Part shown: positions 1 to 41,775 of the stretch, piece by piece | How positions within the stretch are numbered: position 1 is the stretch's first letter | How the letters are laid out: each line of letters starts with the position of its first letter | From: Escherichia phage C130_2 | Reading direction: 5' to 3' (one strand) | Sequence record: MH363708 | Length of the DNA: 41,775 bases | Made by a program: the position numbers and the translations under genes | Notes under the pieces: generated by a model | Told to the model about the DNA's origin: nothing | What the model saw: the letters and a program-made list of their open reading frames with translations, nothing else | Databases searched by the model: none

Positions 1-285
1 TTTCATCGTCTTTGCCTCATTGTTTCGTGAATGTGTGGTGAGCGTACAACAAAGGGGCCGCAGCCGCAAGCCCCTTGATATCCTCCCAGCGAGGCTGGGC
101 TTAAATTGCCCTGTCGCTGCTCTTCGCCAGGTGTCCACCTTTGCCGATCCAGGCGCTGGCGCGCTGGTATTCGCTGGCGATCAACTCGTCGGTAACATAC
201 AGCCCGCCCCGATGATATGCCGCGTTAAACTCCGGCGATTCGTTGTAACCACGGCTCATAGCGTCTGCTATGGCTTCCAGCGCCT
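1..285. repeat. Terminal exact repeat, left copy (identical to 41491-41775)
   Basis: Bases 1-285 match 41491-41775 exactly on direct comparison. Consistent with a circular or circularly permuted genome written with an overlap, or with a short direct terminal repeat. Confidence 0.9.
54..99 (-). terminator. Tandem GC-rich hairpins downstream of gene 101-1222
   Basis: GGGGCCGCAGCCGCAAGCCCC (54-74) and CCCAGCGAGGCTGGG (85-99), followed on the minus strand by a U-rich stretch, then RBS and ATG of the next gene (copy at 41496). Confidence 0.4.
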
Positions 286-1222
286 CGCGTCGCTTCTGCT
301 GCTGGCCCGCCAGGTCTTGCGCTACTGTCTTCACGAATGCTTCGGCATCGGTTGGCTGGGTGCTGCCGTCGCTGCGTGGCGTCGCTGGGTCGCCTTTCAG
401 CACCCAATGCCCCTGCGTCACCTCAATTGCGTTGCCGGACTCGGTGAGCGCTTCCCACGCTTTGAGCGGCACGGCGTGCCCGTGGTTGATCTCCGTCACC
501 AGTGCGCGCGCCTGGCCCACGGTCTGCCCGATCTTCTCCAGACGTGCGGCAAGGTCGGCAATCGGTGGAGGCAGTACGCCACCAGCCAGCGCCAGCCCGT
601 GCAACGATTCGCGCAGGTTGGCTATTGCTTCGCCGTCCTCAACGCTAAACGGCACGCCCTCAAGCGCTTTGCAAAGGTCAAGCGCGCTGGTCGCCAGGTT
701 GCTAACCTGCTTGCGCCAGGTGTCGGCGTCCTGCTTGATCGTGGCGCGCAACTTTTCGTTTTCCTGCTCGGCGTCGGCTAACTGCTGGCAAAGCTGGGTG
801 TTAACATCGTTGATCGCCTTGATCGCCTTGTTCTCTCCCTGCTGGTAGCCCAGCACCTGATCGCGAAGTCTGACGATCTCCGCTTCGGATTCGCGCATAA
901 GGAACTGAAACACGGCTGGCGGCGTGCTCCACTGCCCAGCATTCTTGCGCATTGCCTCGCGTTGCTCGCTCTGCTCCAGTGCGGCGCGCAGTTGTTCGAT
1001 CCGGCTGTGCAACTCATGACTATTGCGCACCCAATCTGCATGACCAATCGCCACCAGCCCGCAGAACGTCACGCCAAACGTTAACAGCGCGCCGGTTGAA
1101 ATGAACGAGGCCGATTCGCCGCCCAAAACCCAGCCAGCCGCAGCCAGCGCCGTTGCCAGTGCCGAAACAATGAGCGCGTGACCTACTCCAAACAATTTGT
1201 TTACCATTGTGATTATTTCCAT
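101..1222 (-). CDS. Membrane protein with N-terminal transmembrane helices and long coiled-coil region, function unknown
   Basis: 373-aa ORF; two to three hydrophobic helices near the N-terminus, then heptad-like Q/E/L/R-rich sequence. Preceded by promoter-like site 1296-1345 and a 16-bp palindrome in the leader. An alternative start at 1207 is possible. Confidence 0.55.
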   Translation of the reverse strand: MEIITMVNKLFGVGHALIVSALATALAAAGWVLGGESASFISTGALLTFGVTFCGLVAIGHADWVRNSHELHSRIEQLRAALEQSEQREAMRKNAGQWSTPPAVFQFLMRESEAEIVRLRDQVLGYQQGENKAIKAINDVNTQLCQQLADAEQENEKLRATIKQDADTWRKQVSNLATSALDLCKALEGVPFSVEDGEAIANLRESLHGLALAGGVLPPPIADLAARLEKIGQTVGQARALVTEINHGHAVPLKAWEALTESGNAIEVTQGHWVLKGDPATPRSDGSTQPTDAEAFVKTVAQDLAGQQQKRREALEAIADAMSRGYNESPEFNAAYHRGGLYVTDELIASEYQRASAWIGKGGHLAKSSDRAI

Positions 1223-1295
1223 TGTTAACTATTGTGAATCGGTGAAGCTGGCACCGTCAGCCCAGCTTTACACCGCTGTAAATGCTCGCGTTACA

Positions 1296-1345
1296 CCTCA
1301 TATATTAATCGGGTATCAAAACCCACGTTTAACAAAAAGTGCTAT
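1296..1345 (-). promoter_or_regulatory. Promoter-like bipartite element (inverted-repeat motif plus TATA-rich element) for gene 101-1222
   Basis: Minus strand reads ATAGCACTTTTTGTTAAAC, then about 18 nt, then TTAATATATGAGG. Member of the recurring motif family (see findings). Confidence 0.45.
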
Positions 1346-1551
1346 TCGATTTCGTCGTAAGTGGCGAACAATGCACCGCTCATTTTCTTACTGGCCCAGC
1401 GGCCTTTGCTGAATACCACGGGGATCAGCATGTCGTTGTGTCGGATCTTCCCTCGCTCCGGTGTCTCAAGGTCAACCGTCAGCACCATGCCGCCGCGCAA
1501 TTTGTACTGGTGATAATACTTCTTATCCACAAAATTCACTTTTACACGCAT
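1342..1551 (-). CDS. Hypothetical small protein (69 aa)
   Basis: ATG at 1551 preceded by GGGAGG 9 nt upstream; the longer track ORF 1342-1689 has no better start. Confidence 0.45.
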   Translation of the reverse strand: MRVKVNFVDKKYYHQYKLRGGMVLTVDLETPERGKIRHNDMLIPVVFSKGRWASKKMSGALFATYDEIE

Positions 1552-1618
1552 CAATAAGCCCTCCCGCGTATACGTGAGCACGCAACAAGCAAGTGCGCGC
1601 TCTTCCCCTTCACCATCA

Positions 1619-1870
1619 TCATGACGCTTGCATGAATGCCAGAAGACCGGCAAACGCACTTTGCAGCGATTGCACAACCCCAGCATCAATGCGCCATGCC
1701 AGAACTACTGCGAGAAGCACAAAGCCGGATAGCATGAAAACGATGTGTACCGCATTCCACGCGCCGTACTTCTCAACCCAATACGTGTGCCACTCTTCGA
1801 ACCGGTTAAAGCGCTGTGGTTCGTCTGGTGGCTTCTGGTCACGCTTCGGGAACTGAATCACGTTTGTCAT
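1619..1870 (-). CDS. Small membrane protein (83 aa)
   Basis: ATG at 1870 with GAGGGG RBS; hydrophobic segment FMLSGFVLLAVVLAW. Confidence 0.5.
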   Translation of the reverse strand: MTNVIQFPKRDQKPPDEPQRFNRFEEWHTYWVEKYGAWNAVHIVFMLSGFVLLAVVLAWRIDAGVVQSLQSAFAGLLAFMQAS

Positions 1871-1925
1871 TTTGGTTTTTCCCCTCTGTCTATCCGCAGC
1901 CGCAACCGCAAGCGCTCGCTCAATA

Positions 1926-1943
1926 ACCCCGCAAGGGGTTTTG
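1926..1943. terminator. Hairpin CCCCGCAAGGGG with flanking T-run
   Basis: Perfect 4-bp GC stem with GCAA loop followed by TTTT on the plus strand; lies between the AT-rich region and gene 1619-1870. Confidence 0.35.
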
Positions 1944-1949
1944 ACTGCG

Positions 1950-2115
1950 AGTGATAGCGAGCTTGCGAGCGTTAGCGAGTAATCATACGTAGTATATTTA
2001 TATAGGTTTTTTGATTCTTGATAACTCTTTAACTATCAATGACTTACAATGATTATTATCAGAGGCTTTTTGATTCACGTAAGCCATTGAATTTAAAAGA
2101 GTAATCAGCCGTTTT
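1950..2115. other. Candidate replication origin: four GCGAG direct repeats followed by an AT-rich tract
   Basis: TGCGAG, TAGCGAG, TTGCGAG, TAGCGAG spaced about 9-10 bp apart (1955-1988), then about 120 bp of AT-rich DNA with repeated TTGATTC / ATCAATGA-like words, immediately downstream of the replication-protein gene. Confidence 0.35.
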
Positions 2116-2124
2116 TGCCCTGAA

Positions 2125-3666
2125 TCATTGTTCAGCGAGCGGAGGCATTGAGGCTTGTTTAGCCGTTAGCGTCGTGCCGCCGTTCAACTCGTCAAAGGCT
2201 CGGATATATTGCTTCTCGATCAGGGTGCGGATTGACCGCAGGATGTTTGACCGGTGCGCCCTCAACTTCTCTTCGCAGATCTTCGACAACTCGCTTTGCA
2301 ACGCCTTCCCGCCGCAGTAGTGGATCAGGATATCCAAAACCTTTTGTTCGGCGTTCGTCGGCTTCTGCTTGCCCTCGGCCCGCTCTTTCTTCTTCTCGCC
2401 CTCCAGGTGCGCTTTTAGCTCTTCTGCCAACTGCTCTTCGGTCACGATCTCGCACTGGTTGAAGTAGCCGCCACAATAGGCCGGATCGATAGGCCGCAGA
2501 CCGGCGAGCGGATTCTCTGGGGGGATTGCGTCGGCAAACTCTCGTTCGTACTTCTCACGCTGGGCGCGTTCAAATTCACCCTCGAAGATCGGCATACTGC
2601 GGCGAGTCAGTCGCAGGAGTTGGGCGATCCCCCCACCACGACGCTTGCCCGCAGCCATGATCACTTTTTCGCTGTCGGTCTTGTCCAGGGTCAGCGAAAA
2701 GGTTTTCCACACTGCGCCCTTTGCAGCACCGCCGCCGCGTGATTCAAGCACCAGTGACGCGGATCGCTCGGCTTCCTTCGATACGTGCGGCACAAAGATC
2801 CCGCAAGCACCCAGCGCCGTTGAAAAGCGCTGCCCGCAAAACGTCACATACTGCTGATCGTCGTTGCTGTTTTCGTCAAGGGCTTTGCCGTTGCGCTGGG
2901 CACTGGATAGGTGAAAACTCTTTGAGTCATAAACAACCATGCAGATCCGGCGATCACCTGCAAACTCTCTGATCTCGCTAATCTGACGTGATGCCGTTTC
3001 ACCCCATTTGGGGCGCGGCAGTTTGATGATCTGACCATCGCGCATGACTTCTTTTTGAATGTCCGTAAGGGCTGCGGGCTTATCGTAGATCAGGACGTGA
3101 TCCAGGATGTTAACGCCCCATTCAAGCTGCCATGCGGAAAGGCAGTTGATCACGGTTTCCGCGTCTTCGGTAAAGAATACGCTGATCCCCTTCTTTACGC
3201 GGAAGGCATCAAGAAACGGCCTTCCGGTTGCCACGCACGCTGCCAGCATCGAAAGCAAAGTTGTTTTGCCCACACCTGGCCCCGCGTTAATCTCGTTGAT
3301 CGTCTTCATGTTGAAGAGGTATTCAACAAAGGGCGTTGGCATTTCCGGCTTCGGGTTTTGGATGTACCCACGGATCACCGCTGGCGCTTCCGGTTTTTCC
3401 GGTGCCGGTTGCGGCTGATCCTGCTGCTGATCGTCCTCAACTTCGACGATCCGATCCAGGTGATCTGACAATTCACGATCAGACGGTGGCGGCGCATCAT
3501 GCCCCACGTATTCTGGCGGCAATTCAGGCATGTTGGCATCGTCCAGCACGCCCCAATTGTCCTGCGCTTGCTCGTCCTCTTCCACGTAATGCGGCGGCAC
3601 GTCTTCTGCGTCAATAGGCGCAAACGGGCGCAAATCTTTTTTAGGGTCGAACTTTTCACCAGCCAT
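2125..3666 (-). CDS. Replication protein with RecA-fold P-loop NTPase domain (helicase or initiator-like)
   Basis: 513 aa; acidic and proline-rich N-terminus, Walker A GPGVGKTT, Walker-B-like hydrophobic strand ending in D/E; AAGGAG RBS; adjacent origin-like region. Confidence 0.55.
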   Translation of the reverse strand: MAGEKFDPKKDLRPFAPIDAEDVPPHYVEEDEQAQDNWGVLDDANMPELPPEYVGHDAPPPSDRELSDHLDRIVEVEDDQQQDQPQPAPEKPEAPAVIRGYIQNPKPEMPTPFVEYLFNMKTINEINAGPGVGKTTLLSMLAACVATGRPFLDAFRVKKGISVFFTEDAETVINCLSAWQLEWGVNILDHVLIYDKPAALTDIQKEVMRDGQIIKLPRPKWGETASRQISEIREFAGDRRICMVVYDSKSFHLSSAQRNGKALDENSNDDQQYVTFCGQRFSTALGACGIFVPHVSKEAERSASLVLESRGGGAAKGAVWKTFSLTLDKTDSEKVIMAAGKRRGGGIAQLLRLTRRSMPIFEGEFERAQREKYEREFADAIPPENPLAGLRPIDPAYCGGYFNQCEIVTEEQLAEELKAHLEGEKKKERAEGKQKPTNAEQKVLDILIHYCGGKALQSELSKICEEKLRAHRSNILRSIRTLIEKQYIRAFDELNGGTTLTAKQASMPPLAEQ

Positions 3667-3698
3667 AAAACTTTACTCCTTAATGAATGTGCCCAGCC

Positions 3699-3727
3699 AT
3701 TATGCGCAGGAGTTATCAATAAATCAA
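3699..3727 (-). promoter_or_regulatory. Sigma70-like promoter for the replication-protein gene
   Basis: Minus strand TTGATT, 17 bp, CATAAT, about 30 nt upstream of the RBS AAGGAG and ATG at 3666. Confidence 0.4.
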
Positions 3728-3757
3728 ATCAAAAAATCAATTGATTCTGACAATCAG

Positions 3758-3806
3758 AAATAGCACTTTTTGCTAAAACAGATTAATACAGACCATATAT
3801 AGTTAA
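3758..3806 (+). promoter_or_regulatory. Promoter-like bipartite element (site A) for the plus-strand early block
   Basis: AAATAGCACTTTTTGCTAAAACA (3758-3780), 18-bp spacer, CATATATAGTT containing a TATAGT -10-like hexamer; inverted-repeat centre about 42 bp upstream of the predicted start site. Confidence 0.5.
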
Positions 3807-3836
3807 CCCATCGAAACGAACAACGAGGCAGACAAA

Positions 3837-4004
3837 ATGAACTTTCCAAAAATCACTTACACCGCCAGCCGTAGCAAAAAATTCATCACCATTGAGCACG
3901 CGCCAAAATACGGCGTAAGCACCAAAGTAACGCGCAACGTTACCGGCAAACGTGAAGCGCGTCAGATTGCAAATGAGCTGGGCGGCATCTGCTGGAACTT
4001 CTAA
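3837..4004 (+). CDS. Hypothetical small basic protein (55 aa)
   Basis: ATG at 3837 with GAGG RBS 9 nt upstream; below the track size cut-off, translated manually (MNFPKITYTASRSKKF...ICWNF). Followed by a GGCCCC-TTCG-GGGGCC hairpin. Confidence 0.4.
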   Translation: MNFPKITYTASRSKKFITIEHAPKYGVSTKVTRNVTGKREARQIANELGGICWNF

Positions 4005-4012
4005 CCAACCAC

Positions 4013-4028
4013 GGCCCCTTCGGGGGCC
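4013..4028 (+). other. GC-clamped UUCG-tetraloop hairpin within the operon
   Basis: GGCCCCTTCGGGGGCC; no U-tract follows, so it is more likely an RNA stability or processing element or a weak attenuator than a full terminator. Confidence 0.35.
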
Positions 4029-4049
4029 ATATCAACTGAGGCAAAGACC

Positions 4050-4739
4050 ATGCAAAACAAAAAAGTATTCGTTAAAGAGGATCGCTATCTGGTGATCAAG
4101 CGCGCTGACCTGGAAGCGGCAACCGCTGCGGGGCTGCTGTCAGTTGGTCAGATTGCGATCCTGAATAAGATCCTTTGCGAGTCCAGCCGGATCCGCAGCA
4201 ACCGTGGCGCACGCCCGCTGCACGGCCTGTTTGTTGAAAATGACTGGCCTGAATACGACGCCGTTTTAAAGATGATTGCAGACCGCGTGGAAGGCGTGGA
4301 CGGCGCTGATAAGCAGGGGCCGATCCTTTACTGCATCGTTGACGCTGACGGCTTGCCATTCATGCAGGAATACTGCGTTGATCTGGATGCAGCCGCATTG
4401 CAAAAAGAAGTGGACGCGATGAACGAGCAAGACGGGATCCCCCCAGGTGGTGACGGCTTCCGCGTCGTGCCCCTTGAGGTGTACACCATTTCAGGCGCGC
4501 AACAACGCTGGGCCTGGTCAACGATCTTTGATCGCTTCCTGCGCACATTCCCTGAGCAAATGAACGTGCCCAACCGCAACGCAACCACGATGATTGATGA
4601 TCTGCTGGGTGAGTACGGCGAGATCCGCGATAATGCCCAGGCGGTGATCGACGAACTCGAAGAGGCGGCGAGCCATTCACCGGACGCCCGCCCAGCGATC
4701 AACAACGCGATCAAACTTCTCCGGGGTCTGCACAAATAG
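4050..4739 (+). CDS. Hypothetical early protein (229 aa), acidic
   Basis: Long ORF with GAGG RBS; no recognisable motif. Confidence 0.6.
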   Translation: MQNKKVFVKEDRYLVIKRADLEAATAAGLLSVGQIAILNKILCESSRIRSNRGARPLHGLFVENDWPEYDAVLKMIADRVEGVDGADKQGPILYCIVDADGLPFMQEYCVDLDAAALQKEVDAMNEQDGIPPGGDGFRVVPLEVYTISGAQQRWAWSTIFDRFLRTFPEQMNVPNRNATTMIDDLLGEYGEIRDNAQAVIDELEEAASHSPDARPAINNAIKLLRGLHK

Positions 4740-4780
4740 CACTTTTTGTTAAAACGATGGGATAATTACTATATATACTT
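4736..4780 (+). promoter_or_regulatory. Promoter-like bipartite element (site B)
   Basis: ATAGCACTTTTTGTTAAAAC, 18 bp, TATATATACT (TATACT -10-like), upstream of gene 4812. Confidence 0.5.
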
Positions 4781-4811
4781 ATCCCATCACTTACGAATGA
4801 GGGCAAACAAA

Positions 4812-5042
4812 ATGGCACGTTCAACGATTCGCGTTACCAACGATCAGGGCTTCGGCGGTTACTATGGCAACCTGCGCAAGTGGGAAGGCGTGAAGGCACG
4901 CGATCTGGCATGGCGTGAAGAGTTGGGCGCACCGGAAGCGGCCCAGGATCCAGACTGGTGGATCGACGAAACCACAACGCGCGGCGAGTACAACGCCCGC
5001 ACCCGTGCCCACGCTGCCAAATGGCGTGACGATTGGGCGTAA
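4812..5042 (+). CDS. Hypothetical small protein (76 aa)
   Basis: ATG at 4812 with GAGGG RBS; followed by hairpin GGTGCCCTTCGGGGCACC (5051-5068). Confidence 0.5.
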   Translation: MARSTIRVTNDQGFGGYYGNLRKWEGVKARDLAWREELGAPEAAQDPDWWIDETTTRGEYNARTRAHAAKWRDDWA

Positions 5043-5083
5043 TCAAACGCGGTGCCCTTCGGGGCACCAATGCTGGGGGATGT

Positions 5084-5428
5084 ATGGAAAAAATCGTTTA
5101 TGTGCTCATGAAGCGCCGGAAATTCTCGCAGGTGTCGCGCAATACCGCAGTTTTCGACGCGAACGGCTGCGCCCTGATCGACAAAATGATCCTGAGCCAT
5201 GCCACGCCGAAGGGCTGGAAAATGAAGCCGGTGTGGTCTTGCCGTGGCGAGCCTACTTTCTACGCTGCCGATTCTTACATGGTGTTTGATACCATCAAGG
5301 ATGCCGCAGAACATCTGCGCAAAGAGCTTGGCGGGGCTTATGCTGCGCTGACTCTGCAAGCGAAGCTGATCGCGGAGTTGTGCGATCAGTGCGATGAAAT
5401 TTACATGAGTGCAAAGGAGCCTGATTAA
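5084..5428 (+). CDS. Hypothetical protein (114 aa)
   Basis: ATG at 5084 inside track ORF 5033-5428; RBS-like GGGGG upstream. Confidence 0.5.
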   Translation: MEKIVYVLMKRRKFSQVSRNTAVFDANGCALIDKMILSHATPKGWKMKPVWSCRGEPTFYAADSYMVFDTIKDAAEHLRKELGGAYAALTLQAKLIAELCDQCDEIYMSAKEPD

Positions 5429-5688
5429 TGGCAAAGGTCAGTCTTATTGGCAACGCGGGCACCGGCAAGAAAACTGCCGTTTATAGTGTGACGCTGGACG
5501 GGTCGCCCCGTGCCTATGTGGTGGCAGGGCGTGAAATTAAGTACATGAGCGAACGACGCGGAAAGGGCGGGCGTATGCTGCGCCGCTGGCTTCCGGTGGT
5601 TCAAACGGCATTGCGTCGCCAGATCTCGGACGCGGTGCGGGAATATCAGATCGAAGAGGTGCGAAAGAGTGAAGAGGCGCAACCCTGA
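5428..5688 (+). CDS. Hypothetical small basic protein (86 aa)
   Basis: TAATG stop-start overlap with the previous gene; AAGGAG 8 nt upstream. Confidence 0.5.
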   Translation: MAKVSLIGNAGTGKKTAVYSVTLDGSPRAYVVAGREIKYMSERRGKGGRMLRRWLPVVQTALRRQISDAVREYQIEEVRKSEEAQP

Positions 5689-5956
5689 TCCGCATTCGTA
5701 CTGGAACCGCCGCCCATACCTTTTGAACAAAAGAAAGTCGCACCCTGGCGCGGTGTTTTGCAGGGTGTCCAGCGTATGCCCTGAAATGAATAAGCGCGGG
5801 CGGTTGTTTAAGCGCTGGATCGCCGCTGGCAGGTTGTACACGATGCACGGGATCTGCCTTCTGAGCGCATCAGGCCGCGTGCCCCATCTGCGCGAAGCGA
5901 TGCAAGAAGGCCGGTTATTTCTCCGCACCGATAAGGGCGGCAAAAACTTATATTAA
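5669..5956 (+). CDS. Hypothetical basic protein (95 aa), GTG start
   Basis: Track ORF starts on GTG at 5669 and overlaps the upstream gene by 20 nt; GAGG upstream. Start uncertain (internal ATG at 5786). Confidence 0.3.
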   Translation: MKRRNPDPHSYWNRRPYLLNKRKSHPGAVFCRVSSVCPEMNKRGRLFKRWIAAGRLYTMHGICLLSASGRVPHLREAMQEGRLFLRTDKGGKNLY

Positions 5957-5974
5957 TCAGTAGGAGCAAAGAAA

Positions 5975-6673
5975 ATGCGTATCACAAAGGCAATGCAGGA
6001 AACAATTTTCGAAAACATTATTGCAGACAATCACCCGCTGCGCGTCCGTGCCGATAAGGTGCGCTGGAACGTCGCGCGCATGGTGGCAGATCTGGTGCTG
6101 GAAGCCCGCGCAAAAAATGGGTTTAAATCCGACGCGGAGATCGGCGCGTTAATTGAAGAGGTGAAGGATCTTAATAAGCGCGGCAAAGATTTTTTGAATG
6201 TCTCAAACTCGTTTAATAAATTCCGTCTGGAAGGTGAGGGGGAAGAAAAATATTATTACGATTATAACCTTTATTTCACGGTTGGCGGGCAGAAGCGCGA
6301 AGCCTCTTTCCTCGGTGAGTTGGACAAGGATCACCGTCTGCGCGCCGGTATCATAACCCCAGGCGTTGGGCATGAGGTGGCGCGGCCTTACCTGGGCATG
6401 TTCACACCAACCGGACGGATCAACGTTCCTGCGGATCATTGGGTCATGGCGCGCTTGCAGGAGTTGGAAAGCGAAGTTGCAGCCATTAACGGTGAGCACA
6501 TAACGTTAAAAAGCACCGTCTTTGCAACCCTGAATAAATTCACTACGGTTAAAAAGCTGGTGGCACACTGGCCCGAAGTGGAAAAATACATTCCGAAGGA
6601 TCAGCCGGTAACGGGCACCGGCATTGCGATCAGCGTCGCGGATCTTAATGCGATGTGCGGCATTCCAAAGTAA
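5975..6673 (+). CDS. Hypothetical protein (232 aa)
   Basis: ATG at 5975 with AGGAG RBS; followed by an intrinsic terminator. Confidence 0.6.
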   Translation: MRITKAMQETIFENIIADNHPLRVRADKVRWNVARMVADLVLEARAKNGFKSDAEIGALIEEVKDLNKRGKDFLNVSNSFNKFRLEGEGEEKYYYDYNLYFTVGGQKREASFLGELDKDHRLRAGIITPGVGHEVARPYLGMFTPTGRINVPADHWVMARLQELESEVAAINGEHITLKSTVFATLNKFTTVKKLVAHWPEVEKYIPKDQPVTGTGIAISVADLNAMCGIPK

Positions 6674-6691
6674 AAATTATGACCGTCACGA

Positions 6692-6716
6692 AACCGCCAT
6701 TTGTGGCGGTTTTTTA
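6692..6716 (+). terminator. Rho-independent terminator
   Basis: CCGCCA-TTTG-TGGCGG stem-loop followed by TTTTTTATTTT. Confidence 0.6.
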
Positions 6717-6761
6717 TTTTGTGCTACCCTCAAGCCGTGATCAACCAGTCGGATTGAGGAA

Positions 6762-7061
6762 ATGAATAAACTTTGGGCATGGTTAAAGACTCGCGGGAGT
6801 AAAGCCCGTATTGTGTTAATCGGTGGGTTGGTAGCCTTCACGGCTTACATTCACTTTTCGGCGGATCGACTGCGTGAGCGTTTAACGATCCTTTGGGGCA
6901 CTTTCACTGCGACGGCTGGCGCGCTTAGTCTTGGGGATGTGGCGATCATTGTCGGTATTCTCTGCACAATCGGATCACTCCTTATTAACTGGTATTACAA
7001 GGCGCGCGATGATAAGCGGAAAGAGGCCATTTTCCGTAAAGGCAGGATCATTGATGAATAG
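6762..7061 (+). CDS. Holin, class II / pinholin-like
   Basis: 99 aa, two hydrophobic helices, highly charged C-terminus ([16 protein letters not shown]) resembling the tail of phage 21 S pinholin; overlaps the endolysin start; GAGGA RBS. Confidence 0.6.
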
Positions 7062-7545
7062 CAAATTGTTTACAAAATTCACGGCGGCACTTGGAGGCGG
7101 GGCGCTGGCTGTCGCCTTCGCTTTGCTGTCCGGTCAAAATGGGTTAGAGGGGCGTGAGTATATCCCTTATCAAGATATTGTGGGGGTCTGGACGGTCTGC
7201 GACGGTCACACCGGCCCCGATATCATCAAGGGCAAGCGGTACACGGATCGGGAGTGTGACGCGCTCACCAAAGCCGATTTAAAACGCATCGCCAGCCAGA
7301 TCGATCCCAATATCAAAGTTAAGTTGCCGGAAACCGTTCACGCGGCGATCTATACCTTCGCCTATAACGTGGGCGCGGGTGCCTTCAACAAGTCAACCAT
7401 GCTGCGCAAAATCAACGCCGGTGACACCATCGGCGCTTGCAATGAGTTGCAACGCTGGGTTTACGCTGGCGGCAAGAAGTGGAAGGGGTTGATCAACCGC
7501 CGTGAGGTTGAAACAACCGTTTGCAAATGGAGCCTTACCAAATGA
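7054..7545 (+). CDS. SAR endolysin (T4-lysozyme / GH24 family, phage 21 R-like)
   Basis: N-terminal signal-anchor-release segment ([18 protein letters not shown]), then [25 protein letters not shown]...[12 protein letters not shown], closely resembling phage 21 R lysozyme as recalled. Confidence 0.85.
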
Positions 7546-8078
7546 CGTGGGCCGCTGTAGTTGCAGCGATCCAACGGTGGTGGAAGCCAGCCGCGCTGCT
7601 GTTGCTGCTGGGTGGATCCTTCGCCGCCGGCACGGCCTGGAATGATCGGGGCTGGCAAGCAAAATGGGCTGATCGGGATGCAAAAGAATCCTCCCAGGAA
7701 ACGAACGCGCAGACCGCAGCCCGCATGATTGAACAAGGGCGAACCATTGCCCGTGAAGAGGCTGTGAAAGATGCACAACAACAAGCGGCAAAAGCTGCTG
7801 CCACTGCTGCTGGCCTGTCTGCCACTGTTAGCAAGTTGCAGCAACAAGCCGGAAAACTCGCAACCCGCCTGGACGCCGCAAAGCACACCGCAGATCTTGC
7901 CGCTGCCGTCGCAAGCAAGACAACCGGCGCAAACGCCGCAATGCTCGCCAACATGCTCGGAAGCCTTGCAGAAGAAGCTAAATATTATGCTGGAAGATCT
8001 GACGAAAGCTATCGGGCCGGAATGACGTGTGAAAGGATTTACGATCAGGTGCGGGAGTCAAACAACAAGGGGCCATGA
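7542..8078 (+). CDS. i-spanin (Rz-like)
   Basis: ATGA overlap with the endolysin stop; N-terminal TM helix then Ala/Gln-rich coiled-coil periplasmic domain; last gene of the lysis cassette. Confidence 0.65.
7771..8025 (+). CDS. o-spanin (Rz1-like lipoprotein) embedded in the +1 frame of the i-spanin gene
   Basis: Lies entirely within 7542-8078 in another frame; signal peptide with lipobox LLASC, proline-rich mature part with Cys residues; the classic lambda/P21 nested arrangement. Confidence 0.6.
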
Positions 8079-8092
8079 TGGCCCCTTTTTTT
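8069..8092. terminator. Bidirectional intrinsic terminator between the lysis cassette and the convergent Ig-like gene
   Basis: GGGGCCATGATGGCCCC followed by T7 on the plus strand and a U-rich stretch on the minus strand. Confidence 0.6.
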
Positions 8093-8888
8093 ATGCTGCT
8101 GGGTTAACTGTGACCGTGCAAACGTTGCTGGTAACGGTTTTCGGCGCGTTGTTGTTCGCGCTGGTAACGGTGCAACGGAAGCGCTTGCCGCTGTCGGATT
8201 CCTGCGGGGTGGCAAATGTCAGCGTTGGGCCGGTAGCGCCAGTGATGCCGGACGCGCCCCCGTTCGTTACGTTCGTCCAGGTGGCGCCGTCCGTGGACTG
8301 CTGCCACTGGTACGTGTAAGGCAACAAGCCGTCAGCCGCCACAACCGCCAGGCTTGCTGAGGTGCCAGCCGTCCAGGTTGCAGTCGCTGCAAGGTTCGTG
8401 GTCAGGCGGATCGCAACTTTGGTGCGCTCGCGCAGTGATTCCACGGTTTGCCCTGCGGAGTCGGTAACACGGCAGAAGTAATCACCGTTGTTGCTCGCTG
8501 CATAAGACGGGATGTTATAGGTATTCTGATCCGATCCGATTGGGTTATCAGTCGAAGAAGCGCGGCGAAACCATGCGTAATGATACGGCGGGATCCCGCC
8601 TTCCATTTCCACGGTGAAAGTTTTGTTTGCGCCCAGCGCCAGATAAGTTGCCGTGGCGTCACTGCCGTTATTGCCTGGCAGGTTGGTTGCGAAGGTGAGC
8701 GGGGGCACCTGGTTTGGATCCAGTTCGATATAAAACATACCAGTTGGATCCAGCGTGAGTGCTGCCTCTTGCTCTGCGGTCAGGTAGATAACGGAAAGTT
8801 GCGGAGTCTGCCCGCCGTCCGGCCCCGCAATGCGGGTGACTTTCCAGCCCTTAAGGGCGCGATCAGGGTGTCGGTGCCAAAAGCCCAT
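8091..8888 (-). CDS. Ig-like (I-set type) tandem-domain protein, possible virion decoration or adhesin
   Basis: 265 aa; two repeats with the Ig signature (PYHYAWF...GDYFCRV and PYTYQWQQSTDG..W...DSGKRFRCTV); AGAGG RBS. Confidence 0.55.
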   Translation of the reverse strand: MGFWHRHPDRALKGWKVTRIAGPDGGQTPQLSVIYLTAEQEAALTLDPTGMFYIELDPNQVPPLTFATNLPGNNGSDATATYLALGANKTFTVEMEGGIPPYHYAWFRRASSTDNPIGSDQNTYNIPSYAASNNGDYFCRVTDSAGQTVESLRERTKVAIRLTTNLAATATWTAGTSASLAVVAADGLLPYTYQWQQSTDGATWTNVTNGGASGITGATGPTLTFATPQESDSGKRFRCTVTSANNNAPKTVTSNVCTVTVNPAA

Positions 8889-8939
8889 TTTTAAAGCCTC
8901 TTTGTTGATTGCAATCGGGGTGATGATAAACCAGCACCC

Positions 8940-8970
8940 CCGAAAACGAAAGGAGCCGCGTTTTGCGGCC
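8940..8970 (-). terminator. Intrinsic terminator after gene 8976-9287
   Basis: Minus strand GCCGC-AAAAC-GCGGC hairpin followed by CCTTTCGTTTTC. Confidence 0.45.
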
Positions 8971-8975
8971 CTTTC

Positions 8976-9287
8976 TCATAGTTTACCTGCCTCCCTTAAG
9001 GTCTGGCGTCTGTTATGCACCTGCGCGAACGTCAGCCCCATTTCTTCGGCAATCTGTCGGCTGGTCTTGTCAGCCTTCACACCGGCGATGATCTGCCGGT
9101 CTTCCTCGGTAGTCCACCAGTGGAAAGCGCGGGTGATCGATATCTCAACCCCCAGCGCGCGTGCGCGTCCGTAAACGGATTGGCGCGGGCGTCCAATGTG
9201 CGCCACGATATCTGGCCCAGGCAGGGTGCCCGCATTGTCCAGGATGAATTGATCTTCCTTCGGTGTAAACGGCTTACCGCGTGGCAT
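8976..9287 (-). CDS. Myb/SANT-like helix-turn-helix DNA-binding protein
   Basis: ATG at 9287 with AAGGGGG RBS; WTTEEDRQII and FTPKEDQFIL motifs typical of Myb-like repeats. Confidence 0.45.
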   Translation of the reverse strand: MPRGKPFTPKEDQFILDNAGTLPGPDIVAHIGRPRQSVYGRARALGVEISITRAFHWWTTEEDRQIIAGVKADKTSRQIAEEMGLTFAQVHNRRQTLREAGKL

Positions 9288-9456
9288 TCTGGCCCCCTTC
9301 TGGCTGATCGTCTGCGAAGCGTAGCGCCTTTTGGCGCAACCCATATTTTGCCAGCGCGCGGATCAGATCGGCCCAATCAAAGCGGCTGCGGAAAACCGCT
9401 TCGGGATTGTCGCCGTTAGCCAGGCGCTTTAGCTGCGTGTGCGTGATTCGTTTCAT
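9274..9456 (-). CDS. Hypothetical small protein (60 aa)
   Basis: Internal ATG at 9456 of track ORF 9274-9582 with GAAGG upstream; overlaps the next gene by 14 nt. Confidence 0.3.
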   Translation of the reverse strand: MKRITHTQLKRLANGDNPEAVFRSRFDWADLIRALAKYGLRQKALRFADDQPEGGQNATR

Positions 9457-9710
9457 AGCCCCTTCAACCTTTTTGGATTGCTTTTTGATTTGGCAATTTC
9501 GGTTTTTATGCCTTCTTTGCCCGCCCGTGTTGCAACTGCAATGCGTGTGGTTTTGCGCGGCTTTTCGTTGAGGTATACGCATTCACCATCGTTGATCACG
9601 GCGATATCGGTCACATCAAAGACCGCCGCGATCTTCGCTATATCGTCAGCCATTCCGGCTTGCTTCACCGCTTGCCATACCTCTTGCCGGTTGCCCTGTC
9701 TGAATCGCAT
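9453..9710 (-). CDS. Hypothetical small protein (85 aa)
   Basis: ATG at 9710 preceded by GGAGG 9 nt upstream, but it overlaps 9646-10083 by 65 nt; an alternative start at 9653 gives an 8-nt overlap. Confidence 0.35.
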   Translation of the reverse strand: MRFRQGNRQEVWQAVKQAGMADDIAKIAAVFDVTDIAVINDGECVYLNEKPRKTTRIAVATRAGKEGIKTEIAKSKSNPKRLKGL

Positions 9711-10083
9711 TTAAAAACGCCTCCGCGTGTCGCACTACCTGCGCGCACATATCCGCATCGAATAAGGCAATGTGACAATCAACCTTCTCGATCCCCAACT
9801 GCTTTGCCAGCCAGGCATAAGCAACCGCCCTTTTTTTATACCCGTTGCGCCAGATCGGATCAAAGGCGGCGTGCGCACGGTTGCGGGCCTTTTTGGTCTT
9901 CGCGTCAGCGGTATTGCCCAGCGGGCGATCTGATCGCGGGTGGCAACCAACCGATGCCCCGCACGCGCAGCGATAAGCGAGAATGTGCTCAAGGTCGGGG
10001 CGGTGCGGGTACATCACTTTCCCCGTGGTCAAATAGGCGGTTTTCACACCGCCGCAGATAGCGCAATCAATAGCCTTAGTCAT
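9646..10083 (-). CDS. Zinc-ribbon protein (CxxC...CxC), nin-region-like
   Basis: ATG at 10083 (TAATG overlap with the upstream gene); N-terminal CAICGG...CACGASVGCH cysteine cluster. Confidence 0.5.
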   Translation of the reverse strand: MTKAIDCAICGGVKTAYLTTGKVMYPHRPDLEHILAYRCACGASVGCHPRSDRPLGNTADAKTKKARNRAHAAFDPIWRNGYKKRAVAYAWLAKQLGIEKVDCHIALFDADMCAQVVRHAEAFLNAIQTGQPARGMASGEASRNG

Positions 10084-10319
10084 TAGCAATCCTTGTGATC
10101 ATCCCACGGCCCGAAGCCGCCAACGTAAACAAATTCACGGCCCATGCCGCCGCCGTCCTGCCGGTCATGATAGGCCGCATTCTGGCCCGTTCTCTTCTCC
10201 TGCTTCATTGCCTTGCAGGACTTGGAGCAAAAGCGGCCCCAACCGCGCCGCAGGTCAACGGCGCGCACTTCATGCGGTTTTTTGCACCACTCGCAAGGTT
10301 TAGTGACCATCTTTGCCAT
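10083..10319 (-). CDS. Small C4 zinc-finger protein
   Basis: 78 aa; CEWCKKP...CSKSCK motif. Confidence 0.5.
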   Translation of the reverse strand: MAKMVTKPCEWCKKPHEVRAVDLRRGWGRFCSKSCKAMKQEKRTGQNAAYHDRQDGGGMGREFVYVGGFGPWDDHKDC

Positions 10320-10321
10320 GA

Positions 10322-10636
10322 TTACTGATCCCCCCAGCCGTAAGCGGCTTTTAAATTTTCGTTAGCCTTCTGCATTTGTGCGTGGGCTTCGCGCAGCGTA
10401 TCGCGTTTCACTTCCACTGACGCGGCGTAAAGGCGGGTACGGTTGCGAAGGCTGCAAGCGTTGTCGAAGTTGACGCGCGCCAGCGCCAGCGCCAGTGGAT
10501 TAACCACGCGGAGCGGTTCGGATCCTTCGCGGCTTCCGGTGAATACCAACGCTTTTGCGCGGTAGATCTCGCAGCCCGCAAAGGCTGCTTTCTTGCCCCA
10601 ATGTTTAGCGCGTAATTCCTGGATAGTTGCTTTCAT
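10322..10636 (-). CDS. Hypothetical protein (104 aa)
   Basis: ATG at 10636 with GGGAGG RBS; first gene downstream of promoter-like site C. Confidence 0.5.
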   Translation of the reverse strand: MKATIQELRAKHWGKKAAFAGCEIYRAKALVFTGSREGSEPLRVVNPLALALARVNFDNACSLRNRTRLYAASVEVKRDTLREAHAQMQKANENLKAAYGWGDQ

Positions 10637-10660
10637 CTGTCTGCCTCCCGTGTGGTTGAT

Positions 10661-10710
10661 GGGTTAACTATATATGGTCATTATGCCGGATGTTTAGCAA
10701 AAAGTGCTAT
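10661..10710 (-). promoter_or_regulatory. Promoter-like bipartite element (site C)
   Basis: Minus strand ATAGCACTTTTTGCTAAACA, 18 bp, CATATATAGTTAACCC; the 16-mer CATATATAGTTAACCC is identical to that at site A. Confidence 0.5.
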
Positions 10711-10713
10711 CAA

Positions 10714-10734
10714 CAAAAAACCGCCCGAAGGCGG
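10714..10734 (-). terminator. Intrinsic terminator (UUCG tetraloop hairpin plus U-run)
   Basis: Minus strand CCGCC-TTCG-GGCGG followed by TTTTTTGTTG, directly after the stop of gene 10735-11529. Confidence 0.6.
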
Positions 10735-11529
10735 TTAATATGGCACGTTGGCATTTGAGAGGAAAACGGCTTCGGCAAAGCCTCGCGGCGTCACACTCCT
10801 GATCGCCTTTGTCCTGGCATTCCGGCCCCCTGCGGCGTACCAGCCAGGATTGCAGCGCTTCCCGTTGATCAGCTGTATGGGCACCGGATTTTTTGGAGGC
10901 ATCACGAATGCTTCATTGCACCAAATGCCGGTTTTCTTCGGGTACGCATCGCGCGGCGGGTAGATCGTCGGGTAGATCGGGTGAGCGTCCACCTCTGGCA
11001 GATAGCCGCCATACTCGAACGGGTCGAAGGTGTGATCCGGCCTTCTCCACTGCGTGTTAAGCGTGTTAACTGCCGGATTCTCAAGCATCCACGGGATCTG
11101 CTTGCCGTCGCCGTTCTGCATGTCGCAGTAACCAGCAACCCACATCACCAGCTTTGCCAGCCTGATCGCGTCCTGCTGATCCTGTCGGCGGTTCGGGTAG
11201 TTTGGATGCGGGCGGCGCTCGCTGGTTGGCAAGTGCTTATCATCTGGATGATAGAACCACTTCGCGCCGGTGGTGGTTAGGTACGTGCATTCAGCGAAGC
11301 TGGCGACGAACTCAACGCCAGGGCCAACCATGCTGGCGATCTCCTGCGCTTGATTCACGATATCATGAGCCTTGAACCACATCCCCACGCGAACGATCAG
11401 AGGATTGACCGGATCGCGGTGAATGCCGTCAGGGTGTTTGCCGTCGAATAACCAACATTCATAACCTGCCCCCAACCAGGGGGCGGGCATAATGTCCGAT
11501 TCGTTAAAAAGGAAAATGGCTTTGCGCAT
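10735..11529 (-). CDS. Hypothetical enzyme-like protein (264 aa), function unknown
   Basis: Long ORF coupled to the upstream gene; His/Asp/Cys-rich; contains ENP and a C-terminal PRGFAEAV segment only faintly like C5-methyltransferase motifs. No confident assignment. Confidence 0.5.
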   Translation of the reverse strand: MRKAIFLFNESDIMPAPWLGAGYECWLFDGKHPDGIHRDPVNPLIVRVGMWFKAHDIVNQAQEIASMVGPGVEFVASFAECTYLTTTGAKWFYHPDDKHLPTSERRPHPNYPNRRQDQQDAIRLAKLVMWVAGYCDMQNGDGKQIPWMLENPAVNTLNTQWRRPDHTFDPFEYGGYLPEVDAHPIYPTIYPPRDAYPKKTGIWCNEAFVMPPKNPVPIQLINGKRCNPGWYAAGGRNARTKAIRSVTPRGFAEAVFLSNANVPY

Positions 11530-11533
11530 ATTT

Positions 11534-11746
11534 TTACGCCTGATTTTGCGCGCGGTCTAATTCGCGCTCGGTTGCGGTGATCACCACATAATCATGCTTT
11601 TCCATGCTGGCGAAACGAGCCAAAGCACCATCGCTTAAAAGCTGGAAAATAAAGTGATCGGAAACGCGGCTTGTTGATTCAGCCAGATCGCGCAACTGCT
11701 CAAGCTGGGTGACGGTTAATTGTGATGCGTGGATTGCAAATATCAT
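11534..11746 (-). CDS. Hypothetical small protein (70 aa)
   Basis: ATG at 11746 with AAGGA RBS; overlapping stop-start with the upstream gene. Confidence 0.4.
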   Translation of the reverse strand: MIFAIHASQLTVTQLEQLRDLAESTSRVSDHFIFQLLSDGALARFASMEKHDYVVITATERELDRAQNQA

Positions 11747-11958
11747 TGTGCGTGATCCTTTACTGATTGGCGATATTCCGCAAGGTCTTTGCGGGCCATT
11801 TCGGGCCATGATGAAACCGGTGCAACGCGGTATTCATCGAAATAAGAAGCATCAAGACTTTTTGCAAATTCTTCTGCCTCTGCAACGGTGCTGCATTCGC
11901 CGGAACCGATCAGGAATCCGACGATAAAATAAACCCACTGACGTTGTTTATGATCCAC
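11743..11958 (-). CDS. Hypothetical small membrane-associated protein (71 aa), GTG start
   Basis: GTG at 11958 preceded by AAGGGG; hydrophobic N-terminus WVYFIVGFLIGSG. Confidence 0.4.
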   Translation of the reverse strand: MDHKQRQWVYFIVGFLIGSGECSTVAEAEEFAKSLDASYFDEYRVAPVSSWPEMARKDLAEYRQSVKDHAQ

Positions 11959-11968
11959 TTATAACCCC

Positions 11969-12553
11969 TTAAAGGCGCGCTGGCATTACGGCATATTCAG
12001 CAACGCCGTTGTGCGATTTGATTTCGACAAATGCGGCGGTTGTCGCATCCTGTAAAGTAATTTTTACGATACTTGATTTCATCTGCAATGCCTTGCAAAT
12101 GCGCGTGATTACTGCGAAGTATTCGACGTTGAAGCCGATAACCTTTACACCTTCGCGCTTGCTGTCAACTTCCGTAAACACTCGGCGCAAATCAGGATAA
12201 CGCCCATCAACAAGATCCACGGTGCCCACTGCCACGCGCGCTGCCTTCAAATCAACGTCTTTGAGATCTTCCGGCTTATCGTATGCCAGCGGGAGCCAGT
12301 ACACGATCCCCGCGTCAACGTCGATTGCCGCAGTCTCAATGCCGCGCATGTTCGGCACCTTCGACACTTTCAACAATAAGCCGGTTTCCGGCGCGTTGAT
12401 CAGGTCATGCGTCAGACGAAAGGCGCGGTGCCCGTCCGTTGCCTGGATCTGGTTGCCGATGAAATGCAGGGCGTTAAGGTAATAACGCACATCGTTTTGC
12501 GCCTGGCATAAATGAGCCGCTTTAATGTGCTGCGCTTTTGCAAAAATAATCAT
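11969..12553 (-). CDS. DnaN-like protein: truncated beta sliding clamp homolog (domains II-III only)
   Basis: 194 aa. Blocks NDVRYYLNALHF..ATDGHRAFRL, DLVDGRYPDLRRVF, IGFNVEYF and C-terminal AEYAVMPARL match, as recalled, the E. coli beta-clamp segments QDVRYYLNGMLF..ATDGHRLAV, KLVDGRFPDYRRVLP, IGFNVSYV and AAYVVMPMRL. Has its own AGAGG RBS and ATG, with no domain I upstream. Confidence 0.7.
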   Translation of the reverse strand: MIIFAKAQHIKAAHLCQAQNDVRYYLNALHFIGNQIQATDGHRAFRLTHDLINAPETGLLLKVSKVPNMRGIETAAIDVDAGIVYWLPLAYDKPEDLKDVDLKAARVAVGTVDLVDGRYPDLRRVFTEVDSKREGVKVIGFNVEYFAVITRICKALQMKSSIVKITLQDATTAAFVEIKSHNGVAEYAVMPARL

Positions 12554-12600
12554 AGTCTTTGCCTCTTCTGGTAAAGCCCCATTGCTGGGGCTGTATCGCG

Positions 12601-13329
12601 TTATAAGACGCTTGCGGAAGCGTCCAGCATATCTTGCTTAGTAAGATAATCCGTCTTCACTGGCCCGCGTTTGCGTGGCTTAATCAGGAATAGTGAACTT
12701 GCCTTACTGTTTTTCCGGCCTTCCACTTCGGTTGCCGCATTCACGAATGCTACGCGCCCGTTATGGAATTTTTCTTCGCCTTTGGCGTCGGTGCCGTAAT
12801 AGCCCATGATGTTTACAATCTCGCTGCACGCCTGGATCATGTCATAGAACCATTGCGGCGAGTGGTCATGATTCAGAAGCATAACCGTTGTCACGCCATG
12901 CTGTTTTGCATTTCGTGCTGCTGCTGCAACCCAGGGGATCGGGTCTGCATACGGTGGATTACACCAGACGGTTTCCCCCTCCTTGCCCCATGCCACCTGC
13001 GGATCCAGCGCGTTTTGCTGCTCGTCGATAAACTCAACGCAAAGGGCGTTTCCGGCCTCTGCCGCAACGTCACGCGCGAACGGCCCCCAGCGGTGATCGG
13101 CATAGTTAAACAACCATTTTGGGGTGCGCCATTTCTGCCGGATAGCGTCAGGGGTTTTGCTCTTCGCAAAGCGTCGGCCCGTAATGACCTGATCCACTTC
13201 CTCCGGGGTTGCCGCCAGCGCGCCAGCGCCAGCCGCTTTCAATGCCTCTTCCAGCACCGCTTGCGGGATCGCAAAGTCTGCTGCCACCTGCGCAAGATCA
13301 ACGGTCTTGCTGTCGTTTTCGTCTTTCAT
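12601..13329 (-). CDS. DNA N6-adenine methyltransferase (phage Dam-like)
   Basis: Catalytic motif WCNPPY; ATG at 13329 overlapping the dUTPase stop (TGATG). Confidence 0.8.
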   Translation of the reverse strand: MKDENDSKTVDLAQVAADFAIPQAVLEEALKAAGAGALAATPEEVDQVITGRRFAKSKTPDAIRQKWRTPKWLFNYADHRWGPFARDVAAEAGNALCVEFIDEQQNALDPQVAWGKEGETVWCNPPYADPIPWVAAAARNAKQHGVTTVMLLNHDHSPQWFYDMIQACSEIVNIMGYYGTDAKGEEKFHNGRVAFVNAATEVEGRKNSKASSLFLIKPRKRGPVKTDYLTKQDMLDASASVL

Positions 13330-13781
13330 CACTTCGCCTTTTTATCAGTTGAGCCAAAGCCGTTGGCACCGCGTGCCGTGTCTTTGATCGTTTCCACTTC
13401 CGCGATCTGCCACTGCGGCGCGTCAACGATCATGCCCTGGGCAATAGCCGTGGTTGGGTCAATGGCTGGATATTCGCCGGTAGGGCGATCAGAAACGATT
13501 TTTACTTTCACCTCTCCGGTATAGTCGCTATCGATCACCCCCACGCAATTTGACAAGCGCGCATCCTGCTTGAATCCGTGCCCGCTGCGGCTGTAAATCA
13601 TCAGGGCTTTGCCCTTCGGAATGTCGAATACCAGCCCCGTTGAGAAGATCAGGGCGTTGATTTTTTCGTCGTAACTGCTTTCGATCCCGTAAATGTCGAA
13701 ACATGCTGATCCCTCGGTTGCATATTCTGGCAGACGCGCCAGGGGGTTTAACTTCTTAACGCCTAACACATTTGATCCCAT
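13329..13781 (-). CDS. dut: dUTP diphosphatase (dUTPase)
   Basis: Motifs SRSG, GVIDSDYTGE and C-terminal RGANGFGST characteristic of trimeric dUTPases; GAGG RBS. Confidence 0.85.
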   Translation of the reverse strand: MGSNVLGVKKLNPLARLPEYATEGSACFDIYGIESSYDEKINALIFSTGLVFDIPKGKALMIYSRSGHGFKQDARLSNCVGVIDSDYTGEVKVKIVSDRPTGEYPAIDPTTAIAQGMIVDAPQWQIAEVETIKDTARGANGFGSTDKKAK

Positions 13782-13811
13782 TGTTGGTGCCTCGTTGGTG
13801 AGTGGTGAAAC

Positions 13812-13857
13812 ATACTATATATAAAGACTTTGCAAACGCTTTAGCAATTCGTGCTAT
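13812..13857 (-). promoter_or_regulatory. Promoter-like bipartite element (site D)
   Basis: Minus strand ATAGCACGAATTGCTAAAGC, 18 bp, TATATATAGTATG, upstream of dUTPase. Confidence 0.5.
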
Positions 13858-13939
13858 TCTCTAACTGTCTTTGTTTCCTTCTGCTTTTTTTAGCCAGCCA
13901 GCTAACGCCGCGCCTTCTCCCTTTGGTTGCGGCTTTTTT

Positions 13940-14782
13940 TCAGCTTAACCACGCATTCATTGCCCCTGTGATATCCAGACCGGCGCGCACCCTGCCGCAA
14001 TCCTGGTATAAATAGATCTCGTCCTGATCCAGCGCCACCAATCGCACTTCACGATCACCCCTGTAGCGTGCTGAAACCTCGCGGCAGTTCAGCGGGGTAA
14101 AGCCGATCCATATCTCGCAACCCTTCGCGGGGCCGTCATGCTCTGCCATTGCCACGGCACAAAGGGGATCGCTGATCAGGTAGATTGGCCCGTCTTGCAG
14201 CCCCTTTGCTGGGTGGATCACTGCCACTGCGCCCCAGGTGCGAAGACCTGCCGCAAAGTGTACTGATCGATCAGGGTCTACCCGCGCCAGATTGCAGAAT
14301 TGAAGCGACGCGCCCGACTCGGCAACCTTCCTGCATGGCAGATAGGCTGATCCCTTTCTCCCCCCAGCACGCGCCATGCTCACAACTTTATCGTGCGGGA
14401 TCTCCGCGCTGTTCCTGGTGGTCTTGCTCTTCGATATGGCTTTAGCCTCTCTGGCGACGCTCTCGCGCCGTTCTGGCGTCATGCCCCCCAGCCAATCACC
14501 CAAATCATTGATCGCCTCGTTAAACGGCTGCATACGCGCTTTCATGAACCAATAAAGCCCATCATGCGAGCCGCCGCAGTCGCCGGAACAATACGCGAAA
14601 CCTTCCTCGCGCTTTTGCGGTTTTTTGTGGCCCCAGCGGAAGCGATCAACGCCGCCGCAGATGGGGCAAGATTGGTGGTTGCCGTCAAAGTTTTTGTGCT
14701 GCCAGCCGCACAACTCGATCAACGCCTTTTCCCACTTATCCCGCATTCCTCGCAAAACTGTTTGCTTGTCATGGATTGCCAT
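13940..14782 (-). CDS. Putative DNA primase (zinc-ribbon plus TOPRIM-like)
   Basis: 280 aa; CPICGG...YCSGDCG zinc-binding motif and an acidic LVALDQDE segment; divergent from the helicase gene. Confidence 0.45.
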   Translation of the reverse strand: MAIHDKQTVLRGMRDKWEKALIELCGWQHKNFDGNHQSCPICGGVDRFRWGHKKPQKREEGFAYCSGDCGGSHDGLYWFMKARMQPFNEAINDLGDWLGGMTPERRESVAREAKAISKSKTTRNSAEIPHDKVVSMARAGGRKGSAYLPCRKVAESGASLQFCNLARVDPDRSVHFAAGLRTWGAVAVIHPAKGLQDGPIYLISDPLCAVAMAEHDGPAKGCEIWIGFTPLNCREVSARYRGDREVRLVALDQDEIYLYQDCGRVRAGLDITGAMNAWLS

Positions 14783-14804
14783 TTTTGCCGGTGTCCGTTA
14801 TATT
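14776..14804 (+). promoter_or_regulatory. Sigma70-like promoter for the helicase / recombination operon
   Basis: TTGCCA, 17 bp, TATATT, about 40 nt upstream of ATG 14846 (RBS GGAG). Confidence 0.4.
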
Positions 14805-14845
14805 CATGAATCAGTCAGGTAGAAGAATAACGGAGCAAAAGACAA

Positions 14846-16903
14846 ATGGCAACCGCTGACACGTTAGAAAGCACCTTCGCAGAAAGGTTGATGGAAACGA
14901 TAGAAGACCGGATCGCCCGCACGCCGATTGAAGATCTGATCCGGCAGTTTGGCGATCTGCCGCTGGATCCTTACCCCTATCAGTGGGCCGCTTATGACGC
15001 GGTGGCGCAGTGCATCCGAAAATACCCAGGGCCGGTGATCGTTGAAGCGGCAGTGAGCGCGGGCAAAACGATCATGATCTCCATGCTGGCGCGCCGCATC
15101 ATGCAGTTGCCGTGGGATGATGAAAACCCAGCGAAAAAGCACCGCGCTTGTGTGCTGTCTCGCCAGGCTGAGATCATCGATCAGGATGCGCAGGAATTGT
15201 GGAATTTTCACGTAAACAACTCCATTTTCTGCGCTGGCCTGGGCAACAAAAAATCAACCCATTATCCCATCGTGTGCGGCAGTGAAGGCACGATGGTTAA
15301 CAGTCTGTTTGACAAGCTGGCAGACTTCGCCCCGCTCTTCCTGATCATTGACGAATGCCACCACGTCAACATTGACGATCTGATCGAATCCGAAGAAAGG
15401 ATGGTGCCCGACTACCTCAAAGACGAAAACGGCGCACTTGTTCTGGAAGACGGCGAGCCTGTCCAGATTGGCGAGCACAAAGGCGAGAATTACGAGGAAA
15501 TGATCGCCGCAAAGCGCAACGCTTACACGATCATAATCAGGACTTTGCAGGAGCGGTGCCTTAAGGTTCACGGGTGCCGGTTGCGCGTGATCGGTTACAC
15601 CGGCACCCCTTACCGTGGGGTTGATTCCATCGTCAATGAGGATTACGAAACGCCAGGATTTTGGCGCAAGACGGTGATCCGCATCACGACAAATTACCTG
15701 GTAAAAGTCGGTTCAGTTGTGCCCACTTACTTTGGCGTGTCGTCGCTGGGTTATCAGTTGGATCAGTTCGCCAGCTTCACTGAGTTTGGGGCGAAGGATT
15801 TTAGCAACAACGAAATGATCGCCATGCAGCGGCAGATCCTGAAAGATAAAAAGCTGACCTGGAAGATCATGCAAGAAGTGGTGGAACTCACCAAAGAGCG
15901 CAACGGGGTTTTAGTCACCTGCGCTGGTGTGGCCCACTGCAAAGAGGCCGCAGCGGCCCTGCCGGACGGCATAAGCTATGCGATCATCACGGAAGACACC
16001 GGCCCGAAAAAGCGAATGGAGATCATCGAAGACGCGAAGGCCGGAAAGATAAAATTCATCTTCCAGGTTAACGCCCTTACAACGGGCGTGAATGTGCCCC
16101 TGTGGGATACTTCCGTTATCCTGCGCCGTATTGGGTCACTCACCCTGTTGGTGCAACTGCTGGGCCGTGGGATGCGTATTTTAAAGGATTGGATGATTGA
16201 AGCCGGATTCAAGAAGAGCGATCACCTCGTCCTGGACTATTCGGGCACTATGGCTGCAATGGGCGGGCTGTATGAGGATCCGATCCTTGAAGATTACGTG
16301 TACACCGTGGACAAGGTGAAAGAGGATTGGAAGGAATGCAAATACGGGCACAAAAACGGCAAGCACGCGCGCCGCTGCCGCCACATTCACCCCAACGGCG
16401 AGCGCTGCGATGATTTCTTTGTTTATAAGCTCTGCGAAGACGTCAAAGACCGCAGCACGGGCCGCATCTTGCAGAAGGGCTGCGGGGCCAAAAATGACAC
16501 CGTGGCGCGCCAGTGCCGCTGCTGTGGCAACCTCCTGATCGATCCAAACAAAAACCTATCCGGCGAGCATTACACGGATAAAGATTATTGCGACGTGATC
16601 AGCTTTACGCCGCAGGTTGGCAACGGTGGATCCTTCGCTATTGAGTATCAACTCATGAAGGATGGGATCCAGTTTAAGGCGTGGGAAATTCACTGGCCCA
16701 ACTCCAAAAACCCTGGGGCGAAACAGCTATGGAACCAGTTTTTAAAAGAGCATGTTTTCATGCCGGAGCACCGCGCCACGTTGAAGGCGTGCAAATCTGC
16801 CGAAGCCGTGTTGGCTAACGTATCGTTGATCCTCCCCCCAAAGCGGGTGACGCATCGTAAAATGGGAAGCGGCAAAGATAACGTTTACAAAAAGGTATTT
16901 TGA
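14846..16903 (+). CDS. SF2 DEAD/DEAH-box family helicase with C-terminal zinc-ribbon
   Basis: Walker A AAVSAGKT, Walker B / DEAH-like LIIDECHH, C-terminal Cys clusters (CRHIHPNGERC, CRCCG). Confidence 0.8.
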   Translation: MATADTLESTFAERLMETIEDRIARTPIEDLIRQFGDLPLDPYPYQWAAYDAVAQCIRKYPGPVIVEAAVSAGKTIMISMLARRIMQLPWDDENPAKKHRACVLSRQAEIIDQDAQELWNFHVNNSIFCAGLGNKKSTHYPIVCGSEGTMVNSLFDKLADFAPLFLIIDECHHVNIDDLIESEERMVPDYLKDENGALVLEDGEPVQIGEHKGENYEEMIAAKRNAYTIIIRTLQERCLKVHGCRLRVIGYTGTPYRGVDSIVNEDYETPGFWRKTVIRITTNYLVKVGSVVPTYFGVSSLGYQLDQFASFTEFGAKDFSNNEMIAMQRQILKDKKLTWKIMQEVVELTKERNGVLVTCAGVAHCKEAAAALPDGISYAIITEDTGPKKRMEIIEDAKAGKIKFIFQVNALTTGVNVPLWDTSVILRRIGSLTLLVQLLGRGMRILKDWMIEAGFKKSDHLVLDYSGTMAAMGGLYEDPILEDYVYTVDKVKEDWKECKYGHKNGKHARRCRHIHPNGERCDDFFVYKLCEDVKDRSTGRILQKGCGAKNDTVARQCRCCGNLLIDPNKNLSGEHYTDKDYCDVISFTPQVGNGGSFAIEYQLMKDGIQFKAWEIHWPNSKNPGAKQLWNQFLKEHVFMPEHRATLKACKSAEAVLANVSLILPPKRVTHRKMGSGKDNVYKKVF

Positions 16904-17370
16904 TGAACCGGAAAGAAACAGCGCATTGGATCGAATACTGGACGGAATGGGATGAATCACAATTCCTGCCGTCCGAAGATGCAGACGCGGAAACGTGCTT
17001 CCATTGGGTTACTGAGTTTTTCCCTGATCTGCTGATCTTCCACCCCGTCAACGAGTCTGGCGGGGGCCGGAATCCGCAGTATGAGCAAAAGTTAAACGCA
17101 ATGGGCCGCGTCAAAGGGATCATGGATTATATCTTGCTGGAGCCGTTCGGCCCTTACCCCCACGCGGTGATCGAACTCAAGCGCCGGAACAAGAAGAAAA
17201 GCCGATTGAAGCCGGAGCAAAAAGAGCAACTGGAGCGCGCCCGCAGGAAAGGTGCATTTTGTGCTGTTTGTTGGGGGCCGGATGCTTTCAAGGCTTGCAT
17301 TCATGAATTAATGATGCTTAAATCTGCTCATGTTCACGAAACAATGAAGGGCAAAGACAATGCAGACTGA
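16903..17370 (+). CDS. VRR-NUC domain nuclease
   Basis: TGATG overlap with the helicase stop; PD-(D/E)XK-type motif (IMDYILLEP...AVIELKR) as in VRR-NUC proteins. Confidence 0.55.
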   Translation: MNRKETAHWIEYWTEWDESQFLPSEDADAETCFHWVTEFFPDLLIFHPVNESGGGRNPQYEQKLNAMGRVKGIMDYILLEPFGPYPHAVIELKRRNKKKSRLKPEQKEQLERARRKGAFCAVCWGPDAFKACIHELMMLKSAHVHETMKGKDNAD

Positions 17371-18367
17371 AACCGCACAACCTTACTTGCAGGTGTTTGA
17401 ATCGCACGAATTGAGCAACGAGGAATATCACGCGGAAACCGATCATATTTCGGGATCCTCGCTGCATGAACTTCTGATCCGCAGCCCTGCTGGCTGGCGC
17501 TTCAAAAAGGATAAAGAGGCGAAGGAAAAGGCGAAGGAAAGCACCGGCGCGAAGCAAAAGCCGCTGACGTTCGGCACAACGGGCCATACCTGTATGCTTG
17601 AGCCTGATCGCTTCGATCTGGAATATTACCGGATGCCGGATCCCGACGATTACCCCGACGCGCTCACGTCCGTTGCTGCGGTTACAAAGTGGCTTAAGGA
17701 TAAAGGGATCGCAGGTTACTCTGGGAAGAAAATGCCGGAACTTTACCCGCTGGTTGATATGACCGGCGAAGACGTGATGATCTGGCAACGCCTGTGGGAA
17801 CATCACCAGGGGATCGCCGGTGATCGTGAGCAAGTACCGGCAAAGGATTTTGACCGCGTGTTAATGATGCGTGACGTGCTTTTGCAGAATCAGGACTTTC
17901 ACCGCATTATCACCGAAGGCACGCCGGAACTTTCCATTTTCGCTGAGATCGACGGCGTAAAAGTAAAAGTGCGTCTTGACCGCATCACCGCTGACCGTGA
18001 GATCATCGACTATAAAACCACGCAAAGCGCGGAGCCGGAAAAATTCGGGCGGCTGGCTTTTGACAATGGTTATTATTTGAAAATGGCGTTGCAGCATGAC
18101 GTATTTTCTATCGCATACGGCGCACCAAAAGCCGTGACATTATTAGCGCAGGAGAAAGAAGAGCCATTCCTTGCGGAAGCATTCGAATTGACCGAAGAGC
18201 AATTATTATTGGGCCGCATGATGTACCGCACCGCATTACAGATTTATAAGGCGTGCCGTGATGCTAATAAGTGGCCTTCTTATTCTCGCGGTCAACGTAG
18301 AATTAAACTTCCGACGCCTGGCTATATTCAAGCGCGTTACCCTGAATACTTTAAAGCGGAGAAATAA
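17360..18367 (+). CDS. Putative PD-(D/E)XK exonuclease (recombination exonuclease partner of ERF)
   Basis: 335 aa; GAAGG RBS; motif RLDRITADREIIDYKTTQ; immediately upstream of the ERF gene. Confidence 0.5.
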   Translation: MQTETAQPYLQVFESHELSNEEYHAETDHISGSSLHELLIRSPAGWRFKKDKEAKEKAKESTGAKQKPLTFGTTGHTCMLEPDRFDLEYYRMPDPDDYPDALTSVAAVTKWLKDKGIAGYSGKKMPELYPLVDMTGEDVMIWQRLWEHHQGIAGDREQVPAKDFDRVLMMRDVLLQNQDFHRIITEGTPELSIFAEIDGVKVKVRLDRITADREIIDYKTTQSAEPEKFGRLAFDNGYYLKMALQHDVFSIAYGAPKAVTLLAQEKEEPFLAEAFELTEEQLLLGRMMYRTALQIYKACRDANKWPSYSRGQRRIKLPTPGYIQARYPEYFKAEK

Positions 18368-18369
18368 AG

Positions 18370-19092
18370 ATGGAAAACATCATTCAATTTTCGGAATCAC
18401 ATCAAACATTCATGCGGGCATTTTTTGAAGCCCGTAAGAATATCGGCAAGATTACGAAAAAACGTGAGAATGACCATTTAAAATCTAAATATGCCAACCT
18501 CGCTGACTATTTCGACGCCATTGATTCTGCCATTGAAGATCAAGGCTTAATGGTTATTCAGTCGGCGGGCCGCTTCACCGAAAAAGGCGATTTGCCGATG
18601 GAAACGCGGATCGAGCACGTCGAAAGCGGGGAATTTATGGTTGCCGTGATGGAAATTCACGTTGATAAGAAGACCGCGCAGGGCGACGGATCCGCGCAGT
18701 CTTACGCGAAGCGTTACCACATCGGATCGCTGTTCGGTATCGCTACCAGTGATGATGATGGGCACGGCGCGAAGCGCAAGGCGAAGGATTACATTAAAGA
18801 GTTTGACCTGATCACTGATATTAAAGAATTGAAAGACGAGGCCCGCGCCGCTTATCGCTTGCTGACGGGTCAGGAGACGGAGCAAAACCTTATCACAACT
18901 TACGTGACCAAACGCGAAGCCGAAGCCGCCGTGGCAAATCCTGGGTTTATTCCGGCGAAACCGCCAAAACGTGAAGTGCCACGCAAGCAAAGCGATCTGG
19001 CCCAGCCGCCAGCCGGTGTGGCTGACAACTTGCAAAGCGGCGCACAACCTGCGGATAATGCGGGCGACATTAAACCAACGGAGAGTTTTTAA
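18370..19092 (+). CDS. erf: ERF-family single-strand annealing protein
   Basis: N-terminal KSKYANLADYFDAI...GL pattern typical of ERF recombinases; located next to ssb. Confidence 0.6.
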   Translation: MENIIQFSESHQTFMRAFFEARKNIGKITKKRENDHLKSKYANLADYFDAIDSAIEDQGLMVIQSAGRFTEKGDLPMETRIEHVESGEFMVAVMEIHVDKKTAQGDGSAQSYAKRYHIGSLFGIATSDDDGHGAKRKAKDYIKEFDLITDIKELKDEARAAYRLLTGQETEQNLITTYVTKREAEAAVANPGFIPAKPPKREVPRKQSDLAQPPAGVADNLQSGAQPADNAGDIKPTESF

Positions 19093-19095
19093 CAT

Positions 19096-19623
19096 ATGGC
19101 AACGCGCGGAGTTAACAAAGTAATTATCGTCGGCAACCTGGGGCAAGATCCCGAAGTGCGATATATGCCCAGCGGCGGTGCCGTAGCAAACATCACGGTT
19201 GCCACCTCGGAAAGCTGGAACGATAAGGGCACCGGCGAGAAGAAAGAGCAAACGGAATGGCACCGGATCGTTTTGTTCGGCAAGTTGGCTGAGATCGCCG
19301 GTGAATACCTCAAAAAAGGATCGCAGGTCTACATTGAGGGCAAGTTACAAACTCGCAAGTGGACTGACAAAGACGGCGTGGAGCGCTACACAACGGAAGT
19401 TGTTGTGAGCATGGGCGGCACAATGCAAATGCTCGGCGGGAAGAATGCGCCAGCCAGCCAGACTGCGTGGGGGGATCCTCAACAACCTGGCGGCAATGGG
19501 GCAAATCCTCAACGTGGGGGCCGTGGGGCGTCTAACGGCAATCAGCGCGGCAACCGTCCGGCTAATCAGTCGCAAGGCGCTAACGAGCCTCCTGTTGACT
19601 TTGATGATGATATACCGTTTTAA
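19096..19623 (+). CDS. ssb: Single-stranded DNA-binding protein
   Basis: Near-identity over the OB fold to E. coli SSB as recalled ([28 protein letters not shown]...[12 protein letters not shown]...[13 protein letters not shown]), Gly/Gln-rich linker, acidic tip DFDDDIPF. Confidence 0.95.
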
Positions 19624-19629
19624 CTGGTC

Positions 19630-19650
19630 GGCCCCTTCGGGGGCCATTTT
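19630..19650 (+). terminator. UUCG-tetraloop hairpin with short U-run (partial terminator)
   Basis: GGCCCC-TTCG-GGGGCC followed by ATTTT. Confidence 0.45.
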
Positions 19651-19663
19651 GTAGGGCTGGCCC

Positions 19664-20098
19664 ATGAAAATTTGCACAACCTGCAAGGAATCAAAGCCGC
19701 TGACGGAATACCACGCCAACCGGCGAAGCAAAGACGGCAAATCATGCACCTGTAAGGGCTGCAAACGCGATAAAGATCGCAGCCGGTACGAATCCAACGC
19801 CGATGCAGTAAAAGCCCGTGTGCGGGCTTATCAGGCCGCAGAAGGCAAGGCCGTTGCGAATGGCTGCAAAGCTGAGTACAAAAAGCGCCACCCGAAGAAG
19901 GCGCGGGCACATCAACTGGTTAGAAATGCTCTTCGGCGCGGTGAATTAACGCGCCAGCCGTGCGAAGCGTGCGGCACGTCCAACCATGTGATCGCCCATC
20001 ATGACGATTACGATCAGCCGCTGGCGGTGCGCTGGCTGTGCGAAGATCATCACAAAGAATGGCACCGCATCAACGGAGAGGCAAAAAACCCATGTTAA
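19664..20098 (+). CDS. HNH endonuclease
   Basis: CxxC...CEACG...HHDDYDQPL...WLCEDHH arrangement typical of HNH nucleases. Confidence 0.6.
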   Translation: MKICTTCKESKPLTEYHANRRSKDGKSCTCKGCKRDKDRSRYESNADAVKARVRAYQAAEGKAVANGCKAEYKKRHPKKARAHQLVRNALRRGELTRQPCEACGTSNHVIAHHDDYDQPLAVRWLCEDHHKEWHRINGEAKNPC

Positions 20099-20478
20099 AC
20101 ACTCTGAAAGATAAAAACGTTTATTTGGCTGGCCCAATGACGGGGATCCCTGATTACAACCGCCCCGCGTTTATGGTGGCGCATTTCGCGCTGCGCCCGC
20201 ATGTGCTCGGCCTGTTGAATCCATCATTCCTGCCGGTAACGCTGCGTGATCATGCCGCCTATATGGCGATCTCCCTGCCGATGGTTGACGCGGCAGACGC
20301 GGTGGTATTCCTCCCAGGCTGGAAGGCTTCGAAAGGTTGCGCGCTGGAATTGGCCCGCGCCAATGAGCGTGGGATCCCGTGCTTCGAATACCTCAACCCC
20401 AGCAAAAAAGGCCGCTTGCCAAAACTGGTGCCTGTGGGCGATGATAGCGGGGTGAATACACGGGGGAATGAATCATGA
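20092..20478 (+). CDS. Nucleoside 2-deoxyribosyltransferase-like (DUF4406-like) protein
   Basis: ATG at 20092 overlapping the HNH stop; VYLAGPMTG...VVFLPGW...ELARA pattern of a Rossmann-like fold. Confidence 0.45.
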   Translation: MLNTLKDKNVYLAGPMTGIPDYNRPAFMVAHFALRPHVLGLLNPSFLPVTLRDHAAYMAISLPMVDAADAVVFLPGWKASKGCALELARANERGIPCFEYLNPSKKGRLPKLVPVGDDSGVNTRGNES

Positions 20479-20690
20479 AAATTGCAATCCTGATCGCTGA
20501 CGTGCGAAAGGCGAAAGGAAAGAGCCAGCGGCAGATCTCGGAAGCAACGGGGATCGCTGAGCGCCAGTTAAGCCGCTATGAAAACCAGCACGAAACGCCG
20601 TCTTTGGCAACGCTGGTTAAGGTGGCAGGGGCGCTGGGCGTCAACTTCTCTGATCTGGTTGAAGTGTCGGACATGGTTGATCCGGCTTAA
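20475..20690 (+). CDS. XRE-family helix-turn-helix transcriptional regulator
   Basis: 71 aa; QRQISEATGIAERQLSRYE HTH signature; overlapping start. Confidence 0.65.
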   Translation: MKIAILIADVRKAKGKSQRQISEATGIAERQLSRYENQHETPSLATLVKVAGALGVNFSDLVEVSDMVDPA

Positions 20691-20704
20691 TCCGGGGTGA
20701 AAAA

Positions 20705-20733
20705 ATAAGGGGCCATTGCGGCCCCTTTTTTTA
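20705..20733. terminator. Bidirectional intrinsic terminator between the plus-strand block and the tailspike gene
   Basis: A-run, GGGGCCATTGCGGCCCC, T7. Confidence 0.65.
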
Positions 20734-22983
20734 TGTTGGCGTGCGGAACGACACAACTTTTGCCGCTGCAAGCTGGGTGCCAGCCGGTGTGGCGGTCTGG
20801 ATAGCGTGAGCAATATCGATCCTGATCTCACTGGTTGGATCGTTCACGTTGACACGATAAGGCCCGCGCGTGATCCACGTAGAAAGAGGATTGCCCCCTT
20901 CACCGGCACCAGGGATCACAATTCGGCACCCTGGCGAAAGTGGCGTTTTGTAGATCCAGACCATATCACCATTATTGCCACCTAGCGGAAAGTTTGAAGC
21001 AATCGAGAAGGATCCCACGGTGGTTGCCTTGATTTTAAATTCATCAATGGCGGGAATGTACGCGCCGGAGGCGGTCACAACGAAGATCTTTCCGTCATTT
21101 CGAACAACGAGATCCCCCTCCATGAACTCACGCCCCGTGGGGAATGCGTTACCATCCCAAATGCCCGTGGCGTTCATATCAGCCGGTGACGGAATGATAT
21201 AAGTGTGATTCGATGCGGTCATTTTTGCACCGATCCCGCCGTCAATCCCCTGGCGCGGATATGGGCGCGCAAAGACGTTGGATCCTACGCTTTCGATATG
21301 CGAATAGGCGCAGCGTGACCAACCTTGATCGCCGTAGCCGTTCACGTCAGTTGCGTTAACGTTGACCATTCGCAAGATGGTGCGCCCCGTGGCAAGGTAG
21401 CCGTTTGAAGCTGTGCCGCCCGATGAATCATCACCCACGCAATCAAAGATCCGGCAATGAACATTGCTCATGTTCAATTCAGTTGCCACACCGAAAAGCG
21501 AGAATTTCGCCACGTTCACATTTTCAATGTAATACGTGTTAGTTGCCCCTGCCTTCTCGGTGCCGATACCGGCATAAAAGCGCCCTGTTTTACTGTATAC
21601 GTTGCGGATCGCCATATCGTGACAAGGGCCGCGCGCGCCAACGCCAGCATTTGTGCCCCATTCAAGCATAATAACGCGCACATCCTGGGCAAGCGTGCTG
21701 CCGGTAACTACCGGTTCACCGTAAACCCCATCAATGGAGCAACGGCGGGAGCCGTAGAAAAGCACCGTCGCAACCGTCAGGCCGGAACCGTTCGAAACGT
21801 TCTGGTTGGGGTCGCCGTGGATGTTTTCAACAACGGAATCACGAACCATTTCGAAGTGTACGATCTGACGCACTTTGTTTGCGTAAACGTTACGGATCGT
21901 AATGTTTTTGGCAAAGTTTGCGTCAGGTGTATCAATGCCATAAGGGCTTTGACCTGCAACCCCAATCCCAATACCCCAGTTTGACGGCGTGATCGGGGCT
22001 TGGCCTGTTGAGTCGATGTTATCAAGGAAAATGCCGTCAATCAGGCAACCATTATCATAATGGCGCTGTACTACGTTTAACTCGATCCCGTCGCCGCCCA
22101 TATCGTAAAACGACAAATTGCGGTAGACGCCGGACACAACCGTTGATCCCGTGCCTTGCTGGAGGATGCCGTAAAGGCCATTCCGAAACTCGGAATCGCT
22201 GACCTCAATAGTGCTTCCGTCCACTGGCACACCCTGCATCATGATTGATGCAACCTTGCTGGTTGTCGGCTTACCGTCAAACATGCAATCGCGGATCCTT
22301 ACGTCGCCGCCGTAGTGCATGATTCGCAGGTTGTTAATCACTGCACCTTCGATCAGGGTGTCAGTCAGGCGAAAATCTGCGGTGCCCTTCCAGGTTCCCC
22401 CCATGATGGTGATCCCATTCGGGTTGACCGTGCTTTCAAGCGTGCCAGACCAACCATAAGCGTTGACGATCTTCCCGTTCGCTTTGGCGTAGTCAAACAT
22501 TGCCTGAATCGCCTGTGAAACGCTGGTGTACTCTTCGCGGCCCACAAAATCAAACGGCGTCACAAAGCCTTGCAGTTTGGTTTTTAGCGTGCCTTCTGGC
22601 GTGCCCACGTATTCCCAGCCGGTAGACGATCCGATCACCTTCCACATCTGCGCCGCGTCATATTCCAGAAGGTTATCAAAGGAATATTGCAGCACGTCAT
22701 TGCGATCATAAACGTCCATGCTTGATGCGGTCTGCGTCACAAAGCGCCCAACAATCCCGTTATATTCGGGATAGCCGCTCTGGTTGATTTTGATCGGCTG
22801 CGGCACCGGCACCAGCGTTAGATCCTCATTTTCCAGGTACACTTGCACCTGATTTGCCGGATCCTTCGGGTTGGTGTCGGGCTTGCCAATATAGATATCA
22901 CCGCCGCTGATAGGCGCAAACTTGCCAACCTGAATAAACGGGCTGGACGGCATACGCACGGCAGAAAAAACAATATCGCTCAT
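20731..22983 (-). CDS. Tailspike protein (P22-like N-terminal head-binding domain, beta-helix receptor-binding domain)
   Basis: ATG at 22983 with GAGG RBS; N-terminus GDIYIGKPDTNPKDPANQVQVYLENED...PIKINQSG..YNG matches the P22 tailspike head-binding domain as recalled; rest is Gly/Asn/Val-rich, consistent with a parallel beta-helix. Confidence 0.85.
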   Translation of the reverse strand: MSDIVFSAVRMPSSPFIQVGKFAPISGGDIYIGKPDTNPKDPANQVQVYLENEDLTLVPVPQPIKINQSGYPEYNGIVGRFVTQTASSMDVYDRNDVLQYSFDNLLEYDAAQMWKVIGSSTGWEYVGTPEGTLKTKLQGFVTPFDFVGREEYTSVSQAIQAMFDYAKANGKIVNAYGWSGTLESTVNPNGITIMGGTWKGTADFRLTDTLIEGAVINNLRIMHYGGDVRIRDCMFDGKPTTSKVASIMMQGVPVDGSTIEVSDSEFRNGLYGILQQGTGSTVVSGVYRNLSFYDMGGDGIELNVVQRHYDNGCLIDGIFLDNIDSTGQAPITPSNWGIGIGVAGQSPYGIDTPDANFAKNITIRNVYANKVRQIVHFEMVRDSVVENIHGDPNQNVSNGSGLTVATVLFYGSRRCSIDGVYGEPVVTGSTLAQDVRVIMLEWGTNAGVGARGPCHDMAIRNVYSKTGRFYAGIGTEKAGATNTYYIENVNVAKFSLFGVATELNMSNVHCRIFDCVGDDSSGGTASNGYLATGRTILRMVNVNATDVNGYGDQGWSRCAYSHIESVGSNVFARPYPRQGIDGGIGAKMTASNHTYIIPSPADMNATGIWDGNAFPTGREFMEGDLVVRNDGKIFVVTASGAYIPAIDEFKIKATTVGSFSIASNFPLGGNNGDMVWIYKTPLSPGCRIVIPGAGEGGNPLSTWITRGPYRVNVNDPTSEIRIDIAHAIQTATPAGTQLAAAKVVSFRTPT

Positions 22984-23035
22984 TGTTGGTGCCTCGTTGT
23001 TGTATTCAGGCTTTAGTGTATAGACGTTCAGGAAA

Positions 23036-23057
23036 TTAAAAAAGGGGCCGAAGCCCC
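23036..23057 (-). terminator. Intrinsic terminator (UUCG hairpin plus U-run) upstream of tailspike
   Basis: Minus strand GGGGC-TTCG-GCCCC followed by TTTTTTT; the 20-mer is identical to the terminator at 31301-31320. Confidence 0.6.
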
Positions 23058-23062
23058 TTTGG

Positions 23063-26000
23063 TTACTGCTGCCCGTAGATCTGGATCCGCTGCTCACCGT
23101 CAGGGCCGGTGATTAACGGCGGGCGCTCGTCGGTCTGCTCACCGTCGCTGGCTGCTGCCGCTGCCGGAGTACCGGCAAGCCATGCGATGAAACCAGCGCG
23201 GGCGATTTGACGTTGATCAGCCTCGGCAAGCGTGGCGATAAAGTCTTGGGCCGCTTTGCTGTTCGCAAGGCGTCGCTCTGTGGTGTTGATGATCGTCCGG
23301 CTTGGGCCGCTGGATCCATCGTCTGCCACCATGCGAGCAACCGCCCTGATCGCCTGGGTCATATCATCACCGGCGAGGAAACGATCCGCAACCTGCGAAG
23401 CCGCAGCACGGTTGGCAACTGCCCCGCGCGCAGCCTCAACGGCAACGTTACCGAAGCCAGGAGAAACCGCAGCCGCCGCCGATTGCGTCAACATGGCACC
23501 GATCCGCGTGTTAAAGACTTTATCCAAAAAGTCATTGCTGTTGTTGAAGCGGCGCGAAAAGTTGTTGATCTTGCCGGTGGCGGCGAAAGATTCACCCTCT
23601 TTGCGGGCTGCGTTGGCGACTTTCGCCAGGTTGTCAACAACTGCACGCTGATCCGCTGGCAGGTGCTGCATGAGCATTCCCAATTTGCCTGAGTTGCGCG
23701 CCTCGGTGTACCACTTCGCAAAGCCTGGAATGTTCAGGCGTTCGCCGGTGGTGCCGCTCATGCGGAATGCCATTGCAAGCGCGTTGGTCGCAACCTGCGG
23801 GCGCATAGCCGCTGGCGTTGATCGCATGAGAGTTTGAAAACCCTTTGGATCTGCGCCTTTGGTGCCCAGCGCTTTAACAGCCTGATAAATCTTGCTGCTT
23901 GCGGAATTATCAAGCTCTTTGCCCAGCACGGCTTGCTGTTTGGCCTGTAGCGCCACGCGCTGACGGGTCAGATCCTTTGCCGCATCCCACGCATCTTTCA
24001 CGCCAAACTGTGCCGCCACATCCCCTTGATCCTCGGTTAAACGGCTGTACATGGCGTTAAGGCGCGCAACGTTCGCATCCTTGTATGGGCCTTGACGCTT
24101 GTTAATCGCCGCGCCAACGTCTTTGCGCACATCGTCCAGAAGGGCGAAAGTCGGCCCGCCTCGGCTGTCGCTGGTTGGGCTTAGGCGTTCCAATACGCTA
24201 CGCTCAATCGGATCCAGGTTGGCTGCGCCGCCACGGTTACTGGCTTTCTGGTTGAGGTAATCAACCGTCTTTTCTGGATTTACCGGAGTGTGATCCGGGA
24301 TCGTGCGCAATGATTTGTTATAGGCCGCAGTTTCAGCGGTGCCGATATCATCGATCAGTCGGCTTGTCTCTGCCTTGAATGCCTGATCGAAGGTGAGATC
24401 CTCAACCGGCCCGCCTAAGTCTTCCAGCACCTTATCTGCGCGGGCAGTCAACGCCTGATACTGGCGGCTCTGCTTCTCACCCAAAAGGGATCCGGTTTCG
24501 CTGCGCAGGTTGCCGATCACGTCGCGGGTTGACTTGTCGCGCATAAACAGGCCAGGCGTCAGATCGTCAGTCACGCCCAATTCATCTGCGGCGCGCACAA
24601 CCTCTGGATCGATATCGCCACGGCGCGCAAGGTTGATCGCCGCGTTCGGTGCGCTGGAAGTCTCGCCGGTTGCCGCGTCGGTTACTGTGGTGCGCGGTGC
24701 GCTTCCGCGTGCTGCTGCGGTTGCATCCTGTCGCACGGCGTCAATAGCGGCTTGTTGCGTCGCTTCTGCGCCACCAGTACCAGTGCCAGTGCCCGCGCCC
24801 GTTGCGTCCTCTGCTGGGCGGATCAGATCACGGATCACCGGTGCTGCACGCCGTGCGGCTGCGCCAACGGCATTTACTGCCGCCTCGCCCACTGGCCCTG
24901 CTGCGATGCCGATCAGCGCGTCTTGCTGGTCGCCTTCGCTGGCTGCAAGGGCACCTGGCACGGCACGGGTTGCCGGTGCTGCGATCCGTTGCTCAAGGAA
25001 TCCCCCCAAACGGGAAAGGATGCTCGCAACCTCTGGCGAAGCTGTGCCCGCCAATTCTGCCATTTCGCGTGCGATACCCTGAATTTTCGGGGCTGCTGAC
25101 ATAGCCGCGCCACCAGGGATCGGGGTCAGACCGGCGATCAACTTCGCGCCAAACTGAGCATAAGGATCTTCGGGATCATCAAGCCCCATGCCGATCCGGC
25201 CTTCGGGGATCGGGGTATAGGTGCCGTCACCCAGCCCAACTTGCTTGCCCAGCCATGCACCGGCAGACTGTGCCGCGTTCGCTGCATAGATCGGGATGTT
25301 GAGCACGTCTTCTGCTGCGCGCACTAAACCTTTGCCCGCCTGAGTCAGATCGCGCCCAATCGTTGTGGGTGCCTGGTAATCCTGCAACTGCTCTGCGCTG
25401 TAGTAGTCGCCGCTGGTGTCTGGTTGCGGCTGTGCGGCGCTCTGCTGCGTCGTGGCGGCTTGCGGCTGTGGTTGGGTGTCCATAGTCGCTTGCGGCTGTT
25501 CTGGCGCTGCTGGCTGCGTTTCCTGCGGTGCTCGCGGGGTCAGTTCGCCAAACTGGCTGGCAAATTTGTTGGTTGATCCGGTGTCGCCGGCACGGGCGCT
25601 GGTTGCCCGCTGTGGCGCGTCGGAGTCTGTGACCGCACCCAAAGCGCGATCAATCGGGTTAACGCCGCCCGTCCACTGGTCAAAGCGTGAATCGACGTAT
25701 TGACGCCCTTCCGGCCCTGGGGTGTACTCGCCTTTTAACATGGCGTCGGTGTTGCCTGGGCCGTCATGGTACGCTTGCAGGGCCAGCCCCCAATCGCCGT
25801 AGCGGTCATACATCTGGCGCAGGTATTTTGCGCCCGCTTCGGCCTGTAGCGCAGGATTGTTGCGCACCTCTGCTGGGTCATAGCCCATATCGCGCAGCGT
25901 GCCTGGCATAACCTGAGTGCCACCAATGGCACCTTTGCTGGACGTTGCGCCAGTGTCGCCGCCAGACTCTTTGCCAACGAGCGCAGACATAAGCCCTTCT

Positions 26001-26128
26001 GGAATGCCCTGTGATGCGCCCGCCGCTTCCCAATGATTGCCGCCCTGCTGCTGCGGGGCGGTCTGCTGCGGTTGTGCCTGGGCGTTGCCGCCCAGGTTCC
26101 CGAAAGTTGCCGCAAAGTTGAAAGCCAT
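23063..26128 (-). CDS. Ejection / internal virion protein with N-terminal lytic transglycosylase (SLT) domain
   Basis: 1021 aa; N-terminal GKESGG...GGTQVMPGT...AYHDGPGN SLT signature; long Ala/Gly/Thr-rich low-complexity remainder; in the position of P22 gp16. Confidence 0.7.
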   Translation of the reverse strand: MAFNFAATFGNLGGNAQAQPQQTAPQQQGGNHWEAAGASQGIPEGLMSALVGKESGGDTGATSSKGAIGGTQVMPGTLRDMGYDPAEVRNNPALQAEAGAKYLRQMYDRYGDWGLALQAYHDGPGNTDAMLKGEYTPGPEGRQYVDSRFDQWTGGVNPIDRALGAVTDSDAPQRATSARAGDTGSTNKFASQFGELTPRAPQETQPAAPEQPQATMDTQPQPQAATTQQSAAQPQPDTSGDYYSAEQLQDYQAPTTIGRDLTQAGKGLVRAAEDVLNIPIYAANAAQSAGAWLGKQVGLGDGTYTPIPEGRIGMGLDDPEDPYAQFGAKLIAGLTPIPGGAAMSAAPKIQGIAREMAELAGTASPEVASILSRLGGFLEQRIAAPATRAVPGALAASEGDQQDALIGIAAGPVGEAAVNAVGAAARRAAPVIRDLIRPAEDATGAGTGTGTGGAEATQQAAIDAVRQDATAAARGSAPRTTVTDAATGETSSAPNAAINLARRGDIDPEVVRAADELGVTDDLTPGLFMRDKSTRDVIGNLRSETGSLLGEKQSRQYQALTARADKVLEDLGGPVEDLTFDQAFKAETSRLIDDIGTAETAAYNKSLRTIPDHTPVNPEKTVDYLNQKASNRGGAANLDPIERSVLERLSPTSDSRGGPTFALLDDVRKDVGAAINKRQGPYKDANVARLNAMYSRLTEDQGDVAAQFGVKDAWDAAKDLTRQRVALQAKQQAVLGKELDNSASSKIYQAVKALGTKGADPKGFQTLMRSTPAAMRPQVATNALAMAFRMSGTTGERLNIPGFAKWYTEARNSGKLGMLMQHLPADQRAVVDNLAKVANAARKEGESFAATGKINNFSRRFNNSNDFLDKVFNTRIGAMLTQSAAAAVSPGFGNVAVEAARGAVANRAAASQVADRFLAGDDMTQAIRAVARMVADDGSSGPSRTIINTTERRLANSKAAQDFIATLAEADQRQIARAGFIAWLAGTPAAAAASDGEQTDERPPLITGPDGEQRIQIYGQQ

Positions 26129-27451
26129 TTAAAGCCCCTCTGGTAAATAGCCCGCCCATTCTTTAAAGGCGCGTTTGTTCTCTTCTGACGGGTCAGAGAG
26201 TAGCATTTTGCGCGCCTGGGCTGGTACTCCCAATTCATCCAGCTTGGGATCATTCATCACCGCATCATAACGGCTGGTGTTGTTGGTGTATTCCTTCACG
26301 CGCCCGCCGTTGGCTTTTTCGTACCCATCGCGCAAACGCTTAAGGTAGTTGCCAAAGTTTTTGATCGCACGCTGTGCCGCTGCCGGATCCTGAATGTTTT
26401 CAGGGTCGAAGCCCATCAACGATTGCGTGATCGCCATGCTTTCTTTTTCGGACATGCCCGCAGCCGTACCGGATGCAGCCTTGAGTGCCGCCATTGATTG
26501 CGACATTGCCAGGCCTTGAAGTGACTTAAGATCCTGCACCAGTTGCTTTTCATCGTTCGCGCCAGGGATGTTGCGCGCAATGGTGCCGCTTAAACCGCTT
26601 GCGCCTTCCCACGCCGTCTGCAAACGCTGTTTGCTGGCTGGGTTTTTCTGGTTGTCAGGGATCAGGCGGTTGACCTGTCCAATTGCATTATCAAGCGTCG
26701 TAACCTGGCTGTTGTAGCCGTTCAGCCAGTCGCGCTGGGTGTCTACGGTGTCGCCGTATACCTGCGCTTGTTTCTGCTGCGCTGCGGTGCGCTCACGCTC
26801 GCTCTTCGCCAGTTCGGCTTGCTGCTTGGCTTGCTGGCCCTGATAGCGCAAAAAGTTAAACTGGCGATTCATAGCCAGATTAGCCGCCTGGATATCCTGC
26901 GAGCGAGCCGTAAGGCGGTTGCGCTCAACCTCGTTGGCGTAGTCCAGTTGGTCTTTTGTGCCCATGCTGGAAAGCTGCACCGCGTGAACCGCCTGTTCAA
27001 AGCCCTGCTGGTCTGTCTGGTACTGCTCCCACGCATCCTGCGGATCGATGTTCAGCGCCTGGAATGCACCGGCGTTTTGCTGAATAAACTGCTGTACCTG
27101 CTGCGGCCCCTGAGACATTGCCACGCGCACGCCGTTTGCAAGCTGGCCCGCCTGGGTCGCTTGCATATCGTCTTGCAGCCCGATCCGCTCTTTCAGGGTG
27201 CTAATCATCGACGGGTATTTATAAACCAGATCATTCAGCTTTTGCGGATCGCCGCGTGCCGCGCTCCAATCCTGGTTAAACTGCTGCAATTGCTGCTGCT
27301 GCTGATCCTGCTGCTGCATGGCTTTAGCACGGATCTGGTTCTGCTGCTGCAATCCGGTGTTTTGCTGGATCGTCTGAATGTTATTGAGCGTGTTTTGCCC
27401 TGCGCGCTCAATAACCCCCATGTTTTGACCGAAAACGCTCATATCTGACAT
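26129..27451 (-). CDS. Ejection protein (P22 gp20-like by position), Gln-rich
   Basis: 440 aa, translationally coupled, very Q-rich; assignment by synteny only. Confidence 0.45.
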   Translation of the reverse strand: MSDMSVFGQNMGVIERAGQNTLNNIQTIQQNTGLQQQNQIRAKAMQQQDQQQQQLQQFNQDWSAARGDPQKLNDLVYKYPSMISTLKERIGLQDDMQATQAGQLANGVRVAMSQGPQQVQQFIQQNAGAFQALNIDPQDAWEQYQTDQQGFEQAVHAVQLSSMGTKDQLDYANEVERNRLTARSQDIQAANLAMNRQFNFLRYQGQQAKQQAELAKSERERTAAQQKQAQVYGDTVDTQRDWLNGYNSQVTTLDNAIGQVNRLIPDNQKNPASKQRLQTAWEGASGLSGTIARNIPGANDEKQLVQDLKSLQGLAMSQSMAALKAASGTAAGMSEKESMAITQSLMGFDPENIQDPAAAQRAIKNFGNYLKRLRDGYEKANGGRVKEYTNNTSRYDAVMNDPKLDELGVPAQARKMLLSDPSEENKRAFKEWAGYLPEGL

Positions 27452-28113
27452 TAGATCATCGCTCCAAAGAAGCTGCCCGCCGCTTGCGGTGCGCCGTTAA
27501 GATCCTGCGCAACGCCGTTACCGATAGAGTTGTTCATATAGGCCGCTGTCATCCACGGCAACGCCGCTTTCTGGCCCTGAATGTTCCCTTTCGTCTGGTA
27601 GAGGCCGGAAAGGTTGTTAGCCGTACCGGTAGCGAAGCCGCCCAACTGCGCGCCAGCGTTCGCGCCAGTGCCCGCAATATCCATCAGGTTTGAAAAACGA
27701 TCCTGATACTGCTGATACATTTGCGTTAAGTAGTTCTGGCCCAACTGCGACGCGATAGATCCCAGGCGGTTTTGCGTGGTGCTCGCGCCCAGCGTGCCAG
27801 TTGCCTCGGCAGACGCTAACGCCGCGTTGTTCGCCGCGTTGCTCATTAGGCCGTATTCCTGCCCGCCGTAGAAGTCGGACAAAAGACCGGCGCGATCAAA
27901 GCCGTCTGACAACTGGCCTTGAGCCTGGCCCAGCGCGTCTTGACCTGCATCAACGTATGGATCCAGATAGTTTTGCGCAGTTTGCAGCCCTTCACGCTGC
28001 GCGCCCATTGCCTTATCGGTGTACTTGCTTTGCTGTTTTAACTGCTTGTTGGTGCCGATGCCGCCTAACAAGCCGCCAACGGCGTTGGTTACACCGCTAA
28101 CAATCCCGCCCAT
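27451..28113 (-). CDS. Ejection protein (P22 gp7-like by position)
   Basis: 220 aa, Gly/Ala/Gln-rich; AGGAGG RBS; synteny only. Confidence 0.45.
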   Translation of the reverse strand: MGGIVSGVTNAVGGLLGGIGTNKQLKQQSKYTDKAMGAQREGLQTAQNYLDPYVDAGQDALGQAQGQLSDGFDRAGLLSDFYGGQEYGLMSNAANNAALASAEATGTLGASTTQNRLGSIASQLGQNYLTQMYQQYQDRFSNLMDIAGTGANAGAQLGGFATGTANNLSGLYQTKGNIQGQKAALPWMTAAYMNNSIGNGVAQDLNGAPQAAGSFFGAMI

Positions 28114-28495
28114 ATGGCAACCTCCTTAAAAAAAAGTAATTTTCGTATGTGCCATCGTGCATAAGCACCCTATCAACCGGAGATTCTACAAAGCCGCCCA
28201 TTTTTAGTACAACGTTTTTAACGTGTCGGCGGTGCTCGGCAATGGGCACCCTGATCGGGAAGTGGCCCCACTTTTCGATAAACTCGCGGCACATTTGGCG
28301 GGAATGGCGGCGCGCATCCTTACGCATCGCCATGTGACCATCGATCCCGCCTTCCTCGTTATTGTGGACGCAAAACACGCCACAATCGTTGAATAGCCAG
28401 AATTGGGAAGACGGCGGCACATCGTCGGGCCATTCCGTCACGCCCCATTCACGCATCAAGCGGCACCCCTCTTGGGTGGAGATCTGGATCAGCAT
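28097..28495 (-). CDS. Hypothetical virion-module protein (P22 gp14 position)
   Basis: 132 aa, Cys/His-containing; overlapping start with the upstream gene. Confidence 0.45.
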   Translation of the reverse strand: MLIQISTQEGCRLMREWGVTEWPDDVPPSSQFWLFNDCGVFCVHNNEEGGIDGHMAMRKDARRHSRQMCREFIEKWGHFPIRVPIAEHRRHVKNVVLKMGGFVESPVDRVLMHDGTYENYFFLRRLPYGRDC

Positions 28496-29028
28496 TACGC
28501 CCCCGCTAAACCATGATACATGAGAAGATGAATAACCGCCGTCAACAACTGGCGATTCTCGATCACCGCGTTTGCGATAGCCTGCACCTCTGCTGCGGTG
28601 TAGGTGGCGCTAACTGGCAACGTGAGATCGCCCACGCCGCCTTTTTTCGCCGTGCCGGTGTTGTCCGTCCATCCGGTCTGCTGATCCCTCACAACGGTTG
28701 TGCCGTTGATTTGCAGATCTCCCCCCAGCCCCAACGCTCCCAGCAACGTTTGCAGCCCTGCGTTGCTTGTGGTCACGCTGCTTTCTTCCAGTTCATCAAC
28801 GCGCGGCGTTAAGCCCTCCACGCCCTCTTTTGCTTGCCCTGCCACCTCTGCGGCCCCGCTGGCGGTTTCCTGCGCCGTTCCTGCGGTTTCCTCGGCACCG
28901 TAAGCCGTGGTTTGCGTACCGTTGAGGATATCCACCATACGCAAAAACACGTCTTTAAACTGCTGCGGCGTGCCTGGCGGGAATGATTGCGCGTTGATCA
29001 GCAATCGGGTTGCGGTCTTTGTTGCCAC
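28495..29028 (-). CDS. Tail needle protein (P22 gp26-like)
   Basis: C-terminal QTGWTDNTGTAKKG...TYTAAEVQAIANAVIE closely matches the P22 gp26 C-terminal region as recalled. Confidence 0.7.
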   Translation of the reverse strand: MATKTATRLLINAQSFPPGTPQQFKDVFLRMVDILNGTQTTAYGAEETAGTAQETASGAAEVAGQAKEGVEGLTPRVDELEESSVTTSNAGLQTLLGALGLGGDLQINGTTVVRDQQTGWTDNTGTAKKGGVGDLTLPVSATYTAAEVQAIANAVIENRQLLTAVIHLLMYHGLAGA

Positions 29029-29038
29029 GTCTGCCCCC

Positions 29039-30487
29039 TTAATCCACTGTGCGCACGCGCGCGCCTAACAGGTTACACGGTGCCGCACCAACTGCGCGGA
29101 TCCTGAAACCAACCGTAAAGCGAGCGCGGCCCACTTTCTTAATAATCGAACGTTTTAGCCAGTGCTGCGCGCGGTTAACTTCGATCTTGATCTCTTTGCC
29201 ATACGTCACGCCGTCTTCGGTGGCGGCGATCCAGACCGTCTGCGCCTGGTTAAGCCCTGGCATGGTGCCTGGGTCGATCTCAAAATCCCACAACAACTGG
29301 TTAGAGAGATCAAGCAATTTGGTATGGCACACGATTTCTTGTTGCTCGCCGTACTGGTTGGACGTAGCCGGATCCAGAATGCCAGCAATCGAACGGCGGC
29401 GATCTCCGCAGGTGATCACGTTGCCTTCATTGCAAAAATCAATGGCGGTATAGAGATCATCGTAAAGGCCGGATTTGATCACGCTCCACACTCGCTGGCC
29501 TAACTCCTGCGATGGGGTGTTGTCGTACACCAGCACACGATCCGGCAGGTGGACTAACAGCAATTCGTGATCCTCATACTTGAGGCTTTCCAGCACGGAT
29601 GATTTTAGCTGATCCTGCGTATAGCCAGCCAGGATGCGGCGCACCGTATTGTTTGCGATATCCTGCCACTGACCGCCGCCCGCGTTCAGGTAGCCGATTG
29701 TAACCATGCCGCTTGCCGGAGTGGTGATCATGGCGAAGCTGTCGGCAAACTGGCACACCGTATAAGGCGAGAAGGTGCCCGCCTGGGTGGTGTAGGACTG
29801 CTGCCCCTGGTAGATCTGATCCGCGCTGCCGGTCAATGCGAAAAATTCAACCGTAGCGCTACCGAAGGCCAAAACGTAATCGCGCCACGCCCTGATCGCA
29901 ACGATCCCATCCGGCATGGATTCTGCGCGGTAGGCTGGCGCAACTGCATCGGGGCGGCACTCATTAAAGAGGCTGGACACCCAAAACAGATCGCTATCTT
30001 TCGTGCAAAAAATATAGCGCTGGCGCAGGTGGCAAACGTCTTTGATATCCCCCCAGGCGAAGCTAGTCACTTCCGCTGGCTGTCCGTTGTAGTCGTCGCT
30101 GGCCTTCCAGTTCTGGAATGATTCGCGCTCGCCGGTGTACTTGTACATGATCAACTGATTGTTTGCCACGATGCCTTGCGAGGTGGTGCTATGCGCCATA
30201 GGGGCACGCTCAATGCCGCCCACATCGTCGATTTCTTCGCCGTTAAGGTAAAGTTTTTGCCCGTGGATCCGGTACGGCTGATTCTTCACCGTGTTCCAGT
30301 GGACACCACGGGAGATCCCCGCCACTTCATGCGATTGCGTCAACCCAGGGAACGTGCGCAGGTAGCCGCGCGCGCCTTTGACCTGTCGAGCAATCGCCAG
30401 AAGGTTGATCGGTAGCTTTTCGATATATTGCCCGTCTTTGGCGTCTACCGCGTCACCAAAGAGGATCGGAAACTGCACCATGCCCAT
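29039..30487 (-). CDS. Tail hub protein (P22 gp10-like)
   Basis: 482 aa; size and position (between the gp4-like and needle genes) match P22 gp10; TAATG coupling. Confidence 0.5.
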   Translation of the reverse strand: MGMVQFPILFGDAVDAKDGQYIEKLPINLLAIARQVKGARGYLRTFPGLTQSHEVAGISRGVHWNTVKNQPYRIHGQKLYLNGEEIDDVGGIERAPMAHSTTSQGIVANNQLIMYKYTGERESFQNWKASDDYNGQPAEVTSFAWGDIKDVCHLRQRYIFCTKDSDLFWVSSLFNECRPDAVAPAYRAESMPDGIVAIRAWRDYVLAFGSATVEFFALTGSADQIYQGQQSYTTQAGTFSPYTVCQFADSFAMITTPASGMVTIGYLNAGGGQWQDIANNTVRRILAGYTQDQLKSSVLESLKYEDHELLLVHLPDRVLVYDNTPSQELGQRVWSVIKSGLYDDLYTAIDFCNEGNVITCGDRRRSIAGILDPATSNQYGEQQEIVCHTKLLDLSNQLLWDFEIDPGTMPGLNQAQTVWIAATEDGVTYGKEIKIEVNRAQHWLKRSIIKKVGRARFTVGFRIRAVGAAPCNLLGARVRTVD

Positions 30488-30954
30488 TATTTGCCGCTCC
30501 CGTCATTGTAAAAGCGCCCTGCGGGCCAATATGGGCGGTTGCCGTCGCCGGTTGGCATATCGTTGCGGCGTTTCAGCGGCGTTGGCACCCAAAGAGTCAT
30601 CAATAGTGCTTTCATGGCACGATCTGCACGCTTCGCCAGCCCACTTGGCACCGGCCTTTGTGCATCGTCAAGCGCTCGCATGGCGATCTGGTAGCCAATG
30701 GCGCTTAAATAGTTCAGGTCTAACCCGGAGTCGTCGGATCCGTCCAGTTCGTCAAGCGAAGGGGCGAAAATGTACGGCGTCACCGGCTCGTTGTTCTGCT
30801 TGCGCTCGTTGTGAAACTCGGTCATGTACGCTTCAAGGTCGATCAGCGCGTCGCGCTTCTGTTCCTCGTCGGCGGGGTTTAGCATGGTGTCGCCACTAAA
30901 CCCCGCCTTACGCATGGCAAAGTTTACGAACTCCTGTTTTTGGAGTGTCGCCAT
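30487..30954 (-). CDS. Head-to-tail adaptor (P22 gp4-like)
   Basis: ATG at 30954 with AGGA RBS; 155 aa; position after the coat gene matches gp4; by synteny. Confidence 0.45.
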   Translation of the reverse strand: MATLQKQEFVNFAMRKAGFSGDTMLNPADEEQKRDALIDLEAYMTEFHNERKQNNEPVTPYIFAPSLDELDGSDDSGLDLNYLSAIGYQIAMRALDDAQRPVPSGLAKRADRAMKALLMTLWVPTPLKRRNDMPTGDGNRPYWPAGRFYNDGSGK

Positions 30955-30956
30955 GA

Positions 30957-31283
30957 TCACTTATCCTTTTTGGCTGCTTTGCTGTTTTCTTTGCGCTGCT
31001 GCTGCGGCTTCTTGGCGGGCACCTCAGACGCGCCAGCATACGGCAACAACGCTTGATAATGGGTAGGCATTGGGCCGGTGCTTTCGTGGCGTTCTGGTGG
31101 CGCTGGCGTCGCTGCTGGGGCTTCTGCCTTCTTGGGCTGCGGCACGTCCGATGGGTGCGCGTACCAATCGCCGGATTTCAACGCTTCTTCAACGTCTGAA
31201 TCATTGAAAACAGCACTTTTTGCAAAGAATTTACCCCAATAAAGTTTATTCTTGCCTTCGGTGTAAAGCATGGTGGTTGACAT
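30957..31283 (-). CDS. Hypothetical protein (108 aa), Lys/Pro-rich C-terminus
   Basis: ATG at 31283 with GAGGA RBS directly downstream of the coat-gene terminator. Confidence 0.45.
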   Translation of the reverse strand: MSTTMLYTEGKNKLYWGKFFAKSAVFNDSDVEEALKSGDWYAHPSDVPQPKKAEAPAATPAPPERHESTGPMPTHYQALLPYAGASEVPAKKPQQQRKENSKAAKKDK

Positions 31284-31300
31284 GGTGAGATCCTCATATG

Positions 31301-31320
31301 AAAAAAGGGGCCGAAGCCCC
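31301..31320 (-). terminator. Intrinsic terminator after the coat gene
   Basis: Minus strand GGGGC-TTCG-GCCCC followed by TTTTTT; identical to 23036-23057. Confidence 0.65.
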
Positions 31321-31353
31321 TTATTTATACACTTTTCAATCAGGTTGCGCCAG

Positions 31354-32619
31354 TTACGGCACAACGATCTGATTTGTCGCCACAACTGCCACGTATTCTG
31401 GCACCAGGACGTTTGCACCATAAAGCGTGGTGAAACGACAAGTGGTTTCGCCTTTCAGGTGGTCGAATGCGTAGGACATGATCAGGTATGCGCCCTGCTC
31501 AGTGGTCGCCGTCATTACCTGCGGGCCTTGACCGGTAGGGAATGCCAGCTTGCCATACATCAGCTCAACGGAACCATCAGCCCAAAGCAGGTTAGTTGCG
31601 GTTGCGCGCTTGTTAAGCACGGTGATCGCAGCACCCGAAGCGGCGTTGGCCTGTACGTTGGCGTAAGCACGGGATTTCTGATCCGCGTTGTCCAGCGGCA
31701 GGATCTTCGGAGAGATCGTTACGCTGGTGCCCTGCACGCCCAGCACGCGGAATACCTGCGGCTGGTCGGTGGTTTCCTTACCGATCAGATGCACCATATC
31801 CACGCCCTCAATGGTGAAGGCGTCGCCAACTTGCAGACCTGCGCCGGAAACGGTGATCACGCCCTGACGGTTATCAATCGGCAGGTTTGACACCGGATCC
31901 ATTGCTTCCACGGTGTGCGCTGGCGCTGCTGCCAGGGTCAGATCAGCCGTGGTGCCGGTTGGGATGCGTCCAGACTGATCAACCTTGTAGCTGTCGAAGC
32001 TGGCAACGTCTGGAATCTTCGCCTTTTCGAAAGCGGTCTGGTTAATGCCGGAGGTGTAAGAGCGCCCCGCCAGTTCACCTGCGATGTTTTTATAATCGCG
32101 GGCGTTCAGGAATGCGCGCTTAGTGATGCCCATCGGCACGCCGATCATTGTGAAATTGGCGTCAGCGTCTGCGATACCATCCCAAAGATCACGGCCCAGG
32201 GTGCCGGTTGAGTTATCGCCCACACCAACAAAGTTGGTAGCGCGCAAGGTCGCCTGGGTAACGAGATCCAGATCGATTTGCGCAGCGAGGCGTTGACCTG
32301 CGGCGCGGCCCGCTTCTTTCTTGTGTTCGTCGTCGCGCATTTCGTATGCGTCGAGAGTCCACAAAACGTTTTGAGGCGCTTTATACGCCGCTGGCACCTG
32401 ACGCTGTACCAGTTCAGTTTGCGCAGCGTTGGAAACGTCCAGGCCTTCCACAATATCCATGTGGTAGCGCTGCGGGCGGTGGATCACATCACCGGCGCGT
32501 TGCATGGTCTTATCATCTGGACGGAAGATCTTAGCGTTTTTGGAGACTACGCAAGCGGCTTCGAAGCCTTCCACGTACTCTTCAAACAAGATCTCAAGGT
32601 CTTTCGTTAACTGGTTCAT
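31354..32619 (-). CDS. Major capsid (coat) protein, P22-like
   Basis: 421 aa; AGGAG RBS; C-terminal blocks QKSRAYANV and NLLWADGSVEL resemble P22 gp5 (EQRAYANVN, NVFWADDAIRIV) as recalled; strong terminator downstream. Confidence 0.85.
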   Translation of the reverse strand: MNQLTKDLEILFEEYVEGFEAACVVSKNAKIFRPDDKTMQRAGDVIHRPQRYHMDIVEGLDVSNAAQTELVQRQVPAAYKAPQNVLWTLDAYEMRDDEHKKEAGRAAGQRLAAQIDLDLVTQATLRATNFVGVGDNSTGTLGRDLWDGIADADANFTMIGVPMGITKRAFLNARDYKNIAGELAGRSYTSGINQTAFEKAKIPDVASFDSYKVDQSGRIPTGTTADLTLAAAPAHTVEAMDPVSNLPIDNRQGVITVSGAGLQVGDAFTIEGVDMVHLIGKETTDQPQVFRVLGVQGTSVTISPKILPLDNADQKSRAYANVQANAASGAAITVLNKRATATNLLWADGSVELMYGKLAFPTGQGPQVMTATTEQGAYLIMSYAFDHLKGETTCRFTTLYGANVLVPEYVAVVATNQIVVP

Positions 32620-32657
32620 CTATTTATTGCTCCTGCCGATGATGTTCGGGAATAAGT

Positions 32658-33656
32658 CTATTTCTTACCCGTTCGTTGTTTCAACTGTTTTTTCAGTCGA
32701 ATAACGGCGGTGTAATCGCCTTTTGCGCGGGCGTCGTCAATGGCTTTTTCCAGGCCCAGCACCGTTGAATTGCTGGTGTCGCCCTTCACTTCCGGCGCGG
32801 AACTAACATCCTTGCGGGTCGCAGAAGGTGCGCGCTTCGTGCGCTTGTCAAGATCGGCAATCATATAGCCAAACGCTACCGGATCATTTTCGGCGGTCTG
32901 GATCAACTCCTGCCGCAACTTGGCGTTGCTGCCCAGCGCCATAACCAGCCCCGTTGGGTTTTTGCTGGTCATGAGTACCGCCATACGGATCCCCTGTGGG
33001 ATCTCCGCTGTGGCGATCTGCTCGGCCTTCACGTAGCCTGGTACTTTCTCAACTTTTTTACGCTCTGCCATGTACGCCGTGTTTGCGGTGTTCAGGCGTT
33101 CGCGTAGGGCTTTCTCAGTGGTTTCGCGCTGGCTGTTACGCTGCTGGATCTGGTCGCGGGTTTGTGCCCATTCGTTGATCGCGGCTTCCAGCTTGTCTGA
33201 ATCCCAATCGATCCCCTCGTCGCCTAACTTCGGCATCGGCGGGACTTCTTCGGGCAGGTTCACTGGCGCGGCGGTCTGACTCTTACCGGCTGTCGATTTC
33301 AGCGTTTTAAGCTCGGTGCTGTACTCTTTGAGTTTGCCCCGCAGGTTACGCACCAAATCGGTGTCGCCTTCCTGCTCTTCGAACTCGTCGGCGGCTGGCG
33401 AGGCCAACGGCTGATCGTCAAGGAAAAATTGCAGGGATTCGGGATCTTCTTCCTCTTCCTCTTCGGGATCCTTGCCGGTGTTGCCTTTGTCGTTCCCGTG
33501 CTCGTCGGTTGACTGCTCACGGTTGCGCGTCTGGCTGTCGCGGTTCGTTTCCTGGGTGGAATCGTCGTTGATCTGCTGCTGCATACGCTCGTAAGCGTCT
33601 GCGCCCCCATCTTCCTTGCCGGTCTGGTCGTTTACTGCCTGGTTTCCGAAAGTCAT
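32658..33656 (-). CDS. Scaffolding protein
   Basis: 332 aa, highly charged with predicted coiled coil, directly upstream of the coat gene; AGGAG RBS. Confidence 0.65.
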   Translation of the reverse strand: MTFGNQAVNDQTGKEDGGADAYERMQQQINDDSTQETNRDSQTRNREQSTDEHGNDKGNTGKDPEEEEEEDPESLQFFLDDQPLASPAADEFEEQEGDTDLVRNLRGKLKEYSTELKTLKSTAGKSQTAAPVNLPEEVPPMPKLGDEGIDWDSDKLEAAINEWAQTRDQIQQRNSQRETTEKALRERLNTANTAYMAERKKVEKVPGYVKAEQIATAEIPQGIRMAVLMTSKNPTGLVMALGSNAKLRQELIQTAENDPVAFGYMIADLDKRTKRAPSATRKDVSSAPEVKGDTSNSTVLGLEKAIDDARAKGDYTAVIRLKKQLKQRTGKK

Positions 33657-33726
33657 TAGCTTTTACACTCCTATACGCGATGAATTTTTGTACCCCATCG
33701 GCGGGCAAGGTGAGTGTAAGGCAGTA

Positions 33727-33742
33727 TTTACACCGTTGTAAA
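33727..33742. promoter_or_regulatory. 16-bp palindromic element TTTACACCGTTGTAAA in the scaffold-gene leader
   Basis: Arms TTTACA / TGTAAA; the same element, one central mismatch, occurs at 1267-1282 in the leader of gene 101-1222. Confidence 0.4.
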
Positions 33743-33754
33743 GGTGAATGCACG

Positions 33755-33782
33755 AAAAAATCCACCCAGCAACGGGGCTGGG
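33755..33782 (-). terminator. Intrinsic terminator after gene 33801-34247
   Basis: Minus strand CCCAGC-CCCGTT-GCTGGG followed by TGGATTTTTT. Confidence 0.45.
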
Positions 33783-33800
33783 CAGATTCGGTGGCGGGGT

Positions 33801-34247
33801 TTAGCGGTGGAATACGCCAATAAACTTGCCCAATCGGACGATCTCAGGGCTGATCATCGGGGCGTTGTGTACGGCGTCGGCTGCGGCGGTATTCAGGCGC
33901 GAAAAGTAGCGGATCATGTGCTTCGATACGATCTCAGGGTCGGTGCCCATTTCTTCCGGCACGCAAAACCGCGTTTCGATCATCCGGCGCGGATCGTTAA
34001 CGTCTGCCGCCTGATCTTGCTCAATGGTCACGGTCAACGCCTGATAGGTGATATCCTTCGGCGGCGCTGGGCGCGGGTAAATTACCCCGCTGGCTTCGGC
34101 TTCCTTCCACTTTTTGAGCGCCTCAACGTAAGCGCTGTACTCCTGATCCGACGCTGGCAGGGTGAAGACTGGCCCGCGATCATGATCAAACTGATAGGTG
34201 CGCCCGTTGAGCGCCCCCATTAACATTGTGTAGCGATAAACGGTCAT
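33801..34247 (-). CDS. Hypothetical protein (148 aa), second gene of the insert between portal and scaffold
   Basis: ATG at 34247 with AGGGG RBS. Confidence 0.5.
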   Translation of the reverse strand: MTVYRYTMLMGALNGRTYQFDHDRGPVFTLPASDQEYSAYVEALKKWKEAEASGVIYPRPAPPKDITYQALTVTIEQDQAADVNDPRRMIETRFCVPEEMGTDPEIVSKHMIRYFSRLNTAAADAVHNAPMISPEIVRLGKFIGVFHR

Positions 34248-34256
34248 GGCATCCCC

Positions 34257-34730
34257 TTAGAATGGAATATCAGGATCAAAATCGGCCTTTGGTGCTGCCG
34301 GTACGATCTCCGCGTCCTGCACGTCTTCTGCGCGGCGCGGGTTAACTTCGCGGGCATTGTCTGCCGCTGCCACAAAATCACCCTCCAGCGGGCCTTTGTA
34401 GGTCAGCGCACGAATGCTGGCGATATCGGCAAGGAATTTGGTTTCCTGCACGGTAAAATCAGCGCGCAACTTCTGCAAGCCAGCCTCCATGATCGGCAGA
34501 CTGATCGCCGCTTGCTCTTCGGCGCTCGGCATATCGTAATCAATCGCGCACTCAAACGTTTTTAACAGCACATAGGCTGCGCTTTCGCCACCCTTGCGGA
34601 TATGCTCTTCAACGCTCCAGATCGCGGAGTAGTCGAAGGATTCAACCGATACGGATCCGCGTTTTGGCCCGCCGTTTTTGCCCTCGGCAACGCAAAGGCA
34701 CACGAACAAAGTTTTATTGATAACTGGCAT
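34257..34730 (-). CDS. Protein ending in an SSB-like acidic tip (…ADFDPDIPF), function unknown
   Basis: ATG at 34730 with AGGG RBS; last 8 residues DFDPDIPF match 7 of 8 the SSB tip DFDDDIPF encoded at 19096-19623; the first ~35 residues weakly resemble the first beta-hairpin of SSB. Confidence 0.5.
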   Translation of the reverse strand: MPVINKTLFVCLCVAEGKNGGPKRGSVSVESFDYSAIWSVEEHIRKGGESAAYVLLKTFECAIDYDMPSAEEQAAISLPIMEAGLQKLRADFTVQETKFLADIASIRALTYKGPLEGDFVAAADNAREVNPRRAEDVQDAEIVPAAPKADFDPDIPF

Positions 34731-34774
34731 ATTCTTAACCCTCATGAATTAGTGAAGTGTACGGGCAAAGAATA

Positions 34775-34813
34775 GCCCGCCGAAGCGGGCTTGTCTTTAG
34801 CAAAAAGTGCTAT
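34775..34813 (-). promoter_or_regulatory. Inverted-repeat motif copy (site E) plus UUCG hairpin at the portal / insert junction
   Basis: Minus strand ATAGCACTTTTTGCTAAAG overlapping the portal stop codon, followed by GCCCGC-TTCG-GCGGGC; no TATATAG element here. Confidence 0.4.
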
Positions 34814-37050
34814 TGCTGCGGTTGCTGGGTTGCGGTCTGCTGCGCGGCAGATAACAGGCGATCCGCTTCGCGGTTGTCTTGCTCCTGCTGCTGCTGTCCG
34901 AAGCTCTGCAAAAGCTGGATAACCTGCACCAACTGGTTGTGCTCCACGCCCGCTGCGTCTGCCAGCGTCTTGATCGTCTGCGCCTCGGTCAAGCGTCCAT
35001 CCTGGGCGGCTTTGTTGGCGTCCACGTTCAGTTTCAGCGCTTTCAGTTGCAGATCCAAATGCTTGTTTTGCTCGCCCATCAAGGCTGCATCGCCTTTCTT
35101 GTTCTCTGCGATTGCCAGTTGGGTTGCGGCGTCCGGCTGCTGGTTCTGCTTCGACTGCTCCAGCATGGCTTTTTCTTCGTCCGTTTCCGGCTTGATCACA
35201 CCCTGCAAGATCATCTGATTGCGGGCGTACTCGCGGAAGTCCTGCATTCCCTCGCCGTCCATGTTCATGATGATCAGCGCCGCAACAATCGCAGCATTTG
35301 GGCTGGCGTCGCCCATCGTGGCAAGCAAGTTGGTCAGGTTGCGCACGGTGGCTTGACGGCGCGTTGTGCTCGCCTCGCCCACATCGGCTTCAACCTCATA
35401 GCGCCCCTGCGAAAGATCGTTGAGGCCGATCTCTTCTTTCGTGGTGCGGTCAATGATCTTGCCGTCCATCAATACGAACTCATCCGATCCGTCTTCCTGC
35501 ACGATTCGAATATAATCGGTTGATCCGTACACCTCGCGCGCCATTTCACGCCATACGCGCCCCGCGTGGCGCAGGGATTTTGCGAGGTTGTCCATATACA
35601 GCGCGCCTTGCCCGTCCATGCGGGAGAAAATCGCCTCAACGGTTTCCGTTGCCAGGTTGCTTGGCATGTTCTCAAGCTGGCTGGCCCCTACGATCTGTTG
35701 AATCGTGCCGCCCGTGTATTGCAGGATCGCTGCAACGGCTGGGCTTAGTGGGGTTGTCGGGGTGAAGTTGATCACCTGCCCTGCGGCAATAACATTGCCG
35801 TCAGCGTCGCGCAACGAGTCAACCGGCAGGAATGCTGGTCGATCAGTGTTACGATCCCCCCACGCCTGAGCCAGCGGGCCTGGGATCATGTTGATATCCA
35901 CAATCGGGATATTATCGCCGCCACACTGCGCCGCGTTGTCAGCCAGCATGGACACGATCAGGTTTTCCAGGCGCTGCGCATCAACGGCTAACGTAGCGTG
36001 ACCGGCGATCCGCTCCTTGTTGTCCACGAACGAACGGCGGGCATACACGGGGATCAGCGGAATATAACAGCCTGGCAAGCGCTTTGGCTTCTCGATCCAC
36101 TCGCCACCCGATAGGATCCCGCAGTAAACGCGCGGCTTTTTGACGGTGCGGCGGCTCTGCTCTTCAAATCCGCTTTCGCTCAACTCGTCTTTGATATCCT
36201 CGATCTGCTCTTCGTCGTAAACAACGGTTTGCTGCGTGATCGGGTTCAGGTAGCTAACCACGTCCACATCTTCGATCCGCTTCTCGTAGTAGCGCGCCAG
36301 GTAAACAACGTTCGGCGTTACCCAATCAAACTGCTTGCCGGTGTCGATGGTTTCCAGCGCGGCTGGCGGCAGGGCGTCTGGATATTGATCTTCGAAGCTG
36401 TCACGATCCAGGCTGTAAAGCTCGGTGGCCCACATAGCATCACTGCGATCATACTGCTTGCTGTTCTGGTCAAAGAAGACGCACGACGCCGGATCATAGA
36501 CCGGATAGAAACGAATGTTTCGTTGCACGCTTTCGGGGTTGAATGCGTCTTCCTCTTCGGTGTCCATGCGGAAGCAACCAAAGCCGCCCGTTACCGCATC
36601 ATCAAAAGCGTTGTCGATAGCCTCGCCGCCGCTGGACTCGTTGAAGTCGGCGCGAAACTTGCCATTCATCTTGTCGGCTAACTCGTCGGACGCGGCCCCA
36701 TCCTTCGGACGGAATACCACGTTGATCCGGTTCTGGCGGTAGTCGGTAATGATGCGATCAACTTCGCGCGCCAGCTTGTTCAGCTCAAAGCGCGGGTATT
36801 TTTCAAAGCGTTTATCGTCCATCGCCCAACCGGCAGACGTGCTGCCTTCCCACTGCGCACCAACGACACGAACAAAGCGCAGCACTTCGATCATCTTCTT
36901 GCGCGTAGTCTCTTCATTCGCGTACTGTTGCCCAATGCGCTTGCGGGCACGTTCAAAGCAAGCCTCGTCGCGCTTGGTCTGCTCTGCCGCCTCGCGGTTG
37001 CGCTGGCGCGTTTCGCGTGCCTTCTGCGCTGGGGTTTTGCTATTCGCCAT
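34810..37050 (-). CDS. Portal protein
   Basis: 746 aa, GGGAG RBS, directly downstream of the large terminase; size and position as P22 gp1. Confidence 0.8.
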   Translation of the reverse strand: MANSKTPAQKARETRQRNREAAEQTKRDEACFERARKRIGQQYANEETTRKKMIEVLRFVRVVGAQWEGSTSAGWAMDDKRFEKYPRFELNKLAREVDRIITDYRQNRINVVFRPKDGAASDELADKMNGKFRADFNESSGGEAIDNAFDDAVTGGFGCFRMDTEEEDAFNPESVQRNIRFYPVYDPASCVFFDQNSKQYDRSDAMWATELYSLDRDSFEDQYPDALPPAALETIDTGKQFDWVTPNVVYLARYYEKRIEDVDVVSYLNPITQQTVVYDEEQIEDIKDELSESGFEEQSRRTVKKPRVYCGILSGGEWIEKPKRLPGCYIPLIPVYARRSFVDNKERIAGHATLAVDAQRLENLIVSMLADNAAQCGGDNIPIVDINMIPGPLAQAWGDRNTDRPAFLPVDSLRDADGNVIAAGQVINFTPTTPLSPAVAAILQYTGGTIQQIVGASQLENMPSNLATETVEAIFSRMDGQGALYMDNLAKSLRHAGRVWREMAREVYGSTDYIRIVQEDGSDEFVLMDGKIIDRTTKEEIGLNDLSQGRYEVEADVGEASTTRRQATVRNLTNLLATMGDASPNAAIVAALIIMNMDGEGMQDFREYARNQMILQGVIKPETDEEKAMLEQSKQNQQPDAATQLAIAENKKGDAALMGEQNKHLDLQLKALKLNVDANKAAQDGRLTEAQTIKTLADAAGVEHNQLVQVIQLLQSFGQQQQEQDNREADRLLSAAQQTATQQPQQ

Positions 37051-37098
37051 TTGTCGGCACTCCCTCTGGTTTCATCTGGATATCACCACGGGGCAAAA

Positions 37099-37143
37099 AT
37101 AGCACAAATTGCTAAAACATTTCACGGATTAATGATTATAGTA
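37099..37143 (+). promoter_or_regulatory. Promoter-like bipartite element (site G) driving a plus-strand ORF inside the late region
   Basis: ATAGCACAAATTGCTAAAACA, 18-bp spacer, then TGATTATAGTA (contains the TATAGT hexamer). Confidence 0.45.
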
Positions 37144-37176
37144 AACGCACATTCACTGATTAATGAGGCAAGAAAA

Positions 37177-37380
37177 ATGGGAATCGAAATTACTGTGGGC
37201 CTGTTGTTGATGCGCGTTGCTTGCGCGCTGGTGGTTGGTCTGGCTGCGGGCCGCATTGGTCGCCGTGGCTGGCTGTGGGCACTCGTCACACTGGCTGGCG
37301 GCGTGATCATCGGCCTGGGCGGTCTGTTCATTGCCGAAGTGGTGAAGGCGCGGGCCAAAAAATCCCGCGTGCCGGCGTGA
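37177..37380 (+). CDS. Small two-helix membrane protein (67 aa) transcribed antisense to the late operon
   Basis: ATG at 37177 with GAGG RBS; two hydrophobic helices (ITVGLLLMRVACALVVGLAAG, WLWALVTLAGGVIIGLGGLFIA) and a basic C-terminus; lies between the terminase and portal genes. Confidence 0.5.
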   Translation: MGIEITVGLLLMRVACALVVGLAAGRIGRRGWLWALVTLAGGVIIGLGGLFIAEVVKARAKKSRVPA

Positions 37381-37501
37381 GTGGGATCAACCCAATAACG
37401 CTGGCTATCCGCACCGCTCATGAGCGCAACGCGCTTGATCGATGGGTGGCATACGTTAACGCGGCGTTGGCGTTCAGGGCTGAAATGATGCGATTGTTTG
37501 A

Positions 37502-37518
37502 GGGGCCATAATGGCCCC
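37502..37518. other. GC-rich hairpin GGGGCCATAATGGCCCC between the terminase and portal genes
   Basis: Perfect 6-bp stem; could terminate the antisense small-ORF transcript or act as a processing or attenuation site in the late transcript. Confidence 0.4.
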
Positions 37519-37524
37519 CTTTGC

Positions 37525-39147
37525 TTATCGGTTGGACGGCACCCGCAGGTTGCTATAGTCCGGCCTGATCTGCGGCTTCGGCGGCTGCATCGTCATGATC
37601 AGACTATCTGCCATGCCTGGTGAGCGGATCTTCAACTTCTCGCGCATTTGCTTTTTCGGCATCCTGCGGAATTTCCCGTTGTTGTCGTAGATACGGGGGA
37701 TCCTGCATAGCTCGGCGCGTAGCTGGGCCATAAATTCACCGATCCCCTCGCTGTCCAGACTGATCAACTCGTCGGGGTTGCTGTACTCCCCGTGCTCAAT
37801 CGCCCTGTATGTCTTTTCAAAGCGACGGCGTAACAGGTAGATATCCTGCGATCCCCTGTCACCAAACTGATCTTTGTTTTTGCGGGTGTTGCGCCCCTCG
37901 GCCTCCTTGTTTAGCCAGTTGTCCAACTCCACTGGCGCTTCGGGATTCTTCACGCCTTCACCGGCCTTGTATTCGTCCACCAGCACGGCAGTATCTTTGT
38001 AAGCCGTGGTGATATCGCGGCGCAGGGCTGCGCCCAGGCCGGAACCATCCCAAAGGAACATATTCACGCCGTGCGCCTTCGCCCAGGTGATCGCCTTGTC
38101 GGCTGAGTCGTTGGCGTCGCCGTCATACCAGGATTGAGCGAAGCAAACAACGCTGCCGTGCCGCTCAATGTACGCCTTGTTATCTTTCCCCACGTCTGCT
38201 GGGTCAAGTGCTGCGATGCGTGCGCCGGTAGGCTTCCAGCCCATTTTCTTATGCGCATCAATGGCGGCATCGAACCATTCAGCCGGAATGATCGCATCTT
38301 CTACGCTGTCGTTAAATGCGCCGTGCCAGATATGATCGAACAAGGCGCGGGAAAGCGTCTTCCGATCAAACTCCATTTCGGCGCGCAGGGCTTCGGGGAA
38401 CCACGGGTTTTTGTCGTAGTTCACTTTGATAACGAGGTGTAGATCATCCTCGTAGATCCCTTTGGCGTCCAGTTCATGCAGGAACGGCACAATAAAGCGC
38501 TGCGAGAATGGATCCTCGCTGCTGCCTGGGTTGGCGGTAAAGATCATGCGCCCGCCTTCCTCGCGCATGGTCGGGGTCAGCTTGCGCAGACTGTCGGCGC
38601 TGAATGTCTGCGACTCTTCACCCCAAAAGCGGGTAAAGCCAAACGCCGATTTTACGCCGTCAGGGTCACGGGCCATGCCTTTAAAGCGGTGCCCGCCGCC
38701 GTTGGCGTGCCTGATCTCGTCGCGCAGGAACTCCAGCCCCTCGATCCCCTGCTTCTCGGCGCACGCCTTTAACAGCGGGTAAACGGAATCTTTGATCGAT
38801 GATTGGAACTCACGGAGGTTGAGCACCTTTGCTGCGTAGTCGTCAACGTCAGCATTGACGATGCGGCCCACGCTTTCTGACTTGCCGGAACCACGGCCCC
38901 CGATGATAACGATAAATCGTTTTGGGCGGGTCAATACCGGCTCCATGACTTCGGGGATCGTCACGGTGTGCGGCTCGGTTGTTTCCACCCAGCGACGGCC
39001 CACGCGCTTAATATTCTTGACGTGGATCGGCATGAAGTCAGACGGGCGATAGATACCGAAAACCGTTTGGGTGTGCGTTTCGATATGGCGCGCCCTCGCC
39101 TCTGCCTGGTTCGTCCGGCGCATAATGTCTTTGAGGTTACGCCCCAT
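37525..39147 (-). CDS. Terminase large subunit
   Basis: 540 aa; Walker A IIGGRGSGKS near the N-terminus, nuclease-like C-terminal half; GAGGA RBS; immediately upstream of the portal gene. Confidence 0.85.
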   Translation of the reverse strand: MGRNLKDIMRRTNQAEARARHIETHTQTVFGIYRPSDFMPIHVKNIKRVGRRWVETTEPHTVTIPEVMEPVLTRPKRFIVIIGGRGSGKSESVGRIVNADVDDYAAKVLNLREFQSSIKDSVYPLLKACAEKQGIEGLEFLRDEIRHANGGGHRFKGMARDPDGVKSAFGFTRFWGEESQTFSADSLRKLTPTMREEGGRMIFTANPGSSEDPFSQRFIVPFLHELDAKGIYEDDLHLVIKVNYDKNPWFPEALRAEMEFDRKTLSRALFDHIWHGAFNDSVEDAIIPAEWFDAAIDAHKKMGWKPTGARIAALDPADVGKDNKAYIERHGSVVCFAQSWYDGDANDSADKAITWAKAHGVNMFLWDGSGLGAALRRDITTAYKDTAVLVDEYKAGEGVKNPEAPVELDNWLNKEAEGRNTRKNKDQFGDRGSQDIYLLRRRFEKTYRAIEHGEYSNPDELISLDSEGIGEFMAQLRAELCRIPRIYDNNGKFRRMPKKQMREKLKIRSPGMADSLIMTMQPPKPQIRPDYSNLRVPSNR

Positions 39148-39568
39148 TCCTGATCATCCTCTCAATGCCCCATAGTGTGCGCACCACGATCATTTCAATG
39201 GCGTATGCCTGGTATTCGTCATTCTCCAGATCCCATTCCTGCCCGCGTGATCGGAAAATGCTGTTAAGCGTGTGGATCGCCTCATGCGCCACCCGCCCTG
39301 CCACTATGGCTGGATCGGCGTCCATCTTCACACTGAGGACGGCAAGATCCCAATTGTCCGGGGTTTGGTATGGCTGGAAGCTGGCACCGTAAGGGCGTCC
39401 GTCTTCCAGGTCTGGCAGGATATCGCGGATCGCGTCGAAGTCTTCCAGAAGATGCACGACAAGCTGCACCCGCCAGGGGTGCAACTCATAGACGTAAAAG
39501 CCAGCCGCTTCTAACTGCTGGATCGTGTTTTTATTCCGCTTCTGTCGTGGTGTCAGTGTCCGTGCCAT
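39137..39568 (-). CDS. Hypothetical protein with HEAIH (HExxH) motif; possible small terminase by position
   Basis: ATG at 39568 with GGAGAG RBS; overlaps the large-terminase start by 11 nt; no recognisable small-terminase motif. Confidence 0.4.
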   Translation of the reverse strand: MARTLTPRQKRNKNTIQQLEAAGFYVYELHPWRVQLVVHLLEDFDAIRDILPDLEDGRPYGASFQPYQTPDNWDLAVLSVKMDADPAIVAGRVAHEAIHTLNSIFRSRGQEWDLENDEYQAYAIEMIVVRTLWGIERMIRNGA

Positions 39569-40124
39569 GCTCGATCTCTCCGCGTTTCGCTGCTTCTGCC
39601 TCTGCCTGGCGGCGTTCGATCTCGTCCAGACGTTCAAGGATCCCGCTGATTTCCTGCACCTCGGCACCCTTCTTGAAGATATCGATCAGGGCGTGCGCGG
39701 CATCAATCGGGATCTCACCCTTCGCCACTGCCACCATGATCGCATCAATGCGCTGGTTTGGTGTCCAGGTCGGATCAAAGTCAAATTCGAAGTGCGGCAT
39801 GGTTGGGCGCTGATACGGGATCAGGCGGGCCAAAATGTCACGGTACATGGAAGGATCTTTCCAGGCCAACTGCAAGCCGCGCTGAATGAAAAGCTCTTCT
39901 GTGAGCGTCACCTCTTCCATCTGGCCTTCGGCGTTCAGTTGCTTAACCTTGACCGTTTGCAGGGCTTGCAATAGCAGGGTGCGGAATTGTGGCCCGCGCT
40001 TCTGGTTGCGTGGGCTTTTCGGTGGCGGGTTATCCTCGCCAAACTTCTTGCCCTCGCCACGGCCTTTGCCTGGGCCTTGCTGTGGGCCATCGTCGATCAG
40101 GGGGTCTTTGTCGTGGTCGATCAT
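39531..40124 (-). CDS. Hypothetical protein (197 aa); alternative small-terminase candidate
   Basis: Basic Gly/Pro-rich N-terminus, acidic C-terminus; weak RBS; overlaps the downstream gene by 38 nt. Confidence 0.4.
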   Translation of the reverse strand: MIDHDKDPLIDDGPQQGPGKGRGEGKKFGEDNPPPKSPRNQKRGPQFRTLLLQALQTVKVKQLNAEGQMEEVTLTEELFIQRGLQLAWKDPSMYRDILARLIPYQRPTMPHFEFDFDPTWTPNQRIDAIMVAVAKGEIPIDAAHALIDIFKKGAEVQEISGILERLDEIERRQAEAEAAKRGEIEHGTDTDTTTEAE

Positions 40125-40166
40125 TTTCGCTTCATTCTCTCATGATTACATGGTTGAAGCGATTAT

Positions 40167-40180
40167 GGGCCAAAAGGCCC
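40167..40180 (-). other. Hairpin GGGCCAAAAGGCCC
   Basis: Perfect 5-bp stem between genes 40188-40547 and 39531-40124. Confidence 0.3.
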
Positions 40181-40187
40181 AATAAGA

Positions 40188-40547
40188 TCAATCAGAGTGG
40201 GAACTATGACCGGCGCGCGGTTGCGGGGTCAGGTCGATCCAGGCGATTTCCTCCGGCGTTATGTCCACCAGCGGCGCGCCTCGGTGGTTGAATGCGTGCG
40301 GGTCGGCCTTCTTCGACTCATACCCACGAAAGCGGCGGTTTTTGTTGTACTCCCTCGCATACAGCCTGGAACAATCAACGCACTTTCCGCTGCTGGTGAA
40401 GAATCCGGCGCTGTGCCCGTCAATCTGGCAACCCTGCTGGGGGTGGTAGATCTTCGCCTTCAATAGCCGCGCCTCTGCCCTGCTCTTCGGGTGCCGCGTA
40501 GTCAATCCCGCTGGCTTCCTGCTCTGCCAATCGTTCGTATTCCCCAT
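40188..40547 (-). CDS. Hypothetical Cys-containing protein (119 aa); conflicts with 40420-40620
   Basis: ATG at 40547 with AAGGGG upstream; Cys/His cluster (CQIDGH...CVDC). Overlaps the alternative ORF by 128 nt. Confidence 0.3.
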   Translation of the reverse strand: MGNTNDWQSRKPAGLTTRHPKSRAEARLLKAKIYHPQQGCQIDGHSAGFFTSSGKCVDCSRLYAREYNKNRRFRGYESKKADPHAFNHRGAPLVDITPEEIAWIDLTPQPRAGHSSHSD

Positions 40548-40620
40548 CAATGGTGATCCCCTTCTCAATGCGTAGGGGGCCGGACACGGCCCCGCATACT
40601 TGATAAGCGATGCCGCCCAT
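40420..40620 (-). CDS. Hypothetical acidic protein (66 aa); conflicts with 40188-40547
   Basis: ATG at 40620 forms a TGATG overlap with the upstream gene stop (translational coupling). Confidence 0.3.
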   Translation of the reverse strand: MGGIAYQVCGAVSGPLRIEKGITIDGEYERLAEQEASGIDYAAPEEQGRGAAIEGEDLPPPAGLPD

Positions 40621-40865
40621 CAGCCTAACCAATCCACGGGGCGCACGTCACACAACAACCGTGAGTTTTCAACGTTCACGCCGTCTGCCGATCCGCGCAC
40701 CTGGATAAAGATCCGATGGTACGCCTTATCGCCGTTAAGGCTGGGCTTTATGTCGTAGCCGGTTACGCGGTGCGCTACCCAGCGATCAACGCTGGAAAGG
40801 TGGATCAGCACGTCACAACCCACGGGCGGCAACTGCTCACCATCCCAAATCTGTTTCATGCCCAT
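40620..40865 (-). CDS. Hypothetical protein (81 aa)
   Basis: ATG at 40865 with AGGAG RBS. Confidence 0.5.
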   Translation of the reverse strand: MGMKQIWDGEQLPPVGCDVLIHLSSVDRWVAHRVTGYDIKPSLNGDKAYHRIFIQVRGSADGVNVENSRLLCDVRPVDWLG

Positions 40866-40870
40866 TGTGA

Positions 40871-41137
40871 TCAGTCTCCTAACAAGCGGCGGCGCATTTC
40901 GGCAAGGGCTTGCACCGCCTGGGCAACGTCAGCCCGTGACGCAAGCCCGCTGATAATCTGGAAGGCTTCGGGGTGATTGATCGCCCACTCAAGCTGGCGC
41001 GCCTCCAGGCTGGAAAGCTCGGAGATCCGCCCGTCTGCCGTCTTCACGATCAGCAATGCCCGCGAATCATCCCAAATGGCGCGGGTGCGCCCCTCGTCGT
41101 TCTCAAGCTCGGTGGCTAGTGTCGTGCCCTTGCTCAT
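40871..41137 (-). CDS. Hypothetical protein (88 aa)
   Basis: ATG at 41137 with GGGG RBS, 2 nt after the upstream stop. Confidence 0.5.
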   Translation of the reverse strand: MSKGTTLATELENDEGRTRAIWDDSRALLIVKTADGRISELSSLEARQLEWAINHPEAFQIISGLASRADVAQAVQALAEMRRRLLGD

Positions 41138-41139
41138 GA

Positions 41140-41496
41140 TTAACGCCCCTGTGCTGCGTTGCCAACGCTTCTGACGGCTTCCGCATAGCTGCGTTTGGCG
41201 ATTGCCTCGGCCTCTTTGCGGGAGTACCCACGGCGCATAAGTGACGCCGTACCTTTGGCGATCAGACGCGCCTTTTTCTCTTTGCGTGTCTCGCCCTCTT
41301 TGCGGTCTGGCACGTCAGGCGGTGTGCCCATCATGGCACGCTGCATGGCTGCGCGTGGCTTCACAATACCGGCGTTGATCGCCTCCTGCCGGATGTTATC
41401 GGCGCGCATCTTCTGGATCGGCTCTGGTATCACTTCGGCTTTTTGTTTCGAACTGATCACCATGTTAACCAATGCGCTGATAATCCCTCGTTTCAT
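41140..41496 (-). CDS. Hypothetical basic protein (118 aa), first gene after the terminator hairpins
   Basis: ATG at 41496 preceded by TGAGG 9 nt upstream; the track ORF extends further but this is the first ATG with an RBS. The window begins at the reverse complement of its first two codons (ATGAAA). Confidence 0.5.
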   Translation of the reverse strand: MKRGIISALVNMVISSKQKAEVIPEPIQKMRADNIRQEAINAGIVKPRAAMQRAMMGTPPDVPDRKEGETRKEKKARLIAKGTASLMRRGYSRKEAEAIAKRSYAEAVRSVGNAAQGR

Positions 41497-41775
41497 CGTC
41501 TTTGCCTCATTGTTTCGTGAATGTGTGGTGAGCGTACAACAAAGGGGCCGCAGCCGCAAGCCCCTTGATATCCTCCCAGCGAGGCTGGGCTTAAATTGCC
41601 CTGTCGCTGCTCTTCGCCAGGTGTCCACCTTTGCCGATCCAGGCGCTGGCGCGCTGGTATTCGCTGGCGATCAACTCGTCGGTAACATACAGCCCGCCCC
41701 GATGATATGCCGCGTTAAACTCCGGCGATTCGTTGTAACCACGGCTCATAGCGTCTGCTATGGCTTCCAGCGCCT
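41491..41775. repeat. Terminal exact repeat, right copy (identical to 1-285)
   Basis: Same 285 bp as the window start; duplicates the 3' end of the 101-1222 gene, its terminator hairpins and the first two codons of the 41140-41496 gene. Confidence 0.9.

Follow-up and report, generated by a model that had tools for sequence, protein, structure and literature searches.

An exact 285-bp repeat at the ends of the Escherichia phage C130_2 sequence record is best explained as an assembly overlap on the circular map of a predicted headful-packaging phage

The window, i.e. the whole 41,775-nt stretch of sequence record MH363708 (Escherichia phage C130_2), begins and ends with the same 285 bp. This is very probably not a biological terminal repeat but an overlap left by the assembly of a circular map, in a phage that packages DNA by the headful mechanism. 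A circular assembly written with an overlap had been proposed in the preliminary description, and this proposal is supported by an Sf6-type large terminase, by a single, internal copy of the equivalent segment in relatives and by arbitrary break points in assemblies of a sibling genome. The phage is a virulent Skarpretter-like podovirus with P22-type virion genes, and we infer both headful packaging by this particular phage and an origin of the 285 bp in assembly.

Extent and gene content of the terminal repeat

Comparison of prefixes and suffixes of the window gave matches at lengths of 1 and 285 and at no others. Positions 1-285 are 100% identical to 41491-41775 over 285 nt, leaving a non-redundant genome of 41,490 bp (the 41,775-nt window minus 285). 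The next-largest direct repeat found in a repeat search reaches just 58 nt at 76% identity, so the identity of the 285-bp pair, the sole long repeat in the window, is beyond chance, bearing out the exact repeat first noticed at both ends. The features at the junction are:

1-285 (no strand): left copy of the 285-bp exact terminal overlap, identical to 41491-41775
41491-41775 (no strand): right copy of the 285-bp exact terminal overlap; relatives have one internal copy of the equivalent segment
101-1222 (- strand): ORF, 373-aa gene, homologue of Skarpretter gp40; 3′ 185 nt inside the repeat
41140-41496 (- strand): 118-aa gene, homologue of Skarpretter gp39; its first two codons alone lie in the repeat
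41497-41590, equal to window 7-100 (- strand): 94-nt intergenic island with two hairpins (alignment, fold)

Read on the minus strand, the repeat consists of the final 185 nt of the 373-aa gene (61 codons and the stop), the 94-nt intergenic island with GAGG, and ATGAAA, giving a coding share of ~65%. In the right copy ATGAAA (41491-41496) runs on into the 118-aa ORF, the body of which occupies 41140-41490, while positions 1-6 of the window are TTTCAT, the reverse complement of ATGAAA. Both the content given in the preliminary description (the C-terminus of gene 101-1222 and two codons of the next gene) and its identification of the reverse complement of ATGAAA at the window start agree with these ORFs and positions. 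It had also placed the window start precisely at a start codon: the first two codons are indeed found there, but base 1 corresponds to base 6 of the gene, complementing the last position of codon 2, and the break thus lies 3 nt past the ATG. For a break placed at random among about 55 genes on the 41,490-bp unit, p is ~0.017 for lying within ±6 nt of any start codon, or ~0.034 when either boundary counts (about 0.02-0.05). These values carry no correction for a criterion chosen after the event, and the start-codon proximity of base 1 is a post-hoc coincidence that is not significant.

The bases just outside each repeat copy are polymorphic among close relatives (41490, C/A after ATGAAA; 286, G/C). 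These polymorphisms could hint at an assembly-graph branch from a mixed population; local variability is high, however, and chance is a sufficient explanation. Both start-codon proximity and the boundary polymorphisms were rejected as the cause of the break, being judged not significant.

The correct genome unit is 41,490 bp, and one of the two copies (1-285 or 41491-41775) should be removed ahead of gene calling or genome comparison, as the untrimmed window counts a 61-codon gene fragment and a 2-codon stub twice.

Neither the 373-aa nor the 118-aa gene matched a Pfam or PHROG family. The 373-aa protein is 35% identical to Skarpretter gp40 and has 21 close homologues (369-455 aa), none with a name; in an alignment of related sequences its C-terminal tail is hypervariable, with many indels. 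In gene calls for four independent contigs a 118-aa gene immediately follows the 373-aa homologue, and its ATG and GAGG ribosome-binding site are kept in 8/8 related sequences aligned, with two allelic forms of the N-terminus among relatives. The window, the sibling contig and STP9 share an intergenic island of identical sequence (100%), which has three variable positions among eight related sequences, with the gene ends on both sides mosaic. It carries one hairpin, CCCAGCCTCGCTGGG, and a second, AAGGGGC..GCCCCTT, followed by TGTTGT and then the GAGG ribosome-binding site. The predicted fold has an energy of -26.6 kcal/mol (z only -1.1 vs shuffles). Because a strict terminator scan did not call the hairpin and z is -1.1, the second hairpin can be described as terminator-like purely as a reading of the sequence. 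Rfam gave no match at the junction or across the whole window, and the conserved intergenic 40-mer is absent from GTDB representative genomes. The island may be a conserved terminator or regulatory element, or a recombination linker between mosaic modules.

Near the junction, the aligned blocks are separated by 22 nt in STP9 (3121-3143) and by about 270 nt in the window (40623-40890). This stretch holds an 81-aa ORF (40620-40865) matching PHROG 26831, a family of unknown function, and the SRR13083108 relative also differs in gene content around it; the difference is a small accessory-gene indel.

The junction in relatives and in assemblies of a sibling genome

The equivalent of the 285-bp segment is single-copy and internal in nine related records, with the same genes on either side (373-aa gene homologue, about 94 nt, 118-aa gene). 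The records reading through the junction are:

STP9, OR754315 (GenBank)
IMGVR_UViG_3300045988_100284
OJJQ01000045.1, OHCS01000175.1 and JADHEE010002000.1 (metagenome contigs)
JBPXFR010000023.1 (separate 41,553-bp contig of Enterobacter hormaechei assembly GCA_051847635.1)
ERZ27333684 k113_170556
Logan contigs of ERR1293917 and SRR13083108

In Skarpretter, a more distant relative, gp40 is likewise followed by gp39. Since headful and fixed-repeat genomes both assemble as circles, read-through in relatives does not by itself separate the two, and the headful argument is therefore carried by the type of terminase.

Some of these records bear on the host of the lineage. In JBPXFR010000023.1 the homologue of the 373-aa protein is 86% identical (protein) and the 5.3-kb locus compared is 83-95% identical (DNA), which suggests that Enterobacter is a host of the lineage, or carriage in culture. 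OR754315.1 (‘Stutzerimonas phage vB_SstS_STP9’) is flagged UNVERIFIED_ORG, partial and unannotated, with Stutzerimonas stutzeri given as host, an assignment that looks doubtful for a relative of this enterobacterial-type podovirus. IMG/VR entry IMGVR_UViG_2974611538_000001 is the window sequence itself; the exact 373-aa protein is absent from other records, and a search for another assembly of this genome found none.

A sibling genome with a unique length of 41,508 bp is represented by four records with four different break points:

IMGVR_UViG_3300045988_100284: 41,563 bp; exact 55-bp terminal overlap, at the equivalent of window about 27,450
ERZ1755663 NODE_174: 41,563 bp; rotated 26,215 bp vs the IMG/VR sibling; SPAdes-style name
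OHCS01000175.1: 41,563 bp; reverse complement, break about 5.7 kb from that of the IMG/VR sibling
ERZ27333684 k113_170556: 41,621 bp; break within the SSB gene; MEGAHIT-style name

Compared over 5-6.5 kb, the sibling records are 100% identical to the IMG/VR copy. Record lengths equal 41,508 + k, i.e. 41,563 (+55), 41,621 (+113) and, for the longest recorded contig, 41,635 (+127), where the 55-bp overlap was checked base by base and the values of 113 and 127 were deduced from record lengths and the k113_ name. The SSB gene and the tailspike gene are among the places where breaks fall. Overlaps of 55, 77 or 99 bp remain when an assembler breaks a circular template at random, and circular permutation of contigs with direct terminal repeats (DTR) shows in pairwise alignment (PMC8116208). 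Given arbitrary breaks and overlaps equal to k in the sibling assemblies, it is the assembler that determines where contigs of this lineage end. The IMG/VR label ‘DTR’ here means ‘circular map, probably complete’, not fixed physical ends. One sibling copy begins 8 nt upstream of a start codon.

In the window the signature of an overlap equal to k is absent, 285 not being among the usual de Bruijn values (55, 77, 99, 113, 127, 141). An overlap of this length points to a long k, or to an assembler working by overlap or read extension.

Terminase, virion genes and predicted packaging

The genes most relevant to packaging are on the minus strand:

37525-39147 (- strand): large terminase subunit, predicted Sf6 headful type, 540 aa (Pfam Terminase_3, E 1e-27)
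39137-40124 (- strand): two ORFs next to the large terminase on its upstream side, similar to Skarpretter gp34 and gp35 (synteny)
34810-37050 (- strand): P22-type portal protein (Pfam P22_portal, E 8e-155; PHROG 156)
31354-32619 (- strand): P22-type coat protein (Pfam P22_CoatProtein, E 9e-74; synteny with Skarpretter)

Placement of the terminase as Sf6-type comes from pairwise and profile comparison. In a search of all PDB chains, the large terminase matched Sf6 gp2 (4idh) with E 7e-90 over residues 59-538; the other match, 8dkr, covered the nuclease domain only and was left out of the evidence, and no further solved terminase was matched at E<10. Direct pairwise comparison with Sf6 gp2 gave 38% identity over 481 aa (E 5e-99), and no significant similarity to P22 gp2, T7 gp19 (best E 0.9) or lambda gpA. 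A terminase related to T7 gp19 or another fixed-repeat clade would point to fixed repeats, and one related to lambda gpA or HK97-type enzymes to the cos type; these comparisons favour neither. Large terminase sequences cluster by packaging mechanism, with ‘Sf6-like headful’ a recognised group (PMC5000459), and Sf6 itself packages by headful (PMC4856287). By sequence similarity the large terminase would cluster with Sf6 gp2, the headful type.

Among isolates, the terminase is closest to those of Skarpretter (71% identity), phages of Murrayvirus and Sortsnevirus (about 64%) and Kosakonia phages (52-54%), all of which were deposited with arbitrary start points. The literature searched yielded no experimental termini or PhageTerm data for Skarpretter, Murrayvirus, Sortsnevirus, Giessenvirus or the Kosakonia phages. 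The sequence leads to a prediction of headful packaging for Skarpretter-like phages, on whose termini the same literature contained no study; if true, it implies some capacity for generalised transduction.

The gp34- and gp35-like ORFs are, by position, candidates for the small terminase and the pac region. They are of suitable size and match only PHROGs of unknown function; no similarity was detected to PDB entries (phmmer), Pfam families or Sf6 gp1 (BLASTP). The 197-aa ORF upstream of the terminase has only eight close homologues, and an AlphaFold model of its product (pLDDT 50) was unusable.

On this basis, the terminase would start packaging on concatemers near a pac site and cut again, independently of sequence, once the head is full, yielding virion DNA with terminal redundancy and circular permutation. 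Such molecules, or circles and concatemers inside the cell, would give reads that tile a closed circle, and an assembler traversing this circular map would meet its own starting point and leave the 285-bp overlap; both the break point and the overlap length would then reflect the assembler, not the phage. From the size of the P22 chromosome, terminal redundancy might be near 2 kb if capsid capacity is about that of P22.

The virion module is complete and P22-type, with homologues of portal, coat, gp4, gp10, gp7 and gp20 and a tailspike head-binding domain (Pfam). Early and replication genes include those for an AAA_25 helicase-primase-like protein, Erf, an exonuclease VIII-like protein and several methyltransferases. 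No integrase or other lysogeny gene, and no partition or plasmid-replication gene, was found among the ORFs scanned or mapped to Skarpretter, and the window contains no tRNAs. A DNA-modification cluster (10735-13332, - strand) encodes a Dam-family methyltransferase (Pfam, E 2e-41) and homologues of other Skarpretter methyltransferases, adjoined by genes for a RusA-like resolvase and a dUTPase, and probably serves anti-restriction.

An 18-nt motif, ATAGCAC-N5-TGCTAAA, with palindromic core TAGCA..TGCTA, is present in eight copies at ≤3 mismatches, vs 0.06 expected (motif scan):

1328-1345 (-), 3760-3777 (+), 4736-4753 (+), 10693-10710 (-)
13840-13857 (-), 31210-31227 (+), 34796-34813 (-), 37099-37116 (+)

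The copies are mostly intergenic and oriented toward the downstream gene, with the copy at 31210-31227 within a coding ORF, and in several of them the similarity extends over about 58 nt and takes in a TATATA box; the junction intergenic region has no copy. The motif looks like a set of phage-specific promoters or operators marking transcription units. GC-rich hairpins with a T-run recur at the ends of gene blocks (8054-8098, 20694-20738, 23035-23059 and 31298-31322; GGGGCC..GGCCCCTTTTTTT and AAAAAAGGGGCCGAAGCCCCTT) and are probably shared intrinsic terminators.

Alternative explanations and comparison with known systems

The 285 bp could instead be a genuine fixed, exact direct terminal repeat of the T7 or N4 style, with the contig ends corresponding to physical genome ends. 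The repeat is exact, its length falls within that of known short terminal repeats (about 150-500 bp) and matches no standard assembler k, and it sits at the head of a leftward gene block leading into the terminase and structural genes. About 65% of it is coding, which the preliminary description had counted against a biological repeat; coding sequence is certainly present, but this argument is weak alone, as both flanking genes remain intact in a linear molecule with the repeat. Also against a fixed repeat are the Sf6-type large terminase with no similarity to T7 gp19, a P22-like virion module of a group known for headful packaging, a left boundary 6 nt into an ORF with no recognisable site, and the relatives: none of the nine related records ends there (0/9), and the breaks of near-full-length relatives are scattered. 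A fixed repeat would amount to a switch of packaging strategy within an Sf6-like headful clade, with a boundary 6 nt into a gene, and we consider both the switch and the fixed repeat highly improbable.

Two further readings retain assembly as the source of the overlap. In one, the break was biased by a real physical end, such as a cluster of pac cleavages enriching read starts. The candidate small terminase and large terminase genes do lie about 1.4-2.3 kb downstream of the break, with strand and direction of late transcription in agreement, and Sf6-type phages reportedly begin packaging series imprecisely over a broad region, as described by Casjens and colleagues in 2004. However, neither a pac site nor a small terminase was found (PDB, Pfam, PHROGs, Sf6 gp1 comparison, AlphaFold), no sequence feature marks either boundary, the sibling assemblies break anywhere, SSB and tailspike genes included, and a genome project, not a virome, is the apparent source of the window; this is the least probable of the explanations considered, and only the slightest likelihood is assigned to it. 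In the other, the overlap derives from assembly of a truly circular intracellular replicon (plasmid-like or carrier-state), leaving virion ends and packaging type free. This would fit the IMG taxon number 2974611538, which is presumably not of metagenome form, and the relative assembled as a separate 41,553-bp contig from Enterobacter hormaechei. Against it, genes for integrase, partition and plasmid replication were absent from the ORFs scanned or mapped, the window has no match in PLSDB plasmids or complete E. coli genomes, the terminase type still predicts headful packaging, and Skarpretter and relatives were isolated as lytic phages (PMC7552041). Such a replicon is very unlikely, if the least so of the three alternatives. 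An overlap from the assembly of a circular map, in a headful-packaging phage, is preferred, and the 285-bp repeat is in all likelihood an ordinary record-keeping artefact that leaves current understanding unchallenged.

Compared with phages having T7-like short terminal repeats, the window is likewise a podovirus sequence of roughly 40 kb with a short, exact direct repeat at each end, but the terminase is unrelated, the repeat is mostly coding and the ends are not conserved among relatives; unlike the T7-like architecture, there is no phage RNA polymerase and genes are found on both strands. With Sf6/P22-like phages (Lederbergvirus) it shares a terminase homologous full-length to Sf6 gp2 and the P22-type portal, coat, gp4, gp10, gp7, gp20 and tailspike N-terminal domain. 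It differs from them in lacking a lysogeny module, in early and replication regions unrelated to the lambdoid type and in a candidate small terminase not recognisably related to Sf6 gp1, and headful packaging is here predicted from sequence.

Skarpretter (Skarprettervirus) shows synteny over the whole genome, with amino-acid identities of 71% (large terminase), 72% (portal) and 75% (coat), although nucleotide identity is only about 65-75% in aligned blocks. STP9 (OR754315) is collinear at 77-97% nucleotide identity, with a 99.3% identical large terminase. The records of both differ from the window in having other arbitrary starts and no terminal repeat. The window also resembles DTR contigs as described for CheckV and IMG/VR: although an overlap of 285 bp is outside the common values of k, the window, like these, has an exact end repeat and a complete genome collinear with relatives that are circular permutations, including a sibling contig with a classic 55-bp k-mer overlap.

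Follow-up and report, generated by a model that had tools for sequence, protein, structure and literature searches.

How does a Skarpretter-like podovirus mark the site at which the copying of its DNA begins? Neither an origin nor an initiator has been described in the literature for this group, and the one published description of the type phage Skarpretter is confined to genome statistics and taxonomy, leaving replication aside (PMC7552041). The window analysed here, that is, the whole 41,775-nucleotide sequence from Escherichia phage C130_2, corresponds to the viral contig IMGVR_UViG_2974611538_000001 and is the complete genome of a Skarpretter-like podovirus with a P22-like structural module, comprising genes for the portal, the scaffold, the major head protein, ejection proteins and a colanic-acid tailspike. 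It shares ~90% identity with 'Stutzerimonas phage STP9' and is a distant relative of Escherichia phage Skarpretter. A gp4-type primase (Zn-ribbon gp4/DnaG type) is encoded by a separate gene at 13940-14782, and other replication and recombination genes encode an SF2 helicase, a RecE-like exonuclease, Erf, SSB and RusA. A DNA polymerase was not detected among the phage ORFs searched, yet primase, SSB, exonuclease, Erf and RusA are all present, so that the recruitment of a replisome has to depend on an origin-specific mechanism.

The original prediction placed such an origin beside the gene of a P-loop replication protein, here called rep, and assigned its parts in the manner typical of origins, with four GCGAG direct repeats as the sites of the initiator and an adjoining AT-rich tract as the DNA unwinding element. 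We computed the sequence features of this locus, their conservation, the co-variation of motifs with protein helices, the borders of an exchanged cassette and the protein folds (Table 1). On this basis we consider it rather probable that 1894-2124 is the cis-acting replication origin of the adjacent rep, with Rep as a self-loading initiator; within it, judging from the sequence, Rep probably reads TGATTC words rather than the GCGAG repeats.

Table 1. Positions of the features of the candidate origin, rep and the rep promoter in the window
Feature	Position	Strand	Description and basis
Left palindrome arm	1894-1926		CCGCAA x3.7 (TRF array) and inverted CTCGC at 1915-1919; fold pairing, arm co-variation
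Central hairpin	1927-1942	both	CCCC-GCAA-GGGG followed by TTTT, AATAA upstream; terminator-like on both strands
GCGAG pentamer array	1946-1979	plus	Right palindrome arm, last two copies outside the stem
AT-rich region	1977-2116		26% GC (genome ~55%); proposed unwinding element and protein-binding words
TGATT(C)/AATCA cluster	1981, 2012, 2050, 2071, 2103, 2123; one more at 1856	-, +, +, +, -, -; -	Proposed Rep winged-helix sites
TA tract	1993-2006		TATATTTATATAGG; most easily melted spot, left border of the exchanged cassette
IHF consensus	2034-2046	plus	TATCAATGACTTA; consensus match; left arm of inverted repeat 2019-2047 / 2079-2107
rep	2125-3666	minus	513-aa P-loop protein; AAA_25, AlphaFold, Foldseek
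rep promoter	3727-3699	minus	TTGATT-17-CATAAT; predicted, promoter scan
Second TGATT/AATCA cluster	3722, 3727, 3735, 3742, 3752		Over the rep promoter; proposed Rep operator
Inverted repeat	3745-3759		TTCTGACAATCAGAA; in rep-promoter region 3699-3760, right border of the cassette

The element sits in the gap between the rep stop codon and the next minus-strand gene (1619-1870), so that it does lie immediately 3' of the P-loop protein gene, as had been predicted. Rep itself matches Pfam AAA_25 with E = 1.4e-11, and its AlphaFold model consists of a disordered N-terminus (residues 1-105), a RecA-fold core (~110-355) and a C-terminal winged helix (~438-502), the latter modelled with a pLDDT of 85-90. 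Foldseek matches the core to Rad51/RadA, to DnaB and to the RSF1010 RepA helicase (1g8y, 1olo and 1nlf; E = 5e-6 to 3e-5), and the isolated C-terminal domain resembles the DNA-binding winged helices of MarR, BlaI/MecI, Fur and ORC (TM 0.65-0.74, rmsd ~2 Å). By sequence, the helicase domain has 41% identity with the corresponding part of Klebsiella phage primase/helicase proteins, and the winged-helix matches from a sequence search of the PDB with Rep were no more than weak. Together, the fold matches of the core and of the winged helix suggest that Rep is a replicative-type helicase equipped with a DNA-binding domain of its own, in which the third helix, the recognition helix, reads RSNILRSIRTLIE in the analysed phage. 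A plasmid search found no Rep homologue, and there is consequently no precedent in the form of a minimal replicon.

If the element serves Rep, it should be expected to stay with rep, and this is what the relatives show. Ten Rep homologues share 49-98% identity with Rep; the contigs of eight of them were compared, together with STP9, Skarpretter and L004, a twin of the analysed phage from IMG/VR. A homologous element adjoins rep in all 15 loci examined, which come in two gene arrangements. In the 11 Skarpretter-like loci (Rep identity 49-98%) the element lies 3' of rep, within a gap of 245-308 bp that follows rep in every case and whose parts keep a constant order: a GC hairpin of the form CCC-N4-GGG with a T run, the GCGAG copies, a (TA)n-GG tract and a variable AT-rich part. 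The GCGAG copies number three or four, and the most conserved block among these loci is GCGAG-N1-3-GCGAG-CGT(T)A-GCGAG-T; the (TA)n tract and its GG sit 13-25 bp past the GCGAG block, and the variable AT-rich part carries inverted repeats with compensatory changes.

The second arrangement belongs to distant Rep homologues with 32-35% identity (L012 and L080, and L078, L079 and L081; 4-5 loci). With the element in its usual orientation and rep inverted, the element here precedes rep, on its 5' side, between divergent genes; on the far side lies a P22 gp3-like terS (L012, L078/L079, L080 and L081) without a homologue in the analysed genome. The stem of the hairpin has changed in a compensatory manner in these loci (GACCT/AGGTC versus GCCCT/AGGGC; CCACCC/GGGTGG versus CCATCC/GGATGG). 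The distant elements share the block WATCAATRACTTAC and a T/A tract followed by GGG, and all relatives keep a (TA)n or T/A tract with GG(G) behind it. Their GCGAG-like block is reduced, as in L012, or absent: L078, L079 and L081 lack GCGAG and retain the rest of the element. Since both the orientation of rep and the identity of the other neighbour change between the two arrangements, adjacency to rep is the invariant property of the element, and its position in a transcript and its adjacency to a packaging gene are not.

This comparison bears directly on the idea that the element is a packaging site, pac or cos-like, whose short repeats would be recognized by the small terminase subunit. The location directly upstream of terS in the distant loci is what such a site would look like, lambda cosB is also made of short repeats together with an IHF site, and the first 285 nt of the analysed genome are identical to its last 285 nt, a terminal duplication that suggests a permuted, headful-packaged genome. 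However, in all Skarpretter-like loci ~3.3 kb and about nine genes separate the element from the gene adjoining TerL; the distant terS has no counterpart in the analysed phage, and yet the element is common to both; and the variable words of the element, described below, track Rep and not the packaging genes. We have rejected a pac or cos site on the non-homology of terS and on gene order, and regard it as very improbable.

The AT-rich tract that had been noticed is real: by nearest-neighbour energy, it is the least stable stretch of duplex in the genome whether 60, 100 or 140 bp are considered, and the rep promoter region ranks second. Inside it, the TA tract ranks second in the genome for low stability among 15-mers and among 30-mers and contains two of the three TATATATATA-like runs in the genome, for which 0.17 would be expected. 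The TTGATTC-like words were likewise borne out. The tract has exactly two copies of TTGATTC, at 2011 and 2070, within a 23-nt imperfect direct repeat (1995-2017 / 2054-2076), and TGATT or AATCA occurs seven times in 1841-2140 against ~0.9 expected. The orientations of these seven over 1856-2127 run - - + + + - -, which is suggestive but does not amount to a clean two-sided array, and a control that admits any pentamer gives only P ~0.03 for the cluster, as calculated from the analysed genome alone. Dense clusters of TGATT are found at just two places in the 41.8 kb, in the AT-rich region and at the rep promoter, and elsewhere there are at most three TGATT/AATCA per 150-bp window; across the genome as a whole neither TTGATTC nor TTTGATTC is enriched, their clustering being local only. 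The IHF consensus is one of three matches genome-wide. A perfect match is present in 11 of the 15 elements of the family, and of the 14 matches in 91 kb of loci most fall within these elements; the inverted repeat to which the consensus belongs shows compensatory changes in L008.

The four GCGAG direct repeats are also present, all on the plus strand, although the first of them starts at 1947, 3 nt before the 1950 of the original prediction. The others start at 1957, 1965 and 1975, giving spacings of 10, 8 and 10, and the four copies make up two tandem 16-nt units, TGCGAGTGATAGCGAG and TGCGAGCGTTAGCGAG. GCGAG is not enriched in the genome (97 copies versus 126 expected), and TRF alone scores the array no better than many chance arrays. 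A chance cluster was nonetheless rejected, because four same-strand copies within 33 bp were obtained in 0 of 1000 simulated genomes (first-order Markov) and because the array is conserved.

What, then, do these repeats do? As iterons bound by Rep, with the whole AT-rich tract as an unwinding element and nothing else, they would account for a cluster that is non-random, that is the most conserved intergenic block (GCGAGCGT(T)AGCGAGT, invariant or nearly so in 11 relatives and with a reduced copy in the distant L012) and that lies 13-17 bp from the TA tract. Several observations are at odds with this assignment, beginning with the geometry of the array. The helical-turn spacing attributed to the repeats is not fixed, the middle spacing being 6, 7 or 8 among the relatives, and two or three copies at the start of the array pair with a sequence on the other side of the hairpin, as in a palindrome. 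With DNA parameters, 1901-1978 folds as a long imperfect hairpin (z = -4.96) with an extended stem of ~28 pairs, in which the left arm, made of the CCGCAA repeats and the inverted CTCGC, pairs with these GCGAG copies. The same fold is found in every relative despite differing left arms, with z between -1.9 and -5.8. In the twin L004 (98%), the right side is as in the analysed phage and the left arm is different, still complementary. When arms are swapped between phages, cognate pairs average -24.0 kcal/mol versus -20.6 for non-cognate pairs, a moderate effect with clear subgroup blocks. RNAalifold, run on a MAFFT alignment of the hairpin region, retains only the central CCC/GGG stem, which is preserved in 10-11 of 11 relatives, and the extended palindrome is instead shown by single-sequence folds and arm-swap energies; the support for it is moderate for that reason.

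The remaining observations come from the comparison of Rep proteins with the words in their elements. Over-represented hexamers were determined within the element for each subgroup of phages, and the words found go with the type of recognition helix. Subgroups A1 (the analysed phage, L006 and L007) and C (L011) both have the word TGATT(C)/AATCA and the helix S/L-IRTL; A2 (L008, L013 and STP9) has TGATAAC and SIKRL; and B (Skarpretter, L009 and L010) has GCACAA and xNAI. Two distant winged-helix types go with ACTGAAT and TTGTCNNA, the first in D1 (L012 and L080) and the second, as TTGTC(TTA/GGA), in D2 (L079 and L081). A1 and C have word and IRTL helix in common even though their Reps are just 49% identical overall. 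Nine loci from A1, A2, B and C were checked at the rep promoter; eight carry there the word of the element or a close variant, and L014 has none. The GCGAG motif, in contrast, is constant across subgroups whose Reps have different recognition helices, is missing altogether from three of the distant elements, as described above, and has no copy at the rep promoter. The co-variation of word with helix is, from the arrangement of the sequence, partly confounded by physical linkage, because in the Skarpretter group the variable region adjoins the winged-helix end of rep.

The same division is apparent from a comparison with two relatives. L008 and STP9 are otherwise ~90-100% identical to the analysed phage. 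Their identity is ~84-100% in 1551-2000, falls to ~36-96%, mostly below 85%, in 2001-3750, is 94% at 3751-3800 and is 94-100% from 4051 onward. This drop at ~2001-3750 indicates that the AT-rich region, rep and the promoter words have been exchanged as one unit, and the GCGAG array and the hairpin fall just outside this cassette. We therefore see the binding of GCGAG by Rep as quite unlikely, and the array is probably one arm of a family-wide, GC-rich imperfect palindrome instead of a set of Rep sites. Thus the origin layout that had been proposed stands in part. An origin-like cis element tied to rep is upheld by the conserved linkage, the weakest duplex, the IHF consensus and the winged helix of Rep, but the parts were probably misassigned, the GCGAG copies not being likely Rep sites and the TGATT words being those that track the Rep helix.

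The palindrome would most likely serve as a GC-rich clamp, a cruciform or a bidirectional terminator that parts the rep/ori cassette from the leftward operon, and it may bind a conserved partner other than the winged helix of Rep. Another explanation takes the locus to be mainly a transcription boundary or an RNA element: the hairpin, as a terminator or an RNase III-type stem, would end the rep transcripts and govern access to the leftward (late) operon, with a regulatory role for the Rep-binding words and with the true origin at another place, for example at 3700-3800 or inside rep. The hairpin does have A-/T-rich flanks, and the long stem folds well in every relative. A terminator scan did not call the hairpin of the window, whose stem has four GC pairs, and called the homologous hairpin on both strands in L012 and on the minus strand in L078. 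In every locus the leftward gene begins 55-140 bp beyond the hairpin, and the rep promoter region, with its low duplex stability, carries the same words as the element. The terminator-like hairpin and the nearby leftward gene imply that part of the conservation may serve transcription.

As an account of the whole element, however, a transcription boundary is unlikely. In the distant loci, the GCGAG-like block and the AT-rich part are flanked by divergent promoters and are not part of any consistent transcript. No sigma-70 promoter or terminator passed the scan of 1-2200, the rep promoter being the only one found, and Rfam gave 0 matches at E <= 5 over 1500-4100. In 12 of 12 cases the better fold belongs to the plus strand, antisense to every neighbouring gene, and the poorer one to the transcribed minus strand, and the alignment-based fold keeps no more than the short central stem, as mentioned. 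In addition, the regulatory intergenic regions of the phage use a palindromic motif, TAGCA-N5-TGCTA (8 copies versus 0.17 expected), of which there is no copy within the candidate origin region. A copy is located left of the hairpin in many relatives, and the use of this motif in other regulatory gaps and its absence here suggest that leftward-gene transcription is controlled through that motif rather than through the element.

The hairpin could also be viewed as the end of a small RNA gene, with a leftward transcript of ~60-70 nt that contains CUCGC repeats, similar to lambda oop or to a primer RNA. On the minus strand, the hairpin would have a U-rich tail, and TATACT at ~2001-1996 is a possible -10 element. 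Yet no -35/-10 pair is conserved across the relatives, an alternating (TA)n tract cannot supply both the A at position 2 and the T at position 6 of a -10 element, and the Rfam search mentioned above was negative here as well. In view of the lack of a conserved promoter, we have rejected a small RNA gene, which we deem highly improbable.

An origin read by Rep, the explanation that we favour, could operate as follows. The winged helices of Rep would recognize the TGATT(C) words of the subgroup, which lie scattered in both orientations over the AT-rich region, and IHF would presumably bend the DNA at its consensus site. The duplex could then open at the TA tract and in the 26%-GC region, allowing the helicase ring of Rep to assemble on the opened strands, after which the gp4-like primase and the SSB of the phage, and then a host polymerase, would take over. 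The words over the rep promoter (3722-3756) might let Rep repress its own gene, and the GCGAG array with its palindrome (1894-1979) would be a family-wide module that borders the origin. The cluster at the rep promoter, which is situated in the second least stable stretch of the genome, could itself be the origin, or both clusters could be needed.

Such an organization would not be without parallel, and the locus would be a new member of the general class of iteron-type origins that lie beside the gene of their initiator. The Rep helicase of SaPIs loads itself, and its C-terminal winged helix binds iterons of five or six nucleotides that follow directly on rep and surround an AT-rich centre (PMC9371898); these repeats have both orientations, and their specificity differs between elements, matching the C-terminal domain (PMC9371898). 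The phage locus shares with the SaPI/PICI Rep-ori of Staphylococcus aureus a helicase with a C-terminal winged helix; its short words 3' of rep in an AT-rich region are suggestive of the SaPI layout, and in the phage subgroups, too, the words vary with the C-terminal domain of Rep. In contrast, the SaPI Rep is of the SF3/AAA+ type and the phage Rep has a RecA fold (AAA_25), with no sequence homology between them; the phage adds a GC-rich palindrome with a pentamer array, an IHF consensus and, at the rep promoter, a further cluster of words; and binding has been shown for SaPI Reps, whereas for the phage Rep it is predicted.

Phage P4 offers a second comparison. Its alpha protein combines a primase with an SF3 helicase and a C-terminal winged-helix domain, and its octamer iterons lie in both orientations in two clusters, ori and crr. 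The analysed phage is similar in having a proposed helicase-initiator with a winged helix and short words in two separate clusters, but its primase is the product of a separate gp4-like gene, its helicase has a RecA fold and its second cluster lies over the rep promoter. Given a helicase of the RecA-fold class and not of SF3, the phage locus would be a functional analogue of the SaPI and P4 systems and is not a member of their family.

Closer to Rep in fold is the helicase of the IncQ plasmid RSF1010, in which oriV is served by RepA, RepB' and RepC; RepC is a separate protein that binds 20-bp iterons, and the hairpins ssiA and ssiB are read by an AEP-type primase. The likeness extends from the RepA-like helicase fold (1g8y, E = 5e-6) to a candidate origin with direct repeats, GC-rich and AT-rich stretches and a large inverted repeat. 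The phage differs in that its DNA-binding domain is fused to the helicase and its primase is of the Zn-ribbon type. In lambda and P22, finally, the origin is inside the initiator gene, and the initiator (O or gp18) is separate from the helicase. The analysed phage resembles them in its probable reliance on a host polymerase, in having putative initiator sites, an AT-rich region and a palindrome in the candidate origin, and in its P22-like structural genes, but this candidate origin is intergenic and initiator and helicase would be one protein.

If Rep is indeed the initiator at this locus, the replication module of the Skarpretter-like group would be defined, and a helicase of the RepA/DnaB type would be seen to bear its own origin-recognition domain, as the SF3 helicases of SaPIs and P4 do. 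More tentatively, this might be the first described origin module of a RecA-fold (SF4, RepA-like) self-loading helicase with a C-terminal winged helix, a convergent counterpart of the SF3-based SaPI and P4 initiators: an exchangeable specificity cassette (~2001-3750) of operator words, rep and origin words, docked on a cassette-independent GCGAG palindrome that is read by another conserved partner, for example the phage primase or a host factor. Should Rep be the initiator, the two conserved parts of the element, the Rep-specific words and the GCGAG palindrome, would be separable, and their partners could be sought individually. The natural specificity variants TGATTC, TGATAAC and GCACAA would open the DNA-recognition code of the winged helix to direct tests. 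The practical use would be modest and would concern annotation and phage-derived replicons.

Further observations concern the wider sequence context of the locus. A motif scan of IMG/VR for GCGAG-N1-3-GCGAGCGT-N1-2-GCGAG retrieved 60 stretches, among which Rep is carried only by the analysed phage, its 98% twin and Skarpretter. The others were set aside as chance matches, as they have no Rep homologue and 56 are also without an AT-rich flank or a TA tract; one match without Rep, L016, does have an AT-rich flank (62%). The GC skew of the analysed genome turns near 3.5-4.5 kb, and because this coincides with the switch in gene orientation, the skew is uninformative for locating the origin. DnaA boxes are not enriched, and the single perfect box lies inside an ORF, at 1523-1531.

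The phage carries a set of replication and recombination genes apart from rep, the helicase gene beside the proposed origin (see the table). A search of ORFs turned up no DNA polymerase among them, and the phage therefore depends on the host polymerase. Modification of the phage DNA is possible, since a DNA methyltransferase and an Nmad5 protein are both encoded; in relatives, Nmad5 also adjoins lysis genes.

The rep promoter (within 3699-3760) is overlapped by two tandem copies of ATCAAAAAATCAA, by the inverted repeat TTCTGACAATCAGAA and by five TGATT/AATCA words, the words proposed as sites for the winged helix of Rep. This region looks like an autoregulatory operator.

A different motif recurs across the window. 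Eight copies of a 17-bp palindromic motif, TTAGCAA-N3-GTGCTAT (TAGCA-N5-TGCTA), are present where 0.17 would be expected, and those copies that were checked are located between ORFs. In relatives, one copy is located immediately left of the origin hairpin, and a further copy falls within the conserved half of the region upstream of rep. The motif probably serves as an operator or promoter element throughout the phage genome.

Features located in the C130_2 sequence
Feature	Position	Details
Perfect DnaA box	1523-1531	TTATCCACA; within an ORF, ~400 bp left of the proposed origin
rep promoter	within 3699-3760	TTGATT-17-CATAAT
Nmad5 (nucleotide-modification-associated) protein and DNA methyltransferase	5975-6673 and 10735-11529	
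Replication and recombination gene set	11969-19623	RusA, primase, SF2 helicase, RecE-like exonuclease, Erf, SSB
Second TA-rich spot	13793-13892	TATATATAAA at 13816-13825
Primase	13940-14782	gp4-type Zn-ribbon
SF2 helicase	14846-16903	
Tailspike	20731-23097	
TAGCA-N5-TGCTA, + strand	1329-1345, 10694-10710, 13841-13857, 34797-34813	
TAGCA-N5-TGCTA, - strand	3760-3776, 4736-4752, 31210-31226, 37099-37115	

The sequence around the single perfect DnaA box is not conserved in a related locus of the same subgroup as phage STP9 (L008), and near-matches to the box are not enriched genome-wide (5 versus 5.3 expected). The second TA-rich spot, downstream of the primase gene and adjoining a TAGCA-N5-TGCTA motif, has neither a cluster of GCGAG pentamers nor one of TGATT words, and looks like a promoter region.

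The first and last 285 nt of the record (1-285 and 41491-41775) are identical, and this repeat interrupts a coding region, with an ORF at 101-1222 and a duplicate fragment of it at 41591-41749. Most likely the genome is circular or permuted and the repeat is an overlap left by assembly rather than a physical terminal repeat, in which case the true genome length would be 41,490 bp.

The tailspike strongly matches colanic-acid-degrading proteins (phrog_6117, E = 1.5e-220), as would suit a phage of enterobacteria that bear colanic acid or a capsule. The closest GenBank relative, STP9 (OR754315), is labelled a Stutzerimonas phage and flagged UNVERIFIED_ORG; this host assignment may be wrong. All other phages in the search results that have segments in common with the window are listed with enterobacterial hosts (Escherichia, Klebsiella, Salmonella and Kosakonia).

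Follow-up and report, generated by a model that had tools for sequence, protein, structure and literature searches.

Recurring promoter-like elements in Escherichia phage C130_2 match the marbox and may be class II promoters for a host MarA/SoxS/Rob-type activator

Introduction

The region at 3758-3806 of Escherichia phage C130_2 raises the question of which protein reads a bipartite promoter-like element that recurs at the starts of several transcription units of this phage. The window, which is the whole stretch of DNA analysed here (41,775 nucleotides, record MH363708), is a complete genome of 41.8 kb with 55% G+C, and its first 285 bases recur as its last 285. In the original prediction, the element was described as an inverted repeat near -42 followed by a -10 hexamer, and was attributed to a dimeric DNA-binding protein of either the phage or the host.

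The nearest record to the window is “Stutzerimonas phage STP9” (flagged UNVERIFIED_ORG), with an identity of 93-95%, and the Escherichia phages Skarpretter and IME_EC2 are syntenic with it. The window, Skarpretter and IME_EC2 form a group of podophages, in which P22-like structural genes are combined with a T1-like replication module comprising helicase, primase, RecE, Erf and Dam. The only gene products common to the window and T1 are the endolysin, Dam, primase, helicase, VRR-NUC, RecE, Erf and one small protein. The hosts of the relatives that bear the motif are E. coli, Klebsiella, Cronobacter, Citrobacter and Enterobacter.

Results

The pattern TAGCACNNNNNKYTA occurs seven times in the window, at 3761(+), 4737(+), 37100(+), 10709(-), 13856(-), 1344(-) and 34812(-), as opposed to 0.10 occurrences expected from shuffles, and none of 100 shuffles reached seven. 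Written as an oriented element, ATAGCAC-N3-TTG(C/T)TAAA, its seven copies compare with an expectation of 0.05-0.1. The predicted promoter architecture, said to be shared by at least six transcription-unit starts, was confirmed at the predicted positions for seven sites. All of them point at a gene; counted from the first base of the box, its start codon follows after 68-83 nt at six sites and after about 125-140 nt at the 1345 site, which has a longer leader. A TAnnnT -10 hexamer is present throughout, 18 bp after the 20-bp box at six of the seven sites and 19 bp after it at the portal-stop site, and reads TATAGT (n=4), TATACT, TAATAT or TATTCT. The anticipated combination of an 18-bp spacer with TATAGT or TATACT therefore stands in part, as the spacer holds at all sites except 34813, and the hexamer departs from it at 1345 (TAATAT) and at 34813 (TATTCT). 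The copy at 34795-34813, which had been taken to lack the TATA part, has its TATTCT 19 bp past the box, with a terminator hairpin in the spacer. A usable -35 is found at none of the window sites, where the hexamer 17 bp upstream of the -10 is AAAACA-like, in agreement with the good sigma70 -10 and the poor -35 that had been proposed.

In an alignment of the seven window sites with six sites of Skarpretter, the invariant positions are ATAGCAC, TTG, TAAA, the A and the final T of the -10 hexamer, and CA at the likely start. The 16-mer CATATATAGTTAACCC is identical at 3794-3809(+) and 10661-10676(-), and the other copy is therefore not the 37099 site to which it had been assigned. Table 1 provides an overview of the seven candidate promoters.

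Table 1. Coordinates of the seven candidate promoters of the window, with their predicted elements and putative targets.
Promoter	Extent (strand)	Putative marbox	Spacer	-10 hexamer	Predicted start	Putative targets
A	3760..3810 (+)	3760-3779 (ATAGCACTTTTTGCTAAAAC)	18 bp	TATAGT 3798-3803	A3810	genes 3837-4739
B	4736..4786 (+)	4736-4755 (ATAGCACTTTTTGTTAAAAC)	18 bp	TATACT 4774-4779	A4786	4812-8078, lysis genes included (endolysin, Rz by homology)
D	10660..10710 (-)	10710-10691	18 bp	TATAGT 10672-10667	A10660	10636-8091
E	13807..13857 (-)	13857-13838 (ATAGCACGAATTGCTAAAGC)	18 bp	TATAGT 13819-13814		operon 13781-10735: dUTPase, Dam, RusA-like protein, methylase
F	1295..1345 (-)	1345-1326 (ATAGCACTTTTTGTTAAACG)	18 bp	TAATAT 1307-1302		gene 1207-101
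G	37099..37149 (+)	37099-37118 (ATAGCACAAATTGCTAAAAC)	18 bp	TATAGT 37137-37142	A37149	67-aa hydrophobic protein (37177-37380), between portal and terminase genes
H	34762..34813 (-)	34813-34794	19 bp	TATTCT 34774-34769		downstream structural genes from ~34730-34745

Several of these sites are closely interwoven with neighbouring features. The putative marbox of promoter B overlaps the stop codon of the upstream gene, and its -10 is bracketed by a 10-bp inverted repeat, GATGGGATAA (4756-4765) and TTATCCCATC (4779-4788), and promoter D is directly preceded by a terminator (10736-10719). At promoter H, the box overlaps the portal stop codon and the hairpin of the portal terminator, AGCCCGC-ttcg-GCGGGCT, fills the spacer; in the Skarpretter ortholog, the corresponding hexamer is TATAGT. 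Transcription from promoter F probably also continues over the circular junction into the operon that extends to the terminase gene. The window additionally contains ordinary sigma70-like promoters, namely a divergent pair between the primase and helicase genes (14776-14852) and a further one at 3727-3699 (-), upstream of the AAA protein gene, so that not all of its transcription would depend on the box.

The inverted repeat TAGCA/TGCTA is real; it is short, with 5 bp per arm and half-site centres 10 bp apart, and two of the seven sites depart from it (TTGTTA). A C is found at position 7 in every case, as opposed to an invariant T at the mirror position 11, and the invariant flanks are likewise asymmetric (A1 against A17, plus A18, with positions 16-18 reading AAA). 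The change from C to T at position 14, found at two of the seven window sites and seven of the 15 T1 sites, is never compensated at position 4, i.e. the right arm becomes TGTTA and the left arm stays TAGCA. The element thus lacks the two-fold symmetric conservation expected of a dyad that is read by a dimer of the CRP/FNR or Cro/XRE type. Taken as a whole, the sequence of the seven elements suggests full promoter-like units with an activator site in a class II-like position.

The marbox is bound by the enterobacterial proteins MarA, SoxS, Rob and RamA (PMC12052159), and a MarA/SoxS/Rob consensus, AYNGCACNNWNNRYYAAAYN (PMC2064960), and a ChIP-derived form, GCANNWWNTGNNAAA or gcannwwntgnnaaa (PMC12052159), have been published for it. 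A search of the window with AYNGCACNNWNNRYYAAA (PMC2064960) returned seven matches against 0.05 expected, which are the seven sites, and the ChIP-derived form returned eight against 0.57 expected, the additional one being located inside the Dam gene. At positions 1-18 of the consensus, no mismatch occurs at any of the seven sites; position 19 (Y) is satisfied at just two of them. The phage boxes have about 15 invariant positions, including position 3 (A) and position 11 (T), both of which are free in the consensus. Since the loose consensus is degenerate, with 17,730 E. coli matches at two or fewer mismatches (PMC12052159), the argument rests on the zero-mismatch matches at all sites and on the geometry.

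Marbox promoters of class II are characterised by a forward box over the -35, with its centre near -41.5, and those of class I by a reversed box upstream of a real -35 (PMC12052159). In the window, all seven boxes are forward, with GCAC at the distal and TAAA at the proximal end, and overlap the -35 with their centre near -40.5, so the proposal that the element lies where class II activators sit was borne out. The micF promoter of MG1655, read directly from the genome, consists of ACAGCACTGAATGTCAAAAC, 18 bp, TAGAAT and 7 nt to +1. Like this class II target of MarA, SoxS, Rob and RamA, the window promoters replace the -35 by a forward 20-bp box, 18 bp from the -10 and centred near -41, with 7 bp separating GCAC from (C/T)AAA. 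Unlike the micF box, the putative phage boxes are nearly invariant, are closer to the consensus, and occur 6-15 times per 40-50 kb genome on the transcription units of lytic phages. The marRAB marbox of MG1655, ATGCCACGTTTTGCTAAATC, is reversed and lies 16 bp upstream of TTGACT-17-TATTAT; its right half, TTGCTAAA, is identical in the window boxes, whereas the mar box reads CCAC where these have GCAC. Around the boxes of the window itself, no convincing class I arrangement was seen. A reversed reading of box A as a class I site for the minus-strand promoter 3727-3699 was rejected, as the box would be 32 bp from that promoter's -35 and out of phase.

Scanning the genome and related phages, which had been put forward as a check, extended the element well beyond the window. 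Strict marbox sites number 15 in T1, of which 11 have a -10 at 17-19 bp, seven in the window, seven in IME_EC2, six in Skarpretter, six in STP9 and none in lambda. IMG/VR, searched with the exact pattern TAGCACNNNTTGCTAAA, gave at least 120 DNA stretches, many of them as multiple matches on contigs of 46-52 kb, and at least 196 unique core sites; among the matches listed, TAnnnT follows at 18 bp in 102, at 19 bp in 17 and at 17 bp in seven cases. Positions that lie outside the search pattern agree with the marbox consensus and were therefore counted in its favour: among the matches listed, 120 of the 128 sites that have a -10 at 17-20 bp begin with A (position 1), and the 102 sites with 18-bp spacing have W at position 10 without exception. 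In the same 102 listed sites, an A is found 7 nt after the -10 in 81 and a G at -14 in 76%. Loci among the listed matches that we take to be Rtp and TLS carry the module, at Rtp in the form TAGCAC-N3-TTGCTAAA upstream of genes. It is also present in the early region of RB16/Lw1 T4-type phages and, as ATAGCACTTTTTGCTAAATG, 19 bp, TATAGT, on E. coli plasmids of about 110 kb.

A BLAST search with the box against 5,426 E. coli genomes found it in 631, in accessory DNA only. Across 100,044 bacterial species genomes (298 Gb), the full module gave 30 scattered matches, which is about chance level, and was absent from chromosomes, so that no host promoter is a direct precedent for the exact sequence. 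One 46.7-kb contig of a Nitratidesulfovibrio assembly has four module matches and is probably a T1-like phage.

T1-like phages have left-end promoters in which a genuine -35 and a -10, separated by 17 bp, are preceded by a reversed box at a fixed distance of 15 bp from the -35. Their hexamers vary (TTGATT/TATGAT, TTGTCA/TAGAAT, TTGACC/TACAAT) and the geometry is constant, and these promoters resemble the class I arrangement of marRAB in having a reversed box and a gap of 15-16 bp to a real -35. A box that is forward over the -35 and reversed when upstream is, as judged from these sequences, a specific signature of monomeric MarA/SoxS/Rob activators, and such a coupling of orientation to position is not expected of a symmetric dimer site. 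Together with the uncompensated arm changes and the asymmetric flanks, it fits the asymmetric marbox and not a dyad, and does not support the dimeric reader of the original prediction.

The phage genomes themselves were searched for a regulator. An AraC-type protein was found neither by tblastn with MarA, SoxS and Rob against the window and related phage DNA, nor by an HMM built from MG1655 proteins in 15,050 six-frame ORFs of the window and related phages (best E 0.6), and none of 30 window proteins matched an AraC or HTH_18 domain in Pfam. On these three results, a phage-encoded AraC-type activator was rejected for the window and the related phages searched. The only DNA-binding Pfam matches among the 30 proteins are an XRE protein with an HTH_3 domain (20475-20690) and a sub-threshold Myb/HTH_23 match in a two-repeat, Myb-like protein (8976-9287).

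T1 encodes a Cro-like regulator, ST23, which matches Pfam P22_Cro. With ST23 as query, phmmer recovered T1-like loci (E 1e-102 to 6e-8), whereas the window gave no match up to E 10, and the best E in STP9, Skarpretter and IME_EC2 was at least 0.7. ST23 as the common regulator was rejected on account of its absence from the window group in this search, and no regulator common to this group and T1 was found among their shared proteins. The Rtp genome paper, published by Wietzorrek and colleagues in 2006, reportedly describes 10 inverted repeats that are conserved ahead of Rtp genes and assigns them to a putative regulator, Rtp52, the T1 counterpart of which we take to be ST23 (gp23). These repeats are probably the same element as that of the window; their identity with the marbox was apparently not noted in that paper. 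Unlike Rtp, where the repeats are said to be ascribed to Rtp52, the window has the element without a homologue of Rtp52/ST23. Since phage groups with different candidate regulators, and with none found in common, share an identical set of 15 invariant bases, the simplest reader is something in the host.

Discussion

From the marbox match, the geometry, the conservation, the distribution among phages and the lack of an AraC-type protein in the phages searched, we infer activation by a host protein of the MarA/SoxS/Rob type, and the seven elements are probably sigma70-dependent class II marbox promoters. Of the two sources of a regulator that the original prediction had allowed, the host is thus favoured; its phage candidates, XRE and Myb-like, are weak and are absent from T1, which has an identical element. 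According to the proposed mechanism, the box A-T-A-GCAC-N3-TTG(C/T)-TAAA-NN at about -50 to -31 would stand in for the -35 hexamer and would be bound by a monomeric activator of the MarA/SoxS/Rob (RamA) family with two HTH motifs, provided by an enterobacterial host. GCAC would be recognised by one of these motifs, and TAAA, a helical turn further along, by the other. The activator would touch region 4 of sigma70 and the alpha C-terminal domain, contacts that have been described by cryo-EM for class II complexes of SoxS and RamA. RNA polymerase would then need only the -10, i.e. TATAGT and its variants 18-19 bp past the box, and transcription would begin at the conserved A about 7 nt after it.

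With boxes so near to the consensus, activation might occur even when activators are as scarce as they are without stress. Rob, the constitutive member of the family, is the only one of MarA, SoxS and Rob known to be abundant in unstressed cells. A screen of the Keio collection with the T1-like phage LL5 reported TolC, LPS, PpiB and SecB, and did not report rob, marA or soxS. Apparently, no single one of these knockouts is essential, which counts against strict dependence on any single activator and fits redundancy of the three. Given the invariant positions 3 and 11, the reader of the box may also be more selective than MarA, SoxS and Rob.

Other readers of the same sequences have to be weighed against the host activator. 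We consider it unlikely that a phage HTH protein, either XRE or Myb-like, binds TAGCA-N5-TGCTA as a dimer at -42 and activates from there, although parts of the evidence would suit such a protein: the inverted repeat with its half-site spacing exists, XRE is a clear HTH_3 protein (E 2e-14), both proteins are kept in Skarpretter and IME_EC2, and the Rtp repeats are reportedly ascribed to a phage regulator. The XRE gene also ends an operon, taken to be that of early replication, with a consensus-like sigma70 promoter (14776-14804), which would give a coherent cascade from early to late genes. However, the Myb-like match scores 18.9 bits in Pfam and is below the family threshold of 24.4, and the symmetry covers just 5 bp, besides the uncompensated arms, the asymmetric flanks and the orientation that is tied to position. 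T1 has the identical element 15 times and no homologue of XRE or Myb-like; with ST23 in turn missing from the window, STP9, Skarpretter and IME_EC2, non-homologous proteins would have to converge on the same 15 bases. CRP/FNR class II promoters resemble the window promoters in having an activator site over the -35, with its centre near -41.5, but their sites are true dyads read by a dimer. A different shared factor, such as a small phage protein analogous to T4 MotA/AsiA or another host protein with a marbox-like site, is likewise given little weight. The far tighter sequence of the phage boxes compared with host marboxes would be in line with it, as would the many small window proteins that have no Pfam match and the loose likeness of TTTGCTAAA to the T4 MotA box, TTTGCTTTA. 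Against this, no regulator-like protein family common to the window group and T1 was found, and the full marbox match and the presence of both class I and class II geometries would have to be coincidence. T4 middle promoters, with their MotA box and the appropriation of sigma by AsiA, do share with the window an upstream box that replaces the -35, so that sigma70 reads the -10 only; unlike the window box, which is centred near -40 and for which an activator from the host is proposed, the MotA box lies at -30. A MotA-type middle promoter was rejected on account of this difference in position and sequence, and no MotA/AsiA domain was found in the 30 window proteins scanned, the remainder being structural or replication homologues.

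It is still less probable that no activator is involved and that RNA polymerase alone uses the -10, with the box acting as a displaced -35 (TTGCTA) or as a UP-like element. TTGCTA matches TTGACA at four of six positions, and extended -10 promoters, which can function without a -35, are frequent in T1-like phages: TGn precedes the -10 in 51 of the 128 promoters among the IMG/VR matches listed, and the G at -14 noted above is in line with this. In the window, however, a correctly placed TGn occurs at none of the seven sites, and TTGCTA is 22-23 bp from the -10, a gap beyond the spacing that sigma70 tolerates, and its role as a displaced -35 was rejected for this reason. The invariant ATAGCAC further upstream would be left unexplained, and the box is unlike the A/T-tract consensus of UP elements. 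Finally, TAGCAC-N3-TTGCT resembles the sigma54 pattern TGGCAC-N5-TTGCW, both halves being similar to the -24/-12 elements, but we give practically no credence to sigma54 promoters, which are contradicted by the spacing and by AG in place of GG. The distance from G to G is 9 bp instead of 11, i.e. 2 bp short at every site, the invariant GG is AG at all sites, and a sigma54 start would be expected about 30 bp upstream of where the conserved -10 and start are found. An enhancer-binding protein was not found either, the sole AAA protein matching AAA_25.

Beyond the window, the use of a host activator could be a widespread strategy. With somewhat less than even confidence, we suggest that the T1 family, the podophages Skarpretter, IME_EC2 and the window, RB16-like T-even phages and the plasmids of about 110 kb may run much of their transcription via host MarA, SoxS, Rob or RamA through near-optimal marboxes. 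In a full-text literature search, the reach of which did not include the genome papers of T1 and Rtp, no paper was found that links phage promoters to the marbox or to Rob, MarA or SoxS. No promoters are annotated for T1 and Rtp in GenBank, and genome papers of T1-like phages annotate generic sigma70 promoters. The marbox promoter is a well-known type; as the main promoter class of lytic phages, it appears to be undescribed within the literature searched.

Conclusion

T1 is a classical coliphage, and many T1-like phages are used in phage therapy. If the seven elements are indeed marbox promoters of a host activator, phage development would be coupled to the regulators of acrAB-tolC efflux and porin expression, and phage gene expression would be tied to the stress and multidrug-resistance state of the host, as set by bile salts, salicylate, oxidants, or mar or ram mutations. 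Such promoters would also be compact, strong and activator-dependent parts for synthetic biology. Replicating phage DNA with many high-affinity boxes could also titrate the regulators off the efflux and porin genes of the host. The coupling of phage development to these regulators would bear on phage-antibiotic synergy, on infection in the bile-rich gut, and on whether clinical strains that overexpress mar or ramA are more permissive to these phages.

Marbox promoters in T1-like phages and outside phage records

In phage T1, the class II boxes, i.e., marboxes (20-bp boxes matching the MarA/SoxS/Rob consensus) in forward orientation overlapping the -35 region, cluster in the small-gene arms and in the DNA-metabolism region rather than in the structural region (8.4-29.6 kb). 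The left-end promoter shared by T1-like phages has class I geometry, like marRAB, with the reversed box upstream of a real -35. Another reversed marbox lies within the spacer of a sigma70-like promoter upstream of the T1 major head protein gene, a location at which activator binding would be predicted to cause repression. The positions of these and the other features described here are compiled in the table.

The marbox modules were also found in records that are not labelled as phages. E. coli plasmids of about 110 kb have the same class II module as the phages, and it was found at 214 plasmid places in a search of 5,426 E. coli genomes. Four full marbox promoter modules are located on a single 46.7-kb contig (NZ_VSMK01000220.1) in the assembly of the sulfate reducer Nitratidesulfovibrio liaohensis, and this contig is probably a T1-like phage contaminant.

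Features of the window, of T1-like phages and of an E. coli plasmid
Feature	Position	Strand	Context
Class II module ATAGCACTTTTTGCTAAATG, 19 bp, TATAGT	1501-1545		E. coli plasmid NZ_CP062913.1 (110 kb)
Left-end promoter: reversed marbox, 15-bp gap, -35, 17-bp spacer, -10	T1 101-164		T1-like phages; also loci L010, L011, L046, L067
Reversed marbox in spacer of TTGACG-16-TATTAT	T1 15062-15089		Upstream of major head protein gene
10-bp inverted repeat bracketing -10	4756-4788		Window promoter B
Portal terminator hairpin AGCCCGC-ttcg-GCGGGCT	34792-34775	minus	Promoter H, spacer between marbox and -10
Consensus-like sigma70 promoter without marbox, TTGCCA-17-TATATT	within 14776-14852	plus	Between primase and helicase genes
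Consensus-like sigma70 promoter without marbox, TTGCCA-17-TATTCT	within 14776-14852	minus	Between primase and helicase genes
Consensus-like sigma70 promoter without marbox, TTGATT-17-CATAAT	3727-3699	minus	Upstream of AAA_25 protein gene
Eighth marbox-like site GCAGCACGAAATGCAAAACA, TATGCT 18 bp downstream	12921-12878	minus	Inside Dam gene
Identical 16-mer TGTTGGTGCCTCGTTG	13782-13797 and 22984-22999		Coding strand CAACGAGGCACCAACA-ATG
Nmad5 (nucleotide-modification-associated) domain protein gene	5975-6673		
DUF4406/nucleoside 2-deoxyribosyltransferase-like protein gene	20092-20478		
Perfect TATAAT	37135-37140	minus	Faces portal gene

Inverted repeats and terminators at marbox promoters

An inverted repeat of variable sequence flanks the -10 hexamer in window promoter B and in T1-like loci, for example GGGGTA...TATAGT-TACCCC. 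A perfect repeat of at least 6 bp is present in 46 of the 102 T1-like marbox promoters among the loci listed, whereas shuffled or partner-swapped controls predict about 3-4. Since the sequences of the two arms covary, the repeat points to a structure of DNA or RNA rather than to a protein site.

At promoter H, the T-tract of the portal terminator overlaps the -10, and in the syntenic Escherichia podophage Skarpretter (24191) a terminator hairpin likewise occupies the spacer between marbox and -10. T1 shows the same layout at positions 39976 and 41956, and its record annotates terminators there. At such sites, terminator and promoter form a compact composite.

Other sites in the window and its nearest relative

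The orthologous helicase operon of T1 has a marbox promoter (36444), whereas a sigma70 promoter without a marbox is found there in the window. The marbox-like site in the Dam gene fits the ChIP-derived pattern but deviates from the 18-nt consensus pattern at two positions; it may represent a promoter within the gene or have arisen by chance (0.57 matches expected). The repeated 16-mer represents a duplication of a leader and ribosome-binding region and precedes two start codons, that of the dUTPase gene, the first of operon E, and that of the gene (23063-26128) for a 1021-aa DNA-transfer protein homologue. The Nmad5 and DUF4406 proteins, considered along with two methyltransferases and the dUTPase, hint at DNA modification.

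The last 285 bases (41491-41775) are identical to 1-285, which reflects either a terminal repeat or the overlap of a circular assembly. Gene 101-1207 has its 3' end duplicated in the ORF at 41591-41749, and the genome length without the repeat is 41,490 bp. The nearest relative (OR754315.1, 93-95% identity) was deposited as a Stutzerimonas stutzeri phage with the flag UNVERIFIED_ORG. This host label is doubtful, because all remaining relatives have Enterobacteriaceae as hosts.

Promoter G and the portal gene

Read on the opposite strand, the -10 of promoter G (ATTATAGT) becomes ACTATAAT, and the resulting minus-strand TATAAT, which is kept in Skarpretter, is a possible portal promoter. In that case the portal start would have the marbox immediately downstream of it, and an activator bound there could disturb transcription of the portal gene.

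Follow-up and report, generated by a model that had tools for sequence, protein, structure and literature searches.

Clusters of small hypothetical genes that have their own promoters and vary between close relatives are a feature of the T5 early region and of the variable regions of T4-like phages. In lambda and P22, the stretch after N is occupied by exclusion and restriction-alleviation genes of the ral and sieB type. In the lambdoid phage HK542, the position directly 3' of N in the PL operon is held by an Nmad5 homologue (gp33), in a slot that is early, non-essential and variable between phages, and in ep3 Nmad5 is located between a helicase and a resolvase gene. The M6-like Pseudomonas phages have Nmad5 inside a thymidine-hypermodification cassette (PMC9476957), with aGPT-Pplase, nucleotide kinase, radical-SAM and PLP enzymes encoded on its flanks. 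In Dhillonvirus, nmad5 can be deleted, and its cloning in E. coli was impossible as the gene is toxic; a K216E/K296E change in the protein escapes Tmn, sensitivity to Tmn persists after the deletion of Nmad5, and the protein is presented as something to which the defence responds and not as an inhibitor (PMC11846954). For the anti-Tmn protein described in the same study, the single match outside Dhillonvirus was in Skarpretter (PMC11846954).

We analysed a window of 41,775 nucleotides from Escherichia phage C130_2 (sequence record MH363708), in which seven plus-strand ORFs were confirmed at positions 3837-6673, exactly where the initial annotation had placed them. An exact look-up identified the ORFs as HOU22_gp05-gp11 (YP_009812552-58), which are already known as annotated genes of this published phage genome and all bear the product label "hypothetical" in RefSeq (7/7). 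As read, they occupy 3837-4004 (gp05, 55 aa), 4050-4739 (gp06, 229 aa), 4746-5042 (gp07), 5033-5428 (gp08), 5428-5688 (gp09, 86 aa), 5669-5956 (gp10, 95 aa, with a GTG start) and 5975-6673 (gp11, 232 aa), all on the plus strand. The most likely start of gp07 is ATG 4812, as called in the relatives, which gives a protein of 76 aa (4812-5042), compared with 81 aa in RefSeq. The start of gp08 was moved to ATG 5084, most likely the true one (5084-5428, 114 aa), because the longer ORF would cross a hairpin at 5050-5069.

The seven ORFs are real genes, as had been assumed. An SD-like sequence lies 6-10 nt 5' of the start in each of them, GC3 is raised throughout (0.59-0.70), and pN/pS against close relatives is 0.0-0.3 in all comparisons except that of gp09 with STP9, for which the value of 0.42 comes from a comparison including a 3' end that is not alignable. 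Differences pile up at synonymous sites, which, as judged from these substitution counts, shows that the seven genes are under purifying selection. It is extremely improbable that some of the ORFs, the GTG-started gp10 above all, are reading frames that arose by chance in intergenic or regulatory DNA. In L007, L030 and L034 the gp10 slot was not called as a gene by one gene caller, and gp10 was without a family match in any search; against this, gp10 differs from its L007 counterpart by 12 synonymous and three non-synonymous changes and has a GC3 of 0.70, and no RNA family was found when the block region was searched against Rfam. The same slot in STP9 and at least seven other contigs, moreover, holds a 98/99-aa protein, a called gene in at least seven contigs, with 31% identity to gp10 (pairwise E=1e-7) over DNA that no longer aligns. 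Hydrophobic segments are missing from all seven proteins, and three of these are strongly basic (gp05, pI 10.2; gp09, pI 10.3; gp10, pI 11.2).

The description of this region as the first plus-strand operon was correct as regards a plus-strand gene block; two units, gp05-gp06 and gp07-gp11, each headed by a promoter-like element, describe it better than one operon. Each unit is preceded by a copy of a promoter-like repeat (direct-repeat family D2) on the plus strand, copy 1 (ATAGCACTTTTTGCTAAAAC ... CATATATAGTT) at 3755-3812, 5' of gp05, and copy 2 at 4731-4788, 5' of gp07. The motif, ATAGCAC-N3-TTG(C/T)TAAA, occurs seven times against 0.01 expected. It also precedes the dUTPase/Dam operon. 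Because it is found beside structural genes too (34794-), the motif may not be the mark of a temporal class. Since no copy of the motif was called in a generic sigma-70 scan, a promoter function is proposed from their repetition and position. The relatives and Skarpretter keep the motif at the same place, with three copies within the syntenic block of Skarpretter; in sortkaff it was not found. Two plus-strand UUCG hairpins were located in the block, a GC-rich one 3' of gp05 (4013-4028; -14.4 kcal/mol, z = -2.5; without a T-run), within a stretch common to Cronobacter phages at 82% nucleotide identity, and one 3' of gp07 (5050-5069), at the left junction of the gp08 cassette. An intrinsic plus-strand terminator at 6681-6721 (stem AACCGCC/GGCGGTT followed by a T-run) closes the block ahead of the holin gene, and its position is the same in the relatives, Skarpretter and sortkaff (three genera). 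The block is bounded by these repeated and conserved elements; it is non-structural, divergent from the AAA_25 gene and separated by a terminator from the lysis genes, features that support the initial annotation. The two units would be read rightwards, away from the AAA_25 replication-type gene, to the terminator before the holin-endolysin-spanin cassette.

The same layout was observed in Skarpretter (gp46-gp54) and sortkaff (gp14-gp20), with a large minus-strand AAA_25 gene, seven to nine small plus-strand genes, a terminator and a lysis cassette. The members in common with C130_2 are gp07 (Skarpretter gp50, 68% identity; sortkaff gp17, 39%), gp09 (Skarpretter gp52, 44%; no homologue found in sortkaff) and gp08 (sortkaff gp18, 45%). 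The majority of members differ, and both phages are without Nmad5, gp05, gp06 and gp10. As all members are annotated as hypothetical, the comparison adds no function. The P-loop NTPase label given to a gp09 homologue in one metagenome (MAG) annotation was rejected; gp09 has only 86 aa and no Pfam or NCBIfam match, its GNAGTGKKT reads GWAGPKKNK in Skarpretter gp52, and the label is unsupported because the P-loop-like GTGKKT, and with it the Walker A pattern GxxxxGK[ST], is not conserved.

The conservation of gp07 and gp09 across genera is more in keeping with a housekeeping or regulatory role than with an arms race. A regulatory role for the block as a whole, as a delayed-early control region for late and lysis expression like lambdoid nin-Q and not as a host-directed one, would require at least one of gp09, gp10 and gp05, the small basic proteins, to act as a DNA- or RNA-binding factor on the ATAGCAC...TTGCTAAA element, or the pre-holin terminator and an SD-sequestering hairpin. 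The inverted-repeat arms of the motif (TAGCA/TGCTA) are constant while the spacer varies, as in an operator; gp09 is kept in Skarpretter, which has the motif, and neither is found in sortkaff; three of the block proteins have a pI above 10; and in three genera the block lies directly 5' of a conserved terminator and a hairpin that precede the lysis genes. We nevertheless consider this role unlikely, as no HTH or other DNA-binding domain was found in the seven proteins with Pfam, NCBIfam or PHROGs, only three lineages connect gp09 with the motif, and many other genes are common to C130_2 and Skarpretter. In addition, L008 has no gp10 and yet keeps both motif and terminator, and Nmad5, the gene nearest to the terminator, is absent from Skarpretter and sortkaff.

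Comparison with near-identical relatives revealed that they differ within the block by cassettes of whole genes. The flanking DNA is 95-97% identical, while gp05/gp06, gp08, gp10 and the central part of gp11 are missing, replaced or too different to align. Both gp05 and gp06 are missing from STP9, a 60-aa gene takes the place of gp06 in L008, where the gp10 slot is empty, and at least seven contigs carry an additional gene of 138 aa. gp08 behaves as a one-gene cassette, a clean insertion or deletion that is missing with a clean junction from STP9, L007, L026 and L030 and present in L008 at 95% identity, and the gp10 slot is either empty or filled by one of two alleles. The core members gp07 and gp09 are kept in every relative, with gp07 98-100% identical in the C130_2-like genomes. 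The Nmad5 centre is 15-50% identical between genomes whose flanking DNA is ~96% identical. These alignments support the view that, among near-identical relatives, plasticity is greatest in this block of the genome, and their presence, absence and replacement in otherwise near-identical genomes mark the variable genes, on sequence grounds, as accessory (non-core) cassettes.

The relatives of individual members lie in comparable surroundings. A protein 85% identical to gp05 (phrog_20574) is found in Kyungwonvirus/Cronobacter phages among small hypothetical genes adjoining polynucleotide kinase. gp06 consists of a conserved N-terminal domain of ~80 aa, with the motif VVE.DWPEYE.VW, and an acidic C-terminal part that occurs in close relatives only; in the AF2 model, pLDDT exceeds 90 at residues 1-85 and is low elsewhere. 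The N-terminal domain belongs to no Pfam family, lacks a relative of solved structure and is matched by 243 cluster representatives and 383 phage records; it adjoins a Ser/Thr phosphatase gene in T5-like phages and is also found in T4-like phages, in both cases in exactly the kind of plastic region described above. Altogether, the early regions in which homologues of the gp06 N-terminal domain, gp05 and gp11 were found belong to T5-like, T4-like, Drexlerviridae and lambdoid phages. In T4 and T5, early timing has been established by measurement. The term early, applied to C130_2, is a putative one that rests on position, on the promoter-like motif that also heads the dUTPase-Dam operon and on the terminator ahead of the lysis genes.

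The statement that the seven proteins have no recognisable domains does not hold for gp11, residues 1-231 of which match the Nmad5 model (PF18757) over its full length (positions 1-206 of 206; E=3e-29, 102.8 bits against a cut-off of 27). Motifs that the initial annotation could not place thus include both this family and the widespread non-Pfam domain of gp06, and the statement is right only in part. gp11 also matches phrog_1965 (E=2e-32), PF18757 is the precomputed Pfam domain of all gp11 homologues, and an identical protein is named 'Nmad5 family putative nucleotide modification protein' by NCBI. The family pattern of an N-terminal R-x-T and a C-terminal T-x-K-x-L-x-x-x-W-P-E ... L-N-x-x-x-G-x-P is retained in gp11; R2, T4, T191, K193, L195, W199, P200, E201, L224, N225, G229 and P231, each at least 90% conserved in an alignment of 82 sequences, are all there. 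By these matches gp11 is a member of the Nmad5 family, which is widespread in coliphages and prophages, with 344 matching phage records. The tblastn matches to gp11 include Pseudomonas phage records, mainly in the C-terminal third.

Given the family name, which comes from the association with base-modification genes, gp11 might be expected to modify phage DNA or nucleotides covalently against restriction, possibly together with small neighbours. The M6-like Nmad5 belongs to the same Pfam family as gp11, the NCBI name points in the same direction, and C130_2 itself has genes for Dam-type methylases, a dUTPase and a DUF4406 protein. Pfam models were run on 20 non-structural proteins of the window, leaving out the structural genes and a few small ORFs; the scan identified AAA_25, DUF3268, Dam, dUTPase, primase Zn-ribbon, helicase, VRR-NUC, PDDEXK, ERF, SSB and DUF4406 domains, but none of the modification partners (hydroxymethylase, nucleotide kinase, aGPT-Pplase, radical-SAM and PLP enzymes), several of which flank Nmad5 in the M6-like phages. 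Nmad5 is also common in lambdoid prophages and Dhillonviruses, without such partners, its few conserved positions are for the most part structural ones (G, P, W, L and two K), and no enzyme-like structure in the PDB is related to the confident AF2 model of gp11 (pLDDT 86.8), which shows a helical rod and a small beta-meander. A DNA-modification module is hence quite unlikely. Because the scanned non-structural genes provide no base-hypermodification pathway, we propose instead that gp11 is probably a binding or regulatory protein that acts on DNA or a host factor.

The nearest experimental counterpart is the Nmad5 of Dhillonvirus SM_S22/SM_A8, to which gp11 aligns end to end at 26-28% identity. 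The two share the N-terminal MR(I/L)TK and the C-terminal T-x-KKL-x-x-WPE ... LN-x-(I/M)CG(I/L)P motifs, while their central 120 residues are unrelated in sequence. The escape lysine (K296 in SM_S22) aligns with K194 of gp11, in a nearly invariant T-V-K-K-L motif. In both phages Nmad5 occurs without hypermodification partners; unlike the Dhillonvirus gene, which is on the opposite strand inside the head-gene module, gp11 is the last gene of the small block before lysis. The only experimental link of the block to defence is the Tmn sensitivity that Dhillonvirus Nmad5 governs at this lysine. By analogy, gp11 is likely to be a determinant of sensitivity to host defences such as Tmn.

The counter-defence side of the initial proposal fared less well. 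From gene numbering and the Skarpretter match, we infer that the anti-Tmn ORF35 is SM_S22 CDS0035 (154 aa), which matches Skarpretter gp38 by tblastn (E=7.5e-5) and is without a tblastn match, even at E<=10, in the window and in STP9, L007 and L008. A comparison with defence proteins was negative, with no PADLOC-DB family at E<=0.1 for any of the seven proteins (the models represent defence and not anti-defence proteins) and no match to the known anti-Tmn protein or to solved structures. Direct anti-defence evidence for gp05-gp11 was thus not found. The idea of host-takeover or anti-defence proteins stands as far as the accessory-early appearance of the block is concerned, in its layout, plasticity and homologues in early regions, and fails as regards a match to a testable anti-defence protein.

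Similar variability would also be expected if the block shielded the infected cell from other phages, through inter-phage competition or superinfection exclusion, and not against host immunity. HK542 provides the relevant precedent, with its Nmad5 homologue just 3' of N and a variability that the C130_2 block shares; unlike C130_2, HK542 is temperate and uses N-dependent antitermination, and it offers a counterpart only for gp11 and none for gp05-gp10. Exclusion is very unlikely to be the function of the block, since many exclusion proteins have a membrane segment and none of the seven does (0/7), C130_2 is lytic according to the literature and lytic phages benefit less from exclusion, and a PHROGs search of the seven proteins found no homology to known exclusion proteins.

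Taken together, with a probability of roughly 0.55, we interpret the seven genes as a plastic accessory block of small, soluble, non-structural, pre-late proteins directed at the host or at nucleic acid. The products would be made before the late genes and may serve takeover, counter-defence or phage competition, and not replication or assembly. Such a role would explain why the lineage swaps these genes as cassettes. The timing of expression, the host-directed role and the connection with Tmn are what we infer from the observations above.

The block is a routine feature, consisting of clustered hypothetical genes of a phage whose genome is published, with one member in a named family. For Nmad5, a family whose sole phenotype so far is the control of Tmn sensitivity, it adds a second setting, in which the protein occurs by itself, has no modification enzymes beside it and varies in its centre between constant ends. 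It further highlights the uncharacterised ~80-aa domain of gp06, present in 383 phage records including T5-like and T4-like phages. As the seven soluble proteins form a compact and naturally variable set in a culturable E. coli/Shigella phage, they are easy to test for toxicity and counter-defence. More tentatively, we suggest as a doubtful but genuine possibility that ~5667-6481, from the 3' end of gp09 to the centre of gp11, is an arms-race locus, that Nmad5 is not a base-modification enzyme and that undescribed anti-defence or takeover proteins exist among gp05-gp10; gp10 occurs as two alleles with only 31% identity, Nmad5 has its 120 central residues exchanged between phages otherwise ~96% identical, and the two genes are freely reassorted. 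If true, Nmad5 would be an early protein of modular build, its N-terminus and C-terminal KKL-WPE motif constant and its variable centre either engaging host immunity, for example Tmn, or being sensed by it, and at least one of gp05-gp10, including the 'DWPEY' domain of gp06, would be an anti-defence or takeover protein not yet described.

An exact look-up of the translations showed that the seven small plus-strand open reading frames (ORFs) of the block (3837-6673) are HOU22_gp05 to gp11 (YP_009812552-58) of Escherichia phage C130_2, and a BFVD search returned the C130_2 protein A0A384ZRN8 as 100% identical to the second. The window sequence also equals the IMG/VR genome UViG 2974611538_000001. 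The genus of C130_2 is Hungariovirus, formerly Giessenvirus. Stutzerimonas phage STP9 presented 93% nucleotide identity to the window over 84% of the first 25 kb, whereas Escherichia phage Skarpretter is a far more distant relative. A further relative, L007, is a near-complete C130_2-like phage genome of 41,553 bp (contig JBPXFR010000023) in the Enterobacter hormaechei assembly GCA_051847635.1; its occurrence as a contig of its own suggests that the group also infects or is carried by Enterobacter. The window ends (1-285 and 41491-41775) were identical over 285 nt, which reflects either terminal redundancy or an overlap left by circular assembly.

The ORFs lie where the initial annotation had placed them, and all seven are genuine genes. 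A Shine-Dalgarno-like sequence was found 5' of each, GC3 was elevated in each, and the differences from L007, STP9 and the metagenomic contig L008 fell mostly at third codon positions. Conservation of the ORFs was checked in these three relatives and gave pN/pS values of 0.0-0.3, the exception being gp09 (5428-5688) against STP9 at 0.42, a comparison in which the 3' end is not alignable. The start of gp07 should probably be shortened to the ATG at 4812 (4812-5042, 76 aa) and that of gp08 to the ATG at 5084 (5084-5428, 114 aa), directly past a hairpin at 5050-5069. The weakest candidate was gp10 (5669-5956), which has a GTG start and is uncalled in some relatives; compared with L007 it showed 12 synonymous versus 3 non-synonymous changes. 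No Rfam RNA family was detected in 3500-7000.

Comparison with the relatives revealed a layout common to three genera, in which a minus-strand AAA_25 gene is followed by seven to nine small plus-strand genes and the lysis genes. Among the C130_2-like genomes the flanks were 95-97% identical, while the content of the block varied by whole genes. The STP9 block holds gp07, gp09, an alternative gp10 allele and gp11; those of L007 and L030 are without gp08 (the L034 contig stops after gp09); and L008 carries a 60-aa gene in place of gp06, with gp08 present and gp10 absent. At least seven other contigs combine the alternative gp10 allele with an additional gene of 138 aa (phrog_25918) that lies between gp06 and gp07. 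This gene, located at 3512-3928 in L026, is of unknown function and absent from the window. The junctions of the gp08 cassette are clean, running from the hairpin to the gp09 start codon. Both gp07 and gp09 remained constant among the C130_2-like genomes, and they are all that Skarpretter shares of the block (68% and 44%, respectively).

Variation was also observed at the level of alleles. The gp10 slot of STP9 and of at least seven other contigs codes for a protein of 98/99 aa with 31% identity to gp10 (pairwise E=1e-7), and the DNA of the slot is no longer alignable between the two alleles. The last gene, gp11 (5975-6673), is mosaic: nt 6061-6481 could not be aligned with relatives that are ~96% identical upstream and 82-84% downstream, and amino-acid identity fell to 15-50% in the centre compared to 85-95% at the ends. 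Judged from these alignments, the centre of gp11 is a within-gene allelic replacement. Every combination of gp10 and gp11 alleles was seen among the relatives and, because they reassort, the reading of the two as a cognate pair was rejected.

A repeated motif, ATAGCAC-N3-TTG(C/T)TAAA (as in ATAGCACTTTTTGCTAAAAC), was present in seven copies in the genome against 0.01 expected. Two copies on the plus strand head the block, before gp05 (3760-3779) and before gp07 (4736-4755). Three on the minus strand precede the dUTPase-Dam operon (13838-13857), the minus-strand group of small genes (10691-10710) and the 373-aa gene at 101-1222 (1326-1345). Another plus-strand copy (37099-37118) lies before small ORFs, also on the plus strand, that are located between the genes for portal and terminase; the remaining copy (34794-34813, minus strand) is followed by a hairpin instead. 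The motif arms (TAGCA/TGCTA) are inverted repeats flanking a spacer that varies. A conserved TATAGT lies ~22 nt downstream of most copies, at 3800 and 4780 for the two that head the block, and four copies share TTG(C/T)TA - 18 nt - (C/T)ATATA, overlapping it. Copies occupied the same places in the relatives. Of the five in Skarpretter, three lie within the syntenic block, and sortkaff, of another genus, has none. Since these sites were not among the calls of a generic sigma-70 scan, we infer a promoter from their repetition and position, and the motif probably serves the phage as a promoter or operator of its own.

Behind gp05 (3837-4004) and gp07 lie GC-rich UUCG hairpins, and a canonical intrinsic terminator (AACCGCC-loop-GGCGGTT, then a T-run) lies directly 3' of gp11. 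After the terminator comes a second hairpin (within 6674-6765), in which CCCTCAA base-pairs with TTGAGG, the Shine-Dalgarno sequence of the holin gene. Together with the motif copies, these elements delimit the block as a unit of its own, set apart from the lysis cassette (holin at 6762-7061, endolysin, Rz/Rz1). A terminator and second hairpin in this arrangement were found in the C130_2-like genomes, Skarpretter and sortkaff, with a different sequence in each, suggesting that they are a conserved element controlling the expression of the lysis genes. Between the two hairpins lies GTGCTAC, a half-site similar to the promoter motif. The motif and the lysis leader offer possible targets for a regulatory role of the block, in which a basic small protein would bind either; gp05, gp09 and gp10 have a pI above 10. 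We consider this reading unlikely.

Other features of the genome were recorded alongside. An other-frame ORF at 7771-8025, inside the Rz-like spanin gene (7521-8078, plus strand), encodes a lipoprotein-like product in an Rz1 arrangement. Repeated GC-rich T-run hairpins of the form AAGGGGCC...GGCCCCTTTTTTT at the ends of convergent blocks (8054-8098 and 20694-20738; 23035-23059 and 31298-31322) are probably bidirectional terminators. A DUF4406 protein (20038-20478, plus strand) closes the recombination operon, and the counterpart position in Skarpretter holds an XRE-type regulator.

The initial annotation had described the seven proteins as lacking recognisable domains. This description held for Pfam, NCBIfam and PADLOC in six of the seven and for gp08, gp09 and gp10, which matched nothing in PHROGs; it failed for gp11, a member of PF18757, and for gp06 (4050-4739), which has a conserved N-terminal domain outside Pfam. 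PHROGs matches were obtained for gp05 (phrog_20574), gp06, gp07 (phrog_33147, weakly, E=0.007) and gp11, every matched family being of unknown function. Hydrophobic segments were absent from all seven proteins, and PDB sequence and profile searches returned coiled-coil noise only. The 'NTPase' label of a gp09 homologue was rejected, as was a zinc site at the gp08 CxxC, because sortkaff gp18 does not retain these cysteines.

The N-terminal domain of gp06 spans ~80 aa with invariant or near-invariant E10, R12, Y13, V15, K17, D20, R49, E63, D65, W66, P67, E68, Y69 and R79. An exhaustive HMMER search matched 243 cluster representatives, and 383 phage records contained the domain, either by itself (75-100 aa) or joined to C-termini of various kinds; none of its relatives has a solved structure. 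Only close relatives share the acidic C-terminal part of gp06 (140 residues). In BFVD, gp06 retrieved itself, short stand-alone copies of the domain and one mislabelled 'scaffolding protein'. Context look-ups of the stand-alone homologues gave short contigs only. The domain adjoins a Ser/Thr phosphatase gene in T5-like phages and is also carried by T4-like phages.

The gp11 protein is a full-length Nmad5; it scored 102.8 bits with PF18757 (cut-off 27) and also matched phrog_1965. Nmad domains are said to have been named by Iyer et al. in 2013. Relatives were found in 344 phage records (tblastn). Dhillonvirus Nmad5 matched over its full length at ~26% identity, while matches in lambdoid, Stx, Pseudomonas, Vibrio and Bordetella phages were largely confined to the C-terminal third. 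The gene comes after N in the HK542 PL operon, lies between helicase and resolvase in ep3, and is on the opposite strand among head genes in Dhillonvirus. Its position before the terminator in C130_2 had suggested a Q-like antiterminator; this was rejected because Skarpretter and sortkaff keep the terminator without Nmad5, and Nmad5 sits elsewhere in other phages. A true modification function would fit the NCBI name of an identical Enterobacter protein ('Nmad5 family putative nucleotide modification protein') and the M6-like phages, where Nmad5 is within a thymidine-hypermodification cassette (PMC9476957). In contrast, a Pfam scan of 20 non-structural proteins of the window found no hypermodification enzyme, and the conserved positions of Nmad5 are few and mostly structural. 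Such a function is quite improbable here.

Dhillonvirus nmad5 is deletable, and its toxicity prevents cloning; a K216E/K296E mutation allows escape from the host defence system Tmn, whereas deletion of the gene does not (PMC11846954). K296 of CDS6 in the Dhillonvirus phage SM_S22 aligned with K194 of gp11, in a near-invariant T-V-K-K-L motif. As the only experimental link, the Dhillonvirus result suggests that a defence system responds to Nmad5. An anti-Tmn homologue has been reported in Skarprettervirus (PMC11846954), and the sole match of the anti-Tmn protein (SM_S22 CDS0035) outside Dhillonvirus was Skarpretter gp38 (E=7.5e-5; L002 6213-6752), in the minus-strand small-gene group outside the syntenic block. 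With this location and no match in C130_2, an anti-Tmn homologue within the block was rejected.

Taken together, the comparisons support a non-structural accessory block with defined boundaries, the genes of which are exchanged as cassettes. The early-region placement of homologues of the gp06 domain, Nmad5 and gp05, whose relatives occur among small genes in Kyungwonvirus, agrees with the idea of early host-directed proteins, on a positional and comparative basis. That the genes instead serve competition with other phages is very unlikely. The seven features are real, yet already annotated in a public genome, and the block is of an ordinary kind, a plastic early/accessory region, one gene of which falls in a named family. 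Among the leads, the allelic variation seen in gp10 and in the centre of Nmad5 is most useful, together with the gp06 domain, which is widespread yet uncharacterised.

Follow-up and report, generated by a model that had tools for sequence, protein, structure and literature searches.

Positions 6762-8078 of the window, the whole 41,775-nt stretch of Escherichia phage C130_2 (MH363708) analysed here, hold an ordinary four-gene phage lysis module encoding a holin, a membrane-tethered endolysin and a nested i-/o-spanin pair (Table 1). By sequence, the module is a mosaic of an HP1-family holin core with an N-terminal addition, an R21-type SAR endolysin and an N15 gp55-type embedded spanin pair. Its unusual features are only two, an extra N-terminal anchor in the holin and a terminator-bounded site outside the structural-gene operon, and because public databases already contain almost identical cassettes, it is regarded as ordinary overall, with a modest curiosity in the topology of the holin. 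Taken jointly, these features are very probably best explained by a self-contained mosaic lysis module of an approximately 41.5-kb Enterobacteriaceae podovirus, with two bounding terminators and a putative extended -10 promoter of its own.

All of the elements described for this segment in the initial annotation were recovered at their positions, with gene limits refined, and its reading as a cassette of holin, SAR endolysin and embedded two-component spanin was borne out by family matches, the SAR segment, the lipobox and the nested ORF. The label "phage 21 type" held for the endolysin only, and not for the holin (HP1 family) or the spanins (N15 gp55/DUF2514 type); alignment with P21 S, R, Rz and Rz1 gave a close homologue for R, 29 residues only for S and no similarity for Rz and Rz1. 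The gene order is the same as in phage 21 S21-R21-Rz-Rz1 (OL657228), which also has an i-spanin with a +1-embedded o-spanin. Because the CDSs overlap by 8 nt (endolysin over holin) and 4 nt (i-spanin over endolysin, ATGA), the cassette genes are probably translationally coupled. NCBIfam provided an informative name for none of the four cassette proteins.

Table 1. Features of the lysis cassette and its flanks, in positions of the window.
Feature	Position	Strand	Details
Intrinsic terminator after Nmad5 gene	6690..6721	+	GC-rich hairpin GAAACCGCCAtttgTGGCGGTTT, then TTTTTTATTTT; pattern scan
Candidate extended -10 promoter element (TGnTAnnnT)	6722..6730	+	Motif TGCTACCCT; 40 nt 5' of holin ATG
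Holin, HP1 family (class II / pinholin-like core)	6762..7061	+	99 aa; ATG 6762 to TAG 7061; PF16080, phrog_20
SAR endolysin, GH24 lysozyme	7054..7545	+	163 aa; ATG 7054 to TGA 7545; PF00959, R21 homology
i-spanin	7542..8078	+	178 aa; ATG 7542; PF10721 (DUF2514), phrog_312
o-spanin, outer-membrane lipoprotein precursor (predicted)	7771..8025	+	84 aa; ATG 7771; +1 frame, nested in i-spanin gene; phrog_11621
Bidirectional intrinsic terminator	8067..8087	both	9-bp stem AAGGGGCCATGATGGCCCCTT; closes cassette and convergent Hoc-like gene
Hoc-like gene	8091-8888	-	Convergent with cassette

The endolysin is a true homologue of phage 21 R, of the SAR type as judged from its sequence, sharing 63% identity with R21. 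Its GH24 catalytic domain was recognized by PF00959 (E 7.8e-41, 139.7 bits; cut-off 22.3 bits), and PDB 3hde (phage 21 R) and PDB 4zpu matched at E 1.1e-62 and E 1e-62, respectively. The catalytic triad E32, D41 and T47 (Glu, 8 residues, Asp, 5 residues, Thr) aligns with E35, D44 and T50 of R21 and is invariant across 7 aligned homologues, and G14-G16 are, like the triad, invariant in the endolysin relatives. The N-terminal SAR segment proposed in the initial annotation is present: the 3hde alignment begins at endolysin residue 8 and therefore includes it. This Gly/Ala-rich segment (19 residues, after K4 and K8) has 63% Gly/Ala/Ser/Thr and a mean hydropathy of 1.72, and it aligns with the SAR segment of R21, for which the values are 65% and 1.99.

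The i-spanin matched PF10721 (DUF2514; E 9.9e-46) and the phrog_312 Rz-like spanin (E 7e-56), and has an N-terminal transmembrane segment at about residues 13-33 (hydrophobic peak at 14-33), followed by a hydrophilic remainder with an Ala/Gln-rich periplasmic domain. The o-spanin, which matched the phrog_11621 Rz-like spanin (E 1.7e-10), is, as had been proposed, completely enclosed by the i-spanin gene in a different frame and covers 0.43-0.90 of its length, as is usual for embedded spanins (PMC6139136). Its lipobox LLAS-C, with Ser at +2, follows the basic n-region MHNNKRQK and predicts lipidation; the nested ORF and the lipobox were intact in 11 of the 11 related loci examined, phage N15 included, with differing signal sequences. 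The single Cys161 of the i-spanin, within a conserved MTCERIY, and the conserved QCSPTC in the Pro-rich mature part of the o-spanin are kept in all relatives and are candidates for putative intermolecular disulfides.

The spanins were rejected as homologues of P21 Rz/Rz1, as BLASTP against these proteins gave no similarity (E 3.0 and 4.0) and the pair falls in the DUF2514 / N15 gp55 type, with about 70% identity. In phage N15 (genes 53-55, NC_001901), gp55 (DUF2514) is about 70% identical to the C130_2 i-spanin, and an embedded 84-aa o-spanin has the same QCSPTC core. In contrast, the C130_2 endolysin shares only 31% identity with the N15 lysozyme, and no similarity was found between the C130_2 holin and the N15 holin gp53.

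The holin, with a ribosome-binding site GAGGAA 5 nt upstream of its ATG, belongs to the family of the Haemophilus phage HP1 hol/lys holin. PF16080 matched residues 44-84 (E 2.7e-16, 59.8 bits; cut-off 28.8 bits), the phrog_20 holin was also matched, and a protein 92% identical to it (P0002) is named 'HP1 family phage holin' by NCBI. From residue 34, the core aligns full-length with two-segment HP1-family holins of 57-85 aa, starting M-[D/E]-[K/R] like S21 68. In a 34-sequence alignment, this core shows the weakly hydrophobic helix, the SL(N/G)D turn, the xAIIVGIxCTxG..NWYYK helix and the charged tail of the HP1 family, with G65 invariant and G53, A61, I66, Y78 and Y79 conserved at 90% or more. 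PF04971, the P21 S family, gave a match confined to residues 60-88 with 18.5 bits, below its cut-off of 26 bits, and BLASTP aligned 29 residues with S21 (11/29 identical, E 8e-05), covering the last helix and the charged tail. Accordingly, the C-terminal charge pattern noted in the initial annotation is present, in that the 12-residue C-tail aligns with YFKIREDRRKAA of S21. The assignment as a P21 S protein did not hold, given the score under the cut-off, the HP1 family match, the missing dual-start motif and the extra N-terminal helix; the term pinholin therefore rests on family membership, and both pinhole formation and the topology of the holin are predictions.

Three hydrophobic segments were found in the holin (residues 17-32, 41-57 and 60-79), with a +5 N-tail of five basic residues and a C-tail with 8 K/R, and AlphaFold2 places helices at residues 13-31, 37-54 and 57-98 (pLDDT 71). 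S21 has 71/68 aa; the C130_2 protein has 99 aa, and instead of two segments and a short N-terminus that can flip, a 16-residue helix and the +5 tail precede the SAR-like helix 41-57. A dual-start holin/antiholin motif was sought in the holin ORF and not found, the ORF having a single Met, and the plus-strand block at 3838-6673 contained no candidate membrane protein for an antiholin. An internal start leading to a 63-aa two-segment holin was rejected, with codon 37 being CTG, GTG, ATG or ATA depending on the lineage and without a conserved ribosome-binding site. The two best matches in the representative search, P0008 and, by its near-identical match profile, P0009, were also rejected as holins, being low-complexity repeat proteins (1,654 and 1,789 aa, 17 stretches each).

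The tail and the hydrophobic helix together form an N-terminal extension of 34 residues, an addition relative to the HP1 holin, for which one or two hydrophobic segments are predicted in silico (PMC7312051). The extension occurs in 4 of about 45 HP1-family cluster representatives and most relatives are without it. The anchored variant appears in at least four diverged clusters, each time adjoining an endolysin with a SAR-like N-terminus.

The phage 21 holin is activated when its N-terminus flips to the periplasm along with TMD1, a step that is delayed by positive charge at the N-terminus. Because the N-terminal extension is incompatible with this activation route, the trigger of the C130_2 holin may differ. 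Here it is proposed, tentatively and with more doubt than confidence, that anchored holins are a distinct HP1/S21-type sub-class in which an M-D/E-K/R core is fused to a cytoplasmic anchor and needs a different trigger. With the N-terminus unable to cross the membrane, there would be two possible fates for the first, SAR-like helix of the core: it would lie permanently in the periplasm if the added helix crosses the bilayer, or be locked permanently in the membrane if the added helix is interfacial. Under either fate, the timing device of phage 21, the N-terminus-first externalisation of TMD1, could not operate.

The same anchor can be read further, as the mark of a large-hole or otherwise different holin with a topology and trigger unlike those of S21. 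Such a reading would suit the score under the P21 S family cut-off, the three segments with the +5 tail and a single start, and an N-terminus held in the cytoplasm, from which the SAR-like helix 41-57 cannot exit N-terminus first like S21 TMD1; the endolysin type is also compatible with it, since SAR endolysins can serve large-hole holins too, N4 gp61 having complemented both holin types. It is nevertheless unlikely, as the core aligns over its whole length with the two-segment HP1-family holins, the HP1 holin that founded PF16080 is pinholin-like by experiment and paired with a SAR endolysin (PMC7312051), and in the relatives examined the partner endolysin always bears a SAR-like N-terminus.

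Regarding its transcription, the cassette is, as initially described, outside the late/structural operon and after an intrinsic terminator; it is convergent with the Hoc-like gene. The upstream terminator, previously placed at 6692-6716, was found by pattern scan at 6690-6713 plus the T-run, and RNA folding gave a 12-bp stem (MFE). A hairpin with a T-run is present at this position in every related lineage, with a different stem sequence in each (CCGCC/GGCGG, GCGCC/GGCGC and GCCCC/GGGGC). The case for conservation is that every lineage has a hairpin and T-run of its own, since the formal covariation count, with compensatory changes in 2/5 pairs, is limited by the indels in the alignment. At the downstream terminator, the T-run is clear on the plus strand but weak (GTTGTTTGAC) on the minus strand.

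Between the upstream terminator and the ribosome-binding site, 37-46 nt upstream of the holin start codon across the lineages, is the motif TGCTAnnnT, whose TG, T, A and final T are invariant (TGCTACCCT, TGCTAACCT, TGCTATCCT and TGCTACGAT) in an otherwise diverged intergenic sequence. This motif looks like an extended -10 promoter, so the cassette may have its own promoter and not depend on read-through. TACCCT, the candidate -10 hexamer, is a weak one without a -35, and the site was not called in a consensus promoter scan. In the whole genome, TGNTANNNT was not enriched (30 matches versus 39 expected), and TGCTAnCCTC was rejected as a repeated phage-specific promoter, with one exact copy and one-mismatch matches at chance level (9 versus 6.1 expected). 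Also rejected was the idea that the TGCTA before the holin is one half of the palindrome TAGCA-N5-TGCTA, which is absent from the Kc259-type relatives that keep the motif; the holin site is also without the TATATA/TATAGT box that the palindrome sites have about 20 nt further downstream.

The initial annotation had offered only read-through or antitermination for expression of the cassette, a restriction that is not supported, as the TGCTAnnnT conserved in all relatives fits an extended -10 element. It is still possible, if somewhat improbable, that the cassette lacks its own promoter and is expressed only from promoters heading the plus-strand block, by transcription that partly reads through the 6690-6721 terminator or passes it by regulated antitermination. 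The cassette is co-oriented with the genes at 3838-6673, this block is headed by promoter-like sites at 3761 and 4737 (TAGCA-N5-TGCTA palindrome, TATAGT -10), the intergenic gap is short, with only 40 nt from the motif to the holin ATG, and the N15 holin gene likewise has a terminator before it. However, the 12-bp hairpin is strong and kept in every lineage, including Kc259-type relatives with wholly different upstream promoters and genes, another replication module and no palindrome; the only conserved non-coding element apart from the hairpin has the critical extended -10 positions, and an antiterminator gene was not identified. The description of the upstream genes as an early-strand block was not upheld either, as Nmad5 is the only one of them with an assigned function and the palindrome-associated promoter-like sites of the block are also found inside the structural operon.

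A further reading takes the conserved CCTC in the motif as an anti-Shine-Dalgarno sequence, with a leader hairpin that would mask the holin ribosome-binding site in a translational control like that of lambda sdi. The C130_2 leader can fold CCUCAA/UUGAGG, sequestering GAGG (-11.7 kcal/mol), and differently sequenced hairpins masking the SD were found in two related loci, L013 (z = -3.8) and L004 (z = -2.75). At the C130_2 cassette itself the fold is not significant (z = -1.5; 18/200 shuffles fold equally well), the hairpin is absent from L009, L011 and L016, and L016 keeps TGCTAnnnT without CCTC. With significance in only 2/6 lineages, this hairpin was rejected as the cause of the motif conservation and is kept as a weak, quite improbable rival to an own extended -10 promoter.

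The same cassette, with 96% nucleotide identity, is present in the Stutzerimonas phage vB_SstS_STP9 record (OR754315). In Kosakonia phage Kc259 (MW258712), the holin, endolysin and spanin have 72%, 77% and 71% protein identity, respectively, and the cassette has the same convergent position, adjoining an Ig-like gene; however, the replication module is different and the TAGCA-N5-TGCTA sites are absent. The N15 cassette is also bracketed by annotated rho-independent terminators. In contrast to phage 21, the C130_2 cassette, convergent with the structural genes, is without the pR'/Q late-promoter context. The triad of holin, lysozyme and DUF2514 also recurs in distant phage backbones.

By homology, the endolysin would be exported by Sec and kept in the inner membrane as an inactive, tethered enzyme by its Gly/Ala-rich SAR segment, with the holin building up in the same membrane until triggering and collapse of the membrane potential. 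The SAR segment would then exit the bilayer, allowing the endolysin to refold and degrade the murein, and the complex of i-spanin and o-spanin, no longer confined by the murein mesh, would fuse the inner and outer membranes. If TGnTAnnnT is read as a weak host sigma-70 extended -10 promoter belonging to the cassette, the timing of lysis would depend mainly on the accumulation of the holin, and not on a late-operon switch.

The succession of terminator, TGnTAnnnT, cassette and terminator suggests that the module is an autonomous and insulated unit of transcription that travels from one phage backbone to another, and such mobility and autonomy would help account for the presence of the triad in late operons as well as outside them. 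These findings leave current models of phage lysis unchanged. For annotation, the gain includes the holin and the nested o-spanin, both unannotated in the Kc259 and STP9 records, the o-spanin unannotated in N15, and the description of the cassette as a mosaic and not as "P21-like". Furthermore, the anchored holin variant offers a natural way to test if triggering in the pinholin family requires N-terminal externalisation.

The four genes for the holin, SAR endolysin, i-spanin and nested o-spanin are closely packed, with a purine-rich ribosome-binding site at every start and a hairpin directly 3' of the i-spanin stop. With these genes and the preceding terminator in place, the lysis cassette was correctly recognized in the initial annotation. 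The "phage 21 type" given to it there was checked protein by protein against OL657228, the curated lysis region of phage 21. The term fits the architecture and the endolysin, and not the origin of the holin or of the spanins, since the holin falls below the P21 S family cut-off and the spanins are N15-like.

Features of the lysis cassette and of the surrounding genome
Feature	Coordinates	Strand	Description
Short block ending in the cassette	3838-8078	+	
54-aa ORF, first in the block	3838-4002	+	good ribosome-binding site
Nmad5-domain gene	5975-6673	+	directly 5' of cassette; nucleotide modification associated domain 5, PF18757, E 3.4e-29, profile search
Intrinsic terminator	6690-6713		followed by T-run; pattern scan
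Holin	6762-7061	+	ATG to TAG; 99 aa; GAGGAA 5 nt before start
Endolysin	7054-7545	+	ATG to TGA; 163 aa; 8-nt overlap with holin (ATGAATAG)
i-Spanin	7542-8078	+	from ATG; 178 aa; ATGA overlap with endolysin stop
o-Spanin	7771-8025	+	from ATG; 84 aa; +1 frame, wholly within i-spanin gene
Second hairpin	8067-8087		scored on both strands, clear T-run on plus strand only; pattern scan
Hoc-like gene with Ig domains	8091-8888	-	phrog_2973, E 4e-52; convergent with cassette, common terminator
Replication/recombination genes	8976-14782	-	
Replication/recombination genes	14846-20478	+	
Structural operon, terminase to tail	about 40124 to 20731	-	syntenic with Kosakonia phage Kc259
Palindrome copies	1330-1344, 3761-3775, 4737-4751, 10695-10709, 13842-13856, 34798-34812, 37100-37114		

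The endolysin matches PF00959 (E 7.8e-41, well over the profile threshold) and phrog_7 (endolysin), and is 63% identical to phage 21 R21 across 134 residues (E 8e-67). Its best solved-structure matches are R21 (3hde) and RrrD (4zpu), with E about 1e-62, and these alignments begin at residue 8, within the SAR segment. This 19-residue segment is preceded by K4 and K8 and is 63% Gly/Ala/Ser/Thr, like that of R21. Among seven homologues, G14-G16, E32, D41 and T47 are invariant, the last three corresponding to R21 E35, D44 and T50. Both the resemblance to P21 R and the SAR segment, as originally described, are thus borne out.

The i-spanin matches PF10721 (DUF2514; E 9.9e-46, profile search) and phrog_312 (Rz-like spanin; E 7e-56), and the o-spanin, which has no Pfam match in the profile search, matches phrog_11621 (Rz-like spanin; E 1.7e-10). 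The o-spanin is, as had been claimed, a (predicted) lipoprotein embedded in another frame of the i-spanin gene: its precursor has 22 residues before the lipobox Cys, with Ser at +2, and the mature protein is proline-rich and includes QCSPTC. The single Cys of the i-spanin (Cys161) lies within MTCERIY. The two Cys motifs are conserved in all related loci, as are the uninterrupted nested frame and a lipobox (LLASC, LLAGC, LLIAC, LLTAC, LVSC or LSAGC), with variable signal peptides. The nested gene occupies 0.43-0.90 of the length of the surrounding i-spanin gene, the range into which about 70% of embedded spanins are reported to fall (PMC6139136). No similarity to P21 Rz or Rz1 is seen in the i-spanin or the o-spanin (E 3.0 and 4.0, respectively). 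In phage N15 (NC_001901.1), gp55 is about 70% identical to the window i-spanin, and a nested 84-aa lipoprotein ORF, unannotated in the RefSeq record, is shared with the window. This ORF lies at 2068-2322, in the +1 frame of gene 55 (DUF2514), begins with MPKRKQLPRVMLLLVWLALLVSC and is homologous to the window o-spanin. Judged by these alignments, the spanins are assigned to the N15 type, which corrects the first reading.

The holin falls in the HP1 holin family (PF16080; 59.8 bits vs a cut-off of 28.8, E 2.7e-16) and matches phrog_20 (holin); a relative with 92% identity goes by the name "HP1 family phage holin" at NCBI. Against the P21 S family profile it scores 18.5 bits, under the cut-off of 26, and its alignment with the phage 21 holin S21 is limited to the last helix and the charged tail (11/29 residues, E 8e-05). 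Three stretches of the protein are hydrophobic (17-32, 41-57 and 60-79), the N-tail has five basic and no acidic residues, and the C-tail is highly charged; the AlphaFold2 model places helices at 13-31, 37-54 and 57-98 with moderate confidence (pLDDT 71, 34-sequence alignment). An exhaustive HMMER search returned 47 cluster representatives, two of them spurious (repeat proteins), and nearly all the others have 57-85 aa and two hydrophobic segments. Because these relatives start M-[D/E]-[K/R] where the window holin reads A34-D35-R36, the latter is the core of the family extended by 34 residues at the N-terminus. A basic tail and hydrophobic helix also extend three diverged representatives (P0010, P0012 and P0041), each adjoining a lysozyme with a SAR-like N-terminus; a DUF2514 gene comes next in P0010 and P0041, and the P0012 contig ends ahead of an identifiable third gene. 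An internal second start was rejected, codon 37 being CTG, GTG, ATG or ATA across lineages.

The founder of PF16080, HP1 hol, is reported from experiments to be pinholin-like and partnered with a SAR endolysin (PMC7312051), so a pinholin-like role for the window holin is supported by family membership. Activation in phage 21 depends on a flip of the N-terminus, together with TMD1, into the periplasm, and a single additional N-terminal positive charge already delays the S21 flip (bioRxiv 10.1101/2021.04.20.440580). Since the TMD1-equivalent helix of the window holin comes after a +5 tail and one more hydrophobic helix, this route would be closed to it. Counting K/R per face (positive-inside rule) favors N-in, C-in with helices 1 and 3 spanning and helix 2 periplasmic (13 inside, 3 outside), or N-in with a helix 2-3 hairpin and an interfacial helix 1; three-pass topologies give 11 inside and 5 outside with N-out, and 5 inside and 11 outside with N-in. 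It is thus an HP1-family holin with a predicted N-terminal anchor, which corrects the initial annotation.

Bases 1-285 and 41491-41775 are identical, from which the window is a complete genome (about 41.5 kb), either closed as a circle or with terminal redundancy; ORFs close to its ends are duplicated or split owing to this identity. The closest database relative (93-96% identity) is the unannotated record of Stutzerimonas phage vB_SstS_STP9 (OR754315.1), flagged UNVERIFIED_ORG. Stutzerimonas stutzeri is a doubtful host for it: NCBI places the 92%-identical holin in Enterobacter hormaechei, and other relatives infect Kosakonia, Escherichia and Salmonella. Kosakonia phage Kc259 (MW258712) is more distant. 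Holin and o-spanin go unnamed in both records; in that of Kc259, the genes for the holin and the i-spanin are entered as hypothetical proteins. The cassette does lie outside the late structural operon, which runs on the minus strand; the description of its block as "early" is unsupported, the other genes there being of unassigned function except the Nmad5-domain gene, a hint that phages of this group modify DNA or nucleotides. The Nmad5/terminator/holin adjacency is retained across the window's lineage. In this genome, replication genes covering about 12 kb lie between the Hoc-like gene and the rest of the structural operon, and relatives keep the cassette and the convergent Ig-like gene even with an entirely different replication module. 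In one distant phage, the holin/lysozyme/DUF2514 triad is instead located behind tail genes, with which it shares a strand.

An oriented 15-bp palindrome, TAGCAC-TTTT-TGCTA (TAGCA-N5-TGCTA), has seven copies vs 0.73 expected (0/100 shuffles reached seven), in both replication and structural regions, and is absent from Kc259-type relatives. All copies are intergenic and oriented toward the downstream gene, with a start codon 50-63 nt beyond six of the seven. Five of the sites have a TATATA/TATAGT or TATATG box 20-25 nt past the palindrome. With this spacing its center falls near -41.5, a class II activator geometry; the palindrome is probably bound by a dimeric regulator that the phage encodes. 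After two sites, an identical 22-mer, GACCATATATAGTTAACCCATC, occurs at 3791-3812 (+) and 10658-10679 (-), and these copies look like duplicated promoter cores before the plus-strand block and gene 10322-10636. The mechanical TTG start (4746) of ORF 4746-5042 (+) falls inside a palindrome site; the true start is likely the in-frame ATG 4812 (76 aa, preceded by GAGGG), in agreement with the 76-aa gene called in relatives. A GC-rich hairpin, GGCCCCTTCGGGGGCC, is found at 4014-4029, between the 54-aa ORF and the next gene at 4050, and again at 19630-19645.

Upstream of the holin, six lineages were aligned (41% to 92% holin identity to the window), and all six have a GC-rich hairpin and T-run, with stems varying by lineage (CCGCC/GGCGG, GCGCC/GGCGC, GCCCC/GGGGC). 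Straight after it, 37-46 nt ahead of the start codon, comes the motif TGCTACCCT, TGCTAACCT, TGCTATCCT or TGCTACGAT, in which TG, T, A and the last T are conserved; the rest of the spacer has diverged. The conserved positions are those that matter most in an extended -10 promoter for sigma-70 (TGnTAnnnT), and for this reason a promoter of the cassette's own, probably weak, read by host RNAP and just past the insulating terminator, is tentatively favored. Expression by read-through or antitermination, as first suggested, is a serious alternative, only somewhat less probable. A leader hairpin masking the holin ribosome-binding site was found in three lineages; it is absent from the three others of the six examined and not significant in the window.

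The cassette is ordinary, near-identical ones being already in public data, and the anchored holin variant is its sole element above routine interest. A further correction to the first reading is that the cassette is a module bounded by terminators, possibly with a promoter of its own.

Follow-up and report, generated by a model that had tools for sequence, protein, structure and literature searches.

The gene described here belongs to Escherichia phage C130_2, a member of the genus Giessenvirus (PMC7552041), whose sequence (MH363708, 41,775 nucleotides) was analysed at its full length and is called the window. An open reading frame that a sequence-only reading had placed at 8091-8888 of the minus strand was found at exactly these positions (Table 1). 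The identical (100%) C130_2 protein is named 'Hoc-like head decoration' at NCBI, a label that RefSeq already carries, and UniRef calls the same 265-aa protein 'Neck whiskers protein'. The product matches phrog_2973 ('Hoc-like head decoration') with an E-value of 4e-52, residues 51-265 being aligned with profile positions 94-286 of 310; this match takes in the hinge and the Ig part only and leaves the N-terminal module outside. No hydrophobic segment, signal peptide or membrane segment was detected in the 265-aa protein (maximum KD19 1.2), hence it would act in the cytoplasm or after lysis. The composition of the gene is ordinary for C130_2, with a GC content of 58.8%, a GC3 of 66% and a codon-usage correlation of r 0.70.

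At its 3' end the gene faces the holin, endolysin and Rz/Rz1 genes of the lysis cassette, in the convergent arrangement that the sequence-only reading had described. Upstream lies the gene of an HTH/D5-like regulator, the last cistron of the small-gene operon. The surroundings also hold a 'nucleotide modification associated domain 5' (Nmad5) protein at 5975-6673(+), just upstream of the lysis cassette, and two DNA methyltransferases at 10735-11529(-) and 12601-13332(-), which together suggest a DNA-modification strategy against host restriction.

Table 1. Features of the Ig-domain gene, of its neighbourhood and of the virion module of C130_2, with positions in the window
Feature	Positions	Strand	Basis or remark
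CDS, 265 aa	8091..8888	-	ORF listing; stop codon 8091-8093
Shine-Dalgarno AAGAGG	8897..8902	-	8 nt before ATG; read from sequence
Type-A N-terminal module, residues 1-58, putative virion anchor	8715..8888	-	predicted four beta-strands and one short helix
Proline-containing hinge NQVPPLTFATNLPGNNGSDATA, residues 59-80	8649..8714	-	alignment of 35 homologues
Ig-like domain 1 (Ig1), residues 81-152	8433..8648	-	Pfam Ig_3, Ig_2, I-set; pLDDT 93-98
Inter-domain linker RERTKVAIRLTTNL, residues 153-168	8385..8432	-	conserved in 35-homologue alignment
Ig-like domain 2 (Ig2), residues 169-265	8094..8384	-	Pfam 'ig'; pLDDT 96-98
-10-like hexamer TGCAAT, candidate promoter only	8908..8913	-	position conserved downstream of hairpin in six phages
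Terminator-like hairpin (GAAAGGGCCGC-AAAAC-GCGGC-UCCUUUC) and tract CGUUUUCG	8938..8975	-	terminator scan
HTH / D5-like transcriptional regulator, 122 aa	8976..9344	-	phrog_323, E 1e-17
Bidirectional terminator hairpin AAGGGGCC-N5-GGCCCCTT	8067..8087	.	terminator scan, both strands
Lysis cassette, convergent	6762..8078	+	Pfam, PHROG matches
Holin	6762-7061	+
Endolysin, lysozyme-type	7054-7545	+
Rz with embedded Rz1	7521-8078 (Rz1 7771-8025)	+
Colanic-acid-degrading tailspike	20731-23097	-	phrog_6117
Three ejection proteins	23063-28113	-
Tail needle	28495-29028	-
gp10-like adaptor	29039-30487	-
gp4-like adaptor	30487-30960	-
Coat	31354-32619	-	CUS-3 coat structure 8skg, E 8e-183
Scaffold	32658-33656	-
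P22-type portal	34810-37050	-
Large terminase	37525-39147	-

Domain architecture and the N-terminal modules

The protein consists of two Ig-fold domains behind an N-terminal domain without assignment, as had been proposed from the sequence. The Pfam search put forward for that proposal matched Ig_3, Ig_2, I-set and 'ig', with Ig_3 reaching 36.5 bits in two stretches (gathering score 30) and 'ig' 23.4 bits over residues 192-251 (gathering score 21.8). The AlphaFold2 model, built from 35 homologues, has a mean pLDDT of 90.6. Residues ~61-265 fold in it as two beta-sandwiches (pLDDT 93-98), and residues 1-60 as a small beta-rich module with a pLDDT of 66-75 in the full-length model; the predicted structure of the N-terminal module is moderately confident (pLDDT ~75, pTM 0.48). 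Foldseek gave a probability of 1.00 to tandem-Ig structures. The top fold match in the PDB was RB49 Hoc (3shs, E 8e-10), with further matches to chains of the 9e99 reconstruction of the N4 capsid (E 3e-8), while the BFVD matches include the 'Decorating protein' of the T5-like phage Gostya9 and the 'Capsid decorating protein' of the N4-like phage Frozen. The other PDB and BFVD matches are generic tandem-Ig proteins and phage Ig proteins labelled tail or fibre. Since these occur in both lists, the fold searches establish the fold and not the location of the protein. By sequence, the best PDB matches were the T5 pb10 chains 8zvi and 5lxk (E 7e-5), with residues 59-148 of the query aligned to pb10 62-147. 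Comparison of Ig1 with Ig2 of the C130_2 protein revealed no detectable sequence similarity between them.

At least 58 protein clusters match the 265-aa protein, and 35 of the homologues were aligned. All 35 contain the hinge (…PL-F…L-G…), Ig1, a linker of the form R-x-R-T-K-x-A-I-x-L-[ST]-T-N-L, in which R153, R155, A159, T164 and N165 are nearly invariant, and Ig2; the Sortkaff homologue has a third Ig domain. Upstream of the hinge two unrelated N-terminal modules occur, type A of ~58 aa (consensus MGFWHRYYRxDLLGWKVTRIxDP…DVIWLDxEP…LDPTGMFYIE) and type B of ~100 aa. The former was found in C130_2, in Murray-, Sortsne- and Skarprettervirus and in Kosakonia relatives, and the latter in Cronosvirus (T7-like, Autographiviridae). 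The hinge is the point where both module types join the common Ig body, and the alignments with T5 pb10 and with the Cronosvirus homologues start there as well. The mean pairwise identity of the N-terminal modules is 69% within group A and only 17% between A and B, whereas that of Ig1 is 49% within A and 47% between A and B, and that of Ig2 61% and 51%, respectively. Therefore, one Ig body, with 47-51% identity between the groups, has been combined with two different modules. Judged by these identities, the N-terminal module is the most constrained part of the protein within one lineage.

The N-terminal module had no match in Pfam, among PDB sequences or among PDB folds, and no resemblance to any known capsid-binding domain. 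When its profile was run against 1.84 billion proteins in search of other cargo, only its own family and one anchor-only protein were recovered, two further matches being spurious repeat proteins.

Modules also occur without Ig cargo. Type-A proteins lacking Ig domains are Lumpael gp24 (70 aa) and those of Kc259 and P0061 (72 aa each), and each of them adjoins an Ig-bearing paralogue. In Lumpael and sortregn a 70-aa module-only gene follows the Ig gene. The P0061 gene lies after the 3' end of the Ig-domain gene, convergent with the endolysin/holin pair, and only ~70 bp separate its stop codon from the next gene, so that there is no room for Ig domains. Kc259 encodes a 246-aa protein, composed of a divergent type-A module and two Ig domains, followed by the 72-aa module-only protein; the idea that Kc259 is a natural gene-minus phage was ruled out by this divergent copy and the anchor-only paralogue.

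The type-B counterpart is Gp54 of Yersinia phage phi80-18, a protein of 135 aa with a type-B module and no Ig domain. With the N-terminal module of GAP227 gp44 it shares 40% identity (E 2e-17), and its gene occupies the slot of GAP227 gp44 between large terminase and lysin. Gp54 is listed as particle-associated by LC-MS/MS (Table S2, PMC7316996). This detection is suggestive and is the only experimental link between a module and a virion; it concerns type B, which is non-homologous to type A, and the phi80-18 proteome is a permissive one, as it lists helicase, ligase, polymerase and terminase as particle-associated too. The gene (g54, L007 2484-2891) is labelled 'recombinase' in RefSeq and in phrog_10357, probably a misannotation, given its homology to the N-terminal module of the 'Hoc-like' GAP227 protein and its presence in particles.

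Gene position and transcription signals

The slot of the Ig gene, downstream of same-strand methylases and small genes and convergent with lysis, is the same in C130_2, IME_EC2, KMB41, Sortsne, Skarpretter and Lumpael, and the locus is kept across Giessen-, Murray-, Sortsne- and Skarprettervirus. Elsewhere the neighbourhood is late and structural. In Kc259 the Ig gene closes the virion operon, coming straight after the tailspike gene across a gap of 48 nt with a GC hairpin and no U-tract, and in GAP227 it directly follows the large terminase gene. Hence, the statement of the sequence-only reading that the gene lies outside the structural operon holds for C130_2 and fails for Kc259, that is, it is lineage-specific. 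Lysis genes adjoin the Ig gene in every lineage examined.

Between the regulator gene and the Ig gene of C130_2 stands the terminator-like hairpin of Table 1 (dG -18.8 kcal/mol, z -2.98). The corresponding GGGCCGC-loop-GCGGCTC followed by CTTTCGTTT was found in six of six phages (C130_2, Skarpretter, IME_EC2, KMB41, Sortsne and Lumpael), which represent four genera and have identical stems and differing loops. On the other side, between the stop codons of the Ig gene and Rz, lies the bidirectional hairpin (dG -16.5 and -15.9 kcal/mol). The conserved hairpin upstream and the bidirectional terminator downstream indicate that the Ig gene is probably insulated from the small-gene operon. It is thus probably not the last cistron of that operon, as it had been taken to be, because a hairpin and a T-tract intervene in six phages of four genera.

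A second hairpin with the identical 8-bp stem is found at 20707-20727, where none would be expected by chance. The two copies mark the genome's two convergent junctions, that of Rz with the Ig gene and that of the end of the rightward operon with the tailspike gene. Another terminator-like hairpin with a T-tract, at 6681-6711(+), occupies the gap between the Nmad5 and holin genes (dG -15.4 kcal/mol, z -3.7), so that the lysis cassette too is bracketed by terminators, and one may ask how late genes are turned on in this phage group.

The Ig gene may be transcribed from a promoter of its own or by read-through. The -10-like box, which is TACAAT in Murray- and Sortsnevirus, has no good -35 element, and a consensus sigma-70 scan upstream of the Ig gene returned no site. 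A search for a late-promoter motif shared by the regions upstream of the Ig, holin and structural genes gave nothing convincing. Murrayvirus annotations begin the Ig gene 14 codons early, at MPGQYTAQFHEDKI (L001 7959-8000, L002 7959-8000, L005 2953-2994); this early ATG overlaps the conserved TACAAT box, and among the genera it is the downstream M-[GAS]-[FY]-W that is kept as the start.

A distinct signal recurs elsewhere in the genome. The 18-nt element ATAGCACTTTTTG[CT]TAAA has five copies in C130_2, with none expected by chance, at 1328-1345(-), 3760-3777(+), 4736-4753(+), 10693-10710(-) and 34796-34813(-), and variants at 13857(-) and 37099(+). It also occurs at L001 4549 and 6859, L002 4227 and 6534, and L005 1856, and is identical in IME_EC2, KMB41 and Lumpael. 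The element is an inverted repeat (TAGCA-N5-TGCTA) overlapping a -35-like TTGCTA; each copy heads a gene block, and three have TATATA(G/C)T ~18-20 nt later. It is probably the operator/promoter signal of this phage group; the stretch immediately before the Ig gene lacks it.

A moron-type independent cassette would have a terminator on either side and its own promoter; the Ig gene has hairpins on both sides, the upstream one kept in six phages, and a -10-like box (TGCAAT/TACAAT) but no consensus promoter was seen. The deviating composition and patchy presence of such a cassette were not observed, the GC content and codon usage being ordinary and the locus the same in four genera. Recent horizontal acquisition was rejected on the ordinary composition and the conserved synteny. 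The earlier suggestion that the gene was acquired separately is therefore correct in a deep modular sense, since the same Ig body is found on two unrelated modules, and incorrect as a recent arrival, for the position is kept in four genera and both GC content and codon usage are ordinary.

Virion type and distribution of the type-A module

The gene content of the virion module (20731-39147) identifies C130_2 as a P22/CUS-3-type podovirus. No sheath, tube or baseplate gene was found, and there is no space for them. Relatives are podoviruses by EM (PMC8402661). C130_2 itself was published as 'a novel myovirus', according to the title as quoted in PMC7552041, in contrast with its podovirus gene content.

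Homologues of the Ig protein are labelled 'major tail subunit', 'tail protein' or 'neck whiskers protein'. None of these labels can be literal, and the first cannot apply because C130_2 is a podovirus without a tail tube. Only residues 59-151 align with the HK639 major tail protein and only residues 62-161 with T4-type fibritins; hence the similarities behind the tail and whisker labels, as judged from these alignments, are limited to Ig1. Two specific candidates were rejected. For a siphovirus major tail protein with a C-terminal Ig domain, no tail-tube domain was matched and no tube gene is present. For a T4 Wac/fibritin neck whisker, a coiled-coil fibre with a trimerising foldon at its C-terminus, only residues 62-161 (Ig1) matched and the AlphaFold2 model contains no long helix.

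The coat of every isolate that carries type A is 62-75% identical to that of C130_2. The temperate phages CUS-3, Sf101 and Kapi1, with coats 67-69% identical, lack the type-A module, even when queried with the divergent paralogues. This co-occurrence fits an accessory, dispensable protein matched to the C130_2 virion type; it cannot tell capsid from portal or tail binding, because the whole virion module is co-inherited. The tailspikes of C130_2 (20731-23097(-)), Kc259 (L009 7356-9734(-)) and GAP227 (gp41, L006 1-1226) all belong to phrog_6117, and thus two podovirus lineages that are otherwise unrelated have both the Ig body and a receptor-degrading type of tailspike in common. Among the records of the phage collection the closest is 'Stutzerimonas phage vB_SstS_STP9' (OR754315.1), with 95% nucleotide identity over 6500-10500 and a coat 98.8% identical to that of C130_2; its host (Stutzerimonas stutzeri) or its siphovirus label looks doubtful.

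Proposed capsid decoration and its alternatives

The closest known parallel is T5 pb10 (5LXL, 5LXK, 8ZVI), in which a small N-terminal domain, a proline-containing hinge and a solvent-exposed C-terminal Ig domain follow each other in the same order. Its N-terminal domain attaches to the capsid and varies less than the exposed Ig domain (PMC5292684). The C130_2 protein has the same order of conservation, and the pb10 Ig domain is detectably homologous to C130_2 Ig1 (E 7e-5). Capsid binding has been demonstrated for the N-terminal domain of pb10, and by analogy the C130_2 module may have the same role. Like several of the homologues, pb10 at first bore a mistaken tail-protein label on account of its Ig domain (PMC7602432). 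The anchors differ: that of pb10 is a five-helix domain (PMC5292684), whereas for the C130_2 module a beta-rich structure is predicted, with no resemblance to the pb10 anchor in sequence or fold. Moreover, pb10 has one Ig domain on the T=13 capsid of T5, and the C130_2 protein two on a P22/CUS-3-type T=7 particle.

In Hoc, which is dispensable and sits at the hexamer centres of the capsid, the Ig domains are N-terminal and the capsid-binding domain 4 is C-terminal. RB49/T4 Hoc (3SHS), with tandem I-set-like Ig domains, is the best PDB fold match of the C130_2 protein, and a role as a dispensable, surface-exposed adhesion module may be common to the two. The domain order is reversed, however, since in C130_2 the non-Ig module is N-terminal and unrelated and nothing follows Ig2. 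The C130_2 protein is consequently an analogue and not an orthologue of Hoc, and it is not an orthologue of pb10 either. N4 gp17 (9E99), with relatives such as the 'capsid decorating protein' of Erwinia phage Frozen, is an Ig decorator of similar size (~280 aa) on a podovirus capsid, but the identity to the C130_2 protein is low (15-17%), the Schitoviridae capsid is T=9 and no anchor is shared. Cronosvirus GAP227 gp44 and Dev-CD-23823 gp45 have the Ig1-linker-Ig2 body in common with C130_2 (42-46% identity), and their 'Hoc-like' genes likewise adjoin lysis genes; they differ in the unrelated type-B module, in the T7-like virion and in the late-operon slot after the large terminase gene. In phi80-18 Gp54 the N-terminal module stands alone and is particle-associated. 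Phage L Dec, a dispensable OB-fold trimer on a P22-type T=7 capsid, is the sole P22-type decorator in a review of the field (PMC7602432). It binds quasi-3-fold sites and is related neither in sequence nor in fold to the C130_2 protein. No report of an Ig-type decorator on the P22-type capsid lineage was found in the literature.

These comparisons favour an accessory capsid decoration protein with pb10-like display on the virion surface, to which a probability of about 0.6 may be assigned; the proposal of an accessory surface protein made from the sequence is thereby kept as the best reading, and the adhesin named beside it is a putative role. The lineage-specific N-terminal module (residues 1-58) would dock on the assembled P22/CUS-3-type particle, most likely on the capsid shell, a target that the protein would encounter in the cytoplasm as particles assemble. 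In the mature lattice, several subunits together make up a decoration site. The proline-containing hinge and the two Ig-like domains would point outward into the solvent, where the Ig domains may bind weakly to glycans or cell surfaces or help to keep particles dispersed, functions that have been proposed for Hoc, pb10 and N4 gp17 (PMC7602432). The gene, presumably expressed late and dispensable, would be insulated from the upstream operon by the conserved hairpin and would end at the terminator shared with the lysis cassette. Several observations count for this reading, namely that the nearest relatives in sequence and structure include known capsid decorators and that the order of conservation (69% for the module against 49% for Ig1 and 61% for Ig2) parallels that of pb10. 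The module swap, the restriction of type A to phages with 62-75% identical coats and the bare modules count for it too, as do the late, structural neighbourhood in Kc259 and GAP227, the lack of a hydrophobic segment and the podovirus build without a tail tube. Against it stand the unfamiliar N-terminal module, which resembles no known capsid-binding domain, the lack of this module in temperate phages whose coats are just as similar (67-69%), and the fact that the particle evidence is from a permissive proteome and a type-B protein. On virion proteomics, EM or genetics of C130_2 or of Giessen-, Murray-, Sortsne- and Skarprettervirus, the searchable literature offered nothing usable.

A virion protein of the tail or neck would be a collar or whisker-like appendage, or an accessory on the portal/gp4/gp10 hub or on the tailspike, its Ig domains helping the phage to bind surface polysaccharide reversibly next to the colanic-acid-degrading tailspike. 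This arrangement seems unlikely. For it speaks that in Kc259 the tailspike gene is followed at once by the Ig gene and the anchor-only paralogue; in P22-like genomes, however, this slot is a usual site of accessory genes. The co-occurrence with the virion module suits tail binding as well as capsid binding, and both groups sharing the Ig body have the phrog_6117 colanic-acid-type tailspike. Likewise, the Kosakonia relatives have a 'collar and short tail' by EM (PMC8402661), and phage tail proteins often carry Ig domains (PMC7602432). The 'tail' and 'whisker' labels of homologues, however, stem from Ig-domain similarity only, a coiled coil or trimerisation motif is absent, and the best-studied small proteins of this architecture (pb10, Hoc and N4 gp17) are capsid decorators.

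It is even harder to regard the product as a soluble Ig protein outside the virion, acting in the cell or freed at lysis as a decoy for host debris, capsule or outer-membrane vesicles, or as a lysis-linked factor; such a role is improbable. The constant proximity of lysis genes and the position outside the virion operon in C130_2 would agree with it, as would the fact that the searchable literature contains no direct virion detection of type-A proteins. A conserved small module with variable Ig cargo, accompanied by Ig-less paralogues, is nevertheless hard to square with a soluble decoy. The type-B module alone has been detected in particles, no signal peptide is present, and the closest phage relatives with a studied role are virion decoration proteins, the other phage matches being labelled tail or fibre. 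Finally, a decaying or non-functional frame with a relic Ig similarity, for which nothing specific speaks beyond the frequent dispensability of accessory decoration genes, is effectively refuted by the conservation seen in sequence comparison, with intact full-length homologues in at least 58 clusters, conserved domain boundaries and invariant core residues, together with a confident AlphaFold2 model, a good ribosome-binding site and genome-typical codon usage.

Beyond capsid decoration by this one protein, a broader and distinctly tentative possibility is that the N-terminal modules are small portable adaptors for docking on virions, a class not recognised before. Two unrelated types would be matched to two podovirus lineages, the P22/CUS-3-like lytic Giessen-/Murray-/Sortsne-/Skarprettervirus (type A) and the T7-like Cronosvirus/Pokrovskaiavirus (type B), and would occur bare or with one to three Ig domains. 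If so, the decoration of C130_2 would be the first of Ig type to be described for a P22-like T=7 capsid, and where a phage encodes both forms, the bare paralogue would either compete with the Ig-bearing one for the same sites or take up others.

Overall the C130_2 protein is no surprise, given that about one in four tailed phages has Ig-like domains in its structural proteins. Both the RefSeq label 'Hoc-like head decoration' and the great frequency of Ig domains on phage structural proteins were already known; new here are the orphan putative anchor, its two interchangeable types and the bare paralogues. The protein is hence of an ordinary kind for a phage, with a new putative anchor module and a putative place on the virion. 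The comparison also corrects the contradictory labels 'major tail subunit', 'tail protein', 'neck whiskers protein' and, for phi80-18 Gp54, 'recombinase'. Ig-domain decoration proteins have been proposed to mediate adherence to mucus and cell surfaces, and Hoc and pb10 have been used for antigen display. If the docking role is true, the module of ~58 aa would provide a new handle for decorating the well-studied P22/CUS-3-type capsid lineage, and the Ig-less paralogues offer a natural system in which to follow the gain and loss of display cargo.

Follow-up and report, generated by a model that had tools for sequence, protein, structure and literature searches.

A probable compact DNA cytosine-C5 methyltransferase of the PHROG 757 'Dcm-like' family at the end of the leftward operon of Escherichia phage C130_2

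The window analysed here is the whole 41,775-nucleotide stretch of Escherichia phage C130_2 (sequence record MH363708), a Skarpretter-like podovirus with a P22-type structural module. A leftward operon begins at a divergent promoter region near 14.8 kb and carries, in order, a primase-like gene, a dUTPase, Dam, a gene for a 194-aa clamp-like protein, two small ORFs of 71 and 70 aa and, as its last member, the methyltransferase-like gene that is the subject of this study. The relevant features of the locus are as follows.

13940-14782, minus strand: primase-like gene, upstream of the methyltransferase gene
13329-13781, minus strand: dUTPase (PF00692)
12601-13332, minus strand: Dam-type N6-adenine methyltransferase (PF05869, E 1.6e-41; PHROG 111)
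11969-12553, minus strand: clamp-like 194-aa protein, upstream of the methyltransferase gene
11534-11746, minus strand: conserved 70-aa ORF, directly upstream of the methyltransferase gene
10735-11529, minus strand: methyltransferase-like coding sequence of 264 aa, a predicted compact phage 'Dcm-like' DNA cytosine-C5 methyltransferase (PHROG 757)
10719-10736, minus strand: intrinsic terminator, AACCGCC-TTCG-GGCGGTT and then a T-run (stem of 7 pairs, 5 being G-C)

This surrounding is as an earlier note on the same DNA had described it, with the dUTPase, Dam and the clamp-like protein upstream and small genes downstream. One of the downstream genes encodes a DUF3268 zinc-finger protein. Dam is thereby a second DNA methyltransferase encoded in, and co-transcribed from, the same operon. 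The 70-aa ORF, whose probable start is M22 of a 91-aa ORF, shares an ATGA overlap with the preceding 71-aa ORF and is 34% identical to a 78-aa ORF that Skarpretter has in the corresponding place. Its stop lies 4 nt before the methyltransferase ATG, and the translational coupling proposed in the earlier note is approximately right. The terminator overlaps the methyltransferase stop codon and closes the leftward replication/modification operon.

The ORF at 10735-11529 is a genuine gene. It comprises 264 codons, running from an ATG at 11529 to a stop at 10735 on the minus strand; the earlier note had recognised the ORF and had omitted the strand. The GC fractions at its first, second and third codon positions are 0.57, 0.45 and 0.70, respectively. 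Comparison with the homologue in the GenBank record 'Stutzerimonas phage vB_SstS_STP9' (98.9% identical protein) revealed 14 synonymous and 3 non-synonymous codon differences, and the gene is under purifying selection. Hundreds of homologues, with E values down to 1e-187, likewise mark it as a real gene. The earlier description of the protein as rich in His, Asp and Cys did not hold, these residues being near average (3.0%, 5.7% and 1.9%, respectively); the enriched residues are Pro (10.6%) and Trp (3.4%).

A Pfam scan of the 264-aa protein gave no match at E<=10 and an NCBIfam scan gave none either, and no PF00145 match was found at E<=1 when 45 relatives were scanned against Pfam. Searches of PDB sequences with the single sequence and with two family profiles returned nothing significant; the best sensible match, obtained with a family profile, was to DNMT2 (E 0.24, not significant), with motifs I-IV in the correct register. 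The PHROG 757 'DNA methyltransferase' profile, however, was matched at E 5.2e-58 by residues 1 to 261 (profile positions 14-220 of 247). Homologues were found by tblastn in 1484 phage records, including Escherichia, Klebsiella and Salmonella phages, Drexlerviridae, Vequintavirinae and RB49-like phages, under annotations ranging from 'hypothetical protein' through 'DNA methyltransferase' to 'Dcm-like C5 cytosine methyltransferase', many of them naming a DNA or cytosine methyltransferase. Searching 1.84 billion cluster representatives with a family profile retrieved 2110 50%-identity clusters at E<=1e-3, of which 212 reached E<=1e-30. Members of PHROG 757 are single-domain proteins of about 220 to 265 aa encoded among early or DNA-metabolism genes, as is the protein described here. 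By profile comparison it is a full-length member of this phage methyltransferase family. The family has already been recognised and partly characterised, and the protein is thus an additional member and not an unplaced enzyme. Its earlier description as unassigned is accurate for Pfam and NCBIfam, but not for PHROGs or for the GenBank annotations of its relatives, which name a DNA (cytosine) methyltransferase. Since a family of at least 2110 such clusters and 1484 phage records is invisible to Pfam and NCBIfam, annotation pipelines leave its members unassigned or copy a misleading 'Dcm'.

Orthology with E. coli Dcm was considered and rejected. Alignment with hhalign gave a probability of 0.7-1.1%, which is not significant, with only motifs IV-VI in register (PC against EC and ENV against ENP), and the PF00145 match expected of a Dcm orthologue was missing as described above. 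In the absence of detectable homology to E. coli Dcm, the name 'Dcm' can at most be functional.

The AlphaFold2 model, built with 45 homologues, has a pLDDT of 93.3 and a pTM of 0.90 and adopts a class I methyltransferase fold. A Foldseek search of the kind proposed in the earlier note placed DNMT3A/3B at the top (E 4e-5, at an identity of only 15-16%), with other C5-cytosine DNA methyltransferases as the nearest structural neighbours and DNMT3L chains also among the matches, while the BFVD matches were phage DNA-cytosine methylases. None of the profile or fold searches led to a non-enzymatic structural family, an outcome that would have told against an enzyme. Taken with the motifs described below, the modelled fold identifies the protein as a predicted C5-methyltransferase.

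The candidate motifs are listed here in protein order. Their conservation was counted in 132 diverse family representatives and, additionally, in 45 close homologues.

11488-11514, minus strand: motif I region, residues 6-14 (FLFNESDIM, translation checked), presumed cofactor-binding loop, degenerate
11443-11445, minus strand: Asp29 at the end of strand 2, presumed motif II acid for the cofactor ribose (119 of 132 representatives)
11284-11298, minus strand: motif IV, residues 78-82 (FAECT), with the putative catalytic nucleophile Cys81, which aligns with C82 of the K42/KarlJaspers Dcm
11182-11256, minus strand: clade-specific post-Cys loop expansion, residues 92-116, FYHPDDKHLPTSERRPHPNYPNRRQ, delimited by alignments and an insertion tally
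11074-11082, minus strand: motif VI, residues 150-152 (ENP), Glu150 being the putative counterpart of the ENV glutamate and aligning with K42 E128
10930-10953, minus strand: motif VIII-like segment, residues 193-200 (RDAYPKKT), K198 and K199 aligning with K42 K175 and K176
10786-10800, minus strand: motif X-like segment, residues 244-248 (RSVTP), recognised by its motif pattern

Residues C81, E150-N151-P152, K198, R244 and S245 are invariant in the 45 close homologues, and each is present in 109-131 of the 132 representatives. Asp29 is likewise invariant in the alignment of close homologues; its role in binding the cofactor ribose is presumed from its likeness to the Glu found in motif II of C5-methyltransferases. 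A cysteine occupies position 81 in 124 of the 132 representatives. In motif VI, whose third residue is Pro and not Val, E is found in 130, N in 124 and P in 131. The motif VIII-like segment is conserved to a similar degree (D194 in 120, Y196 in 128, K198 in 124 and T200 in 120), and its two lysines, K198 and K199, presumably contact the target base or DNA. The motif X-like segment follows the consensus RS-x-TP, with R244 in 121, S245 in 109 and P248 in 121 representatives. In DNMT3A, motif X reads GRSW, with Arg-Ser in place of the usual Gly-Asn, and the pattern suggests that the segment is equivalent to the regions of HhaI N304 and DNMT3A R891. Local pairwise and ungapped sliding alignments of motif X to the Dcm and DNMT3A sequences yielded only noise.

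Three regions depart from the family pattern. The canonical F-x-G-x-G cofactor loop of motif I is not present: the family consensus is SLFD-x-TG-x-M and KarlJaspers has LFDGSG, whereas the 264-aa protein has FNESD, with both glycines missing. Position 12 is G in 95 of the 132 representatives and D in 5, while position 9 is D in 96. The two positions are linked, D9 accompanying G12 and N9 accompanying almost any residue, so that position 12 is hypervariable in the N9 subclade (D, N, P, L, F, R, E or Q). In motif IV, the family consensus PPC (F-P-P-C-T) is replaced by AEC, with the loss of both prolines; position 80 is P in 100 representatives, E in 14 and V in 11, and position 79 is P in 123 and A in 6. 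Finally, the loop following the cysteine (YHPDDKHLP...YPNRRQ) exceeds its counterpart in Skarpretter and most relatives by about 15 residues. This expansion is conserved, basic and proline-rich within the subclade, and its residues 92-116 are modelled at a pLDDT of 76-90.

A cofactor loop with no glycine, a hypervariable position 12, the loss of the proline from Pro-Cys and the DNMT3L chains among the Foldseek matches would all be expected of a catalytically dead or regulatory methyltransferase-like protein, comparable with DNMT3L, whose cofactor loop has decayed and which binds DNA or a partner such as Dam. We consider this improbable. Across the N9/non-G12 subclade, at 55-69% identity, C81, E150, N151, P152, D194, Y196, K198, R244, S245 and D29 are all strictly kept. 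Given this invariance elsewhere, we read the FNESD, AEC and loop changes as remodelling and not as decay. The purifying selection evident from the STP9 comparison also argues against a dead protein. Furthermore, approximately 28% of the family representatives have no G12 and approximately 24% no P80, indicating that positions 12 and 80 are not essential to the family. Mutation of the Pro of Pro-Cys in the EcoRII methylase reportedly lowers activity without abolishing it.

The subclade's linked changes (N9/non-G12, AEC and the expansion of about 15 residues) might alternatively signify a new target or, in view of an Arg found throughout the family where CmoX has the residue that selects carboxy-SAM, transfer of a non-methyl group via a host-made cofactor. 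We give such a change of function a small chance. With non-methyl transfer, cytosines in the phage DNA would bear a modification different from plain Dcm-type 5mC.

Experimental data on relatives bear directly on the assignment. Escapers of retron Ec86 have been isolated from phage K42, which is KarlJaspers-like, and in each escaper a 711-bp gene for a 'Dcm-like C5 cytosine methyltransferase' was mutated (bioRxiv 10.1101/2023.08.16.553469). Expression of K42 Dcm triggers retron Ec86 and raised 5mC in msDNA as determined by LC-MS, an assay that looked for 5mC only; both retron triggering and 5mC formation were lost in the combined C82A/E128A/K175A/K176A mutant (bioRxiv 10.1101/2023.08.16.553469). 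These four residues align with C81, E150, K198 and K199 of the 264-aa protein. That K42 Dcm is specific for CCWGG was taken from its name and is supported only by msDNA mutants, CCTGG mutants of msDNA having abolished retron defence in that study. The host used there, MG1655, carries dcm, yet msDNA contained little 5mC without the phage enzyme, from which it follows that K42 Dcm is not a simple duplicate of host Dcm. Either its substrate or its specificity is accordingly not that of host Dcm.

A second relative, gp52 of Pantoea phage AAS23, has 35% identity to the 264-aa protein (E 8e-44). BLAST gave no conserved domain for gp52, while HHpred matched it to a solved cytosine methyltransferase (3ME5_A) at 99.7% probability, and AAS23 DNA was reported to be Dam- and Dcm-methylated by restriction analysis (PMC8004638). 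The host of AAS23 could have contributed to the CCWGG methylation of its DNA.

The gene is thus likely to encode a small single-domain DNA cytosine-C5 methyltransferase of the PHROG 757 'Dcm-like' family, whose fold most resembles the DNMT3 catalytic domain. The present work establishes its membership of the family, its fold and the conservation of its catalytic residues. The formation of 5mC is a result for relatives at 35% identity only (K42 Dcm and AAS23), and we infer the activity, cofactor, target site and anti-restriction benefit of the 264-aa protein. The target would probably be CCWGG or a related site. The earlier suggestion of a DNA-modifying enzyme, and so a candidate for anti-restriction or modification, is supported by the PHROG 757 match, the DNMT3B/3A-like fold, the catalytic Cys and ENx Glu, and the K42 and AAS23 relatives.

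Following the mechanism of C5-methyltransferases, the target cytosine would be flipped out of the helix, Cys81 would attack C6 and Glu150 of ENP would protonate N3. The methyl group of S-adenosylmethionine would then be moved to C5, and beta-elimination would free the enzyme. Binding of the cofactor would fall to the N-terminal loop (residues 6-14), together with Asp29 and the Arg244-Ser245 segment. In the infected cell, an early leftward promoter would drive transcription of the gene together with the primase, dUTPase and Dam; being transcribed with the replication genes, the enzyme would methylate newly replicated phage DNA as it is made. The methylated DNA would be protected from cytosine-sensitive host restriction enzymes. 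As a side effect, the mark or the enzyme may be sensed by retron Ec86/Eco1 and by methyl-dependent nucleases.

Restriction-site counts in the genome fit strong restriction pressure on the phage. Among the 56 six-base palindromes expected six or more times, 27 do not occur at all. GGWCC is also absent, CCSGG is nearly so (6 copies), GATC is enriched 3.2-fold (512 copies) and CCWGG occurs at normal frequency (136 copies). The retention of CCWGG alongside the loss of palindromes is compatible with CCWGG being protected; since host Dcm would act likewise on CCWGG, the 136 sites are no proof of protection by the phage enzyme. The loss of CCSGG beside CCWGG was considered as evidence of methylation and dropped, as Skarpretter and Klebsiella phage JVSB2, which carry the same gene family, keep 194 and 185 CCSGG sites, respectively. 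The CCSGG loss is thus lineage-specific, and a CCSGG-specific host enzyme is its probable cause. In the BASEL study, the resistance of phages to restriction did not follow in any simple way from their methyltransferase genes.

The near-invariant Arg244-Ser245, where canonical enzymes have Gly-Asn, raises a further possibility. In CmoX, an Arg replacing HhaI Asn304 binds the carboxymethyl group. The 264-aa protein might accordingly be a C5-cytosine alkyltransferase with a non-SAM cofactor, for example one that uses carboxy-SAM (Cx-SAM) to form 5-carboxymethylcytosine as CmoX does, or its variant loop might alter cofactor preference. Enterobacterial hosts make Cx-SAM with CmoA, and the K42 LC-MS measurements were confined to 5mC. 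We nevertheless judge this very unlikely. K42 Dcm clearly increased 5mC, and the 'RS' motif is common to DNMT3A and DNMT3B, which are SAM-dependent. Additionally, the SPPC hallmark of CmoX is missing, FAEC standing in its place, and the correspondence of R244 to HhaI N304 is itself a proposed one. A search of the window for partner genes found no CmoA, amide ligase, TET or hydroxymethylase, the only match being an unrelated Nmad5-domain protein.

Methylation of RNA (such as tRNA, which DNMT2 modifies) or of single-stranded nucleic acid, in place of duplex phage DNA, is hardly to be expected. In its favour, the best PDB sequence match was DNMT2, at an insignificant E value, and the demonstrated substrate of K42 Dcm is an msDNA stem-loop. 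Against it stand the DNA methyltransferases that are the structural neighbours, the reported Dcm methylation of AAS23 genomic DNA, and the co-transcription of the gene with Dam and replication genes.

Assignment as a probable cytosine-C5 methyltransferase allows a 'hypothetical' label to be replaced by a specific annotation. The phage appears to stack three layers of anti-restriction, namely Dam (with the threefold GATC enrichment), the cytosine methyltransferase and the loss of palindromic sites. Since a member of the family triggers retron Ec86/Eco1, the gene could also be a liability on hosts bearing retrons or methyl-dependent restriction, a point of relevance to host range and to the therapeutic use of phages. 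The altered cofactor loop and catalytic motif, moreover, constitute a natural experiment on which C5-methyltransferase motifs are essential.

Comparison with known systems places the protein among the small phage enzymes. CmoX (PDB 8yf3), a phage DNA cytosine C5-carboxymethyltransferase, has an Arg at the HhaI Asn304 position, and the 264-aa protein possibly does likewise (R244), but CmoX is a canonical PF00145-type enzyme with SPPC, encoded beside CmoA and often an amide ligase, genes that the window lacks. With E. coli Dcm and M.EcoRII the protein probably shares its chemistry and possibly its CCWGG target. At 264 aa it is about half the size of E. coli Dcm (472 aa), from which it differs in having neither the large target-recognition domain nor a Vsr partner.

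The catalytic domains of mammalian DNMT3A and DNMT3B share with the protein a small target-recognition region and the Arg-Ser of motif X, and their motif I starts with F-D as in most of the phage family. Unlike these enzymes, the phage protein has no regulatory domains and no DNMT3L partner, carries ENP in place of ENV and shows no significant similarity at the sequence level.

The syntenic orthologue is the 'putative Dcm methylase' of Skarpretter (AZF88637.1), with 54% identity (E 1e-93). The gene order is identical in the two phages (primase, dUTPase, Dam, clamp-like protein, small ORFs, methyltransferase), apart from a band-7 gene additionally inserted in the Skarpretter operon. The Skarpretter protein has the same AEC motif, but keeps the FD-x-TG motif I and has no loop expansion.

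Of the relatives with experimental data, the Dcm of K42/KarlJaspers (Bas06) has 35% identity over 257 residues (E 1e-45) and, at 236 aa in KarlJaspers, is similarly small. KarlJaspers is a Drexlerviridae siphovirus, whereas the phage described here is a Skarpretter-like P22-type podovirus, and the KarlJaspers enzyme has FDGSG and PPC where the 264-aa protein has FNESD, AEC and approximately 15 extra residues after the cysteine. The two nevertheless have in common the catalytic C, the E of ENP, the KK pair and motif X (IRS-x-TPRGFA), and both are encoded among the early or DNA-metabolism genes of their phages.

Avoidance of restriction sites in the window is extreme. Counting was restricted to the 56 six-base palindromes expected to occur at least 6 times, and 27 of these have no copy in the window, GAATTC, CTGCAG, CCGCGG, GGTACC and CGATCG among them. 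Some palindromes, namely GCGCGC, GGATCC, GATATC and TGATCA, are present in 3- to 4.6-fold excess. The sequence GGWCC is absent from the window and likewise from Stutzerimonas phage vB_SstS_STP9 (STP9; OR754315.1), Skarpretter (an Escherichia phage sharing the gene order of the methyltransferase operon) and Klebsiella phage JVSB2. CCSGG is nearly purged from the window (6 copies) and from STP9 (4 copies); its frequency is normal in Skarpretter (194) and JVSB2 (185). The loss of CCSGG appears to be specific to this lineage and to reflect a host enzyme that cuts the site.

The tetranucleotide GATC was found in strong excess, with 512 copies observed in the window, where base composition predicts 158 and a Markov model 357. 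An approximately threefold enrichment of GATC is common to all four phages (the window, STP9, Skarpretter and JVSB2), each of which encodes a Dam-type methylase.

The nearest GenBank record is that of STP9, which matches window positions 9000-17000 at 96.4%. The host label of this record is doubtful, because the entry, named as a Stutzerimonas phage, is flagged UNVERIFIED_ORG and the remaining relatives of the window are all phages of enterobacteria, Escherichia, Klebsiella and Kosakonia among them.

Two neighbours of the methyltransferase gene within its operon were considered:

11534-11746, minus strand: conserved ORF of approximately 70 aa, immediately upstream of the methyltransferase gene
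11969-12553, minus strand: 194-aa 'DnaN-like' protein

The labels attached to the 194-aa protein are in conflict. Its top PHROG match is to PHROG 3007 (E 4.5e-38), labelled 'RusA-like Holliday junction resolvase', with lesser PHROG matches to DNA polymerase and processivity-factor families; in Skarpretter the orthologue carries the annotation 'beta_clamp superfamily', and a comparison of the window protein with Pfam returned no match. The ORF of approximately 70 aa, for which neither Pfam nor PHROG gave a match, shares 34% identity with its positional counterpart in Skarpretter, an ORF of 78 aa (769-1005 of that sequence, L005). The Skarpretter ORF is annotated as a 'putative Dcm methylase', for which its 78 residues are far too few.

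Two further genes lie outside this operon:

8091-8888, minus strand: 265-aa protein carrying immunoglobulin-like and SprB-repeat domains
5975-6673, plus strand: 232-aa Nmad5-domain protein (Pfam PF18757)

The former has the lysis genes on one side and the early region on the other, and Skarpretter too encodes a protein annotated with an SprB repeat. For the 232-aa protein, the match to the Nmad5 model (E 3.4e-29; the name stands for 'nucleotide modification associated domain 5') is full-length, raising the possibility that it is a second DNA-modification-related gene of the phage. Published work on Dhillonvirus describes nmad5 as a gene of DNA modification, and there a single nmad5 mutation leaves the Tmn defence system no longer able to sense infection (PMC11846954).
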